From assembly GCA_015680685.1 (NCBI GenBank), contig MNCI01000415.1, forward strand, positions 441,086 through 505,085: a stretch of DNA of 64,000 bases, written 5' to 3'. The translations under genes and the position numbers were made by a program. The stretch is from Gnetum montanum (taxonomy: Eukaryota; Plantae; Gnetophyta). Positions 1-64,000 of this stretch are shown in pieces (within the stretch, counting starts at the first letter, position 1; each line of letters starts with the position of its first letter). The notes beneath the pieces are model-generated. The model did no database searches, had not been told where the DNA came from, and worked only from the letters and a program-made list of their open reading frames with translations.

Positions 1-2700
1 TTTTTGGTTGCAATCATTAGGTCTCTAACTATCTTACAAACATGATCATGCCTCTTACAAGCCTCATTGAACAATTACTTATGTTGAATCTAGTTGTTTT
101 TAATTCACTATTCTAGAAGCTTAGAGGGCTTCATAGGAAACTTTGTGTACTTAGACCTATCTCTGCATTTGAAGTTGGGTCTTGGATGGTATGATGTGAA
201 TGGTTGTAATGAGTCAGCAAATGTGTTGCATGGCACTGATCCCCACCTTTTTGCTTACTTTATATCCTTGGATACTACAGCCATAGTTTTTAATTCTTAC
301 TTAGTTCTATCTCTATCCCTTCTTGCATGTTGGATTTTATAGGCCATGTAGGCAAGATCATTGTTAACTTTAGCGGCTTATCCTATGTTGTTGGTTTGTG
401 AAAAGGCTTGGCCCAACGACCAAGGTTATAGTTTTAACTTGATAAAGGAGTTAACTCCTTCCTTGAAGATGGCCAAGAGATGGGTTTCATAAATGGGCTC
501 GGGGATCTCATTGAGCATTGTGTTTCATCTTTGAATGAACCTTTGTATTGGTTCAAGTGGCCCCTACTTTACCTTCATAGGTTAATCCAATGTTGTATCA
601 AGCTTCAAGTTGTATCTAAAGTGGTTGAAAAATTGGTTTATGAGGTCTTCAAGGGAGGAAATAGAACCCATAGGTAAGCTTCAATACCAATCTAAAACCT
701 TTCCTTTTTCATAGTATCATATCTGGCCATGCTTGAAATAGGAGGCACCTAGATCAAAAGGTGATAAGGTGTGCATTTGGATCTCCTTCACCATTGTACC
801 TAGTGAAGTTTGGGATGGGCATATCTATAGGTAAGTTTACTTGTGGTATGGCAAGGCTAATAGGATCATCCTAGTAGAAGTCGATTATCTTAACCATCTA
901 AGTAGTAGAGGCTTTAAGCTTTTTTATCTCTTCAGTGAGGTCTTGGATCATCTAGAAGACTTGATCTAGACCTTGGGGCATTTCCATGGGTTGCAGGATT
1001 TGTATAGATGGTTCTAGAGAGAGTTGAGAAGCCTTGGACCATGCAATAGACATTGGTATTGACAACAAAGGTTGGGTGATCATGTGATCACTGTGGTAGG
1101 AGGGTTAAAGAAAGAGAAGGATGTTTGTGTTGGGACCTTATGGATGAAAGGGATAAAGGAGGTGTGCGAAGCTTGTGTGGCTTGAGGTCCCATAGAGGGA
1201 TCCACCAGTATAAAGAAAGGATGGTATGTAGTAGACACCATAGGTGACAATCAAACAAAACAAGTTTGTGTTACAAAAGGCATCAATGAGAATAGTGAGA
1301 TGAAATAAGACATAGGTTGGGATTGGTATGTGACAATTATAAGTATCAAACCACATACCATAGGGTGTGATGAGCGACGAGGTACCCCTATGCCCAACCA
1401 TACGAATACAAGCATTCACACACGATCCAGTCGAACTCTACAGACAGGCTAGTTGTGGTATCTAGATAGTTACACGTTGATCGCAGTTCGTTGTCTTCCC
1501 ACCTAGACTAGTATTTCTTTGTCACATATGGTTTAGTCCATAGTGAGGCATATGATGTGATCCTAAACTAATGCTACTCCTAGAGACAATGGAAGATAAT
1601 ATTAATTAAACTAATGAGCAATAGGAAATGAGTCTAAGCTAGCCTAAGTGAAATGAGCATCCGTCCCTTAATCATCCGTACACATCTTGGACTTCGTGCA
1701 TGACTACTACGGGGATTACCAAGCATAGATCCTAGGTATGCTACTGGGTTACCAAGTAGTCACACTTAAATGCTCATGATTAAGTCGTACTCATTCCGCA
1801 TTTAACAACAGGAATAGTAAATGACTATAAAGAAATATTAACTAAGAAAGCAATAAATAACAAAAATAATTAACAATTAAATTAAACAATTAAACTAAGT
1901 GAATGCTGCAATGATGAAGTAATCTCGATCTTTATTGCCAATCTTGTGCGTGTCCAAGTACATCATACTCAAATAAAGATTCCGTACAATTACAAGCATC
2001 ACACTGCAGGCACACACTGGGAAAATAATCTAACTTCTACGAAAACAAATTAAAAGAGTCTAGCTACAAATGGTAAAAAGATGCCTAAATGAGGTGGAAG
2101 GCCCTCTTATTTATAGGCTAGGATAGGCGGTTGAGTAAATAGGGCCTCGTCAATGCATTGACTTAATGACACTTGATCAGGGTGTAATGGGGATGATGTT
2201 ATTACCTAATTCATAGAGGATACCAGGGACGTGTAGTTAGTGATAATCATTTGAAGAGCCAACTGTTAGAAGAGGCTTTCAATAAAGATGTCTAGCTCCT
2301 ACTCTACCTCAAATTCATCTTGCTTCTCTTGGTTTACCTTTGAACTAATCTCCTCACTCCACTCATTGACTTCTATGAGTTGTATAAGCATGTGTGCATA
2401 GAATTCAGTAAGGGGATCTTGTCACAAGGGGATGAAATGTATTCTTTCCCATCTCGATGTATGATTTTGAACTAACACTTAGTGTCAAATTTAAAATATG
2501 GTATTAAGAGCCTAGCCTATATTTTGTCACAGAGAAAGTTATAAAACTTCTTATTAATCATAGAGAAATCTAGGTTCTTACCTCTCTGCCTAAGCGATTA
2601 TCTATGCTCAATCATAGTTGGGTATTTTAGGTCATATGTATGGACTCCATCCTGGTTTGGTGCCATGTAGGTAATGTTTAGTGGTAATATAGTTGATTGG
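1..2700 (-). pseudogene. gag: Degenerate Tat gag, interrupted by a solo LTR
   Basis: Manual translation aligns with element A gag at several points; many stops and frameshifts. Confidence 0.8.
1368..2179 (-). mobile_element. Solo LTR related to the Athila-like family of element B
   Basis: TG...CA ends (tgatgagc...tgatca), flanked by a perfect GGGTG duplication (1363-1367, 2180-2184). Start resembles the LTRs at 11295 and 17460. Confidence 0.85.
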
Positions 2701-2719
2701 AAAAAAGACATCAACAAAG

Positions 2720-3140
2720 TGTTAATGACACTTAGCTTACAAAGGTTGTAGCATCAATGAGGGTTGTAGGATTAATGAAAGTTATAGTGTCAATGAGAGT
2801 TATAGCGTCACTGATAGTTGTAGCATCAATGACAATTATAGCGTCGCTAATAGTTGTATAACATCAATGAAAATTATAGCATCACTAACACTTATGTAGC
2901 ACCAATGAAAATTATGTAGCCTTAATGACAGTTGCAGCATCAATGATAGTTGTGGCATCACTTATAGTTGCATAGTGTTAATGATAATTGCAACATTAAT
3001 GACAATTATGTAGTGTCAATGATAATTTTAGTGTCAATGATAGTTGTATAGTGTCAATGACAATTGCACAGCATCAATGAAAAGTGTAGCATCAATGAAA
3101 ATTGCAACGCTAATGAAAATTCTAACATCAATGATAGTTG
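2720..3140. repeat. Degenerate ~20-22 bp tandem array (gttgtagcatcaatgaYa) in the 5' UTR of the Tat remnant
   Basis: Roughly 20 visible copies of a tagcatcaatga-like unit. Confidence 0.85.
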
Positions 3141-3416
3141 AAATTTCCTAAGTTTTACCAATGCTAGGAAATTAGGAAGATGCTACTCTCTATCATAAAA
3201 AGAATAAAATGTAATTTTCTCCAAGTTTTCAGTTGCTCAAAGAAAATGGTAATGATGCTATGCTATAAACTACACTATAACCAGTGATAGAAAAAGGTAT
3301 GACTTGACCAAAATAACTAGTTGTAGAGTACACACTTAAATAGGTAAAAGCAAAAATAATTTTTTGGATTAAACTATTAAAAATATGAATAGGTTTAAAT
3401 GAAGAAGTTAGGTGGA

Positions 3417-3435
3417 GGCCCTCCTTCTAGCACCA
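3417..3435 (-). promoter_or_regulatory. Primer-binding site, tRNA-Asn type
   Basis: Reverse complement TGGTGCTAGAAGGAGGGCC, one mismatch from element A's PBS TGGCGCTAGAAGGAGGGCC. Confidence 0.85.
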
Positions 3436-4079
3436 AAAAATATAGTAATGGAAAAACTCAATGTTGGAGGGCTGAAGATCTTTGTCGGAATAGTTTAACT
3501 TGTAGATCAATAGGCCTTAAAAAGAATCTATGAACACCTCAAATGGTCCAATAGATTTCTTGAGGACTTGAACATCTATTACTGGGTGATATAAAAAGTG
3601 TGAGTAAATCGTTTCAAATTTAAGATACAATGTGAAAGACCAAAGCAGGAAACTAATAAAATAAAGGTGAAATAGCAAACTTTGATATTAATGTTGTAAA
3701 ATGAAACATTACAAGCAAAGGTTTAAGAGATACAAATTATGGGTTTTAGAAAACTCAAAGACATAGTAGCATCATTAAGCTCTGATACCATCACAGGACA
3801 ACGTATCTACATAGATCTGCTCCTTAGCTTTGCTTATCTACTATGGTAATCTGTGTTGTAAGAGAGAAATGGTGGTCATCATGGATTCTTTGGTGTCTGC
3901 ACTACTTAAAATTTTTAGGTTTGATGTGGATGCAAAATGCCAAATGTCCTTATGACAAAGTAGAATGTTGTTTAAATAGGTCTTAGTACTCTTTCTTATC
4001 ATTACTTAATTCTATCATGATTGTTGATAGATTTCTAATACCCTTTGTTGTACATGGAATACCATTGTATGTTGTCTAG

Positions 4080-4305
4080 TGTCAGCATCAGCATCGGTAC
4101 CATGAGGCCATGGTGCTAGCATCATTGTTAGCATTAGTGACACAAGGTAATGATGCTAGCATCATTGTTGATGACATGAGGTAACAATGATAGCGTCATT
4201 ATTAGTAACATAAGATAATGATGCTAGCACCCTTGTCAGTAACATGAAGTTATGATACTAGCATCATTATCGATAACATGAGGCCATGACGCTAGTGTCA
4301 TTGGG
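4080..4305. repeat. ~32-bp degenerate tandem repeat (catgaggYaatgatgctagcatcattgttag) inside the putative LTR
   Basis: About 6 visible units. Confidence 0.7.
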
Positions 4306-4447
4306 GAAATGAGGCAATTGTATCTATCTTTATTTTTGTTGCCAAGTTATAAAGAATTTTGGCCATGCATTACAATATGAATTTCTTTGGGATATTTTAA
4401 GCAAAATCCTCTATGTTTTTGGCTTGTGAGAGCTTGGCTAAGGCACC

Positions 4448-7375
4448 ACAAGCCTAAGTAATATAATTTGGACTTGATGAAGTCATTGACCAACTCCTTG
4501 AAGATGGTTAGAAGGTGGATTTCAAAGATAGGCTCAAAAATCCCATTAAGTAGAGCATTGCATCATTGGAGAAATTTTTGGATAGGTTCAAGTGGCCCCT
4601 ATTTAATTTTCATTACATGGTCTAGGGTGGTATCTGGTTTCATGTTGTACTTAAAACAATTCACAAATTTTGAAATCAAGTCCTCCAGTGAGGCAATAGA
4701 TCCTCTCAGCAACATGCAGTACTAGTCCAAGGATTTCCTAGTAAGGGACATAGGGAAGATTTTCATGATGGTATGTGGCCATGCTTGTAGCAACAAACAC
4801 TCAAAATGGAATCTAGTAAGGTATGCATTGGGATCATCCTTATTATTGTACTTGGTGAACTATGGTATTTAAATGCTCAAGGTAAGAGTGATTTGGGGGA
4901 TGGTTAGACTAATAGAATCATATTGGTAGAAGTCCATTATTTTAATTGTCTACATGGTTGAGACCTTGAGTTTACATAGCTCTTCTGTGGGGTCTTAAAT
5001 CATTTGGAAGGCTTGATCCAAGCATTGAGGCATCCTGGTGGATTGGGGATTTTGCATAGATGGTTAAGAAGGAAGTTGGAAGGTTGGTAGCCTCACGATG
5101 GGTAGTGGCAATGATAGAAGAGGTTATGTAATCATGGTTGTAGAGGGGTTGAATAGTGAGAATGAGACTTATACTAGTATTTATGGGACAAAGGGGGAAA
5201 TGGGATATGTGATGCTTGACTTACTTGGGGTTCCATTAAGGAGCCCACTAGGATGAAAAAGGGATGAGTCATGATAAACACCATGGATGATGGTCATGCA
5301 AAGTGAGTCTATGTTGTGAAAGACATGGAGGAGAATAGTGAGACTGATTAAGATAGGGGTTGTACCTAGTGAGTAGTTATGATGGGCATTGGCCCAAACA
5401 TGGAAGGTTAGACATGAAGAAAAGAGGGTTGAGAAACTTGCCCCATAGAAGATGCAAAACAAGCTAAACTAGGTGCAATGGATTGGGGAACCGATTATTA
5501 GAAAAGGCTCCTGATGAAGGCATAAAGTTCTGGTTTGGCCTCAAACTCATCATGCTCCTCATGATGACTTTTTGAGTTAACATCCTCACTTAATTCATCC
5601 ATATTTATTAGTTGGACTAATGTGCACATGTGGATTTTAGTTAATTTTATTGTGTCATAGGGTGAAGGGATGTACTCCTTCCTATTCCTATGAATTAACT
5701 CAAACTCATGCTTGGATTTAGATTCTACATGTGGGATGACAAGTTGGCTTGGACTTTAGTACATATAAAATTATAATATTCTTCATTTATTACTACAAAG
5801 TCTGGGCTTTAACCCCTCTACCTAACTAATTGCCTATGCTCAATCATAGCTGGGTTCTTATGATCGTATATGCACATTGCATCCTGATTTAAGGCCATAT
5901 CAGTCAAGTTGATGAAAAATACAATTGACTTGTAGAAAGGCATTAACCAGTTATTAAATTAAGTTTTGAATTAAAATTTCCAACTAGTGTAACTACCTAG
6001 TTTTGAATTATAAAACTAATGGAAACTAAAACTATAGGTGTAGTGCAAGTAACAATGACAATGCTATACATTACACTATAAAAATACATTAGTTTTTCGC
6101 TTTGGAGAAAGATATGTTGGGTTGTTTCCAATGATAAATACACTACTTTAGAAAAGATTGGCTTGCCTCTACCAAAAATACACTGGTATTTTTCCGTATG
6201 GAAAAAATATGTTGGTTATGATGTGTGAACAAGAGATATATTGGTTTATCCAAAAATACACTAGGGATTCTTGGGAAAGATATGCTAGTTTTACAAGAAA
6301 AATACATTGGTATTTTTGAAAAAAGATATGCTAGGCTTTTTTGGAAGAAATAATATGATTTTGAAAAATATGAAGGGCTTGCAGGAGAAGCCCTATGGAA
6401 AATTTTAAGTGGCTGCAAGTGGGTGGTGGTGGCAAAAATATGCTAGCCCTTGGAAAACCCAAAGGAAAATTTCAATGAGAAAAACTTGTAGTTTTCTTCA
6501 AGAAATATGTTGGCTTTCAAAATTCTAGCAACTATTGTGAAATTTTGAGAACACCCAAACTAGCTATAACAAATACGTTGGGTATGAATTGTAGGAGAAT
6601 CAATGACAGCATTGGTTTCTTGAGCAGAGTTTCAATGTAAATTCTAAAGGTTTAAACTTGTGAAAATTGATTTTAGAAAGGGCAAATTAGGATTGGATGA
6701 AGGCTCTCCTTCTAGTGCCAAAAATTGTAATACCAGAAAAATCCAATGATGGAAAACTAAAGATTTCCGATGAAATAGTTTATAATCTTGAATCCCATAG
6801 GCCTTGAGAAATGGATTCAAAGCACCCTAGAAAATCTTACCAATCACCCAAGGACTAAAAATTCATAAATAAATGCAAATAAATTTGATAAAAATTGTAG
6901 ATCTAATGCCAAAGAAAACACAAAAATAAACTTGAAAGTCATAAATAAGCTACAAATATTTTATTAAAATAATAAATGATGGTAGGAATAGAGTTTGAAA
7001 AAGTACAAGTTTATGTGTTTTTGAATGAACAAAGAACTACACAGAAGATGCTTGAAGCCTAACTAAAATTGCTAGAGTGTGTTATATAGTTAGCTCAATA
7101 GCCCAGATGCTCCAAAGTTCTCCCAAAGCTCTTTGCTCCTTCTCTAGTACTAAATCTGCTTTGTTGGTGTTGAAATGGTGTATGGTTATTTTCCTTTTGA
7201 TTAATATACAATGCTTTGAGAGTCTCTATGCTCAGCAAAATGCAAATTTTCCAAAAATTCCTTTAAATATGATCTTTGGTTTTTATAGGCCATTAGATTT
7301 TGGTATGTTGCTACAAATTTCTTCCATGATTGCTGATAGATTGCTATAAATTTTTTAACATTGCAAGCCATCAAC
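4448..7375 (-). mobile_element. Second decayed Tat-clade element (gag ~4450-5930, UTR, PBS 6702-6720, LTR from 6726); boundaries approximate
   Basis: Minus-strand FTKYNNKDDPNAYLTRFHFECLLLQAWPHTIMKIFPMSLT matches element A gag. PBS TGGCACTAGAAGGAGAGCC. Sequence after 6726 resembles that after 3441. Confidence 0.75.
6080..6600. repeat. Degenerate ~21-bp array (aaaatacactgg / aagatatgctag) in the 5' UTR; a similar array lies at ~7420-7620
   Basis: Repeated aaRatayRYtRg units. Confidence 0.65.
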
Positions 7376-8905
7376 CCTAGCATATTTATCAATTTTGGTA
7401 AGTTTGATGCATGAATGCCATTAAAGATACACTAAGTTCCACAAAAATATGTTGGGTTCACCAAAGATACACTAGCTTCACCAGAAGTACTCTAGCCTGG
7501 ACAAAGATACCTTGACTTTACCATAAGTACATTGGCCTTGATAAAGATACACTGAATCCCATAGAAAATACATTGGCCTCACCATAGAAATCAAAGTACA
7601 ACAATTTATACACTAGCTATATGGAATCCCAACATATAAAGTACTTTGATCAGCAATAAAAGCATAAAAACCCCAAATTTGATGATTTGCAAGGAATTTT
7701 CAACATTCCTAAGCCTAGATACATGCCCAATATAACCTTTTCCACTTGGAAAGTGAGATAATAACAACTTATGAAGCCTTTTCTAGCCTCAATAAGTTAA
7801 AGTATGTGAGATTGTAGCCTGTGAATTACAAACTTCACATTTTACAATAAGATCCTATCTCAAACTCAATGGTGAAGTTTTTACAATGCAAATGCTAGGA
7901 GAATAAGTTGTACCATGAATTTTATTTGTGGTGTTTCATATATATTTTTATTTTCTTTTTCTTTCTATTCATTTTCAATTTTCTTACTATGCCATCCAAG
8001 AAGTTTCCTTTATGTTTATTTCTTTACATTTTTAAGATATTATGTTAATAAATCATAGGATAATTAACAAAATTTATTTTATACATTACATATTATATCT
8101 AATTAGACACTATTTGGAGAGAAAGTAATTAAATATTTATGTACTCTTCTTGAAGTACTTGTGCATAGGTGTTAGTGGTTGAGATCCCTACTATGGTACT
8201 TGCATAATGGATACTAGGCTCTGGATATTTAGACTTTACTTCTCTACTAGATAATGTTGAGAGTATATAAAATCCTTGGTATTATTACCATTGATCTACT
8301 CTCCAAGCTAATTATGAATTCTAATAAATAATAAAATTTCATTTAATTAACCTAGGTCTAGGAATCAACCTAGCTTAATTAGAGATGTAGGTATATCATT
8401 GAAAATGTTAGAGGAAGAAAATTATAACCAACTTGGAAGTGTAGCCATGATCAAGTTAGGGAAAAAATTCATTAGAAGTAATGCATCTTAGGTCCTTAAA
8501 ACATAGGAAAGCTAGAAATCTCTAGGTTGTAAGTCATCATCCCAATAAAATAAGCAAACTTTGTGAGGAAAGTTTCGTCCAAGTGATCCTAGGATGAACC
8601 CTCCTAACTGAGTTATAAGTGGAGCATTAATTTAATAAATATTTAGCACTTGAGAATGTATAATATAAAAATTATTAATTAATAAATTAAGACTTTCAAT
8701 TAAGAAAATAGATTTTAAATAACAGTGATGTTGATAGTTATCATGGTTGATGATGATAAGTGATAAAATTTTAGAACTATCTCACAAGACATTGCTTAAG
8801 TAATATCAAGATAAAAATATCAATAAAAAAACCCTTAGGGTTTAAGGCACAATTTTATAGACATCATACTAGTGATGTTAAATGATATATCATCTCACCA
8901 AATTT

Positions 8906-10043
8906 TGTTAACCTTTTGGTATGTCAAAACCTTATAGAAAATGAAGAATGTAGAATGTGTGTTTATGATTGTACTCTTGTAGGACCATGAAAGAGTAAAG
9001 AGTTCAAAATGAGAACCAAGACTTCAAAAATGAGATCTAATCTAGAATAAGATCTATGTTGAGATGTTGAAATGCAATTTGAGTGGACAAGGCAAGAACA
9101 TGGATGGAAATGAAGTCTACAAGCTGAATGAAGATGTTCTGAAGAATGCTAGGATGCTAAAGTGTTAAAGAAATACCTTAAGAACCAAACTTGATTTGCA
9201 TGATGGACATCTACAATTGATAACAACATTCCATTTGAGATAAAAACATCCAAGGATAAATGTCTACATGTTGACATCCACATTTTCATGTAGACATTCA
9301 TCTTGAGTTGAGGCTGATTACATATAGACATGTCTACTTCAAAGTAGAAATCCAAACTAGTCATTTAATAGTCGTTGCATGAATTTCAAGGAGTTTTTGA
9401 AAACTTAAAGGGTATAAGACTAAGTGGAATTCTTGGAAAATGTGCAAGTACTATTTATTAAAAGATCTATCCTTGACTACTAAAAGAGATTTTTTTTTTG
9501 TTTCTTATTGATTCATCATTTGTATGTATTATGTGAAGTGAGCTTCAATTGCAAGGACTATGTAAATCAAGTTATACTCTCTCCTTGATATTTTTCTTTC
9601 TTTCTTTGTAGCCCTATCGGATTGATGTGCCTCTTTCAAGCAGGCATCTTCATTGATCTTATCAAGACGTTGCAAGGTTGAGTGGTTTTATAGGGACAAA
9701 ATACTTAAGTGTAGAGCTCATGTTTGTAAAGGTTGTGGCATCCTCTAAACAACATTTTGAGCTTGTTGGAACCTTATAGAGTTGAGTGGTTTTACAAGAA
9801 AAAACACTCCAGATCATAGCTTAAATCTTGTAAAGATTATGGTGTTGTTCAAATCACATTTTTGAAGCAACAAATTTTGAAGGTGTGCATGGATTTTGCC
9901 CTCCAAGTGTGAAGCACCCAAGTTGGGGAACCATGTAAAATATCGTGTTTGATTTTAGTAGCTATAATGATTTTAATTGGAAAACTTATTCAATGTCCTC
10001 TCCCTTCCCCCCTCCCCCCACCTTTCTAAGTTCTTGATCCACA
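8906..10043 (+). repeat. 5' LTR of element C
   Basis: TG...CA; reverse-complement homologue of the LTRs at 42946-44016 and 48281-49359. Confidence 0.85.
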
Positions 10044-10099
10044 AGTGGTATTGAAGCCTAATACTTTCAAGTTTGTGCTTCACATCTTAAGAGTAAATG

Positions 10100-11294
10100 A
10101 TGGAAGGGACATCTTACATCAATCTACTAATGTTTGATGAGATTGACATCACATATTAGAAAGCAAGAATTCAAGAATTATTTGAATCCATGGAATTTAA
10201 AGTTTGGAAGTCAATTCTTGAAGACTACACACTATGCATTAACAACACCATAAGAGCACTCAAGCCACGAAGAAAATGGACTTCGATGAAAATGATAAGT
10301 TCATGTTTAAGCCAAAAGCTAAAAATTATCTATATTATGCATTGAACGAATCCAAATTTAATAGAATATTTGGGTGCAAAACCACAAAGGAAATTTGGAA
10401 AACTTTAGAGACAATTTGAGGGTACATCTAATGTCAAGAAATCAAAGCTTTAAGTGTTGCAAAGCAAATATGACAAGCTTAAAATGAAAGAAGTAAAAAT
10501 CAAAGATTATTTCTCTAGAGCTAATGCCTTAGTAGTAGACATACGTAGGATGGTCAAAGACTTGCCAAAGAGTGATGTGATCATAAAAATGATTAGAGCT
10601 TTGTAGCCTGAGATCAGACCAAAAGTCACAACCATTGAAGAAATTAGAGATTTCTTAGTGCTAATATTTAAAGAGATTTAAAGTGCTCTTAGTGCTTATG
10701 AGATGAATCTCATAAGTGGAGTAATAAATGAAAAGCCCATCACCCTCAAATATTCATCAAAGAAGAAGAAGATGGTTGAACAAGAAACAAACAGTGAAGA
10801 TGAACTAGCCCTCCTATCAAGGAGCATTCAAAGACTTCTTATTAGAAAAGGAAGATGCTTTAATCAACCAGGGCACAATCAATTCAGCAAAAAAGGTAGA
10901 GAAAAGGGTAATAATTTTAAAAATTTAAATTTTGATGCATTTCTTATAGAATGTTGGATTTGTGGTGGAAGAGGCCATGTGGCCTTTGAATGTTCTAGTG
11001 CTAGCAAGATTCAAAAATGAGATGAATCTAAGCTGAGTCCAAAAAGAACTTCTTCACTAATTCGGATGAAGAACAAAGTGAAGAGGAAGTAGAAACCACA
11101 AAATATTCACATCTCATTTACATGGCTCTTATGAAGTATGATGACAAAAAAACTAAAGATGATGATCAAATAATAGAAATAGATGAAGAAAGGTATGATC
11201 TATTATGTAATAAACTTTTGTCCTTTCAAAGTCTTAGTATCAAACTAAAGAAGGCTCTAAAAGATAGGGATCAAGAATTATCTTAAATCAACAT
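10100..11294 (+). pseudogene. gag: Copia/Sirevirus gag, N-terminal part (continues at 18375-19045)
   Basis: MEGTSYIN...FD...KARIQ...VWKSIL N-terminus and CWICGGRGHVAFEC knuckle. After the insertion: coiled coil, DKSGL, CYYCCKIGH and WRIK motifs. Confidence 0.85.
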
Positions 11295-11969
11295 TGATGA
11301 GTGGCAAGATACCCCTACACTCAACCATATGAATACGAGCATAGCACATGCAATCTGGTCAAACTCCACAAACTAAGTGCCTACACACCCCATGGAACAC
11401 TCAGGGTTAATTATTCGTTGTCTTCCCAGACTTACTTGTAGTTGTCATGGTGTGTGGTTAAGTAAGTCCGAGGTATATGATTTTTATGGTTTTTATGTTT
11501 TATCTCCTATGCTATTGAGTTGAAGGGTTGAGAAACTAATTAGTAACTCTAAATAATGAACTAAGTCTAAATTACCTAGCGTCAGCATCCGTTCCCACTT
11601 ACCGTACACACCCTGAACCGATGCAACCGTGGCTACCAAACGCTAATCATTGCTAGGATCACCACGCGTAACACACATGCTCGAAGTGGTTGTACTAAGG
11701 CACTTAACTAGGAAGAAAGGGTTGAGAAAATCTAATCTAGCCTAAGTGCGATGAGCATCCGTTCCTTGATTATCTGTACACATCTTTAAATGCTCNTTTC
11801 CCTACTTCTAGCCTAGGATGATGAAACAAGGGAGAGCCACCTCTTATTTATAGATATGATGGTGCACCGTGATATCATGTACGTGATATCGTAGGGGACA
11901 ACGCGATATCGCATGGGATGCGATATCCCGGCAACCACAATATCGTGTACGCAATATTGCATCTCATCA
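11295..11969 (-). repeat. 3' LTR of element B (a single N replaces ~240 bp)
   Basis: Direct repeat of 17460-18374. Confidence 0.9.
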
Positions 11970-13789
11970 TACCCCTATGTCTAAATGAAAACTAGTCCTC
12001 GAGTTCCTTACAAAATATTGGGAAGGTATGAGATTATTGACTGAATGGAACTAATGGGATAACTTGTAAATGGATCATCATTACAAGACTTGACAAAATT
12101 GGTGTTCATGACAACAAGGATGAACACCTTATCACATTGACATTAGGCCTTATTTGGCAGCTTGAGAAAGAGAAAGAGAAAGAAGTGTTACTGCTGCCAA
12201 TGCCAAGATTGTGCCTTTCGTTATTCATCCATAAGTGCACCATTGATCTTGCTCCTTGCATAGCTACTTCAGCGTCGCTCCAGTCCAAGTGTTTGCTCGA
12301 GATCCAATCCATTATTGTATGATTGCCATCTGCACACACAACACAATCTTATATTAACAAGGGTAAATGAATCATCATGTAATTAATACCTTGCTTCAAT
12401 GTAAGTCCATTGGCTAGGTTGTGGTATGACTGATTACGAATCTGGAGATGTATTAATGATGACTACCGAAGGTGTAGGGGTTAGGAAAAAAATTGAAAAA
12501 ATTTGAGGCTAAGAGAAAATCGAAAAAATCGGGCCCCGTACCCCCATGACTAATCGTGAACCTCCAGTAGTGAGAGAATTGAAAAAGAAAGAGGAACAAG
12601 AAAGATGAGGAAAAAAAAGACAACTATAGCATTGATGAAATGGATTTCAAGATGGAAATGAAAAAAATAAAATTAATTGCAAAATGTTAAGGGAAAAGAA
12701 GTTAACTGATGCACCAAATAAGAATGTCAGTGGGTCCTCCCCAAAGTAGGCTCATGCCCTTAATGCCCTGACAATCCCACATTCAAAGAGTTCATAGGCT
12801 CTGGAAATGTCCTTTGGAACAAGAATTAAAGTCTTAACCATAAGAATTTACCAAAAAGAAAACAATGTATCTACTAAAATATACACTAATGATACAACTG
12901 ACAATGAGGTGAATAATGGAGAGAAGGATGGAGAGAAGAGAATGGAATGGAATCCCAAGAATAAGGTGGTGTACAACCCCGTATGTGTTTCATGATTAAT
13001 GTGACTTGGCAAATCTCATTCCAACTCTGGCCTCAAACCAACTACATCTAGTGACTTCGCATCAATGCATCCGGTTAATCCATCCCCTTGAATAATAAAA
13101 ATTCTTCCCCCAAGAGTCACCACCATTTTGACGAAATGATGAGAGAATGGGAAGCGAGAAGGACCTTAGTTAGAGGGAACATTTTTTAGTTCCATAACTA
13201 GTGCTTGTAGCCCAAGGAATTATTTTTTCTAAGGGGTGTGCTTTGAATTCTCACTTTTCTTTTTCTCTCTTTTATTTTCCTTTTTTTTTTGTTTTTGTTT
13301 TGTGTTTTTATGCGTGAGAACCACACCATGCAAAGACTTTGTTATTTTTATTGTCTTAGCTTCCGATAATTGGGTAACATCAAAAAAATGAAAAAACCTA
13401 AGAAGAAAACATCCAAGCACCCAAGATAATGGCCAACACAAATGCATCAAGTTCCCTTGAAGTCACACCCTTTTCAACCTTGAGTTCTTCCTTGGTTTGA
13501 GAAATGCCCAGTCACCGATTTGTTAAAGTTCTTATTAGAAAAGGACTGTACATTCCCAAGTGAAGAGAGACCATAGAAACTGGTGGATGGATGGATGAAG
13601 TGAACTCATTACCTTCCATATCAAAAGAAACATACCTTAGTATCAACATCGTGACTTAAAGGTAAAAACCAAACATTAGCAATCAACATGAAAATAGTTC
13701 ATACCATCACGAAGAACACTTATTGGGTGACAAACTTATAGGGTGGATCACACACACACACACATACAAAATGGAAAAGTATAACAATA

Positions 13790-13965
13790 TTGTAAAACAA
13801 AAATAAGAAGAGTTAAAGAAAGTTGTAAAATAAAAACAAGAAAAGTTAAAGAAATTTGTAAAACAAAAATATGTAAAACAAAAACATGTAAAAAAAATGT
13901 GTAAAACAAAAATTTGTAAAAAAAAAATGTTGTAAAACAAAAACATGTAAAACAAAAACTTAAAA
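13790..13965. repeat. Tandem (tgtaaaacaaaa)n-like array in the 3' region of element B
   Basis: Visible repeated unit; source of spurious ORFs 13707-14087 and 13748-13993. Confidence 0.85.
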
Positions 13966-14382
13966 AGAATTGAGGGCCCCATATGATTAGCATAGGTGGC
14001 CATCTCCCCCATGACTGAATTGCGAGGGAGAGATCTGAAATAATGAACGTCTATTTGAATTTCGTAGAAGTGCCCAACTCCTCCCAATTGATGATCTTAG
14101 GTTGAGGGGTGGGAGTTGGTGATGCTCATATTCCAATGTGTCTATGCCTTCATTATTGGCATGAGTTTCCTCAGTTTGTTCCATGCATATTAGTTTTTTC
14201 TTCCTAGTAGCTATCAACCACGGGGTGTCTACCACTAGTGTGGTTGCTACATACAGGCACCTTTGAATTTGTATTTCTTGGGCACACTGATTACATGAAA
14301 TAAATGCTAAACATTCTTCCATGTCATCACGCTCTGAGTCACTGTATGTGATGCATGGAACTTTCTTCTTCTTGATCTTTCC

Positions 14383-14823
14383 TTAAATGTTTATCTTAGA
14401 TATCTCCAAGGAAAGATCGTAGATCCCTAGGTACGCGTATATCGTACTTAACCATGGCCTTCCCATTATAATTGGGAAGCCCCCGTTGTTACTGTTGATT
14501 TCTATTACCAGGAAGTCAACTAGGTATGACCACCCACACAAAGTGGTAACAATGTCCTCCACCAATCCCAAGGGAATGGTGATGGACTGGTCTGCCAAAT
14601 CTAGTTGAATGTTGCTCTTCTTAATTTGGGGCAAGTTCCAGGCTTGATACATTTCTCGTGAAATTAAGTTAACTCTGGAACATGAGTCAAGAAGAGCCTT
14701 ATGTGGTTTATTCCTAGTAATTTGTAAATAGATTAAGGGGCTTCCAGGATCAGTTAGTTTCCTGGGAAGGTGACCTACCTTGATCCAGTCGGTTACGGTA
14801 TGCGTTAACATAACCGTATGCAT
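14383..14823 (-). pseudogene. Retropepsin (aspartic protease) domain of element B
   Basis: LPRKLTDPGSP...ALLDSCSRVNLIS...LADQSITIPLGLVEDI...VDFLVIE...PIIMGRPWL is the Athila-type protease pattern. Confidence 0.85.
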
Positions 14824-14969
14824 ACAGCTCTATTGGATTGAAGGGTGCACCAAAGCTTTATGTGTTGGAGGAGAATACATAGACTCAACCAATTTTTTTG
14901 AGAGCTTTTCTAGGCTTTTGGTTTTGAAGAAAGGTATTCTCTTTTACAGTTGTCAGAACTAGTAGCAGG

Positions 14970-17318
14970 TTAAATGTTTACGGCTCTTGTAGCGTTACGT
15001 TGCTGCGGTTGAGTAGGGAGTTCCCCTTGCATTGTTGGAGTAGGTTGTATGGGAACTACAGGTGGAAGAGGTGCGGATGGAGTTGGAGGATGGTGAGTAT
15101 GTGGGGTGCCTCCCAGAGGAGAAGGAGTCCTCCTAAAGTACTCCCAAACTTGGTAGTGACGTTGGGAAGTTGTGTGACTCATAGAGTCACTTGGAGAAAC
15201 CGACTGCTACACATAATATCCATAAGGATCAGGTTGCTGGTAAGGGTACTGTTGTGTCAGTGGTGGCATCCCCCATGACTATGGGTATTGCCACTACTGA
15301 TGTTGTCTGATGGGTTGTGGTGGAGTTCCACTTGGATAGTACATTAACGGTTGGTGGAACTGCCTTGGGTTACCTTGAGGATAAGGTAACCTTCGGGGTG
15401 TTTACCTTTGGTTGAGTCTTGGGTTAAGTGCATACATCCTAGACTCCTATAGATGTGATATGATTGGACAACATCCCTTGGGATGATCATAATAGTAGAT
15501 CTCACATCCACCGTCATCGTCTGTGTCTAAATCCACAACCTCATCAGAGATAGTAATTTTCCCCTTACCCTTGTTATGTGTAGGGCATGAATTTCTCCAC
15601 TTTGTCTTATCTTTGTCACTACTTCATTCCTCCTTAGAATCCTCTAAAATTTTCAAGATAGTTTCAAGTCTAGATTCTAAGGAATCCCACAATTGATCCA
15701 TCATAGCTGATACTTCTATTGTTAGTTTTTGAATCGGAATGGTTTTTCTGTTCACCAACTCTTCGAGTGGTGACTCATCCTCTTCATCGCAAAATTTCAA
15801 TCCCTTCTTCTGAAGGGAGGGATCACGGTTGTATTCTTCCATACTTTCCCTTTTTTGTAACTCACATTCTTCTTTTTCTACTTGTTCCAACAAGTGATGT
15901 ACTTCATGGGCTCTAAGTTCTAATAGTCTTCCTTGGGCATTAGTCCCAAGGGTTCTTCTAGTTTCATGCCTTAGCCCATCTACGATGTGGCAAAGTTGAT
16001 CCCGTTGAGCGTATCCATGGCCCAAGCAATGATGTAACAATGTGTAGTAGTGGGCCATGGCAGCATCCAAGGGTTCATGAGTACCTTGCTTTCATCCTTG
16101 GATCTTCTTACGCAAGTTAGACACTTTGGAGTACGTTTGATATTTATCATTAAAGAGTTCTAACATCGTACTCCACCTCCGAATGGTTTTCGATTCTAAG
16201 GACCAGTACCAACTCTCTACTTCCTTGGTGAGTGTCCTAGGAAACAACTTAAGTTTTTTCCACTCGTTCTCTATGTTTTGCAAGGCACAGGAATCATGGA
16301 ATGCCTATAAATGATGCTACAAATCAATGTTGTATCCCCCATCAAAGCGTGGGATATTATTCATGTCTAAACGCTTGATCCAACTATCTTTTAAATGCCT
16401 TGTTGGTATTCTCACTACCTCCGTTATGTTGAGCATACTTCAGGTGGCAAGTAGGGGCTCTTCATGATCATCTCTTTCATGATGCTTGTGATGTATTCAT
16501 TGTTCCCTACTTTCCCTTCATCCTTGCCCTTATCCTCTCTCCCAACTTTCCCGCCGAGGTCTCTCATCTTTCCTACCTCTATCCTCACCGTTATGCTCAT
16601 GGTGGCTACATCCAGATGTGGAAGGAAAGGGTGAGTGATGAAATTAAGGAGAAGAAGGAGAACCATTGTCATGACGATGTTTCTTACCTTCTCTTCAGCT
16701 GCTACGGCCCCGATCGTGGTGACGATCTAAGTGCCCATCCTTATTATGAGTTGTTGTTCTCTCTGTGAACAATTGGTGTTCACAGGGATCAGAACCAGTG
16801 TTATGTATCATTGAGCATAGGTTCTGATACCCCACCTTCTCACCATCATTAGGAGGAGGAACATCATTTGATAGAGAACATGTTATGAGTGGTTCACCAT
16901 CTCTTATTTCACTAAGGACATGTGGGCCTTTGCCCTTTAACAGTGTATGTTGACTCTCCTGCCTTGAGTCCCTCATACGTTGTGCTTCTGTGGGATGATA
17001 ATCCCTTGTGTCAAAATTTTTCACAATGTATTTAGCATATAATTCTATCATGCCAATCTATGCCAAAGCACGGAGGAGCATGTTGGGAACTGATTGATCC
17101 AGGAGTAACATGATGTTACCATGCAAATCCCTCCAGCGTAGCTGTTCGTCTTGATGGAGGATAAAGGTAAAGTCTGGAATATACTCATTAGGATAAGTAT
17201 AGACTATTTGGTATTGTTTAGGACTTGGCAGATTTTGGTTATGTGTTTTTGATTTCTGACTGTTCTTTGTATTGTCCCTAGGTGGTGAGTTGCTCTTGTG
17301 AGAAGAAGATGAAGACAT
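14970..17318 (-). pseudogene. gag: Athila-like gag with a long N-terminal extension (stops and frameshifts)
   Basis: Retrotrans_gag core (KLKLFPRTL...ESWYWSL..KTIRRWSTMLELFNDKY) at ~15900-16400, preceded by ~300 codons of unrecognised sequence. Confidence 0.8.
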
Positions 17319-17459
17319 TATGTCTTATTGGTGTGTTGTTATCATTATATAAATTTTTTCTTTAATTAACCTGAAGGTTTGTTTAGGCTCCCAACGATGT
17401 GAGTGATATCCTATGTTCTATTCAGTGCACAAACATGTTGTCCCCAACAATGGTGCCAA

Positions 17460-18374
17460 TTATGAGTGGTGAGATACCCCTACACTCAACCATACGAATA
17501 TGAGCGTAGCACACGTGATCTAGTTGAACTCCGTAGACTAAGTGCCTACACGCCCCATGGAACACTTAGGGTTAATTATTTGTTGTCTTTCTAGACTCAC
17601 TTGTAGTTGTCACGGTGTATGGTTAAGTAAGTCCAAGGTTTATGATTTTTATGGTTTTTATGTTTTATCTCCTATGCTATTGAGTTGAAGGGTTGAGAAA
17701 CTAATTACTAACTCTAACTAATGAACTAAGTCTAAATTACCTAGTGTTAGCATTCATTCCCACTTACCATACACACCCTGAACCGATGCAACTGTGGCTA
17801 CCAAACGCTAATCGTTGTTGGGATCACCACGTGTAATGCACGTGCTCAAAGTGGTTGTACTGAGGCACTTAACTAGGAGGAAAGGGTTGAGAAAATCTAA
17901 TCTAGCCTAAGTGCGATGAGCATCCGTTCCTTGATTATCCGTACACATCTTTAAATGCTCATAATCAAGTCATCCTGATTCTATGTTACTAGGAGATAAG
18001 GGTGAGAGAGAAAGTACTAAATAACATTAAATAAAATCCTATTCCATGCACTGCAAGGTTTATCTAGGAAGTTCTTCTTTATTTCTGTACACAACTTGTG
18101 TTCAGGTACAATGTTGCTCGAATAAAGATCCGTTCACTTTAGGACTCCTACTACGAGCACATGGAAAATATTCTATCTCTGGAGTGATCAATCTGCCATA
18201 GTTTTCCTACTTCTAGCCTAGGATGATGAAACAAGGGAGATCCACCTCTTATTTATAGATATGACGATGCACCGTGATATCGTGTACGCGATATCGCAGG
18301 GGACAACACGATATCGCGTACATGATATCATGACGGCCGCGATATCGCAGCCTGTGCAATATCGCGTCTCATAA
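17460..18374 (-). repeat. 5' LTR of element B
   Basis: Adjacent to the PBS; TATAAATA on the minus strand at ~18250-18257; GCGATATCGC palindrome cluster. Confidence 0.9.
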
Positions 18375-19514
18375 AACATAAAAAATTTAAATCTCTCACA
18401 AGAAAACTCAAACCTAAGGGCTGAGGATCAAATACTAACCTTATCTTATGAGCAGATTGAAAAAGAACTTGCAAATACAAAACTATTAAATGAGAGACTT
18501 GTCAAAGAAAAGGAATACCTTTGCATAGTTTTGGAACAAGGAAGAGATCCACATGATAAAAGTGGACTAGAATGTTATCAAAAAGAATAATTATTAACAA
18601 ATACTTCATCCAAACAAAAGGCTACACCAAGATTAGAAGTATTAATAAGCACTTCATCCAAACAAAACATAGCTCTAAGGTTTGACCATTTTACCCAAAG
18701 TGGAAAAGTTAGATGCTATTATTGTTGTAAAATTGGGCATATGCAATGGAATTATAATTTAAAATATCACCGCATGAGTAATTGGTCATACCATATAACT
18801 CCTTGATCTTACCTAAAAGTGCCTAGAAAGAAAATCTTGCAGGAAAAAAGGGAGTGGAAGATAAATCAAAAGGGTAAGGAAATCAAAAAAATGTGGAGGA
18901 TTAAGCAAAAAGAAGAAGATGATAAAACACTCACCATCAATTTCATGAAGAAAAGTTAGACTTTGGAAATACAAAACATTTGCATGGAGAAAGAAGAACC
19001 TCATTCCAAATCTCCATAACTTTCATGATTTCTCATTAGAAAACAAGGTAAGTAGAGGTAAGTTTTCATTTTTCTTATTTTGCCTAAAATTATTATAGGT
19101 CTATAATCCATGGAAGCTATCCCTAAAACTTTCCATGATTCAAAATAGACATTTCACTACCAAAATAGACATCCATCCATAGACGTTCATCCTTGGACAT
19201 CCATCTAAAAGATAGACATTGACCCATAGATGTCTATATTTATGATTAGATGTCCATCTAAGTTCTCCTATATTTGAGATAGATTTCCACCTGTTATGAT
19301 AGACATCCATCTAAGTTCTCCTAGTCTTGGAATAGAAATTCACCTATTAAGATAGATGTCCATCTCTATGGAAAAAAAACCCTCAACAGCTATAGTTATT
19401 TAAACCAAATCCTTCTCTTTTTCCTCATTTGTTATCATCCAAGCTTAGTCGTCCAAGAGAAGTTGATAAGGGCTTCCTCCAATCATGAATATCAATACAT
19501 TTTCTCCTAGATCC

Positions 19515-21080
19515 ATGGCTCGCAAGAAGATTGGAACATCAAGGGATCCTCCAAGGTAAGAAGGCAACAGGAGCATCATCAAATAAATCAAGCTCTTATC
19601 TACCTCAATTTTGCTCCAATAATGTTCAACATCACTTTGAGGTACCTTAAGCTGTATCCATTGTTTCTAAAAGGTCTCTAAATTTTCAATAGCATCATTA
19701 AAAGGAATTGATGGTCTTCTTTCAAGATATAAATTGGATTTTTTTTCATTATGATGAATTTTTGTATTCCTAAAATCCTCATTCAAGAATTCTATTACAA
19801 CATTATTATAACTAATGTTACTATTGGAGCTTCTTCTACCACTCTTGGAGGAATTTCGATTAAAGTATCCTCTCAAATAGTCAATGCCATTCTTCACATC
19901 TCTAATTCTAAGGTACATAGAGTTTCTATTCATTCTAAGACAAATATCTTTGCCAATGGTGTGTTTCCTATTACCCATAACAAGCTTTGCAATGTTCTCT
20001 TTGGAAAATCAAAACCTTTGAAAGGCATCAAAATACTTAGGAGTCAAATGGCCCAAGATGCTTCCACACTCTCCCTCATTATCCTATATAACATTGTTGT
20101 AAGGGAAGGACGTTACAATTATGTGTTACCTACCCAAGCATTTGTTCTCTACTATCTTCTCCTTGGACTATCACTAGCTTTAGGATACATTCTTTGTAGA
20201 GACATGTTGGGGTTGTTCCCCAATTAAAGAGTTTTTGGACATCCTCTTCTCATCAGTTATCTAATCAAATAGTCAAGGATTCTCATACTAGATATGCCTT
20301 TATTAAAAGGTAAGAGGAGCCTTGGTGAATTTTGAGAAAAGAGGATCATTGTACATATAGAGCCTAAAGTTCTATCCTTCAAACATCAGAAAGCTAGGAG
20401 GAAGCAAGCCTTGCTTGCATCTAGGGCCTCTTCTCAACTTAGGAGGTCTAAGTCCATGATTTTTTCAACCCTTAAGAAGGCACTAAAGCCATTTGCAAAC
20501 ACCTTTGGGATGATTGACAAAACTCTATCTTGCCTTTGTAAGAGAATGGATGCTATAGGAGTACCTGAACTAGTAGATGGACATTAGTTCATGGAGATCA
20601 TCACTCCTCCTATCTCTAATGATGAGAAGGTTATTCTTGCTCCTACCAAACATTCTATTGCAATCAAGCCATCTTGAGCTTATGAATCATTATATGCATC
20701 TAACTCTAAGAAGCTTATAGCACCATTGACATACATCCAAGGGAAGTCCATTCCTTATCATGATTATCTTGGATCCAATTCCTATTCTCATGAGGATATT
20801 TCTCAATCCTTTGAGTAGCATGAGATAAATAGAATTTTTGACATTGCATCTCATTGGAGATTAGATGATCCTATTACTTATCAGAGAAAGGATTCTTCCT
20901 CTTCCTCATAGCAAGCTTCATCCCAACTTTCATCATCACAATTTTAGGTGAAGCTTTGTCCTTGAAGAGCTACTATTAGAGTACATTCATTTGATGATGA
21001 TGAAGACAAGCAGCATGTCTCTAGCACTAGTACTAATAGTGATGAGGAGGAGGAGGAGACTTATAGATCCTCTCATGCAA
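19515..21080 (+). pseudogene. ENV-like / putative plant transposon protein (Transposase_32-like) ORF of element C
   Basis: MARKK start; LIQEFYYNI...VSSQIVNAILHI...IILYNIVVREGRYNYV...YYLLLGLSLALGYIL...GHPLLI pattern; acidic C-terminus; homologous to 44417-46057. Confidence 0.7.
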
Positions 21081-21179
21081 TAGCTCTTCTAATTATCCTT
21101 CTCTTGCTTCTTATCATGGTTGTTATCTTTGTTTTTATATTTTGACTTGGATTTCTTCTCTAATTTGGATCCTTTGTTA

Positions 21180-21720
21180 TTTCTATTTGAAGCTTGTTTT
21201 CTTCTATTCCCAAATCTAGTGAGTTTCATTTCTACCTTGAGTGTTGAATCATAAGCCTCATCAAGGGTTTAAGGCTCATAGAATGATAACTCTTGTGGAT
21301 ACATCATTTTGAGACCTTAAAGAAAGATTGAAGCATGTTCATATTCCTCTTAGTTTACCTTATCTTGATGAAATAGTTTACAAAATTTAATATAAATCTC
21401 CTTGACATCTTTTTCTCCCTATCTAAGGAATTTAAGCTTCATGATTATCTTTTGTCTTTTCCAAGATTATTAAAATTTCCATCTCAAACTATATTTCATA
21501 AAATTCTAATCCCTAATAGGCTAGACATTTTAGCTTTCATAACTTTGGGACTCTTTTTCCCAGTAAGTTTAAGTCATACTTTTAAATCTAGATTTAGAAA
21601 TTGGTACCCTCAATTGATTTATCATCTCTTCTAACTCAAAATTCTTGTAAAGTATCATAAACTAACTTACCAAAGCATTGGTATCATCTATATAATTAAA
21701 ATTTTTTAATCCCACATATG
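21180..21720 (-). pseudogene. gag: Highly degenerate chromovirus (CRM-like) gag remnant
   Basis: Manual translation LKFLR*GEKDVKEIYIKF...IFL*GLK...LSFYEP*TLDEAYDSTLKVE resembles the Ty3 gag major-homology region. Confidence 0.5.
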
Positions 21721-22699
21721 GAAATCATATGATATTTTTAAATGGACTAGAAAGTCTTACTTCATCTTCATCATCAAGCTTTCCATGAGAAGAAGTAGAT
21801 ATTGGTGATGAATATCTTGAAAATTTAACATAAGAATTTTGAATTTCATTCCTCTAGAATTCTAGGCTAACTAGTTCTCACACTTCCATAGTTGGGATGT
21901 TCTTCCTTCTTAATTTTATCCTCTCCACCAAGCTACAAAACTTCATCATCATCATTTGAATAGGAATTCTCATCATCACGATGAGTTTAAATATGGTTGG
22001 GACCTACATTCCTATGTACCTTCCCACTAATCTCATCCAATTGTTCAACCATTAACTGAAGGATAGATTTCATTCTCTCCATGTTTCAGTTCAAGATTTG
22101 AATATTTTTCTTCTTATGAGCCATATAAAACAGACACAAATATGCATAACTAAATTCCAAATAATAGTAAACATAAGTTTGTGACATTAATTCCTAAAGT
22201 AGGATCACTTTGATTTACTTTAACTTTTTAAACACACCAAATTCATAACATCTTAAAAGATAATTACATTGCTAGATAATAAGAAAACTAGCTATCTTCT
22301 ATTAATTCAAAAGAAGATTATAATTACAACATAACCATAATTCCATAAAACATAAATCAATTACACCCTTGATTATATTATACAACACGAGGCTCTATAA
22401 TTATACACATGATTCACATCAATGCAAGGCACAATTAATCTAGATATCTTTCTCATATAGACTAGATTCAATTACACGAAAAGCTACAATGGCTAATATC
22501 ACATGCACAATTAATCATAGAAATGCACACCACTCTCATGAAATCTCTCTTAATTCTCACCATGTCAAAACATGCAAACCTAAATATGTATCAAGTACAA
22601 GACCAAGTGCCCTAGGGAAAAATTCCTCATAACCTACTTGGATATCTCTAGATGTTTCCAATATTTCTATTATCTTTCTTAACTATTTTCACATTGAAA

Positions 22700-23020
22700 C
22701 TACCACATGAGAGCCTTTTCCTAGTCAAAAAATATGTCTACAAGTTTAACAAGATGTCTCACTAACAACCCTAGATTTTAGGTAAGATATCTCTTATTTT
22801 GATAAGATGTCTCCTCTAGAGACAATATGTCTTTCTTATAAGTAAGATGTCTTCCCAAAAATGTCTCCTCTAAGTGATAGATGTCTTCTTAGAGATGTCT
22901 CTTCTTAGGCCAAAGTACCTCCTCTCCTAGCCAAGACAACTCCTGGGCATTTGGGATATTTCTTGTGTCATCTCAACTTTGAGGAAAGACATCTCTTAGG
23001 TTATCAAGATGTCTTAACAA
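22700..23020. repeat. Cluster of agatgtct / agacatct motifs
   Basis: About 10 dispersed copies, similar to the motif in elements C and D. Confidence 0.55.
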
Positions 23021-23629
23021 CTTTTTGAAAGCTTCATTCCTCCACTTGTAGGAATGAACAGGGGTTTGGAAGAGGTGTTCCTACATCAAAATTTCTAGTT
23101 GTTGTAATGAAATTATTTTATAAATACTCCATAACATTTATATTTACTAAGAAGATCTACCTAACTTATGGTTGAAAATGGTTCAATAACCACACTATAA
23201 GCTAGGGGATACACTAACAATCCAAGAGTACATTTCCAAATCAAACATGGACATATGAGATTTTATTATGAGAAAAGATTAAAATGCTAAAAATAATAAA
23301 ATAAATGAAATAAATAGTCATAATAAAGTAGAGCACTACTAATATTAGAAATCAATGATGATGGAAAAATAAGTGATTTTAAAAAGAAATAAAAGGGATT
23401 TTTCTTTGTTATATGGTAGTAAAAGGTTTTGTTAAATGTCTACATTGAAGGAGGAAGAATAAAATGGATATAAAAACAAAAAGAAAAAGTGAGATAAAAC
23501 TCTTAATTCTTACTACTAAAAAAACAAAGATATATTAATATTAGGGTGACAAAGAAGTTGACTAATTCTGAGCAATGTTGGAGATAACAGATCAAGTGAA
23601 GTATGAAAATAAAATCTATAGATGATGAT

Positions 23630-25182
23630 TGAAACACCGTGAAAATTGTGAGTCAGCCTCAGGCGAAGATTCGCGATTCAAACAAAAGTACATGAAAAAA
23701 TTCCAGAAAGAAGAACAAGGTAGGGCAACGCAAAGAGGCGCGCGGCATCAAGACTTTGGTTTCCTTTCGCAAATTTCTTATCTTACTATGTTTTCTGTCT
23801 TTACGCTATAATACGCAATGTAGCGTAATGATGCTCAGCGTAACATAGTCTGACATTAGAAGGCGGTTTACTTCAACAAATTTGATGAAGCCTAAGGCCT
23901 AAGCAGCGTAATATGCGACCCTCGTGTATTCTACTAAGTCTTTTGTCCAAGGGCAAAGTTATGCTCTGTTACACAAGGCAGCGTAACGAGCTTTGGAAAT
24001 GTCAAAAAAGGACCCAAAGGAAGCGCAACAGGTCAAGTTACGCTCATTACGCAACGCAGCGTACGCAGCATAATCCATTGCCAAGTTAACCATTGTTTAC
24101 GCTTCACTACACTTGGCAATGTGAACCAGCGTAAAGCAGCTTGAGTCCCTTACTTGTGTGCTTTATTACGCTCTAGTACATGACGCAGTGCGTACGAGTG
24201 TAATGTAGCCCAAAATCAATTAAGACATGCCCGATCCACATTTGTTATTCATACGCACAATACGTAGATGCGCGTATTGTGCATAGTCATGAATTTCAGC
24301 ATAAGGATGATCAAGTCAACGATCTTTCGAAAGGTTTGAAACACGTGTCAGCACAGCCATTCCTTTTCCACATGTCGTTAAACTTATAAATACCTCAGTT
24401 GGCAAGAGAGACAAGAGGGGACGATAGAAAAAGAGACACAGAGACACCAAGACAGAGAGAGAGCAGCATTTTTCTAGCAATCATTTGGCAGCACTATCTT
24501 CCTTCAGAGACAGGAGACATTTTGCCTGAGCATTGGCAGCAGGAGCGATTACCTCTTTGGCGAAGACACAACTTTCTCCATTGGTGATCGTCAGCAGTTT
24601 CGAGAAAAGACTACCTAAGGCAAAAGGAGCAGATCAGAGATCAAGAGATCATCTGGTGTGGTTTGTGAGTTTCTATTGGCCAGAAGCAGTTGATCAATAG
24701 ACGTCAGAACTTGACCTTCCTTGCATCCTATCTCTGGCCTACGAGGTAGATCAAACTCCATTCTGTATTTCTGCTTAGATAGTTTTCCTTGTTATTTTGT
24801 GTCTGCTTCACACAAGGCAATCGGGGTCTCCCCAATGTAACGTGATATACAAAATATTCATTTTTTAGGTCAAAGTCATAGATCTTGAAATCACGCGTTT
24901 CTCTCGTGTCTGATTCCTTTTTATCGCGTTAACATTATCATTATTGTAATTCATCTGCATTGTTTTTCTCTCATTTCGCAACTCATCGAATCAAATCGTT
25001 CAACGAAACATTCATAATCTCCATCAGTTTACTGATTTAGTAAGTCCTTGTCTAATCGACAAGACCGTTCAGGGCACCGCAGATTCGTTTTCTACAGCAC
25101 AGCCCTCGCACGGATCCGCGGTTAAGACTGTGTACACGGATTTTGTTTGGTATTCTAGTTGCCGACATTTTCCGTCGTTACA
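23630..25182 (+). repeat. 5' LTR of element A (1553 bp; TATAAATA at 24385-24392)
   Basis: tgaaacaccg...cgtcgttaca, repeated at 39648-41201. Confidence 0.97.
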
Positions 25183-25188
25183 GTTTTC

Positions 25189-25207
25189 TGGCGCTAGAAG
25201 GAGGGCC
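25189..25207 (+). promoter_or_regulatory. Primer-binding site complementary to the 3' end of plant tRNA-Asn(GTT)
   Basis: TGGCGCTAGAAGGAGGG, 6 nt downstream of the LTR. Confidence 0.9.
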
Positions 25208-25441
25208 TAAGCTCCGATTCATATTTTTTACGGGTAGCCCTATTAGCGATCTATACCCGCGTTGCCAAAAACGTGAACGTAATACCTCTAGGGAAGTTTA
25301 CGAAAGTTCGTGTGGTGTAGATCGGTTGCTTTAACGATTCTTTTGGAATCCTACAGGGTAGAAAGCCTAAACGTGATCTTCTTTGCCCATTGTTTTTTTT
25401 CTTAGATCCAGTCGTTTATTATCAACCAATCTACTTGATCA

Positions 25442-28400
25442 ATGGATCCATCTTACACAACCACAACCGCCATGGTCGCCGCTGACTTGGATGCTACATC
25501 TGTGAATCCTATCACTGTCACCAGGCTAGCTCCTGGTGCAGCAGGACCTCAGGGACCATCACGTCGATCATTGAGGCTACAGGGAAAATACCCAATATTT
25601 ACTGTCGTGACCCTTGAGGAATACAACTTTATCTGTGTCAAGATCTAGGCAAAGATGGCCCTTAGCCGAGCTGAGATCGAGGCGAAGAGAAATTTCGAGA
25701 TGATCCATCGAGGAGGCCAAGATTTCACCCCGACAACCTATGACATCATCCCTTTAACAGACCAGCAACATGAAATTATAACACAGTTGGTCATGGCTAA
25801 GAGCCAGGCTGCACGAGCTATGACGGAACCCCAGAGTGGGGAGGAAGAAGATGATGAGTTTGCATCCCAGTCTGAGCATTCGTATCACACTCTTAGTCCC
25901 CATACTTACGTCAACCCATTATTCCCTCTTAACGGAGAGGCCGCCTCGCTCAATCTAGCCATGACCACACAAACACACATCCCTAGCAATTCCGTGAGGC
26001 ACTGTGCAGCCATCTGGGCTGCAAGTGCAAATACCCCACAACAACATGGGGGCGGCTTCATCACCACGTGGACTCAGCATTCTGGTGGCGGTTCCAACAT
26101 CCACCATGCCCCATTTCATCCCGCAGATCCAACCCCAAACCATATCCACAACTCGTCTGATGCAGACCTTATCGCTGCCGCCCCCTCTAACCCAGCAGTT
26201 CACCACCATTGTGCAGCCATAGATACCTACCCAACAGCCTACCGCGAATCAGTGAACCTATCCCACGACACAACAAAACCAGTCTACAGTGTACAGCGTG
26301 CAACCCTTGGTGGCACCCGCAACACATATCCCGTAGGTGATCCCGCAATATCCCTATCCTTATCCTGCGCAGCTGGAGGTGGCTAATCTCTCTTCCCAAA
26401 CCAGTGGACAGTGGTCTTCACAGGCACCCCTGCCTGCAGGGGTCCCCACCCCACCATCTACCGGCCAAACCATCCCACCATTTCCACTGCATGGCCCTGC
26501 TTTCCCAGGTCACCCCCTGCTCCTCCTGCATAGACACCTCCAGCAACAGGTCTAGACCACGCCTTCCTACTTATTCAAACCCTCACCAAGGAGGTTAGGC
26601 ATCTTAAGGTCGCTAGCTCAGACACTGTACAAATCATGAACTTTTACCAAGATGATCCCATTAGTCCAGCGGTCCCCATGTTGTCGTTGCCACCAGGGAT
26701 ATCCTTACCTCATTTTACCAAGTATAATGGGGAGGGGGATCCTAACGCTCACTTGGTCACCTTTAGATCCGAATCCTTGTTGTTGCAATAATGGCCTCAC
26801 ACGATTATCCGCGTGTTTGCTATGTCTCTGACAGGGAAAGCTCTAGATTGGTATCGAGCCCTCCCACGCTCTTCCATTTCAACCTTGGAAGAGCTTCTAA
26901 CACAATTCGTGACTCACTTTAAATACAACTTAAAGCTGGAAGTCACGTTAGATCAACTCATAGGAGTGAAACAAGATCCTCTCGAACCAGTCTAGAAGTT
27001 CATACAGCGCTGGAATGCTACTTTGAATGAAATTCGTGAGCCAATCGCGGACTCACATTTGCTGGCCATCTTCAAAGGATCAGTCAATGACTTTATCAAG
27101 TCAAAGCTATATTATCTTTCCCCAAACTCCTTACATCAGGCCTTCACTCAAATTAGAAGCATCCAAGATGCTGCGGAGGCCAGCAAAGACCTGGCGTATG
27201 TCACCTACAAAAATGCTCACAACAAAGGCAAGGACAAAGGTAAAGCGACAATGACGACAGTGGCTGCGCTGGCTAAGGGCACAAAGAACAAGAACAAGAA
27301 GGTACCTACGGTGCCTCCTAAGACCACGGCCAGTGCAAGTAGCACCAGCCAGGACACAGCTACCCCTGAAGGCCCCCCCCCCCCGGCCAAAACCAAACTT
27401 TGAGTGTAAAGATCGCTCAAAGTATACAGCCTTGCCTGTAAAACATTCAGAACTGTTGAAACAATTGTTAGGGGCCGGATACATTCAACCCAAAAGGGTA
27501 TCCGAAGAGGCTCTGAAGCGTCACAGACGTCATTGTGAACTGCTGAAGAATCCTTCTTTAGCCCTGCCTAACGAGTCACTAGTTCCAAAATCTTTCAGGC
27601 TAGACCGTTTCTGTGACTACCACCAGTTGTGTGGTCACGACACAAATTACTGCTGGGGGTTGAAGGATGACATTCAACGCATGATTGATGACGGTCATCT
27701 GAAACTAGACGGCAGTAGTTCGACGCGTCCAAAAAACCAAGCATTGCACGTGTATAAAGATTCGTTGAATGCAAACAATGCGCCTTATACAATCAATGTG
27801 GTGAGTACGGACAGTGAGAGGAAAGTACCACCCAAACAAACTTTTGTTTTGTGTGTACCTACCAACTCACAACAGGAGGGAAACCTTTCATCGATAGCCA
27901 GTGGTGTCTCAAGGCCACCATTCATCATTTGGGCACCTTCTCAGAATGCCACTCAGCCACGTAGTAACAACCAAGCTGTGGCCTCGTCCACGCCCACGCC
28001 TAGGGCACCCTTCATTCTCAGGGCGCCAAAACCACCGGCTGCTCCTCTCACGGAGGGGCAGACCTCTAACCAAAACCACCAACCAGTGCCCGACAAACAA
28101 AAGGGAGAGGATACACCTATCAGCGTTACAAAAGACCACTCTACGCTCGGCTTCCCTAAGCCTAGGCCCCTGGCCTCCGTGCCTTCGCCTGTACCTCAGA
28201 GGTAGGATAAAGGTGTAGAAACGCAGCCACCTCCTCTCGACGAGAAAAGGAATAACCCCCTGACTGACGTCATTCGACCTTGGGAGATTCGTCTCTTGGG
28301 ACGAATGGAAGAAGACAAGAGAAATAAACAACCTAGCCAAGAGAAGAACCTCCTCAACACATTTACGCAATTCAAACAGGCTCTGAAGCAAAAAAATACG

Positions 28401-29198
28401 ACGCTGAGCCTCTATGACCTGCTTATGACATCCCGAGAACACCGTGAGGCTATGGTCCGCATGCTGACATCCATATCTGTGGACGAAAGCTTACCAGCGG
28501 AGGAAGCAGCGATACACGCTATCATGTTTCCTTCTGAAGCTAAGCAACCTAAGCCTACCTTGCTGACCTTTCATGACGAATCTATCAAAGATGATCCTGA
28601 AAAAGGTCAAGTGACAACTGAACCCATGTTCATCACTATTCAGGTTGGTCAATACCTGATCCGGAGAGTACATGTGGACGAATGCGCAGCTGCAAACGTC
28701 ATTCCTTATCCCATCGTGGATAGGTTGGGTCTGGTCGACCAGATCATTCCCACGATGACAACATGCATAAAGTCGTTCAATGGAGCAAGGGTTCAGGTCA
28801 AGGGGACAGTGCGTATCGAATTTGTGGCAGGAGATCAATTCCCAATGGATGCCACATTCCTAGTCGTCGAGGAGATGCCTGGGATTAACTTGATCTTAGG
28901 GAGGTCCTGGTTAGCCCAGCTGAGGACGGTTTCATCACCGATACATTAGGAAATACACCTACCTTACGCAGGAGGGGAGGTCGTAATACGTGGTGATGAA
29001 ATCACCCCCAGGACTGTCAAAAACATTGAGGAAGAATGAGGTTCGGAGATAGAAACATCGCATGATCAGACCCATCTTCAAGTCCCTCAACAAATTGAAA
29101 CCAATGATGACAGTTTAGCCTGGGCCAACCTACCATTTCAAGATGGCGACGTGGAAGAATCAGACTGTAAACCCCTCCGCCCTTACGCAACACTAAAC
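25442..29198 (+). pseudogene. gag: gag-protease of element A (stops and frameshifts)
   Basis: YNGEGDPNAHL; FAMSLTGKALDWYRAL gag core; CDYHQLCGHDTNYC (CHHC) knuckle; protease RRVHVDECAAANVIP...NLILGRSWL. Confidence 0.92.
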
Positions 29199-29483
29199 GT
29201 AAAGGCCGTTAAGAAACAATTACGAATTAGCAGTTGAACTGAACGGCATTTACGCACATTATCATGTTTTTTTTACCAATTATCATTGTTTACGCTTAGC
29301 AGTCCATTTTCGCTCAATGCATATTTACGCTATAGAAATTCTAAATGTTTACGCTTGTCATTCCTTCCTTACACTATTACATTTCTGTTATGTATGCATT
29401 TACGTCTTTTGATCACTTTAGCCCAAATACGCAAAAAAATAAAAATACATTACCATCAATTACGCTCTCTACATTACGCAAAG

Positions 29484-29744
29484 GGGCCCGCAATGGCCTT
29501 AAACTAGCCAGGGCCCACAACGGCCTTAAACTAGCCATGGCCCACAACAGCCTTAAACTAACCGTGGCCTGCAATGGCCTAAAACTAGCTCCCAGATTAC
29601 GCAAACTCGCCAGATGGCCCGCAATGGCCTAAAACTAGCTGTGGCCCGCAATGGCCTAAAACTAGCTCCCAGATTACGCAAACTCGCCAGATGGCCCGTA
29701 ATGGCCTAAAACTAGCCATGGCCCGCAATGGCCTTAAACTAGCA
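29484..29744. repeat. 8 x 27-bp tandem repeat (tggcccgcaatggcctWaaactagcca) with two identical ~23-bp inserts
   Basis: Directly visible. Confidence 0.92.
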
Positions 29745-29998
29745 ATTCCATTCCGTCACAACATAACTCAGGCAAAATTGTTAACAACTACGCTTACGCT
29801 TTGCAGATAAAAATGCAAAAGATAAAAATTAAATAGACATTTAAAGACAAAAATCTTATAGCTAGTCTCTCAGTCATTCGCATAACCATTGTTAACAACA
29901 GTCAATAAAACCATGCATAAATCAAAATTACACATCTCCTTTGATGCCACTGTCACCAGTATCTCTCAAATCCGGTTCTAGTCCTAATAAATCGTCCT

Positions 29999-32900
29999 CT
30001 ATTGGGCCTTCTCTTCTGGGAAGTATTCCTTCATGAAGAATCCCCTCCTCATGAGGTTCTTGCTCTTGCACCGGCTCTGTAGGGGGACGCTCTTCATCAC
30101 TACGCCCCTTTTCTTATACCTGTTCCTCAGCTGACTCCTCTTCCCTATCCTCTTCGGGTACCTAGATATAGAAAAACACATTAGCTAGATAAAACTTGGC
30201 AACACAGTCAGAAAATTTAGACTTAGTCATGATTAAACTTACTCACGATGGCCCTGCTTCTGCAACAAAGGGAAGCTTTTCCAAGCCGGCCCATAGGCGC
30301 TCCATGATTTCATCCTCAGTCAGGTAAGACCACACTTCATCTCCTAGAGCAGCTCCAGCCTTCACCTTCCCTTTCTCCATGTTAGTCCAGCGAGGCAGGT
30401 CAGGGAAGAAAGTAGGGACGGTAGTCTTGTCCCCGGGGAGAGTCACCTCCCTTTCCGGGGACGCACTTACAGTCACCTGCTCTTGAAACTTCTTGAAGGC
30501 TTCGGATGCTCCAATGACGTCTAGGAAGACTCGCAAGGATTGGGCCTCAACGGTAGAATCACGATAATATTGACGATAAGCGATACTTTCATGCTTATAC
30601 AAATGCTTGTGGTCCTTTTTCTTCTACCCCCATTCCTGCACACTTGCACAGTAATCCCTCCAGTCTTGGCTTTTCTGAGCTAACAGCTCTATCTGCATCT
30701 GTTGCTCCACCAACACCCGACCGGTTTGCACGCTGTTCTTAATGGCGGTCCAATAACGGGAGTAGTCAATAACAGCAGTGCGCCCGTCTTCATCACCTGT
30801 TTCCCGCGCTTGTAGGAACTTGCATCGCGACTTTAGGTCCCCGACCTCTTTGGTCAGAGACTCATTCTTCTCCTCTAACCTCTGCACCCTTTTCCAGAGG
30901 TTCTCATTTACACCCTTACTCTTCCATAAGGACCATGTCGAGCGTAACGCACATTTACGCATCTCTTCATAAATGTGGTGTGGCACGACTGCCCCATCAG
31001 ATGGAGGCTCCACTGTGTCCAAATCAATGGGCTCCGTTGGGTCCCATCGAAGGCGAGCTCCTAACAGCAAGTATTGTCAATATATATGACACATTACTAC
31101 TGTACAATAAAATAAACCTTTTATAACTACAGTGTACTAGCCTCAAGATCGACGCGCTCGAGACGCTTGATCATATCGCTGACAACGCCTTTCATGAAGG
31201 TGAACTTGTTAGGAAAATCTCTCCATGCTCTGCTCACAGCGGCGGACATGGATGCATCCTCTTCTCCTGTAGCGTAGTCAAGTTAGAAACTCTAACTATT
31301 AACAAAATTCTACAAAGTTTCCAACACGATCATTACCTCTACCAGTAACAGTAGGAAGCTCCCCAACATCTTCTACCTCCTTCCTCTCTTCACAGACAAG
31401 AGCCTGTGTGTCGCTCGCCCTAACAGCTGGGGCCTCCTCATGCACAGGAATCCGTGCATGGCTCACACTAACTGCTGGGGCCTCTTTTTCTAAAACTGGG
31501 GCCCCTTCCCCGCGACTTAAGATTATTACCCCTGTTTCAGGGGTCAACTGCTCCATAACTTTTTCTGGTCATATCACATGATACGCTTAAGACACTTTAA
31601 AAAAAATCCTAAATAAACATTGCGTAATACAACTTGCAATATATTTCTTCCACGCTTACCAGGCGGAGGTTTACTCCAATGAACTCTGACTTCCATGGTT
31701 CGACCTGTGCCACTCCCAGGCTCCGCAAAGGGCTCGGTTATACGAAGCCATTTACGTCGAGCTGCAGGTTCTACAATTGCCGCCATCAAACGTTTCCCTT
31801 GTGAGGCATCGCCAGGGTAAGTAGGCATTATCCCGCCTACGCTGTCAAGGCCTCGCATTTGAGACACTGCCAAATCTCTGGTCGTTATAGCCAGAGAGTC
31901 CCTAATCCCTTCTGGGGGATCCTGTCCACGCGTAGTGCTGAGAATGTGGGTTATCCAAGGTCTGGATAGCTGGTCTCGGTCTTGCTGCACCCAGACCCCA
32001 TTCCTTTGGATAACCAAGAATTCAGCAAAACGCCGAAGGTAGGCTACGAAGAAGGCGTAATGCACATTGAAACGAGACTCGAGCTTCTTGCGAAGCCTGA
32101 TCATCTCAGTGCGCAGCCCCTCAGCAAAGTAGCTTACCCAGTTGAATTGGGTCCCTTCCTCGATAACCTCCCACATAATATGGGTCTGCTCTATGGAAAA
32201 GAATCACCCCTGCGAGAGTGTTTTGGGGAAAGCCAGGGCCTGAAAAAGGGGATAAACCGTCTTCGCAATTTCTAGTTTGATGCTTTCACAAGGGATCCCT
32301 TTAGGCTCCTTCGTGACCCCTACCCACTCCTCCAGCCATTTCTGGTAGTTGAGACTCCTCTTCGCCTTTTCCTCTATGGGGAGGCCGTCAGAGGGGACGC
32401 CGAAAAGGTCTTCAAAGAGCTAAGCATCAATGTCAAAACTTACATGCACGTGATGCATGCGTGTGCAAAAACGCTCTGCCCTTTCGCTGAAGGAGTTGAC
32501 CAGCATTAACATTTCGCTGGCGGGGACATCAGGGGTCGTGGCTAAAAACAAATGCATTAGCCTTGCTTCTCGTATCTTGGCAACCACCGCAACTGGGGCC
32601 GCTGCGTGGCCAAGCCAGCGTTGTGCATCCTTGATGTCACCATAGCGGAAGAGGAGGGTATTCGCCTCGCGGCCAAAAATTGTAAGGGTAATCTCCCGGG
32701 ATTCCCTGACTGAGCAATGTAAAACACAAGTCAAACAAAACACTATCACGCAACATTCACAATTCACAATTACACCACGCAACAATAGGATACGCAGTAG
32801 TTTTACCAGGTCCAAATGGCAATGGAAATGGAGGAAGTTTCCTCTGCACGTCCGCAACGGTAAGGGGTGGATCCAAAGTCCAGTCGTCATGTAGCCACCT

Positions 32901-34012
32901 GAGATTCTAGCAATTCTCGAAAGCGTCAGCATAAAGGGTGGGGTATTCATGAATGTCGAAGCCGATCTGCCCCATAACACCAGCATGTATGTTACTAGTA
33001 GAGGTAAACGCCTTTATTGCAGTTTCAGTCCAGGTTAAGGTATCACCATCGCCTACTAACCTGTTCTCGTGGATGAAAAACTTGTACCATACCATGTAGG
33101 TTCATCTTACACTTCACAATGAACTCAGAAAATAGACATATAATGACAAAATAGCCAACAAAACTGCTTACCCGCCTGAGTAGTACACTGTGCCTGGTGG
33201 GTTCTGGAAATAGGTTGAGACATGGCGGGCCACGAACAAAGTGTTGTATGCGTGATAGCAACTAAACTGGGCCATTTCCCAGATCCAGCCTAAGCACCTC
33301 AAACCTTGGGCGCTAAGGTCTCGGTCTTTGGGACGACCAGTATTGATGGCTCCGTCTATCAAGAAGGCCAAAATTCCCTGTGCGGAACCCACTAACAGGT
33401 GCTCCAAAATGGCACCAGCAACATCGCCTAACAAATTTGACCATATAATAACGTTGTAGTTACGTAGTAAAAACTGCAGAAACTCCAGCGCGCCCTTTCG
33501 AAACCATATGGCCCTCCCATGCAACCGAGTATGCGAGGGAGGGACATTAGGCACGATTGGGTTTATGCAGCACAAAACCCCAACGATATCTAGGACGATT
33601 AAGACAGGCTTTAGCATAACACTGTACAGAAAACGCAATAAACAGATCAACGTCTAGATTCACATTTACATGTTTAATTATAGAAAATCTACAAACTACG
33701 CTTAACCATTCATGCCGAAATCGCCCAAACCCTTGCAATAGTGCAAGGTTTGTCCCCGACAACGGTGATAAACGCACACCTTTAAACCCTCATCATAACG
33801 CAAGGTCCATAGTCTAAAACCCTCGTTTACATGAAACAACGCTATAGAAATAAACACTGCTGAAACAACACAAGTATGTAAGGAATGGCCTACCAGTTCA
33901 AAGGCATAGGGTCCCTCACTTCGACCACCGCCTACGAAGTGCGCTGCAGATTCTCTTGCATCTCATCGATTTTCGTCAATTTCGCGTTCTTCCATTTCAC
34001 TTTCGGCGCCAT
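29999..34012 (-). pseudogene. Antisense multi-exon accessory gene of element A: FCP1/NIF HAD-like domain + PMD-like domain + coiled coil, ~1020-1080 aa reconstructed
   Basis: Exons (minus): 34012-33894, 33621-33172, 33087-32807, 32709-31660, 31564-31337, 31266-31138, 31060-30247, and 30161-29999 (last one tentative). GT..AG introns join the exons in frame; the intron 2 acceptor reads TG. Five internal stops, no frameshift needed. Homologue at 58938-62190. Confidence 0.85.
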
Positions 34013-34495
34013 CGTCACAGTCTCAAAACTCTCACAGTTTCACACTTTCACGTCTTTGCAAATTATGCGCTCTAAGCTTCTACTCCTCTTCCTCTCGCTT
34101 TGTAACAGTTAGAAATTCGAATTTGCGATAGCCAACAGCCCATCCTTACTGAAAACTGCTTACTTATATGCAAGATTTAACTGACTTGATACCTGATTTC
34201 AGCAAAAACTTACCCAAATGCTGGTGTCAGTATGATCTGGAACCTGATGATCAAGGCATTAATTGCACTAGATACCGCACGCATTACGGTCCGAAACGAA
34301 CCTAAACTACTGTAGCTTATCTCCTCGTAATCAGGTCTCATTAATTACAGGTTGTTCGCAAACTTTAAAATTCAGTTACCTTTATGCAGCAATGTCACGT
34401 CACTTCCTGTACACTAAACTAAACATATTCGTTCAAAGCTTATAGCATCAAACTTAGTATCTGTCTAATTACTCGCGCATTTGACACTTTTGCAG

Positions 34496-37400
34496 GATAA
34501 TCCACAGATGGACGAAATGTTGTCTGCATCGCTAGTTTTAGCAAGCCCACATGGTGAAATCGTTAGACAATTTGATCCCACATTAATAGAAACTAATCTA
34601 TCCCTTGATGATGTAATTATAGCCACATCAGAAACATCTCCAGACTGGCCAGAACAATCGACACGCATGCTAGATCTGGAAGCTCGAGACGTAACCGAAG
34701 ATCCACTCAATGAGATTTCTATGGTTACGCATAGCGGCGAGACCAAAACTCTCAAGGTTAGTTCTCTATTAAACCAAAAGACACATGATGACATAAAACA
34801 AGTCCTCCAGAGTAACATCACAGTGTTTGCATGGTCATACGAGGATATGCCAGGACTAGACCCAAGATTAATTCAACACAACATAATTCTAGATCCTCAT
34901 ATCAAAGCCGTTAGACAAAAACGAAAGATCAAGCCAGAAGTCACGCTAACAGTACGTGATGAAATCACTAAGCTGTACCAGGTAGGTTTCATTCGCGTAG
35001 TTGATTACTCATACTGGGTATCCAATATTGTAGTAGTTCCCAAAAAGACTGGAGGAATATGTATTTGTATAGACTTTCGGGACTTGAACAAAGCTACAAT
35101 CAAGGATAACTTCCCATTACCGAGTATCGACCAATTGGTGGATACAACTGCTGGGCACGGGCATTTGTCCTTTATGGATGGCTTCTCAGGCTATTATCAA
35201 ATATGCATTAACCCAGAACATCAGCTAACAATGACATTTATGACATCCTGGGGGACCTTTTGCTACACCATGATGCCTTTTGGCTTAAAAGCACTGGATC
35301 AACATATCAACAAGCTATGACGTACATCTTTAGCGACTACCTCTTAGGAAGGCTGAATGATTATGTTGACGATATAGCTGTTAAGTCTTTAAAGTTCGAA
35401 GATCATTCAGAGGACCTAGAGTTAGTCCTCAAAAGATGCTCTAAATATGACCTCCGACTTAACCCAAAAAAGTGTGTGTTCAGAGTCAAAATCGGACACA
35501 TGCTGGGTTTTGTGGTATCGGAAGCTAGCATACGTGTAGACCCTGACAAAGTCAAAGCCATTGTTGAATTGGCACCCCCTACAAGTCTTAAGAAATTATG
35601 CGGACTACAGGGAAGGTTACAGTTTATCAGGCGGTTCATCTCGAGATTAATCGACAAGCTACACCCTATGCAACATTTGCTTAAGAAGGGGGTTAATTTC
35701 GAATGGACAGATGATTGTCAGCGTGCGTTCGACAGCTTGAAGCAGGAACTTCAACACTTGTCAATAGTTTTCCCGCCGCAAAGGGATCAACCATTCTATA
35801 TCTATATTGCAACTTCAGACGTAGCCTTAGCGCGTTACTCTGTCAAAGGAGGGATGATGGGTCAGAAGTACCCATCTACTACTTGAGTCACGCTCTATGT
35901 GCGTATGAAACGAGGTATAACGAAGTAGAGCGTAACTGCTTAGCGTTAGTATTTACGCTCAAAAAGTGCAGACATTATCTTTTCCATAGCCAAGTTAACA
36001 TCATCTGTAAAAATAACATCCTTAGGGCCATTATGCATAACTTATACAAAAGTAGCAAAATAGCTCGTTGGAAGGCTATCACAGCAGAATTCGACTTGTA
36101 TTACATTGGCCAATCTTCTACGAAGGGCCAGGCCATAGCCAACCAATTAGTAACATCTCCTATTGACAGTCAGGTAACCATAGAGCCTGAATTTCCAGAC
36201 GAATATGTACATAGTGTAAGCCCTATCTTAACAGGCCCCGAAGCGACGTTGTATTTCGACGGAGCTTCAACCGCTAGAGGTGGTAGTGCCACCACCGTTA
36301 TTACGCTATCACCTGAGGATGTGCGTCTCCACGCTTATCGCTTGACCTTCCCCTATACGAACAATGTGGTAGAGTACGAGGGGCTCCTCAGAGGATTACT
36401 AGCTGCAAGTGAACTCGATGTTCTACACTTGGCAGTTAGGGGTGATTCGATGCTCGTTATCAATCAAATCACAGGAGTCTACGCCTACAAAGCTGCACAT
36501 TTGCAGCCCTACTGCGATATGGCTAAAGATCTTCTGAAGCAATTCACGACCATTGATGCCCAACACGTGCCACGAAATGATAACACACTGGCCGATGCAC
36601 TGGCTACTCTGGCCTTAAACGTGCCTTCACATCTACTCGACACTTGTCCTGCTTTAATAACAAATTGTACAGGTCCTATCGTTTAGGTGGCACAAATATC
36701 TGCTCTTCTCGAAGAAAGCACGCCAGAATGGTATGACAACATTAAAACTTACCTCTTACAAGACGAGCTACCGCACGATTTGACACGTGCGTAGAAAGAT
36801 GCAATCCACAATCAAGCTAGGCAGTACGTAGTCATAGGAGACAGTACTCTCTGTAGACGCTCTTTTGATGGTGTGCTGCTTACCTGCGTTAATAAGGACC
36901 AAGCATAGCGTATCGTTGGCGAGGTTCACGAGGGATTATGCGAAGGACATGTAGCACCATGGGTTATGGCTTCAAAAATTCACCGCTTAGGGTACTACTG
37001 GACATGCATGGAAAAAGATTGCCTGACAAAGGTTAAAACTTGTGACACGTGTCATCGTCATGTAAATCTTATACACGTGTCGCCTATAGAGTTATATACA
37101 ACTCAGATAACATGGCCCTTTCAACGATGGGGACTAGACATTATAGGTCCCATCACGCCGAAATCTTTCGCAGGTCATAGCTTCATAATTACCGCAACTG
37201 AGTACTTTATGAAGTGGGTAGAAGCTATTCCTTTAAGGAAGATCACATCTCAACAGATTTGCCATTTCATCTTAGATAACATTATAACCAGATTTGGTCT
37301 CCCGATGACTATCGTGACCAACAATGGGCCACAGTTTAGTAGTACGGAAACCAAATCCTTCTGTGATAGCCTCGGCATTAAATAATCTTTTTCCTTGCCC

Positions 37401-37970
37401 TACTACCTACCAGCGAATGGTCAAGCTGAAGCAATAAACAAACCCATCATCAATTTGCTCAAGAAGATGCTCGACAACAACAAGAGACGGTGGCATGAAA
37501 AAATCCTCTATGTGCTATGAGCGTATCGTACTACATGTAGAACGACTACAGACAGTACACCCTATAGCCTAGTCTATGGATCTAAAGTAGTGCTACCTCT
37601 CGAGTTGCAAATTCCTTCTCTGAGAATGGTCCTCTCCACGATTATAAATGAGGCTCAACACACCGAGTCCCGGATTATGGATTTGGACTCAGTAGAAGAG
37701 AAGCGAATACAGATGGTTGATACAATCGAAAAGTATCAAGACAAGCAGAGGCAAAAGCATCGTCACAATCTTCAGCAGCGTCCGATCAAGAAAGGAGATT
37801 TAGTTCTCAAGGTTGTTTGCGAACCAGTAGGCAAATTCTCTGCAAACTGGGAGGGCCCTTTCTTGGTGACTGATGCGTATAACAGTGGAGCATTCAAGTT
37901 AGCGGATGTTAACGGCAACGAGTTACCAAACCCTATCAATCATATATATCTGAAGCGGTACTACATATAA
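34496..37970 (+). pseudogene. pol: pol of element A: RT, RNase H, archaeal-type RNase H (aRH), integrase
   Basis: FAWSYEDMPG, CIDFRDLNKA, SFMDGFSGY, YVDD; aRH LYFDGAS...NNVVEYEGL...GDSMLVINQ; INT zinc finger, WGLDIIGP, NGQAE, WEGPF. Two frameshifts and several stops. Confidence 0.95.
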
Positions 37971-38004
37971 TTGCATCTCCAGTGTGAATATCAGGTATGG
38001 CCAC

Positions 38005-38495
38005 CATCATTCGCTACGATGCTAAATTGGCAACAAACGTCCGCTACGACGTAAAACTGGCACTCCCCTCATGCGTCCGCCATGACGCTAAACTGGTACT
38101 GACCGTCCGTCACGACGCAAAACTGACACATTGTAACCATCTGCTACGATGTAAAACTGGCAATGTTGTACAGGTCTGCCAAGATGGAAAACTGGCATCT
38201 TTTGCATGCGTCTGCCACGATGCTAAACTGGCACCGGTTGTCCGTCATGACATAAAACTGACAAAGGTAAGTAACCGTCTGCTGAGACGTAAAACCAGCA
38301 TAGACTTGTCCTTGGGTCATGACATAAAACTGACATCCACAGCATGGTCTGCTGAGACCATAAATCAACCCCGTCACCGTCCGCTACGATGTAAAACTAG
38401 TATTTCTCAGTCCGCCCAGACTTTAAACTGGGACCATGGTCTACTGAGACTTAAAATCAGCAATGACAGTCTCCCAGGACTTAAAACTGGAACTC
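38005..38495. repeat. Degenerate tandem array (ccgYYaYgaYgYWaaactggca) immediately after integrase
   Basis: About 15 aaactgg/aaactga units; explains ORF 37997-38626. Confidence 0.85.
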
Positions 38496-39631
38496 CCAAC
38501 TGCTCTCATGCAACTCAAGCGAGCGTGATTATCTCTGTGCAGCTGCAAGACACATGGGATGGAACACTGGAACCATTCCAGCATCACTACCCCACCGGCA
38601 TCCTACTGATTCCTCGGATGTGCTGAAGGGCATACTACTGACCCCTCGGAGATACCATCACCGCACCCATTTTAGTGGTGGCACCTCTGAGAGGTTCATT
38701 TCGCCGTCTGAAGCCCCAAAGGCATTCGCATCAACTGCGGCTTTGGGGATCTCTGCTCATCATCACTATCAGGCTCTGGCTTCACAGATTCATCTAGCCG
38801 GTTCTTTGCATGACCAGTCAGATGCGCTGAGTCTGATGTTCTTTGCCGGCGATATGCTGGGCCGAGCATTAAGGGTGAAAACTCGGGCCTCGTGCTACAG
38901 TTCCTCCTTCATGGCCTGACCAATTTATCTTGCCTCTAATAGCACTTGTTTCAACAACCTCGCCTACAATTCGCACGGACAATGGTATCCTCTATTTTCT
39001 TCTTTGGTTGCAGGTTACTTGCTTCGAGGATGTCATTCAAAAATGCATTCATCTGAGCGGTCAAGTACAAACAACGTTTTGAAATAGCTACTCAGGTTAG
39101 CTTATCCACTTAGAAGTGCATCCCTGTTCCCCTTATAATCCTACCCTCAGCTCTTACTGTACTTCATCTCTACCATCTGCTTCCCGTTTGCAAAAATCTA
39201 CGCACGCAGCACTTGTTTTCCACATTCGCATTACAATCAAGTCCATAAATCGGCGTAACGCAATTCACCTAACGGACGCAAAAAAAATGGGGCCAGCAGA
39301 ATGGGTGAAACACATCCACCCAGGCCATGCAGACGCAACACAATTCATCTATGCAACCCCTTCATCTACAAAATGACGGCATAACTCCATGCTAACACAC
39401 CTGCAGGAGAAAGCCTAATTGCTTATGCATGAAGAAGACGTCCTTACTCATTTGAGTCTTCCTGGAACCTGTTTCCTCTTGTACCATCTTATCTCCTACT
39501 TCCTCCATCTTTGCTCTTCTATGTTGACAGGGCGACACTTGAGTAGCCATTGATGAACGCTATTAGTGTTTCTGCCTCTCCGGTGTTTCGTATTCTCTGT
39601 CGATGTCTTTCGGGCAAGCCCTCTAACCGTC

Positions 39632-39646
39632 AACAAAGAGGGGCCA
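39632..39646 (+). promoter_or_regulatory. Polypurine tract of element A
   Basis: aacaaagaggggcca directly before the 3' LTR. Confidence 0.85.
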
Positions 39647-39647
39647 T

Positions 39648-41201
39648 TGAAACACCGTGAAAATTGTGAGTCGGCCTCAGGCAAAGATTCGCGATTCAGA
39701 CAAAAGTACATGACAAAATTCCAGAAAGAAGAACAAGGCAGGGCAAGGTAAAGAGGCGCGCGGCATCAAGACTTTGGTTTCCTTTCACAGATTTATTATC
39801 TTACTATGTTTTCCATCCTTACGCTATAATATGCAATGTAGCGTAATGACGCTCAACGTAACATAGTCTGACATTAGAAGGCGGTTTACTTCAACAAATT
39901 TGATGAAGCCTAAGGCCTAAGCAGCGTAATATGCGACCCCTCGTGTATTCTACTAAGTCTTTTGTCCAAGGGCAGAGTTACGCTCTGTTACGCAAGGTAG
40001 CGTAACAAGCTTTGGAAATGTCAAAAAAGGACCCAAAGGAAGCACAACAAGTCAAGTTACGCTCATTACACAACGTAGCGTACGCAGCGTAATCCATCAC
40101 CAAGTTAACCATTGTTTACGCTTCACTACGCTTGGCAGCGTGAACTAGCGTAAAGTAGCTTGAGTCCCTTACTTGTGTGCTTTATTACGCTCTAGTACGC
40201 GACGCAGTGCGTACGAGTGTAATGTAGCCCAAAATCAATTAAGACATGCCCGATCCACATTTGTTATTTATACACACAATACGCAGATGCGCGTATTGTG
40301 CGTAGTCACGAATTTCAGCATAAGGATGATCAAGTCAACGATCTTCCGAAAGGTTTGAAACACGTGTCAGCATAGCCATTCCTTTTCCACATGTCGTCAA
40401 ACTTATAAATACCTCAGTTGGCAAGAGAGACAAAAGGGGACGACAGAAAAAGAGACACAGAGACACCAAGACAGAGAGAGAGCAACATTTTTCTAGCAAT
40501 CATTTGGCAGCACTATCTTCCTAAAGAGACAGGAGACATTTTGCCTGAGCATTGGCAGCAGGAGTGATTACCTCTTTGGCGAAGACACAACTTTCTCCAT
40601 TGGTGATCGTCAGCAGTTTCGAGAAAATACTACCTAAGGCAAAAGGAGTAGATCAGAGATCAAGAGATCATCTGGTGTGGTTTGTGAGTTTCTATTGGCT
40701 AGAAGCAGTTGATCAATAGACGTCAGAACTTGACCTTCCTTGCATCCTATCTCTGGCCTATGAGGTAGATCGAACTCCATTCTGTATTTCTGCTTAGACA
40801 GTTTTCCTTGTTATTTTGTGTCTGCTTCACACAAGGCAATCGGGGTCTCCCCAGTGTAACATGATATACAAAATATTCATTTTTTAGGTCAAAGTCATAG
40901 ATCTTGAAATCACGCGTTTCTCTCGTGTCTGATTCCTTTTTATCGCGTTAACGTTATCATTATTGTAATTCATCTGCATTGTTTTTCTCTCATTTCGTGA
41001 CTCATCGAATGAAATCGTTCCACGAAACAATCATAATCTCCATCGGTTTACTGATTTAGTAAGTCCCTGTCTGATTGACAAGACCGTTCAGGGCACTGTA
41101 GATTCGTTTTCTCCAGCACAGCCCTCGCACGGATCCGCGGTTAAGACTGTGTACACGGATTTTGTTTGGTATTCCAGCTGCCGACATTTTCCGTCGTTAC
41201 A
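39648..41201 (+). repeat. 3' LTR of element A (1554 bp)
   Basis: Direct repeat of the 5' LTR, followed by the TSD. Confidence 0.97.
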
Positions 41202-44200
41202 ATGATAATTTCATTAAGCTGGTGATAGTGATGCTAATTCAAACTTTAGACTCATAGCTATAGATGAATGATTTGAGACATGATCAATGATATTTTTTAT
41301 GATAATAATGTTGATGAGCAATACATAATTTATCCAAAGTGTAAGAGATGATGTTGAAAGTGAAGATAGAATTCTTTGAGATTTTTAACAAAGATAAGAC
41401 GTGATTAAAGATAAACAATGATGATGAAGGATTACTATTTATAGAACAAAGAGTCCAAAATTTGAGGCCTTAAAATCAATGAAGAAGTATTGATATTGAC
41501 AACAAATCAATATAGGAAGATGATGGTAATATTCATGATGATAGTGATGCAAAAGATGATGTTAAAAATGATGTACGATCATCTCTTTGGTTATTAGAAA
41601 CATTATAACTAACAAATAGGGAGCCTTTATGCTAATTTGATTAAGAAAACAAAGTGAAAATAATGTCAAACTTTCACCGTATGCATTGCTTTGCATGACA
41701 TTGTAGAAGATAGAACTTGAGATGCTACTAAAGAGTTGAAGAAGAGTAAATGATGCTAATGGTGATGCTAATAATGGATTGTTATATGATCATTAGCTTC
41801 AAAATATAGTTGTTGGTGTAGGATCATGATTCCACTCCTAAGTAGTCTTGATAAATCATTTTAGGTGATTGCTAGTCTCTAGTTCCATCAAGGCATGAAT
41901 ATCCCCAAATGGTTGTCATTGGTATAAATGAGGTAATTATGGCTAGATCTACATTAATAGTAAAAAAATTCAAAGAAAGTGTTTCCTTGTATATGAATAA
42001 TGGTTATCTCTTTTAGCTATTCATCAATGTAATGATAAAAATTAAAAGTTTTCTACTCATTCAACTTTAAATTCTACATAGCTATTATTATAAATATAGA
42101 AGTTTTATAGGATACGTCATTTTTGAATTTTGAGCTATTAGCTAGCACACTTCCCAAAGATAAATCACAAAATTTCTACTAAACAAAGTAAGAATCTAAG
42201 ATTGAATAATTAATCGTAAAGCTTAAAATTGCATAAAAGATGACACCAATTCTACATTAAACTGATTCAAAACTGACACTTATTGAATCTATCCCATTCA
42301 ACTAGAATAAAAAAAATAAGCTAAACCTCAGCTTCTAGAGAAAATAACTTATTTCAAAACTTACCATTTACTTAAACATAGTAATCTAACTTTAATATAA
42401 ATTAAGAAAAAACTAAAAAAGATAAGATGCACCTATTTAAAATGCCAGTGTAGAAATAATCTTTATAAGCTTTTTCAAAGATGTATTCTCCTCCCTCCTA
42501 GATGTTGAATATAGATTTTCTCAAAGCTTTATATAGTAGCTTTTGACAATTACAATAGTTACAAAATCATAGTTTAATAAATTTCACGTTCTCCTCATAT
42601 AGTTACAAGTAATTGGAGAATTGCTCAACTTCCTAATAAGCTTGAAATGTTTCAAGTAGTTGGAGAAGTTAAATGTTTCCATATCTTGAAAATTTTGTGG
42701 TGCTTCTTCCATTTCCTTGTAAAATATTTTGGGCTATAACTCGATGGAATTTAAGGAAGCTCTTCTTAGTTATTTAATGGTAGCTCTTACTTTGCTTTAA
42801 TGCTTAACTCTGATACCAAACGATTCTATAATTCAAAATCCTAAATAAGCTTGTCCAATAATACTTGAAGCTTCCTTTTTATATGATCTCTTGGAGATAG
42901 GCTATTTGAATATACTTTTGACATGTCATAAATCTTGATTTTTCTTGTGGATCAAGAACTTAAAAAGGGGGTTGAATAAGTTTCCCAATGAAAATTTCAC
43001 CTACCACATGAACAAACCAAGTTGTATGTGATTCCCCAACTTGAGTACATCCACACCCGGAACATAGAATCTATGCACACCTCTAAACTTTATTTCTCAA
43101 AAAAAAAAAGAGTATAGTTTAAAGGACACCACATCCTGTACAAGCTCTAAGATCTACTCTAGAGTGTTTCTTTGGTACAAAACCACTCAACCTCACAAGG
43201 TCCAACAAGCTCAAAATGTGATTTCAATGATCCCATAACCTTTACAAAATTGAGCTCCACTTCGTAGTGTTTTAACACTGCAAAATCACTCAACTTGCAA
43301 GATCACAACAAGCTTAATGTGAATGCCTCCTTGTAAGAATCACATTAACCATACATGGCTATAAGAAAGAGAGAAAGATACAAGAAAAGAATGTAACTAA
43401 ATGTACAAGTCCTTGTACTTGAAGCCTACAACTTACAATCAAGAAAATGATGATGCAATGAAGAGCAATAATAGAATAGACAATAATTGATCTTTTGTGA
43501 ATAGTGCTTCCAAAATTTCCAAGATTTTGACATCTTTTTATAGCCTCAAAGTTTTTGAAAACTCCTCAAATTTTGTGTAATGACTACCAAATGGCTAGTG
43601 TAGACATCTACTTCAAAGTTGGGACGTCTCACTAAGATTGGCCTCAATTCAAGAAAGACATCTCACTAGCAAATGGAACATCTACAAGGAGACATTTGCT
43701 CTAGGACATAGACGTTTACTATTTTTCAGAGATGTCTCCTCAACTTTTGAGCTCTAACTTCTTATGCTTTCTCCTATTAATTTTCCTTCTTTCCAATCCT
43801 TGGAGCATCTTCATTTGATTTGTAGCCTTCATTTTCATTCATGCTCTCATGTTATCCATGTGGTCATCAATTTGACTTCTTACCATAGATCTCATTTTCT
43901 TAAGTTCTTAAATCTCATCACGGAGTTCTTATTCATGTCATACAAAAACATTATCTACCAAAAACATTCTATTTGCTCCATTTTTCTTAAGTTTTTAATA
44001 TATCAAAAGTTCAAAAATATCCCCCTTTTGGTGATGTCCAAAGCTTAAGAAAATAAATTAGTAGCTATTATGGCATAAACTTTAAATAATAGTAAACAAT
44101 AAAATACTTAAGACGTATAAATTTCAATGGTAGCCAAAGGGTATCGCTATGGTAAAAATATACGAGCTTAAGAAAATAGAATAAAAAAGAAATAAGTGAT

Positions 44201-44416
44201 TTCCATAAATTATCTAAGGGTCAACCTATCTCTATAACATAGATGAATTCATATACAAAGGGCATAAAGTTCACAAACATTTTCCCATTCATAAGCATAC
44301 CACAATTAGATAATCAGAAGCTATAACATACTATCATTGTCCATCCACAATGTACAAATTTATACTATCCAAAAAATTCTCTCCCCTTTTAGACATCATC
44401 CAAAAGAAGGAACCAC

Positions 44417-46057
44417 CTAAGGATTATAATCACTAGCCTCAATGGCATCATCTGAATCCTCATCAGAAGTAGTTGTAGCACAAGAACATGTGTAGGTCTC
44501 ATCATCATCATCATCATCATTATCAGTGCTAGTGTTGGAGACATGTTGCTTGTTGTCATTGTCCAAAGATGGTATCTGAACTGGAACCCTCTATGAACAA
44601 AGCTTCACTCAAAATTAAGATGAAGCTTGTAGATCATACTAGGATGGAGCATGCTCAAAGGATGAGGAAGCATCCTTTGATAAGTGATAGGATCAACAAG
44701 TGTCCACTAGGAAGAAGTCCCAAAGATGCTCTCCATGGCCTACTCCTCAAGTATCTACAAAGCATCATCTTCATGATGCAAACTAGGTCCAAGCTACATA
44801 GGATCATAAAACTCCCCTTGGACACGTGCTAGTGGCATAGTAGGCTCCTCTAAATCAAATTCATTTCCTAAGTCATAAGCTTGGGAAGGCTTAGCTACCG
44901 CTGAGTGTTTAGGTGAGGCTGGACAAGCCTTCTCACTATCTGATATGGAAGGAGTGGTGATCTCCTCAAACTACTACTTATTTAGAGGAACATGTACTCC
45001 CGCTGTATACATTCTCTTACAAAGGTAAGAGAGATTCTTGTTAATCATCCTAATAGTACTAGCAAAGGGTTTAAGCAACTTTGTTAGAGAAGATCTCGCT
45101 TGGCCACCAATAGATTTAGATCTTCTCAACTAAGGAGAGGCTTGAAATGGTAATGTAGATTTCTTCTTCCTTGATTTTTGAGGTCTAGTATTGGTTTCTA
45201 CATCTTTAGCATGGGCGGAGCTCAGCTTTTCTAAATAGTCACCAAGGCTCCTCCTGCTTGTAAGCAAAGGCATGTCAAGAATGAGAACACCTCTTTGTCA
45301 AATTAGCAAATTAATAATGTAAGGATGCCTATAGATTATCTCCTTGGTGAACAAACCCAACAGGTCTCTGTAGAGAGTATGATCCAAGTCCAAAGGTTTT
45401 CCTATGAGAAGGAAATAGAGAAAAAATTCTTGGGCTAGTAAAAAATAGTTATAACTTCCTCCTTATATAATGATATTATATAAAATAATGAAAGAGAGGA
45501 TGAAAGCATCTAGAGCCATTTGACTCCTATAAATTCTTCCACTACATAAAGACACTGACCCCCCAAACAAAGCATCGCAAAATTCATCTTGGGAAATAGC
45601 AATCACACCATTCATGAAAATGTCATTTATGGAATGAATGATGATCCTAAAAACATCAGCATTGAATATCCCAAGAATTGCATTAACTACTTGAGAAGAA
45701 ATGTCAATCAACATGCCACCAACCATGATAGTAAAAGCCCCAAGAGAAGCATTTGTAATCATAATGTTACTATAGAACTTTCTTTTGAGAATTTCAAGCA
45801 CATAAAAATCCAAAAAAAATGAATGAAACCCAATTCAAAACTTGAAAGAATCGCATCAATTTCTTCTGACAATGCTTCTAGAAATAAAGAGAATATTCAA
45901 AGATAATAAAGACAGTTTGAGTTACCTCATACCAATGCTAGGCCATAATGAATCTGAATTGTGGAGAATAGGTGCTTGCAGTGTTGGAGGAAGCTTCCTT
46001 TAACTTCTTGCTCTTCCTCAGTGGTGGCCTTAATGTTCCAACCTTTTTGTGGGCCAT
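44417..46057 (-). pseudogene. ENV-like / Transposase_32-like ORF of element D
   Basis: KRKFYSNIMITNASLGAFTIMVGGMLIDISSQVVNAILGI aligns with the element C ORF; ends in a poly-Asp tract. Confidence 0.72.
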
Positions 46058-46429
46058 GAATTTTGAAGAAAAATGCACAACTCACTATTGTTGGAGAAGC
46101 CCTTGTCATCTACCCTTAGTCATCTATGCTTGGACATGGAGGAATGAAGGAGATATGAAGGATTGGATTTATATAATTATGGGTGTCGAGGGCTTTTTAT
46201 GAAAATATAGACATCTCCTTTGAGATATAGATGTCTATGTTATGTCTAGCAATAATTAGGTAGATGTATCACTTGAAAAGTAGATTTCTCTAAGTAGATG
46301 TCTATCTTCTTACAAAGATGTCTTCAAGTAGTCATCTCAACAAGAAAAGATTTGGGATTTTCTGCCAATGATGATAGTCTTAAGAGATATTAAAAATGAA
46401 TTGATGACTTACCTCTACTTACCTTTCTT

Positions 46430-48224
46430 GCTTAAGAAAATGAAGGTGCCCAAGGAGCTTGAGAATGAGATCCCTCTTTTGAGGTACCTTCTCTTATGCA
46501 AATTTCTTCTATTTTTAAAGACTGGCTTCCCTGAACAAATTTTTTGAAGATGATTCTCTTAATATCATCTTTATTCTTTTTTATTTTCCATACCTTCCTA
46601 ACTTCCTTGCCTTTTTGATTTGTCCACCCTTTCTTATTGTCTTGCATAGTTTCTTTTCTAGATACATCTAGATAAGACTAAGGAGTTTTGTGATATGTCC
46701 CAATGTTCATATGATAATACTTCAAGTTGAAATTCAATTAATAATGCCCAAATCTATTACAATAATAACACTTAACCTTTTTTTTAAAGTTATCAACCCT
46801 TGGAGTTGCTCTTTGTTTGAACGTAGTGCTAGTAGTAACCTTAATTTTTGAAGTGGCCTCTTCTTTGGATAAATTTTGTGTGGATGCTTATTCTTGTTGA
46901 TAACATCCTAGTCCACTTTTATCATTTGGACTTCTTCCTTGCCCAAGAACTATTCAGAGAGATTATTTTCCTTTGACCAACTTTTCATTTGAAAGTTTAA
47001 CATACAAGTTCTTCCTTGATCTGCTCATAGGACAAGGTTAGTTTTTTATTCTCAACCCTTAGGTCTAAGGTTTCTTTTTTGAAATCTAAAATTTTCATAT
47101 TTAATAAAGACACATCTTGATCCTTGTTTTTTAATTCCTTCTTTAACTTGATACAAATATTTTGAAGAGATAGAAGTTCATTGCACAAGAGGTCATACAT
47201 TTCTTCATCAATTTACATTTGATCATCATCATCAGATAAGCTAGTATCCTCATCTATGAGAGCCATACAAATGAGATGTGAATCTTTTGAAGTGTCATCC
47301 ACCTCTTCTTCACTTTGCTCTCCATCATTCCAACTTATGTAGAAGTTGGTTATTTTGACATCCATGTTAGTTTTTTCTTTTCATTGCAACCTGTCATTGC
47401 TAGGACATTTGGAAGCCACATGGCCTCTTCCACCACATAGCCAACATTCTATTGAAAAAATTTGAATTTAAAAAATTTTTACCTTTATCTTTACCTTTGG
47501 TGTTGGATTGGTTGGGTCCTAGTTGATTAAAGTTCCTTCCTTTTCTTGCTAGAAGCCACCTTTGAACCCTTCTTGATAGAAGAGATATTTCTTCCTCACT
47601 TCTTCATTTTTTGTTCAATTAGTTCCTTCTCTTTAGATGCTAATTTCAAGGTGATAGGCTTTTCTTTTATTGCTTCTACACTTATCAGATTCATTTCATA
47701 AGTAATAATAGCACTTTGGAGCTCTTCAAATTTTAAGATAAAAAAATATCTAATTTATTCCATAGTTGTAATCTTAGGTCTAAATTTAGGTTGTAGTGTT
47801 CTAATCATTTTTATGATTACAATTCTTTTAGGCAAGTCCTTTCCTGTACCCCTAATTGCTACAACTAGATCATTCGCCCTAGAAAACATACTCTATAATC
47901 TTTTCACCTTCCCTCATTTTCAGTTTTTCATATTCACTTTGCAAAATTAAAAGATTTTATTCTTTGACCATGGAAGTTCCCTCATAGATATAAACAATTT
48001 TTTTCTTTAGAGTTAAACATAAACTTTTGTCTTTCTTTAGGCATCCACTTGCTTCATGGATTAAGGGCCTTTGATGCACTATCGATGTGTAGTATGTATC
48101 CTTCAAGAATTGACTCCAATACCTCAAATTCCATCAACTCAAATAAGCCTTGCATCCTTATCTTCCAGTAAGCAAAATCAAGCCCATTGAACATCAGTGG
48201 CTTTATGTAGGATGTCCCCTCCAT
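46430..48224 (-). pseudogene. gag: gag of element D
   Basis: MEGTSYIKPLMFNGLDFAYWKIRMQ; CWLCGGRGHVASKC knuckle; VWKIK. Confidence 0.88.
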
Positions 48225-51200
48225 AGTTCACCCTTAAAAGTTAAAGCATAAACTTGAGAGTACCAGGCTCCAATACCACTTATGGATCAAGAACTTAGAA
48301 GGAGGATTGAATAATTTCCGCAATTAAAATTACACTTGCCACATTAACACACCAAATTTTGCATGGTTTCCCAACTTGGGTACATCCACACTCATAGGAT
48401 AGAATCCATGCACAACTTCAAATTTTATTTCTTAAAAAAATGTAGTTTGAAGGGTACCACATCTTGTACAAGCTCTGATCTCTACTCCAAAGTGTTTCAT
48501 CACTACAAAAAAACTCAACCCCTCAATGTCCCAACAAGCTTAGAATGTGATTTCAAGGATTCCACAACCTTTACAATATTAAGCTCTGCTCCATAATGTT
48601 TTGATGTTGCAAAACCACTCAACCCCATAAGGTCCCAACAAGCTTAATGTGGATTCCTTATCACAAGAAGCACATCAACCCATAGAGCTACAAGAAAAAA
48701 GAGAGAGACACAAGGAAATAATGTAACTAAATTTACTAGTCCTTGTACTTGAATCTTAGTACGACTTACAATCAAGAAAATGATATTATAATGAAGACCA
48801 AAAATAGCATAACATAGAATAGAAAATGATTGATCTTTTGTGAATAGTGCTTGCATAATTACCAATATTTTGACATCTTCTTATAACCTTTGAATTTCTA
48901 AAAAATCCTTAGAACTCATGCAATGGCCACCAAGTAGCTTGTGTAAATTTCTACTTTAAAGTTGGGATGTCTCACTAAGATTGACCTCAATTCAAGAGAG
49001 ACATCTCACTGGCAAACGGGACATCTATAGGGAGACATCTACTCTAGGACATAGATGTCTACTATTTTTCAAAGAAATCTCCTCAACTTTTTCTCTTTGA
49101 CTTCTAAGGATTTCTCCTATCAATTCACCTTCCTACTAGTCCTTAGAGCATCTTCATTTAATTTGTAGCCTTTGTTTTTGTCCATGCACTCATCTTGTCA
49201 ATGTGGTCTTCGTTTTAACTTCTACCTGTGGATCTCATTTCCTTAAGTTCTTAAATCTCATTGTGGAGTTCTTGTTCATGTCCTACAAAAACATTATTCA
49301 CCACAAACATTCTATTTTCTCTATTTTCAATAAGGTTTTGACATACCAAAAGGTCAACATTACTAAGCTACTCTATCATCACTATTTAATAATTACATGC
49401 TTAGTACAAAATAGTCATTTATCTTATCTTTTGTTAATATAGCTTTTAATTTTCTCTTACGAGTGATTAATATGATGTGACATATAAGTAGAACTACTTT
49501 GTAAAACTACCATTCTTGATTCTAGTAACAAGCTCTTTCAATCCTTTTATTTCACTAATGCTAACATGGTAATTAAAACTCAAATAGTCACCTAAGACTA
49601 CTTTCCTTCTTTAAAATTTAATTAAGTTGTTGGAGTAAGAAATTTGATTGCTTTTTGATTCTATATAATCTGTATTGATGTGGCCCTTAGTTAGGATTTA
49701 ATATCTTTTAATTCTCTTTTTCTTTATTTGTGGGATGTTAAGCTAGATTGAAATCAAGTACAAGTGTACATGTAGCAAGTTTTTTGTTTAAATTCCTAAA
49801 TTATAGCCTTTTTATATCCTAATTTATCTTCTAGAACCAATTTGTAGATCTAATTTTTAGTTCTATGAGCTTCTTCTCTTAGATTTGATTTAACATGGCA
49901 AAACAGCTTTGCAACTAGCCCGTACAACCAATTCATAGAACCAATTTTCAATTCTACAAGCTCTTCTTTTATCTTCAGGTTACATGACTTTTGAGTTTTC
50001 TTTAAATCATCAAAAAACATTTTTTTCCAGGTTTAGTTAAGCTAGACTAAAACTAAATCTAGCCATGTATAGAATAATTCTTTGTAGGTATTGTATTCAA
50101 GCTCTTTACTTTCAGTGCTGACATAGCTTAGAGAACCATTTTAGATATTATTCATAGAATTGAATTTTGATTCTACAAACCATGTTTCTTAAGAGCTGAT
50201 GTGGCTCATAGAATTATTTTAAAGCTCATTCTATGAGCTATGTTATATTCCTTATCTCCTTAATCTTTATTTGTCTAATCCTTAACATGCTAAGCTAGAT
50301 TAAAAAGTATAATAAGCATGTGCACAATTGTGTTCATAATATCTTGTGGATCCAATATAAAACTCTTCTTAGTTCTAATGTGTTTTGTAGAACCATCTTA
50401 GCTCTTGTTCATAGAACCAAAATTTGGTTCTATGAACCTATTCTTTATTGGTGCTAAGGTGGCAAAATATCTCTAGAGTTACTTTCAATTTTTGGTTCTA
50501 CGAGTTCATTGAATTTTTTAAAGATGATTTGGTAGATCAAAAATTAATTCTACTCATAGAATCATTTTTGATTTAACAAATTAAGCTTCTTTTTTCTCTT
50601 TCTATTTTCTTTATAAACATGATTCATGATGATGATGTGGCTTGTAGAATCATTTTTGGGCTTCCTTGTAGAATTGATTTTTGGAACTTGGCCTTTGTTG
50701 TGTTTGCTCTTCATGGTGAAGAAGGGGAGTTATGTGGATTGGATTTCACTATTGAAATAAAAAATAAAGGGATATGTACTTAGTTATTATTATTCCTCTG
50801 CATTGTACTTCTCATATGATTATCTCTTCCCTATTGTTGTTAAAGGTTTTCAAAGTTCAAATTTAACTAAAATCATCTTGAATATGAAAGAAAAAAATAT
50901 AGAGTTGGTATTATGCTTATTTTTGGATGCCTTCTCAAAGAAGAAAATCATCATGGAGCTACTTTCCATGATTCAACCCACCAAAGTCTAAGGTAAAGGT
51001 TAGAATAAGCTAGACTGTGACTATCTAACCCCAACTATGGTGAGAGTAGTAATGCAACATTTTAGCTTTAAGAACAAAGTTGTTCATATAATAGTAACCA
51101 TTCATCTTTTCAAGATGAAAAGAGCCCTATGAAAGAAACATTGTATAATAAAACTATGTGGAAGGACTTTGGTAAAATTATAAAAGATGACCTTCCAGTA

Positions 51201-51539
51201 GTGATTAGCAGCAAGGTTAATAAATAGCTTAGCAAACTATCTAAGGTTCATTCCATCATGGTGAGTAATGAATTTCTATATGATTTAATGATTGCTAATT
51301 ATACCATGGTGAGATACTACTTTAAGTCTAGAATCTACAATGAGATGCTTAGATTTAATAAACAAGTTTATGAATCCACTCTGGTACCAAAAAATGCACT
51401 AAATAAAGATATAAAATTTTCCTATGGAGAGTTCATTTTTAATTGGTCAAGAACTTATATGCATGTTCATGAATGGCCTTGAGGACAAGATCTCTTTTCT
51501 TGACTTTCTACCTATTTACACCATGATGATGTTGTTGTT

Positions 51540-52530
51540 TCTACTTCTCTTAATATCGTTCGATGTGATCAAGCATTTGTATCCATTGCTCTTTCACTGA
51601 ATCAAGGTCTATGATACAAGGTTCATTATTCTACTCATCATTAATGAAGCCAGATAAAGCTACCCTCAAATATGAAACCTACAATTCAAGAGGCAAAATA
51701 GCTTCAAATCCATAAATCAAGCTATAAAAGATGATACCATTTGTAGTTCTAAAGATTGTCGTATAGGCCCAAAGTGCATAACAATTTGTTCATACCATTT
51801 GTGTTTACCATTGCCTAGCATATTCTTTAGGAGGTTTATGAGGACCTTGTTGCTAGCTTCATCTTGGCCATTATGTTGAGGATAGTATGGTGATGAAAAG
51901 GAATTTTATGTTTAATTGTTGACAAAAGGTTTACATCTCTTGGTTATTGAATTGTGGTCCATTATCTATGATGATAGTTAGGAATAAATCAAAATGGATC
52001 ACTACGTTATCCAAAATGAATTTACAGACTTGTTACAACATTGTTTTTCTTATAGGGATAGTTTCAACCTACTTTGTAAAGTACTTAGTTGTAGTGATGA
52101 TGAAGCTATGTCCAATAAAGGAATTAGCTGATATAGCTCTAATTAGGTTGATTTCCCATTGTTGAATTGGTCATGTGATCTAAGTGTTCTGTAACTTAGT
52201 TGGTGGCAAGTGTATCAAGTTTCTATACCATATTACCAATGCTCCCTCTTCAGATTTGATTCTGTAGCTACCAAATCATGCTAAGGAGTGCTCACAATGG
52301 TAAAATAAGGTCATAGTGAGATGGTCAAAAGTTTGTAATGAGATGATGGTTATATTGGCTATTTGAATGGTCATGTGGGCTAACAAAGAATTCCAAATGT
52401 GTTGACATCATGGTTATCATATAATGGTGACATATTTGTTAAATAAGGAGGTCTTCATGCTTCATGCTAGAACTACTAGTTACTCAATGATGTTTGAAGG
52501 AACCAGAAGTTAGTTCTTAGACTTCTTTGG
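51540..52530 (-). pseudogene. Tat-type integrase fragment (additional decayed copy)
   Basis: GQDEASNKVLINLLKNML...KWYEQIVYALWAYTT matches element A integrase. Confidence 0.75.
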
Positions 52531-52538
52531 CCACTTGG

Positions 52539-52631
52539 CTCTCTCTCTCTCTCTCTCTCTCTCTCTNNNNNNNNNNNNNNNNNNNNNNNNNNNNNNNNNN
52601 NNNNNNNNNNNNNNNNNNNNNNNNNNNNNNN
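52539..52631. repeat. (CT)n microsatellite running into an assembly gap (N 52567-52631)
   Basis: Directly visible. Confidence 0.95.
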
Positions 52632-53352
52632 GCCAATGATTTGCTTATCTTTAGGCTACATTAGCCTCTTGTATTTCTTGGAATTTTCTCTCCCCTATTT
52701 TTTTTGTATGTGGGAGTGAACCATCATTAGGTTTCATTGCCAAGACTGAACTTTCATTTTCTTACTAAATGGGAGGTGTTACATTTAGTGAACTTGATTA
52801 GTAGAGCATGTCGAAGAAGATGTCACATGATCATGATACATCGATGTCAAACATAGGTTTTCATTATTAGTAATGTAAGGAAGGCTAAAGTTTAACTACA
52901 AGGTTATGGCTCATAAGGGGTAATGAAGATGATGTGAGGTAAGCATTGTTGATAAGATTAAACAAGCTAACTGAATATCCTACATCTAAGTCATGTAGTA
53001 ACTCACCGTTGTGATGAGTCACACCTTTGCATTGACTTCAAGATCTTCCTACAAGTACAAGTCCAAGAGGATAATCAAATAAATAAAAGAATGCATGTAT
53101 TTATAAAAAGTTACATGAAACAACAAGCAACAAAAAGTAGATATAGGATATCATTAGTTATAATTGGCAAAACATGAGAACACTATTTCTTTCTTTACAA
53201 GTTCAGAAAAAGTTTGCAATCTTTTGAAATGTAAAAAGAGATAAGAGGTCATGCAGGCTATCTTTTTGTAGACTACTAATATCATTGATGTCAATAATTT
53301 ATCCAAACCTATAAAGAAAGTCAAACAAATACTAGAAGCAAATAGGTCAAAG

Positions 53353-54960
53353 TTAGATATAATAAGGTTTAAGATAGGAATGGTTAACTGGATTGGCTAA
53401 TTAATTCCCATCCATGTCCACCAACCTGAATGCTCCATTACCATAAGCTTTGGTAACTAAGAAAGGTCCTTCTCAATTACTCAAAAATTTGTCTACATGT
53501 TTGCAAAAAGCCTTTAGAACAAGGTCTTCTTCCTTGACTTTCTAATTATTTAGATCCTAATGATGCTATTGTTTTTTCTTCTCTTAATATCACTTGATGT
53601 TTCCAGGCATTTGCATTTTCTATTCCTTCATTGAATTGAGGTTAATGATATGCAGATCCTTATTCTACTCATTATTGATGAAGTCAAAAAAAGCTATTCT
53701 TAAGGATGGAACCTATAATTCAAGAGGCAAGATAACTTTAGATCATAAACTAGACTATATAGGGTGGCATCGGTTGCAAATCTAAATGTTGTCCTATAAG
53801 CCCAAAGTGCATATGGGAGTTGTTCATGTCACTTGTATTTTCCATTTCGTAGCATTTTCTTGAGGAGATTTATGATGATCTTGCTACTGGCTTCAGCTTG
53901 GCCATTAGCTTGTGGATAGTAGGATGATGAAAAGAAATGGTTAATGTTTAATTGTTGACAAAAGGTTTGCATCTCTTGGCTACTAAATTATGATTCATTG
54001 TCTATGATGATTGTTAAAGGTAGGCCGAAATGGGATATGATATTATCTAAGACAAATTTATAGACTTATTGTGATTTTTTTCTCCTCAAAGGAATAACTT
54101 CAACCCACTTTTTGAAATATTTGGTTTTGGTGATGATGAAGCTATATCTAGTAGAGAACTTAGGAGTTATAGGTCCAACTATATTGATTCCCCATCATTG
54201 GAATGGTCATGTGATTTAAGTAGAATGTAACTCAGTTAGTGGCACACGTATTAGGTTGCTGTACTATTGACATAAGTCCCAAGTTTTAACCTTCTACAAG
54301 CAATCACTTTCCATATAGGTCCAATAGTATCCTAAGTGTCTAATCTAATCTTTGTTGTCATGGCTCTAGGTCTTATATGTCCTCCACACATACCATCATG
54401 CACTTGTTCAAGGAACATATGGGCTTCTACCTTTTCATGAAAATTAGAAATACACCATTGTATTATCTTTGACATAATGTATTATTGGCTATAATGATGT
54501 ATTATTTTGATCTTTTACATATAGCATCCTTTTGAGGGGCACTTAGGTTTTTATTTAACAAGCTTGATTCTAGGGTCAAGTATGATATTATGTTGCACTA
54601 AATGTGGATCTAATCCTAGCATATCTTTGTATGACCAAGCAAAGATCTTAATGTTATTCTAGAGAGCTTTGATGATATCTTGGACCAACTAGGGTTCTAG
54701 TGAGGAACCTAATTTTAGTGTTTTTTTCTTACCATTGTGGGTTGTGATAGGAAGTTTAACTAGAGAATCCTCCATAATGTCTCAAGCCTCTAAATCAAGA
54801 GTTTTAACTATGTACTCAAGCCACTTTAGGGACTTCTCTATTGCAGCTATATGATTGAATGGGCCCCCAGGTTCAAGATAAAGGCATTCTAGGTCAATTA
54901 ATCATTCCACATTACTATAGGATCCATTCAAGCTCAAGCATAGGTTGAATTATCCTCATG
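53353..54960 (-). pseudogene. pol: pol remnant of element E: RT N-terminus joined by deletion to integrase
   Basis: FAWSYKDMLGLDPHLVQHNIILDPRIK, then a jump at ~54540 to VHDGMCGGH...LGYYW; ends NPVNHSYLKPYYI*. Confidence 0.85.
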
Positions 54961-55239
54961 TATCCATGATTTGATCTAACATGTCAACAAAGACATATTA
55001 ACTAGCATCTATATTGCATAATTACCAAATAATGTTAAAATAATGCAAAATATTACAATAATAAAGCACAACATAGTTGAGTAGGATCAAATTAGAGTAG
55101 AACAAGGAAAAATGAGGCTAAGATCATAACATAGAAAACCAAGGAGAAATAAGATAGACTAAGATGCAACAAGGTGGAACAAGAGCCAAATGATGCAAAA
55201 TAAACATCAAATGAGGTCAAAACCATGCAAAATAATGTA

Positions 55240-55650
55240 ACATGAGGTTGAATGAAGACTTAATGATGTCAAATGACATTAAATGATACCAAAGGATATC
55301 AAATGATGGTAAAAATGAGGCTACACAAGGTCAAATAATGTCAAAATGAGATAAAATGAGGCCAAATGGTGTCAAAAATGATGTAAACTATTGTTAAACA
55401 ATATCAAATAATGTCAAATGATACCAAATGAAGTCAATATGATGTGAAATGATGTCAAATGATATCAAATGATTCCCAAACTATATCAAATGTTACCAAA
55501 TGATATCAAATGATCTCCAAATGGTGTCAAATGACATCAAATGATGGAAAAATAATATTAAATGGTGTTGAATTACACCAAATGGTGTTAAAATGATTTA
55601 AAATGACATTTAATGATGTGAAATGATAGCAAATGATATCAAATGATGTA
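55240..55650. repeat. Degenerate ~10-11 bp satellite (aaatgatRtc)n
   Basis: More than 25 visible units. Confidence 0.88.
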
Positions 55651-58600
55651 GAAGAAGATCAAACAAGGTTAAATAAAATGAAGGAAGATTGAACATGGTC
55701 AAAATAATATTAAATTATTATTATTATTATTATTTGGATGATTTTATGATCAAAATAAGTTAAAACCTAGTAAAAACATACTATGAATTGTCAAAATAAG
55801 CTAACATTTAGAAAAAATAGGCCATAAATTACTAAAATAAGAAAAAATCTTGTTAAAAGGTCATAAATTATTAAAACAACTAAAAATCTACCGAAAATAA
55901 GAAAAAATCTTGTGTACACTACTAGGATGAGTAAAAATCTAGTGACAATACTTAAAATAAGCAAAAATATTATGAAAATAGACTATAAACTACTAGAATA
56001 ATGTTTTTCTATGGATAAACACTTTTAAAAAGCTAGAATATTATGTTTCCATCATGTGGAAATTGTTTCCACAATGTGTGAGCATCTTGAACTCCATCTA
56101 GATCACATGGGATCTAAATCTATAACTTGAAAAGAGTTTTGACCAAGTTTATGACTTGTTTAGATTGATGTGACTATATCTAGGTAGTTTAGGGCTAGTT
56201 CTAGAATTATTTGATTATTGCGAGCAATGTATGGTCAATTTTGATTAGGGTTATGGATTACCATTGCTCCACACGCTACCCAAAATGTTGCCATTACATG
56301 TGGGATAGGTTTCCCTAGTGTGTGAGGTCAAAATCCAATTTCAATAGCTTATGAAGTTTACTTTTCTACTTAATTTTTCACTCTAGGTCTTGTGAAACAC
56401 ACCAGGAAATGTATGAGCAATTTGGAGCATGATGTTTATTAGTGTAGTGCTCACACACTACCCCACATGCTACCATAGTATGTGGGATAGGTGCTTCAAT
56501 AATTGGAACCCAACCACACAAGTTTTTAGAGACTCTAGCTCTATTTTTGGCTTCTCTAGGCTTTCATAATAACATCTAGGTCATGTAGGAGATCTCTATA
56601 GTTTGTTTGGCAATTCTAAATAAGGTATAGTTTGCATGGATCAAGTTAACAACCTGGTGAGGCTTTGCGTGGTACCACACATGCTACCACAACATGTGAT
56701 AGATGAATCCCTAGTATATGAGCACTCCTGCTTGAATTCCCAAAATTTTTGGATTGGTTTTTAAAATGTTGGAATTTTTGTGTGTTTTCTTGGTTTTTTA
56801 GAATCCACCAGGTAGTGTATGGGCAAGTTTGGCAAGGAAAATAACTAGTGTAGGATTGAAACACTACCCCACATCTTGCCATAGTGTGTAGAATAGGATT
56901 CTCTAGCATGTGTGCATTTTAAAAATGATTCCTAGCATGTGGGGTTGTTTGGTGCTTTTACCTAAGTCCTATGGAATCCAACCATGGTCAAACTATCAAT
57001 GTGTAAGGCTAGGAAGCCAAAATTTCAAGCAAATCTCAACCTCTAAGGCCTATTTTTTAGGTTATTTCCCAACCACAATGTATGGAGGGATTTTCTTGAT
57101 TTGCACAAAGTTTCATGAGTAGCATGTAGGCATCTCAAGAGAATTTTTAACATCAAAACCTAGTGTGTGAGCTTTTTTCCTCACCTAATTTCTTTCGAGG
57201 AGCATGTAAAAGATGGATTTTATGGTTAAAACCCAAATACCCAATACTTTGTGGTAATATTTACATTTACCCATCCTTGTGCATAATGTGGTTGTATCAA
57301 AGTTGAGAATTTTGGCTTTTTCCTAGAGCAATCGAGGTAGAACTCTCAAGTTTTAATAACCATGGTAAAGAAGATCAATTTAACAAGTCAAAATCTAGTG
57401 TTGGATGAGGCAGAGGAAGTAGTACAAATTATCTCTAGGCTTCTAGATCCATCCAGAAGTGAAGGATCTTCATCAAGGACCACTAGATTTAAATTTTTCC
57501 TATGTTTTTCTTATTTTTCATAAATCTATAACAATGCTTTCCCACTCCTAGGCTTGCTATAGTTGAGATTTTGTATTTTGACTATGTTAAATTCAAGGTT
57601 TAGGCTTTTCAATCATATTGGTTAAAAAAAACTTGGATTTTTGAGTGTTTTGTGATGGATATTTGGATTTTTCTCACACCAATGCATAGTGTTTATGCTC
57701 TATTTTTGCCAATTTTAGTCAAACTTCAACATTTTTTCTAGCCTGTGTGCAATGCAGTTTTTGAGTTCTTGCTTCATAGATTTGTTATGTGAGGTATTTT
57801 GATTATGTTAGAGGTGGAATCAATTTTTTTTATTTTTTTATTGCTGAGATATGGATTTTTTATCAACCTAGTGCATTGCATTCTCACCTATTTTTCCCAA
57901 AATTTTGCAGTTTTTCAATGGAAAAACTAGTAGCGTTGATAGTTTTTTATCCACCCCTAGTCAACATCTAGGGTTCTTGGGGATGGAAGATGTAGTGTAG
58001 AGGGGTTATAGATGAATTTTGATTTTTAGAATTTTTTTCAAATTTTTTTTATGATTTTTACTATAGTCAATTCACTGCAAATTGGGGATTTTTTGTGAAA
58101 ATTCTATGAAATTCACTGCAAATTGGGGATTTTTCTACACCATAACTACAAATTTGATGGTGAATTCAAGTTTTTCTAAGTCTATTCTCAGTGTTTGCAA
58201 TTGAAAATAAATTTTAAATTTTTTAGAGGCTTGTTCCCAGCCTGAGGAACTATGTTGATTAGTTACAGTTTTGATTGCAAAGTTTTACAATGTTTAAGCT
58301 AGTATTGACAATGTTGGGTACTTGGGCAAGGGTTTTGGTCATTGTGAAATTTTTCTAGTTATGTGACTAGCATATGTCACTCTCTAGGCTTGCTAGGGCA
58401 ACATATGAGAGGCTTTGGGGTTTTTCACAGAGTAGAACATCAATGTGTGGGCTCTAAAAGCCAAGAAAATTCATGTTTCTCATCACCACTTTCCCTATAT
58501 TCTAAGATTTTTGGGACTATGAAATTTCTTGGCCAATTTTTGGAGGCATTCTATATCCTCTAACCCATAGTGTTGTCAATTTTAGCTTCCAGTTGTGCAA

Positions 58601-58937
58601 AAACTTAGTTTCATGTTAACTGTTTGTGAACAGGCTTGTTTTAATGCCTTACATGTCAACTATTTGTTAAAATGTCAAGGTGGTTTTTTCTTATGTTGAA
58701 TGTCCAATAAGATGTCAAATTTTGTTATTTCATATGCAAATTGAAATGTAAAAGGCTAAGTTTTTGTTTACATGGGAATGGTAGTTATGTTATTAGACTT
58801 GATTATATTTTGTATTTTGTGCTCAATGTCAATGCTATCATCCTAGAGGCTATTTTGATTTGAATTTTCTCAATTTTTTATTGTAATATTTCTATGGTCT
58901 ATATGATCTCATGGCTATATGGCTTTGCTATATGTAG

Positions 58938-61900
58938 TGTATTACTAAAACCTATTTTGATCATCATGGAGTTAGCGGGGATTTTGTATTACACATGGAT
59001 GGCTACACATAATAGCTTAACCCCTAATATGAACCATGAAAAATGCATCCCAATATGGTTTAGACCTATCGCCAGAGAATTCTTGATGTACTTACTCCAA
59101 AATTACAATGTGATTATGTTATCACACTTGGCTGTAGATTTTGCAATGGTAATCACAGAGACTCTTGTGGCATGGTCTTCTAACTACATCTTGTATTCAT
59201 GGTGGATGATCCTAACACTCAAAGAGAAATAGTATGGAAGAAGGGCTTGTATTTAGTAGAAGTTTAATGAGTATTCCAAATTTGGAAGATTCCCAAGTAT
59301 TCGCAGTACAATGCTAACAATACCTTGATGCTGGGTCACCACATAAACACTCTATTCCAAAATCCTCCTATAACTATCTACCTACTATAAGTGTAAGCCT
59401 AGTCTTGAATTAATATATTTTATTTATTTATTATTTCAATGTTATTTATTCTAATGCTTTTTATGCTTTAATTTTCGTAGGTATAAGGCACACCATGGAG
59501 GATTAGTGAAAATTGACCAAACCTTATCTATGGCATGTACAACTTTGGAAGATTTTAAGCAAGGTGAGATCATAAGAATGTGAGTGCTTACCCATCTTGA
59601 TGCTAATTTTGGTAGGTACCTTATGCAGCATTGTCTCGTATATCAAATATGTATAACTACCAATCATGCATATGAATTTTGAGCTCTACAAGATTTAGAA
59701 GCATCTTCATAAGTTTAGCCTAAGTTTCTAGTTTTGCCTAAGGTTGATGAGTGGAAATTGGTTAAGCATGGTCAACATTTTAGTATTTTTTTATTTTTTA
59801 TTCTTTTTATTTTTGAGTTTTCAGTTTTTATGATTTTTGATATTTTCTATAGTGTAAAAGGCTAATGGGCTAGCTATGTTGTGTTGTAGATTTTGTTCAT
59901 GAGCCTACTGTTACTATGCTAACTTCAAGTCATGTTGAGGAGAATATTTTCTTCAAATGAGGTGAAGTAGATCAAGCACTAGCATGGTTAGCAAACAAAA
60001 CTCTTGCAAATGTCCAACAAAGGATCACTAATGCAAGTTTGTTTGATTTGTTCATGCTACATAGTCCATCCATATCATAGGCCAAGATGTTGAATGTGAT
60101 TAACTCTTTTAATGAGGGAATCATTAAATTTGTCACTTGTGTGCATGATGTTCCTATTTTCTGAATCATTAATGAGTCCATGTTTAGTGAACTTTTTGGC
60201 ATACTTTATAGTAGTGTTAAGGTAGTTGTTAGAGTAGGGAAGGATGTAGGCCATAGAGAGGAAATGGAGGCCTAGCTCAAATCACCTATCGATGCTACAT
60301 TATCTTTTAGTAGATGTGATGTTGAGAAGGAAAATGAGACTTATCCTCTTTTTCATTCTAGAGACTTTCCCATGCTACTATCGTAGAAGAGAACCATATG
60401 TGTTCAACAAGCTTGAACTATGAAAAAGGTTTTAACTAATAGCATTAGGTTTGATTGGGCTGCCTTCTTGGTCACTAGTCTAAGGGATGAAACCTAAAAC
60501 CTCCGTAATAACCTTGATTCTATATACCACATGCATTTTATGTTTTTTGGTGTATACATTAGAAGGTTCATGGAGTTCTTGGTGATTAGGAGAGATGAAA
60601 AGTGGGTAGCACATGATGCTTTTAACTCTCCAAGCCTTGCACTAAACACATTATTCAGGTGATGCATTTCCAAGATCCACCAATGGAGGAGATGGATGAA
60701 TCATTGTCTATTCCACTATGAATATTAGTGGTGTCCATGGTTATTTCCCTAATAGCATGGGGATTGAGCCCCATGCTATTTGTGGTAATTTAAAAAGAGC
60801 CAAAAGAATATGCATTGAAGTAGATGTCACCACTAGAGAAAAGATGAAGAGGCCACAAGTTGAAGAAAACATTCCTATTGTTAGCCATCCGGCATGTAAG
60901 ACACTAGCTATCAAATTTAACAAGGTCAATCAGGTTATTTGAGGTGTATATATATGTTATATATTTTTATTTTTTTAAGTTTTGTATTGTTTTTGGTTAT
61001 ATTGTGTTGATAAAAATTCTTACTAACTTATTCTATTATTTTTTTTAATTGATGTAGGAAAGAAACAAGTGTTAGCTACTTAGGCTACTATGAGGAGGAG
61101 CAATGATGCAACAAGGAGAGGAAAGGGCATCATGTTTTGGATTCCATCTTAGGTGATTTACCTTCAGGAAACAACACTTCGATAGACTTATCTCATGATC
61201 ATCTTGGTAAATTTTGATGTTGTTTATATTTTTGTTTCAAACTTTATATGTTTTTATGGCAAACGATATTATTGGTTATAGTCATTATAGTGCATGAGCC
61301 TCTTCTAGAACCATCCACATCTACATTATGTTCTAGGCCTTGGGTGAAGGTCCCAGACAAGATGGAATTCATGCAGAGAATGGTAAATGACATGGTTAAT
61401 AGATTATAGCATATAACTCTTGATATTGGTAAGAGAAGTTAGAACATTTTTATTTTGCATTTTTTTTATATTTTTATGTGTTTTCATGTTTTATGGCTAC
61501 ATAGTTTTAATAGTTTTTTTTTCTACTATTTTTGATTTTCTTGTGTTTTTTGGCTATGGTAGTGTCCAAAGTTAGATGGGATCCTACGTAAGACATTAAA
61601 TTTAATGAGCTTCCTGAGCTGCCACCCCATGTGGAAAATGTTCCATGGAGATTGTATGAAGGAGCTACCAAATGTGCTATATCATATGCAAAGACATCTT
61701 AATAGTTCCAATGATCTAATGAATTTTTATGAGAGAGAGTTGTGGCTTTGGAAAAATAGGTCAAGGAGCTATCAAATGAAAATAGGAGTCTTAGAGATCA
61801 TAAGGAATTTATAGAGGCCTGTGTGACCAATAGAGTCTGTTTGTGTACTAAGGAGATCAAGTGGTCATGCTACTGGAAGGTTCATAATATGTAAGGTTAC

Positions 61901-62190
61901 TTTAGCTAGGAGCAACATGAAGAAGGACATCTACCATTAGAGTCTCTTCATGTAGGAAGTGGCTAAAGTAACCTTACATGAAGATCTTCTTATGAACTAG
62001 TAGCTCAATCTACAACATGAAGAAGGACATGCAAATCAAGCTATTGGTTCATAAGATCAAGAATTTGTGAGACTATTGCACATGGAGGTTAAAATGGGGT
62101 AGGAACCAAAAGGTTCACAAGCAGCTATATAAGGCAGAAAAGGAGACCTATTTGAAATCATGGCATGAAGAGGCTATGGCAAAAGGTTCA
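58938..62190 (+). pseudogene. Decayed homologue of the element A antisense gene (FCP1-like + PMD-like + coiled coil)
   Basis: Exons ~58938-59392, 59481-59760, 59890-60943, 61058-61206, ~61291-61428 and 61563-~62190 occupy the positions of exons 2-7 of the 29999-34012 gene; exons 2, 4, 6 and 7 align clearly at the peptide level. Confidence 0.85.
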
Positions 62191-62577
62191 TCTATAATGT
62201 TGGTTCCTTTTGTTTCTTTGGAGGTGATTTCTTATTATTTGGCTAGGAAGAGGTTAAGGCATTGGCCACTATGGAATGGCACTGGTCAACTTGGGTTGTA
62301 GGCTTAGAGGTGGAGGGAGGAGGCACTCTAATGATAAAATATTCTTTAGGAGCTATAGGTGGTGGTATCCTTATAATATATAGAGTTCTTAAACTCATAG
62401 AAGTTTGTGTGTTGCAAAGAGGTACCCAAACAACAAATGATTTTCTAATAGTTTTGGACTTATCATGGACATTAAAGATGGCTATAGTGAATGGATCATT
62501 GTTAGCACTAAGAGGGTCTTTGTACACCTGCATGGATTTATTTATATACCTAACTAGGTTAGATGAATCTAGAAGTA

Positions 62578-64000
62578 TGATGAGACGTGGATTGCACAAG
62601 CCGCGATATCGCGGTCCGCTGCCAAATCTATAAATAAGAGGCGGCACTCCCCTCATTTCAAATCCTAAGCGTACAAGTAGCGAAGCTCTGGCGGATTGAT
62701 CACCCCAGAGATAGAATATTTTCCATGTGCCCGCAATAGGAGTCCCCCAAGTGAACGGTTCTTTATTCGAGCAGCTTTGTACCTAAATGCAAGTTGTGTA
62801 TGGAAATAAAGACGAGCTTTGTGGATAAACCTTGCAGTGCATGGATAGGTTTAATTAATGTTATTTACNNNNNNNNNNNNNNNNNNNNNNNNNNNNNNNN
62901 NNNNNNNNNNNNNNNNNNNNNNNNNNNNNNNNNNNNNNNNNNNNNNNNNNNNNNNNNNNNNNNNNNNNNNNNNNNNNNNNNNNNNNNNNNNNNNNNNNNN
63001 NNNNNNNNNNNNNNNNNNNNNNNNNNNNNNNNNNNNNNNNNNNNNNNNNNNNNNNNNNNNNNNNNNNNNNNNNNNNNNNNNNNNNNNNNNNNNNNNNNNN
63101 NNNNNNNNNNNNNNNNNNNNNNNNNNNNNNNNNNNNNNNNNNNNNNNNNNNNNNNNNNNNNNNNNNNNNNNNNNNNNNNNNNNNNNNNNNNNNNNNNNNN
63201 NNNNNNNNNNNNNNNNNNNNNNNNNNNNNNNNNNNNNNNNNNNNNNNNNNNNNNNNNNNNNNNNNNNNNNNNNNNNNNNNNNNNNNNNNNNNNNNNNNNN
63301 NNNNNNNNNNNNNNNNNNNNNNNNNNNNNNNNNNNNNNNNNNNNNNNNNNNNNNNNNNNNNNNNNNNNNNNNNNNNNNNNNNNNNNNNNNNNNNNNNNNN
63401 NNNNNNNNNNNNNNNNNNNNNNNNNNNNNNNNNNNNNNNNNNNNNNNNNNNNNNNNNNNNNNNNNNNNNNNNNNNNNNNNNNNNNNNNNNNNNNNNNNNN
63501 NNNNNNNNNNNNNNNNNNNNNNNNNNNNNNNTACTTTTATTCTCCATCAAGATGAACAACTGTGATGGAGAGATTTGCAAGGTAACATCGTGTTACCCCC
63601 GGATTCATCAGTCCCTAACATGCTTTTCTGTGCCTTAGCACAAATTGGCATGCAAGAGCTATTTGCGGAATACGTTCAGGATAACTTTGACACAAGGGAT
63701 TATCATCCCACAAATGCCCAATGTATTCGGGACGAAAGGTAGGAGAGCCAACATTCATTGTTGAAGGGCAAGGTCCCTCATGTCCTTAGTGAAATAGAAG
63801 ACAAAGAACCCCTCATAATGGGTTTCTTAGAAGATGATGTTCCTTCTCCTCACAATGGTGAAGAGGTTAGGCATTAGGGCCTCTGATCAACTGTACATGC
63901 TACAGGCTCTGATCCCCGTAAGCACCAACTGTTCACGGCAGGAACAACCACTCACACTAAGGACGGACACTTAGATCATTACAATGATCGGGGCCGAAGC
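62578..64000 (+). mobile_element. Element F: Athila-like element of the B family inserted into element E gag (5' LTR, N gap 62869-63531, start of ORF); runs off the window
   Basis: tgatgagacg... resembles the reverse complement of the B LTR end. After the gap, TFILHQDEQL*WRDLQGNIVL...NFDTRDYHPT matches B 16700-17170. Confidence 0.88.

Follow-up and report, generated by a model that had tools for sequence, protein, structure and literature searches.

The window analysed here, a stretch of 64,000 nucleotides from Gnetum montanum, contains an LTR retrotransposon of 17,572 bases (23630-41201, element 1), and the exon under study, exon 4 of a predicted antisense gene, lies within it. The parts of element 1 outside that gene are as follows.

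23630..25182, + strand: 5' LTR, TG...CA, with the 5-bp TSD ATGAT directly before it (23625-23629)
23801..24276, no strand: candidate binding sites, a cluster of TACGC/TTACGCW reading either way and lying upstream of the TATA box of the LTR (24385)
25189..25205, + strand: primer-binding site, 6 nt past the 5' LTR
26540..29177, + strand: gag and protease region, interrupted by stops and a change of frame; Retrotrans_gag E 1.7e-7
29178..29925, no strand: non-coding spacer, in which TACGC occurs 12 times and a 27/77-bp tandem array spans 29485-29767
34465..34495, + strand: candidate end of a protease-RT intron, where a CTAAT resembling a branch point and TTTTGCAG resembling an acceptor stand directly ahead of the RT frame
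34496..37970, + strand: pol, with RT, RNase H, additional RNase H and integrase; frameshifts and stops
39648..41201, + strand: 3' LTR, followed by ATGAT

The LTR pair is 95.3% identical over 1556 columns, and the primer-binding site is presumably the complement of tRNA-Asn; no tRNA genes were found. Pfam matches in pol comprise RVT_1, RT_RNaseH, RVT_3 (E 4e-19), Integrase_H2C2 and rve, and an Asp_protease_2 match at about 28665-28910 (E 0.048) stays below the cut-off. LTRs, 5-bp TSD and the order RT-RH-aRH-INT place element 1 in the Tat clade of Ty3/gypsy, this order being the Tat 'structure 1' present in most land-plant groups (PMC10508981). Between the protease and the RT frame, which begins at 34496, lie 5.3 kb that contain the antisense gene, and we regard this stretch as a candidate Ogre-like intron enclosing it; no spliced RNA read was found across it. 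An array of 30-37-bp repeats with a CG-bearing core (38005-38492, 11 copies) follows the integrase and takes other unit arrangements in the RNA reads of relatives. Two further gag regions, decayed and sharing 54-63% identity with element 1, lie at 9-2603 and 4425-5835 (- strand). Element 1 has retained its CpGs, at an observed/expected ratio of 0.77 (1.01 in its LTR); they have been lost from the flanks (0.26 and 0.13) and from a second, decayed element described below (0.09).

Eight minus-strand exons, running from 34012 to 29926, chain in phase into 3,278 nt, or about 1,090 codons.

33894..34012, - strand: predicted exon 1, with ATG and a short basic N-terminus; one stop
33172..33621, - strand: exon 2, NIF/FCP1-type HAD domain; open frame, predicted inactive
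32807..33087, - strand: predicted exon 3; one stop, acceptor non-canonical in element 1
31660..32709, - strand: exon 4, a conserved domain of ~245 aa whose N-terminal ~110 aa are PMD-like, then a variable linker; two stops
31337..31531, - strand: predicted exon 5, a linker of low complexity that contains a 48-bp duplication
31138..31266, - strand: predicted exon 6, short conserved segment
30243..31060, - strand: predicted exon 7, coiled-coil stretch; two stops
29926..30161, - strand: predicted exon 8, encoding an acidic tail; a single stop interrupts it ahead of the terminal one

All seven predicted donors and six of the seven acceptors are canonical, the exception being the exon-3 acceptor. 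A sequence-only reading of this DNA had delimited a plant mobile domain (PMD)-like region at 31660..32709, and these positions are indeed exon limits, with an AG acceptor before 32709 and a GTAAGC donor after 31660; the exon measures 1050 nt and is in phase 1 at its 5' and 3' ends. Translating 31661-32707 (- strand) reproduces exactly the peptides quoted there (LMHLFL, MLMLVNSFSERAERF, FDIDA*LFEDLFGVPSDGLPI and FNWVSYFAEGLRTEM), and the frame has two stops, not one, at codons 96 and 168 (32420-32422 and 32204-32206). The antisense gene carries seven premature stops in element 1, and this copy is therefore to be read as a pseudogene. Splice sites and phases suggest that the NIF domain and exon 4 are fused in one protein. 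For exon 7, Pfam returned bZIP/KASH coiled-coil matches below the cut-off, as are the coiled-coil family matches seen in both elements, and a language-model feature search gave only coiled-coil look-alikes (<0.9, low recognition).

Counterparts of this gene are present in element 2, which has the following parts.

About 53350-62570, opposite strand to element 1: element 2, a decayed Tat element
53350-54433, - strand: integrase
54542-54850, - strand: RT start
58938..59392, + strand: homologue of the NIF exon, decayed and frameshifted; tblastn E 4.6e-19; Pfam NIF E 0.0035, below cut-off
59890..60763, + strand: exon 4 homologue, whose 256 codons include 7 stops
61291..62153, + strand: homologues of exons 6 and 7, from protein comparison
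62348-62572: gag remnant

Here too the antisense gene lies between the gag remnant and the RT start. The exon 4 homologue was detected by tblastn at 59892-60659 (+ strand; 30% over 229 aa, E 3.5e-31), with a local score of 314 where 300 shuffles reached at most 47, and blastn found no match between the two elements across the exon 4 region. Because a second element encodes this homologue, the exon 4 frame is beyond chance. Comparison of the two elements gave 46-50% identity for exon 2 (z 23-28), 29% over 234 codons for exon 4 (z 61), and 38% and 32% for exons 6 and 7 (z 17), each with 300 shuffles; exon 3 scored 33 against element 2, under the shuffle maximum of 42, and no homologue of exon 1 was located there. 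RT and integrase are 52% and 59% identical. Third codon positions are near random in the compared exons (28-32%), a pattern that protein-based alignment favours. Six splice sites match in place and phase, namely both ends of exons 2 and 6 and the acceptors of exons 4 and 7. This protein-level conservation in two distant families argues that the antisense gene is a real, selected gene, and the earlier proposal that it is encoded by the transposon itself is supported. It lies between protease and RT, the same slot, in both elements. The 64-kb window holds no third copy of exon 2 or exon 4.

Element 2 has lost most of its RT-RH-aRH and protease sequence. Within its spacer between RT and the antisense gene (54850-57300) there is a 10-bp tandem array at 55262-55678, and a longer semi-palindromic motif occurs three times (56461, 56675 and 56867); beside the element lies a 2-kb direct duplication of integrase sequence (51427-54240, 73-74% identity).

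Reads from two DNA runs, which are labelled as two organisms, gave 17,565 and 16,979 contig pieces over 31600-33700, a depth that does not equal copy number. Among the differences listed, another letter makes up most of the depth at the exon-4 stop codons (66% and 95% in run X1, 93% and 94% in X8). Ranked by depth, again not to be taken as copy number, the bottom three of the 30 bins in X1 all belong to the four intron bins, and in X8 two of these four are lowest. By eye, the loose ends of diverged reads at 32662 retain L-F-R-Y-G with different codons. The six RNA runs yielded 22 to 1,280 reads each, mostly less than 90% alike, and these reads therefore come from relatives. In run X14, first mates on the + strand prevail in 27 of 30 bins and peak over exons 2-3 (41.6 vs 0.2); by the usual library convention this bias corresponds to minus-strand RNA, but that RNA extends along the entire element and runs through intron 2 without splicing. 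No read joint in the six RNA runs matches a predicted intron. Run X14 also has an opposite-strand read pile at 38668-39600, whose end falls on an A-run near 39287, directly ahead of the 3' LTR, possibly a site of internal priming or of polyadenylation of sense RNA.

The phosphatase-like partner had been proposed to be of a different fold from PP7, and this holds: exon 2, upstream of exon 4 in the same predicted transcript, is a HAD-type NIF domain and not PP7/PPP, matching Pfam PF03031 above the cut-off (E 5.9e-5; 23.2 bits vs 21.8) and NIF in 29 of 30 ESM Atlas matches (0.92). NIF was the sole phosphatase match among the exons scanned with Pfam, and a PPP metallophosphatase, as in MAIL3, was not among them. 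Active FCP1/SCP-type HAD phosphatases have a DxDxT/V motif I and an aspartate pair in motif IV, and such domains act on the RNA polymerase II tail. Exon 2 has neither feature: motif I reads DIVG in element 1 and ELAG in element 2, and A-R stands opposite the D-D of UBLCP1 at motif IV, in a register taken from a match of E 1.4, where element 2 has L-G-H-H. We thus predict that the NIF domain is likely to be catalytically dead.

Relatives of exon 4 were absent from the protein collections searched, with none among 2794 candidates near its length in a word-index search and none among 109 shorter proteins when the two-copy alignment was the query; the NIF exon had none among 365 longer proteins. 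The sole match of an exhaustive search of 1.84 billion representatives was a bacterial-type PKD repeat protein, which was rejected because its score was summed over repeats. Sequence searches of the PDB gave no usable match, with UBLCP1 and Tim50 at E 1.4-1.9, and related loci were not found in metagenome or viral contigs.

The sequence-only reading had also seen PMD/DUF1985 signatures in exon 4. At E values up to 10, neither copy matches PF10536 (gathering cut-off 34.9 bits), PF09331 or PF20167, and exon 4 is not a PF10536 member by Pfam's test. As a reference set, 121 plant PMD loci were fetched from metagenome contigs by a short motif and the 32 with long open frames were aligned; all six rows scanned were PF10536. 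The core E-R-W-x-x-E-T-x-x-F-H is invariant in 32 of 32 aligned rows, which were fetched by that motif; exon 4 does not keep its E-R-W and E-T-x-x-F-H, and retains only the PMD aromatic spacing (F...F) and a downstream FG-P--G-P. HMMER found nothing significant in either direction: exon 4 ranked 3-4 of 852 pieces (E 0.9-1.5), and in the reverse search PMD frames made up 3 of the top 20 vs 119 of 726 in the set.

Profile-profile comparison aligned exon 4 of element 1 with the PMD over 107 columns of its N-terminal half (E 7.3e-5, probability 62); the aligned part begins at the first PMD helix, takes in the 'LGLPIDG' stretch and reaches the 'WL' helix. Against a trimmed PMD profile exon 4 scored 37.8, vs shuffle maxima of 19.5 and 27.8 (0 of 200 shuffles as high), none of 80 template shuffles reached the score against all PMDs, and 70 held-out PMD frames (of 89; at least 70 residues) gave the identical register at E 4.2e-4. 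Eleven control pieces of element 1, three of them out of frame, scored 11.3-16.4 vs 38.2 for exon 4, and the global-mode alignment stays collinear across 185 columns, with F-N-W falling on the PMD Y-S-W. The two-copy profile matched more weakly (E 8.5e-4, probability 24; 0 of 200 shuffles as good) and the element-2 copy alone gave no signal (E 0.31). The claimed signatures thus fared unequally, the N-terminal one standing in register with the PMD profile above all 280 shuffles and the second (FNWVSYF) yielding no local signal on its own; the C-terminal half of exon 4, taken alone, gave none (32 of 60 shuffles equally good). The best PMD value, 7e-5 for one pair, becomes about 2 when corrected over all Pfam families. 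A two-sequence Transposase_32-like pair from the window reached E 0.44 against exon 4, a weak test in which the pair missed the PMD too. The single-sequence model of exon 4 has pLDDT 37, Foldseek/VIA searches with it were uninformative, and VANC21 was not among the matches listed. A fold match indicates that the PMD and the anti-silencing factor VANC21 (PDB 9lnj) share a fold; a viral fold library held no match for the PMD. With the context counted in, an antisense PMD and coiled coil being the Tat pattern, we consider exon 4 to be probably a remote PMD homologue.

Elsewhere in the window, two copies of another family's extra ORF, 46% identical (19640-20800, + strand; 44812-45924, - strand), match Transposase_32 (PF20167) weakly and below cut-off (E 1.1e-5 and 0.083), and would constitute a second accessory gene of PMD-superfamily type.

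Word counts over the non-coding DNA of element 1, taken without tandem arrays and the second LTR, identified TACGC, TTACGC and TTACGCT (14 seen, 0.7 expected) as the most over-represented words. TACGC occurs 16 times in the 5' LTR and 19 times in the 3' LTR, at 23 distinct sites that all lie within about 480 bases. The 5' LTR count compares with a shuffle mean of 2.2, and the 12 copies in the 748-base spacer with a mean of 1.9, neither being reached in 300 shuffles; density is 16 per kb in this spacer and 10-12 per kb in the LTR. The word is mildly raised in pol and in the antisense gene (1 of 300 shuffles each), and not raised in the 3' UTR or in the spacer before RT of element 1. For TTACGCW, a motif picked from the data after looking, 40 of the 41 copies in the window fall within element 1 (chance mean 6.1). 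Element 2 has no TACGC-type motif, decayed forms included; its LTRs lie out of view and it has lost its CpGs. NAC-factor sites have CGTA as their core; TACGC contains CGTA on its reverse strand and so presumably resembles such sites, and 7 of 28 motif copies read TACGCAA. Substitutions between the LTRs of element 1 fall at CG or CHG in 52 of 72 cases, and motif CGs changed about as often as other CGs (9 of 23 vs 18 of 61), indicating that this copy was methylated after insertion, its TACGC motif included, and for these reasons enjoyed no protection from then on.

A CG-motif cluster of similar strength also occurs in another LTR family of the window. The LTRs of this family carry clusters of a CG-rich GATATCGC-type motif (11292-11912, 17457-18330 and 62604-62845), its gag/protease remnants lie at 14383-16091 with no pol seen, and one more copy sits inside element 2 at its gag end.

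The most likely reading, which we hold tentatively, is that an accessory gene of a Tat gypsy lineage encodes, after predicted splicing, a protein of ~1,090 residues acting as the family's anti-silencing or activating factor. We infer that the PMD-like domain of exon 4, with its probable PMD/VANC fold, may bind TTACGCW clustered in the element's own LTR, that the coiled coil would oligomerise the protein on the motif array, and that the dead NIF domain could serve as a phospho-peptide reader, holding a phosphorylated host partner and recruiting a host factor. So bound, the protein would keep the family transcribed against host silencing. The general form of this proposal, in which Tat LTR retrotransposons own a VANC-like, sequence-specific anti-silencing system whose intron-nested antisense gene has a PMD fold reading a family-specific CG motif in the LTR and a captured, dead CTD-phosphatase domain recruiting the host transcription machinery, must be called rather doubtful.

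All evidence for PMD homology applies equally if exon 4 is a remote PMD with another role, for instance in RNA handling or in tethering the integration complex to chromatin, and the LTR motifs are sites of host transcription factors. The CGTA that we take as a NAC core on the motif's reverse strand, the TACGCAA copies and the separate CG-motif cluster of another LTR family suit that explanation, and Tat extra ORFs have no tested function in the accounts of PMC4408406 and PMC11963269. Yet the motif is equally dense in the internal spacer and the LTR and mildly raised in coding sequence, more like a VANC target than a promoter alone, and those members of the fold that are known work on DNA motifs and on silencing (PMC5735166; bioRxiv 10.1101/2024.09.27.615353), which leaves this explanation somewhat unlikely. 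Alternatively the gene may be useful to the element with a pseudo-phosphatase adaptor and coiled coil at its core, exon 4 being an unrelated, lineage-specific helical domain whose likeness to the PMD is a chance hydrophobic pattern. The missing Pfam and HMMER support, the missing invariants, a signal from one copy and one half, and the lack of relatives in the protein collections searched speak for chance; but the match starts at the PMD N-terminus and remains collinear through to F-N-W on Y-S-W, shuffles and control pieces all score lower, and the Tat PMD-coiled-coil pattern fits, so that we think a chance likeness unlikely.

That the gene is a useless passenger, either a captured host gene or the remnant of a nested DNA transposon, seems highly improbable. 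Seven introns would be unusual in cargo passing through RNA and both copies in the window are broken, but antisense introns survive reverse transcription of sense RNA, and two families have the identical slot and a conserved protein with no DNA similarity. Moreover, no inverted repeat of at least 40 nt brackets the gene, Pfam gives no transposase match, and more than 16,900 contig pieces per DNA run carry it. Set against these explanations, an anti-silencing or activating factor stays the reading we prefer, and known systems offer several comparisons for it.

In Tat lineages III-V, extra ORFs encode a PMD and a coiled coil and lie 3' of pol or 5' of gag (PMC4408406), and the supplement of PMC6317226 reports pfam10536 in 434 Ogre elements, in 3' reverse position in 431; a search of that supplement gave no NIF, FCP1, HAD or CPDc entry. 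The present gene shares with these ORFs an RH-aRH pol, an orientation antisense to gag-pol, a PMD-like domain followed by a coiled coil, and tandem arrays nearby. It differs in lying between protease and RT in both elements, in its seven predicted introns, in its N-terminal NIF pseudo-phosphatase and in a PMD far below the Pfam threshold. Ogre elements have an intron separating gag-protease from pol (Steinbauerova 2008, as cited in PMC4408406), likewise a non-coding stretch with an acceptor-like end, whereas the putative intron here spans 5.3 kb and holds a whole antisense gene. Other conserved Tat accessory genes, thought to be regulatory, encode different domains; these are the antisense TRP28 ORFs of Retand between pol and the 3' LTR (PMC11963269) and the AlkB extra ORF of orchid Tat elements (PMC9289625). 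A 2026 Tat survey does not mention extra ORFs, introns or phosphatases (PMC13468544), and we found no description of a NIF domain in an LTR retrotransposon or of an extra gene between protease and RT in a literature search that covered subscription journals only in small part. Against the literature found, the fusion of a NIF pseudo-phosphatase to an extra ORF, the seven introns and the position between protease and RT thus appear to be new; ORF surveys restricted to regions up- or downstream of the polyprotein, as in the methods of PMC6317226, would miss that position.

The parallel with Arabidopsis host genes, where MAIL3 is a PMD-PP7 fusion and MAIN/MAIL1 form a complex with PP7L (PMC7156037), consists in the pairing of a PMD-type domain with a phosphatase-family domain. 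There a PPP metallophosphatase follows the PMD, while here a HAD/NIF domain precedes a PMD-like one in a transposon gene, and we treat the parallel as no more than an analogy; the closer comparisons are VANC and those extra ORFs of Tat elements that encode a PMD and a coiled coil. If the VANC-like reading is true, a PMD and a phosphatase-family domain would have been paired independently for a third time. The VANC proteins of VANDAL (Mutator-like) elements bind a short motif, copies of which have built up in the non-coding DNA of the element concerned (PMC5735166). Both systems have an element-encoded accessory gene, a coiled coil and a short motif accumulated in non-coding regions, the motif here having been chosen afterwards, and they would share a PMD/DUF1985-type fold if exon 4 is PMD-like; no direct match between exon 4 and VANC21 was obtained. 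They differ in the LTR retrotransposon host, the NIF domain and the CG within the motif, whose binding is here a candidate from sequence. Tat/Ogre elements inflate many large plant genomes, and their extra ORFs have been on record without a function since their description. If true, the proposed factor would be the first VANC-like anti-silencing system in a retrotransposon and would give a testable answer to the role of the PMD extra ORFs of Tat/Ogre elements, and the fold link between PMD and VANC, together with the candidate LTR motif, makes the anti-silencing idea directly testable.

Follow-up and report, generated by a model that had tools for sequence, protein, structure and literature searches.

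The retrotransposon and its predicted antisense gene

The window (the whole stretch of 64,000 nucleotides of Gnetum montanum DNA analysed here) contains a 17.6-kb Ty3/gypsy retrotransposon, with LTRs that are 95% identical (K2P 0.048; 62 transitions and 10 transversions in 1,555 sites) and a 5-bp TSD. On the plus strand its layout runs from gag-PR over a gap of ~5.3 kb to RT, RNase H, archaeal-type RNase H and integrase, and the gap is filled by a predicted gene, here called the cargo gene, which is antisense to the genes of the element. The LTRs and the TSD agree with the initial annotation of this DNA, which had placed the cargo inside an LTR element. The features of the element are the following.

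23630-25182, plus strand: 5' LTR (TG...CA), with the TSD ATGAT upstream at 23625-23629
25189-25205, plus strand: PBS-like sequence (sequence reading), beginning with TGG, 6 nt past the 5' LTR
25649-29237, plus strand: gag and aspartic protease, interrupted by stops and frame changes (Retrotrans_gag, E=5e-7; Asp_protease_2, E=0.009, under cut-off)
29199-34495, plus strand: candidate Ogre-type sense intron (splice-site reading), from a phase-0 GT to a phase-0 AG, spanning the whole cargo gene
29485-29767, no strand: 77-bp tandem repeats directly beyond the predicted stop of the cargo (repeat search)
34496-37970, plus strand: pol, with RT, RNase H, archaeal-type RNase H (RVT_3) and integrase (Pfam RVT_1, RT_RNaseH, RVT_3, Integrase_H2C2 and rve)
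39648-41201, plus strand: 3' LTR, followed by the TSD ATGAT, with a purine-rich tract upstream

The RVT_3 domain (E=9e-20, Pfam) lies between RT_RNaseH and rve, which places the element in the Tat clade, and the setting apart of gag-PR from RT-RH-aRH-INT is a trait of Ogre. The candidate sense intron would connect gag-PR with RT in phase, at a length about 19 times the average of the Ogre intron; no sense joint across 29199-34495 is seen in the RNA reads, whose depth is low. The PBS-like sequence is presumably a match to tRNA-Asn, and no tRNA genes are found within the window. Only ~470 bp separate the 5' LTR from the gag frame, and the extra gene lies between PR and RT, unlike the 5' or 3' extra ORF of Ogre. 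Between pol and the 3' LTR there are ~1.7 kb, in which the two longest frames are both on the plus strand and have no Pfam match; minus-strand frames of at least 100 codons are absent from this region, and with them the antisense Transposase_28 ORF of the Retand type, where the corresponding region measures 2.9-6.6 kb. A repetitive frame with recurring 'VRHDAKL'-like units, also lacking a Pfam match, was noted past the integrase (37988-38626, plus strand). Judged by its sequence, the element belongs to Tat but differs from both Ogre and Retand in where its extra gene lies.

Several other repeats are present in the window. Two more gag remnants of the same lineage (210-972 and 4287-5024, minus strand) are 46-54% identical to the gag of the element, and two duplicated integrase remnants (51427-52231 and 53461-54267, minus strand) lie ~2 kb apart and are 74% identical. 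At 11297-18317 there is an LTR pair (91-93% identical, at a spacing of ~6.2-6.4 kb) whose minus strand contains gag-like and protease frames, and a related copy lies at 62604-64000; the pair has no match with the RT of the 17.6-kb element in tblastn and may be non-autonomous. In addition, a Transposase_32-like ORF at 19733-20224 (plus strand; E=1e-5, under cut-off) has an inverted relative at 44502-47105, and the element to which it belongs, with a zinc-knuckle gag at 10682-11020, seems to be interrupted by the 11297-18317 insertion.

The cargo gene is modelled with eight exons, all predicted and all on the minus strand.

33894-34012, minus strand: exon 1, with the ATG at 34012 and one premature stop
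33172-33621, minus strand: exon 2, FCP1/NIF domain, stop-free, with an acceptor AG before 33621 and a donor GTAAGC after 33172
32807-33087, minus strand: exon 3, with an acceptor TG at the homologous site and an in-phase AG before 33060
31660-32709, minus strand: exon 4, a 350-codon domain conserved in the second copy (tblastn E=5e-32, 29% identity)
31337-31564, minus strand: exon 5, linker
31138-31266, minus strand: exon 6, a short conserved block (E=2e-7 against the second copy)
30243-31060, minus strand: exon 7, a coiled-coil-like stretch (E=2e-8 and 6e-8 against the second copy)
29928-30161, minus strand: exon 8, acidic tail and stop

Altogether the model comprises 3,309 nt, or 1,102 codons, with no frameshifts and seven premature stops (63 and 65 in the shifted frames). 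The predicted protein would consist of a short N-terminus, the NIF domain, a 350-residue domain, a linker, the coiled-coil-like stretch and the acidic tail. The exons have a GC content of 47-52% and the introns, which are T-rich, one of 27-39%. Intron lengths are 70-97 nt, with one of 272 nt, and in five of the seven they are not multiples of 3, which reconciles the genomic frames of the exons. Six of the seven introns are GT-AG; in intron 2 a TG stands at the homologous acceptor site and an in-phase AG follows 27 nt further on. A TATA-like word and a GA-rich leader are found upstream of the ATG at 34012. Since the splice sites of the model were picked by eye, the second copy described below serves as an independent check on it, and the gene is probably spliced about as modelled. 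The domain reported by the initial annotation at 33172-33621 coincides exactly with predicted exon 2; its description as a cargo domain stands, but the domain is one exon of a predicted gene of ~1,100 codons and not a lone captured ORF.

For the rest of the protein, exon 4 has no match in Pfam (E up to 5), PDB or Atlas, so that its assignment as PMD-like or Transposase_32-like is unsupported, although it may be a remote homologue of PMD; hhalign gives 0.1% against the Transposase_32-like ORF of the window. Exon 3 was tried as the C-terminal helix of the NIF domain and set aside, since adding it failed to raise the score of the NIF profile. Exon 7 has weak bZIP/coiled-coil matches in Pfam, under cut-off.

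The NIF domain and its catalytic residues

The stop-free minus-strand frame at 33653-33171 contains every peptide quoted in the initial annotation, and several searches converge on the domain named there. PF03031 (NIF) matches exon 2 at E=6.8e-5, with 23 bits against a cut-off of 21.8 (Pfam), and NIF or its clan is found in all 10 of the 10 best family-assigned matches in the Atlas (top score 0.92); both results are independent of the two-copy profile. A profile of 28 NIF homologues, containing no window sequences, gives the exon 60.8 bits over residues 4-145, with -1.5 for the best of 200 shuffles, and 56.4 bits when the three homologues found with the exon itself are removed, a test that is partly non-independent because most of the homologues came via a profile including both window copies. 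Searched over the six frames of the whole window, the same profile matches the exon 2 site and a site at 58.9 kb, and no others. Exon 2 thus almost certainly encodes an FCP1/NIF domain, as far as sequence comparison can tell.

An exhaustive protein search with the exon gave four matches. Among them, three are NIF proteins (E 7e-4 to 1e-3), and the fourth, a repetitive protein without a Pfam family, was discarded as spurious. With an alignment of two found homologues and the two window copies as query, 27 NIF proteins were recovered among 4,048 candidates. None passed among the 36 candidates of a word-indexed protein search with the exon, nor among the 1,824 candidates obtained with the two-copy alignment against longer proteins (both weak evidence), and none of 134 pattern matches in metagenome contigs was confirmed. 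The sole match of the exon alone in a PDB sequence search, chloroplast NdhC at E=0.01, was taken as chance.

An alignment-guided model of exon 2 (pLDDT 78.6) has a HAD Rossmann-like core, in which motif I is followed by a small beta insertion. Foldseek matches it to CTDNEP1 and SCP1-3 at E ~1e-5, and SCP1-3, the top structural matches, align with Z 12.7-13.2 and rmsd 2.3-2.5 A over 128-129 residues; Tim50 is also among the fold matches (Z 10.9). The structural comparison proposed in the initial annotation therefore yields the SCP1-3/CTDNEP1 fold, a result not independent of the alignment because the single-sequence model failed (pLDDT 46.6). The identity of the domain to SCP1 is 12-14%. Among relatives of solved structure, UBLCP1 ranks first in the sequence-profile comparison, ahead of SCP1 and FCP1, and in the viral library giant-virus NIF-like phosphatases rank best. 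In a tree of NIF homologues both window copies are on a long branch and no plant host gene is included, so the tree names no donor; nor is a host donor gene found among the homologues recovered. Capture of the NIF domain from the host is plausible from these comparisons.

The catalytic motifs were compared at six key positions, which align with the Scp1 and UBLCP1 motifs in profile alignments. In the 28 homologues these are occupied by D in 28, N or D in 28 (N 25, D 3), S or T in 28, K in 27, D in 27 and D in 26. The main copy has D10, V12, S60, R107, A130 and R131 (numbered from the Met at 33617), and the second copy has E, A, S, a motif III obscured by a frame change, G and H. Motif I therefore reads DIVG in the main copy and ELAG in the second, fitting neither DxDx(T/V) nor DxN; the Ser of motif II is kept in both; the Lys of motif III is Arg107 in the main copy; and motif IV is AR and GH respectively, versus DD. 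These are the degraded motifs that the initial annotation had described in the main copy and in its copy E (58938-59392, plus strand), and they are confirmed in both. As for the loss at motif I, the altered site is real, but the closest relatives by sequence mainly have DLNG, with Asn in 25 of 28, and not DxDxT; the clearest losses are therefore the DD of motif IV and the Lys. In Scp1 the first Asp of motif I is the phosphoryl acceptor, and the second contributes to metal binding and may be the acid/base (PMC3215212, accessible part).

C>T or G>A changes in Asp codons do not lead to the codons seen at motif IV, GCC-CGC and GGT-CAC. Because the same sites are changed in both copies and the changes are unlike methylation decay, the motif loss likely predates both families, and the 'pseudo' state is likely ancestral to the two copies, to go by their sequences. 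It is quite probable that the exon-2 domain would not be a conventional phosphatase.

The second copy and the RNA reads

The second copy, referred to below as copy B, is an old and diverged one, whose cargo, RT and integrase have the same layout as in the main copy.

58938-62259, plus strand: copy B cargo gene, with the NIF exon at 58938-59392 and exons 3-7 (profile, tblastn)
54850-53940, opposite strand to the copy B cargo: RT and integrase remnants of copy B

The copy B cargo is antisense to the RT and integrase remnants and upstream of them, across ~4 kb of repeats. Tandem and spaced repeats at 55203-55650 and 56382-56897, between the RT and the cargo, widen the gap to this length. GT and AG are found at introns 2-6 of copy B and AG at acceptor 1, and its introns have 19-24% GC. 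The N-terminal half of its NIF exon reaches 16.5 bits against PF03031, under the cut-off of 21.8. The cargo DNA of the two copies is near-unalignable (blastn gives two matches of <40 bp), and the protein blocks are colinear. Exon 2 matches copy B at E 2e-20 (tblastn), and no translated intron has a match below E 0.06. Exons 1, 3, 5 and 8 are not significant against copy B, with 15, 21, 192 and 121 of 300 shuffles, respectively, equalling the real score; exon 3 is borderline.

Both of the two copies compared are broken: each has stops, and copy B has frameshifts as well. Over 97 codons the NIF domains are 52% identical, with a pS of 0.85, which is saturated, and a dN of 0.40. For comparison, the dN between the copies is 0.36 for the RT N-terminus, 0.26 for the integrase and 0.52 for all cargo blocks, values that, like that of the NIF domain, are skewed to conserved parts because the blocks were picked by tblastx. 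Within the main copy the cargo has 7 stops in 1,102 codons and gag-pol has 9 in ~2,070, the latter in segments cut to avoid frameshifts; this similar density makes it likely that the cargo frame was open when the main copy was inserted. No terminal inverted repeats are found around the cargo, though those of an old insertion could have been lost to decay, and within the window the cargo has no DNA match elsewhere. From these sequence comparisons, the cargo is very probably the element's own gene, under selection.

Four RNA runs of the same species were compared with 28000-35500 and four with 33060-33660, which makes six different runs from a list of eight. Most of the reads are <95% alike and so come from other copies. 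All four runs over 33060-33660 give reads on exon 2. Run X1 has a depth of 58-101 at 33165-33430, with the first mate almost only on the plus strand and reads that are mostly 80-95% alike; these are likely RNA from the coding strand of the cargo, the library being of type 'OTHER' with an uncalibrated strand rule. Reads of related copies cease matching at the predicted edges 32712-32713 and 33166 and continue T-rich (minus strand), so that conservation ends where the predicted exons end. No splice joints are listed in the six runs, and edge reads of exons 2 and 4 continue into intron-like sequence; this either speaks against efficient splicing in those samples or reflects unspliced or read-through RNA. 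Among the 40 read differences listed, of 120, 28 fall in exon 2 and 16 of these are third-position synonymous, an excess with p=0.008 against one third and p=0.015 against random transitions. Among the same 40 of 120, the only difference in motif IV is synonymous, at 33225, suggesting that the transcribed relatives are also without the DD.

Possible roles and relation to known elements

We propose that the 0.5 kb upstream of RT would contain an antisense promoter from which a spliced cargo mRNA is made. Being antisense to the genomic RNA, the introns of the cargo would be left in it by the spliceosome and so persist through retrotransposition, which is the logic of retrotransposition reporters (PMC12786077, accessible part). 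As in Ogre, gag-PR may be joined to RT by splicing of the genomic RNA, which would take out the entire cargo. In the protein, the NIF domain would bind a host protein and the remaining part would tether or oligomerise it, and such an adaptor would likely aid the transcription of the element or its escape from silencing. That the product is a non-catalytic adaptor acting on transcription or silencing is an evenly poised proposition. Tim50, which is non-catalytic and peptide-binding, has the NIF fold in common with the cargo and shows that this fold has been reused for binding before, although its gene context differs. PP7L is catalytically inactive. PMD-plus-phosphatase modules act in Arabidopsis transposon silencing (PMC7156037, accessible part); the likeness is an analogy only, because exon 4 has no PMD or Transposase_28 match. 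A bolder reading, which we consider rather doubtful, is that of an undescribed Tat sublineage with the PR-RT intron as a cargo bay, in which a counter-silencing factor made of pseudophosphatase, new domain and coiled coil mimics or sequesters host CTD- or PMD-phosphatase complexes. The locus would then be spliced on both strands, the sense cut yielding Pol and the antisense cuts the regulator.

Several other explanations have to be weighed against the adaptor. The dead domain might be a decoy for the phosphorylated Pol II CTD, shielding the CTD repeats from host CTD phosphatases. The rank of SCP1-3 among the structural matches fits this, as does a catalytically dead Scp1 mutant that still binds CTD peptide (PMC3215212, accessible part), and Arg107 and Arg131, basic where Lys and Asp stood, could hold the phosphate metal-free. 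However, Scp1 binds phospho-Ser5 via Mg2+, which Asp206 helps to hold (same source), and the residue equivalent to Asp206 is replaced in the exon-2 domain. The low identity to SCP1 also weighs against the decoy, the sequence neighbours being the DLNG subfamily and UBLCP1, and the model, built on an alignment of NIF homologues, is tilted to the NIF fold. Binding of the phosphorylated Pol II CTD by the putative domain is thus somewhat disfavoured, and the decoy is unlikely. The cargo could also be a passenger, the gene of a separate, older mobile element or of a host locus, inserted into the PR-RT gap and carried along without benefit to the retrotransposon. Its intron-rich structure and high exon GC look gene-like, and are typical of DNA transposons and host genes; the copies are on a long branch in a tree without a donor. 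In Ogre the stretch between PR and RT is spliced out as an intron, and an insertion there would be tolerated (PMC6317226, accessible part). Yet neither terminal inverted repeats nor a DNA match elsewhere in the window accompany the cargo, it has stayed antisense and upstream of RT in two families whose synonymous sites are saturated, and its frame was about as intact as gag-pol when inserted, all of which makes a passenger distinctly unlikely.

The remaining two explanations concern the catalytic sites. An enzyme with altered chemistry or substrate would use Asp10, Ser60 and the new arginines; the main copy has retained the first two, the replacement of Lys by Arg is a conservative one, and the domain is conserved as much as RT. 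Nevertheless, in copy B the nucleophile position is occupied by Glu, and the second Asp/Asn of motif I and both aspartates of motif IV are absent in both copies, which differ there (V/A, A/G, R/H) in a way that suggests relaxed constraint at the catalytic sites. We regard such an enzyme as very unlikely. Neutral decay of a once-active captured phosphatase gene after insertion would agree with the age of the two copies, both with stops and copy B also frameshifted. It is at odds with a stop-free exon 2 in the main copy, with changes at the same sites in two independent copies that are unlike methylation decay and leave the adjacent residues kept, and with the synonymous change at 33225 as the only motif IV difference among the 40 of 120 listed; it is highly improbable and largely refuted.

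Compared with the FCP1/SCP family (PF03031; SCP1-3, CTDNEP1, UBLCP1 and the DLNG-motif subfamily P0002-P0029), the cargo is alike in its near-full-length profile match, motif order, Ser and predicted fold. It differs in the replaced second residue of motif I, Lys of motif III and DD of motif IV, in its long branch, in its fusion to a long C-terminal part without a known family, and in being encoded by a retrotransposon.

We take the PBS of this element to be tRNA-Asn-like. As far as the accessible portion of PMC6317226 describes them, Ogre elements have the RT-RH-aRH-INT order, the separation of gag-PR from RT, the large size and the 5-bp TSD in common with this element, whereas their PBS is mostly of tRNA-Arg, their PR-RT gap averages 274 bp (here ~5.3 kb with a gene), and their extra ORFs lie in sense on the 5' side or in antisense on the 3' side, with PMD. 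Retand, Grande and RIRE2 share with it an antisense gene, a coiled-coil-like part and tandem repeats nearby (PMC11963269, PMC4408406, accessible parts). In these elements, by contrast, the ORFs lie between pol and the 3' LTR and contain Transposase_28 with a coiled coil, and for Retand the text of the paper makes no mention of introns (PMC11963269); the cargo has no Transposase_28 or PMD match. Ogre and Retand are known from angiosperms and have the same order from gag-PR to integrase (PMC6317226, accessible part). The nearest functional precedent is the AlkB demethylase of orchid gypsy elements, which are large and related to Tat and have likewise fixed a regulatory enzyme domain of host type, but its catalytic residues are kept and its activity was shown, while here they are replaced (PMC9289625, accessible part).

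According to the accessible parts of PMC4408406, PMC11963269 and PMC7264820, the extra ORFs known in Tat elements are located either on the 5' side of gag or on the 3' side of pol, and they encode PMD or Transposase_28 with a coiled coil. In the literature searched, with subscription papers outside reach, neither a NIF/FCP1 cargo in an LTR element nor a cargo at this position was found. NIF is absent from the eORF domain table of PMC6317226, which needs E<=1e-10 in five elements, and NIF-type terms are absent from the five of its seven supplementary files that were searched. The main survey considered extra ORFs of at least 250 codons and classed them as 5' or 3' only (PMC6317226, accessible part); with this threshold and these classes, such surveys would probably overlook most genes that are divided by introns and located between PR and RT.

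Extra ORFs of Tat elements are common in plants, and where they come from and what they do is still under debate (PMC7264820, PMC4408406, accessible parts). Unlike most of them, the cargo has a domain from a recognisable, transcription-linked phosphatase family, so that its binding and activity are directly testable. If the adaptor reading is true, this pseudoenzyme would join the short list of retrotransposon-encoded regulators.
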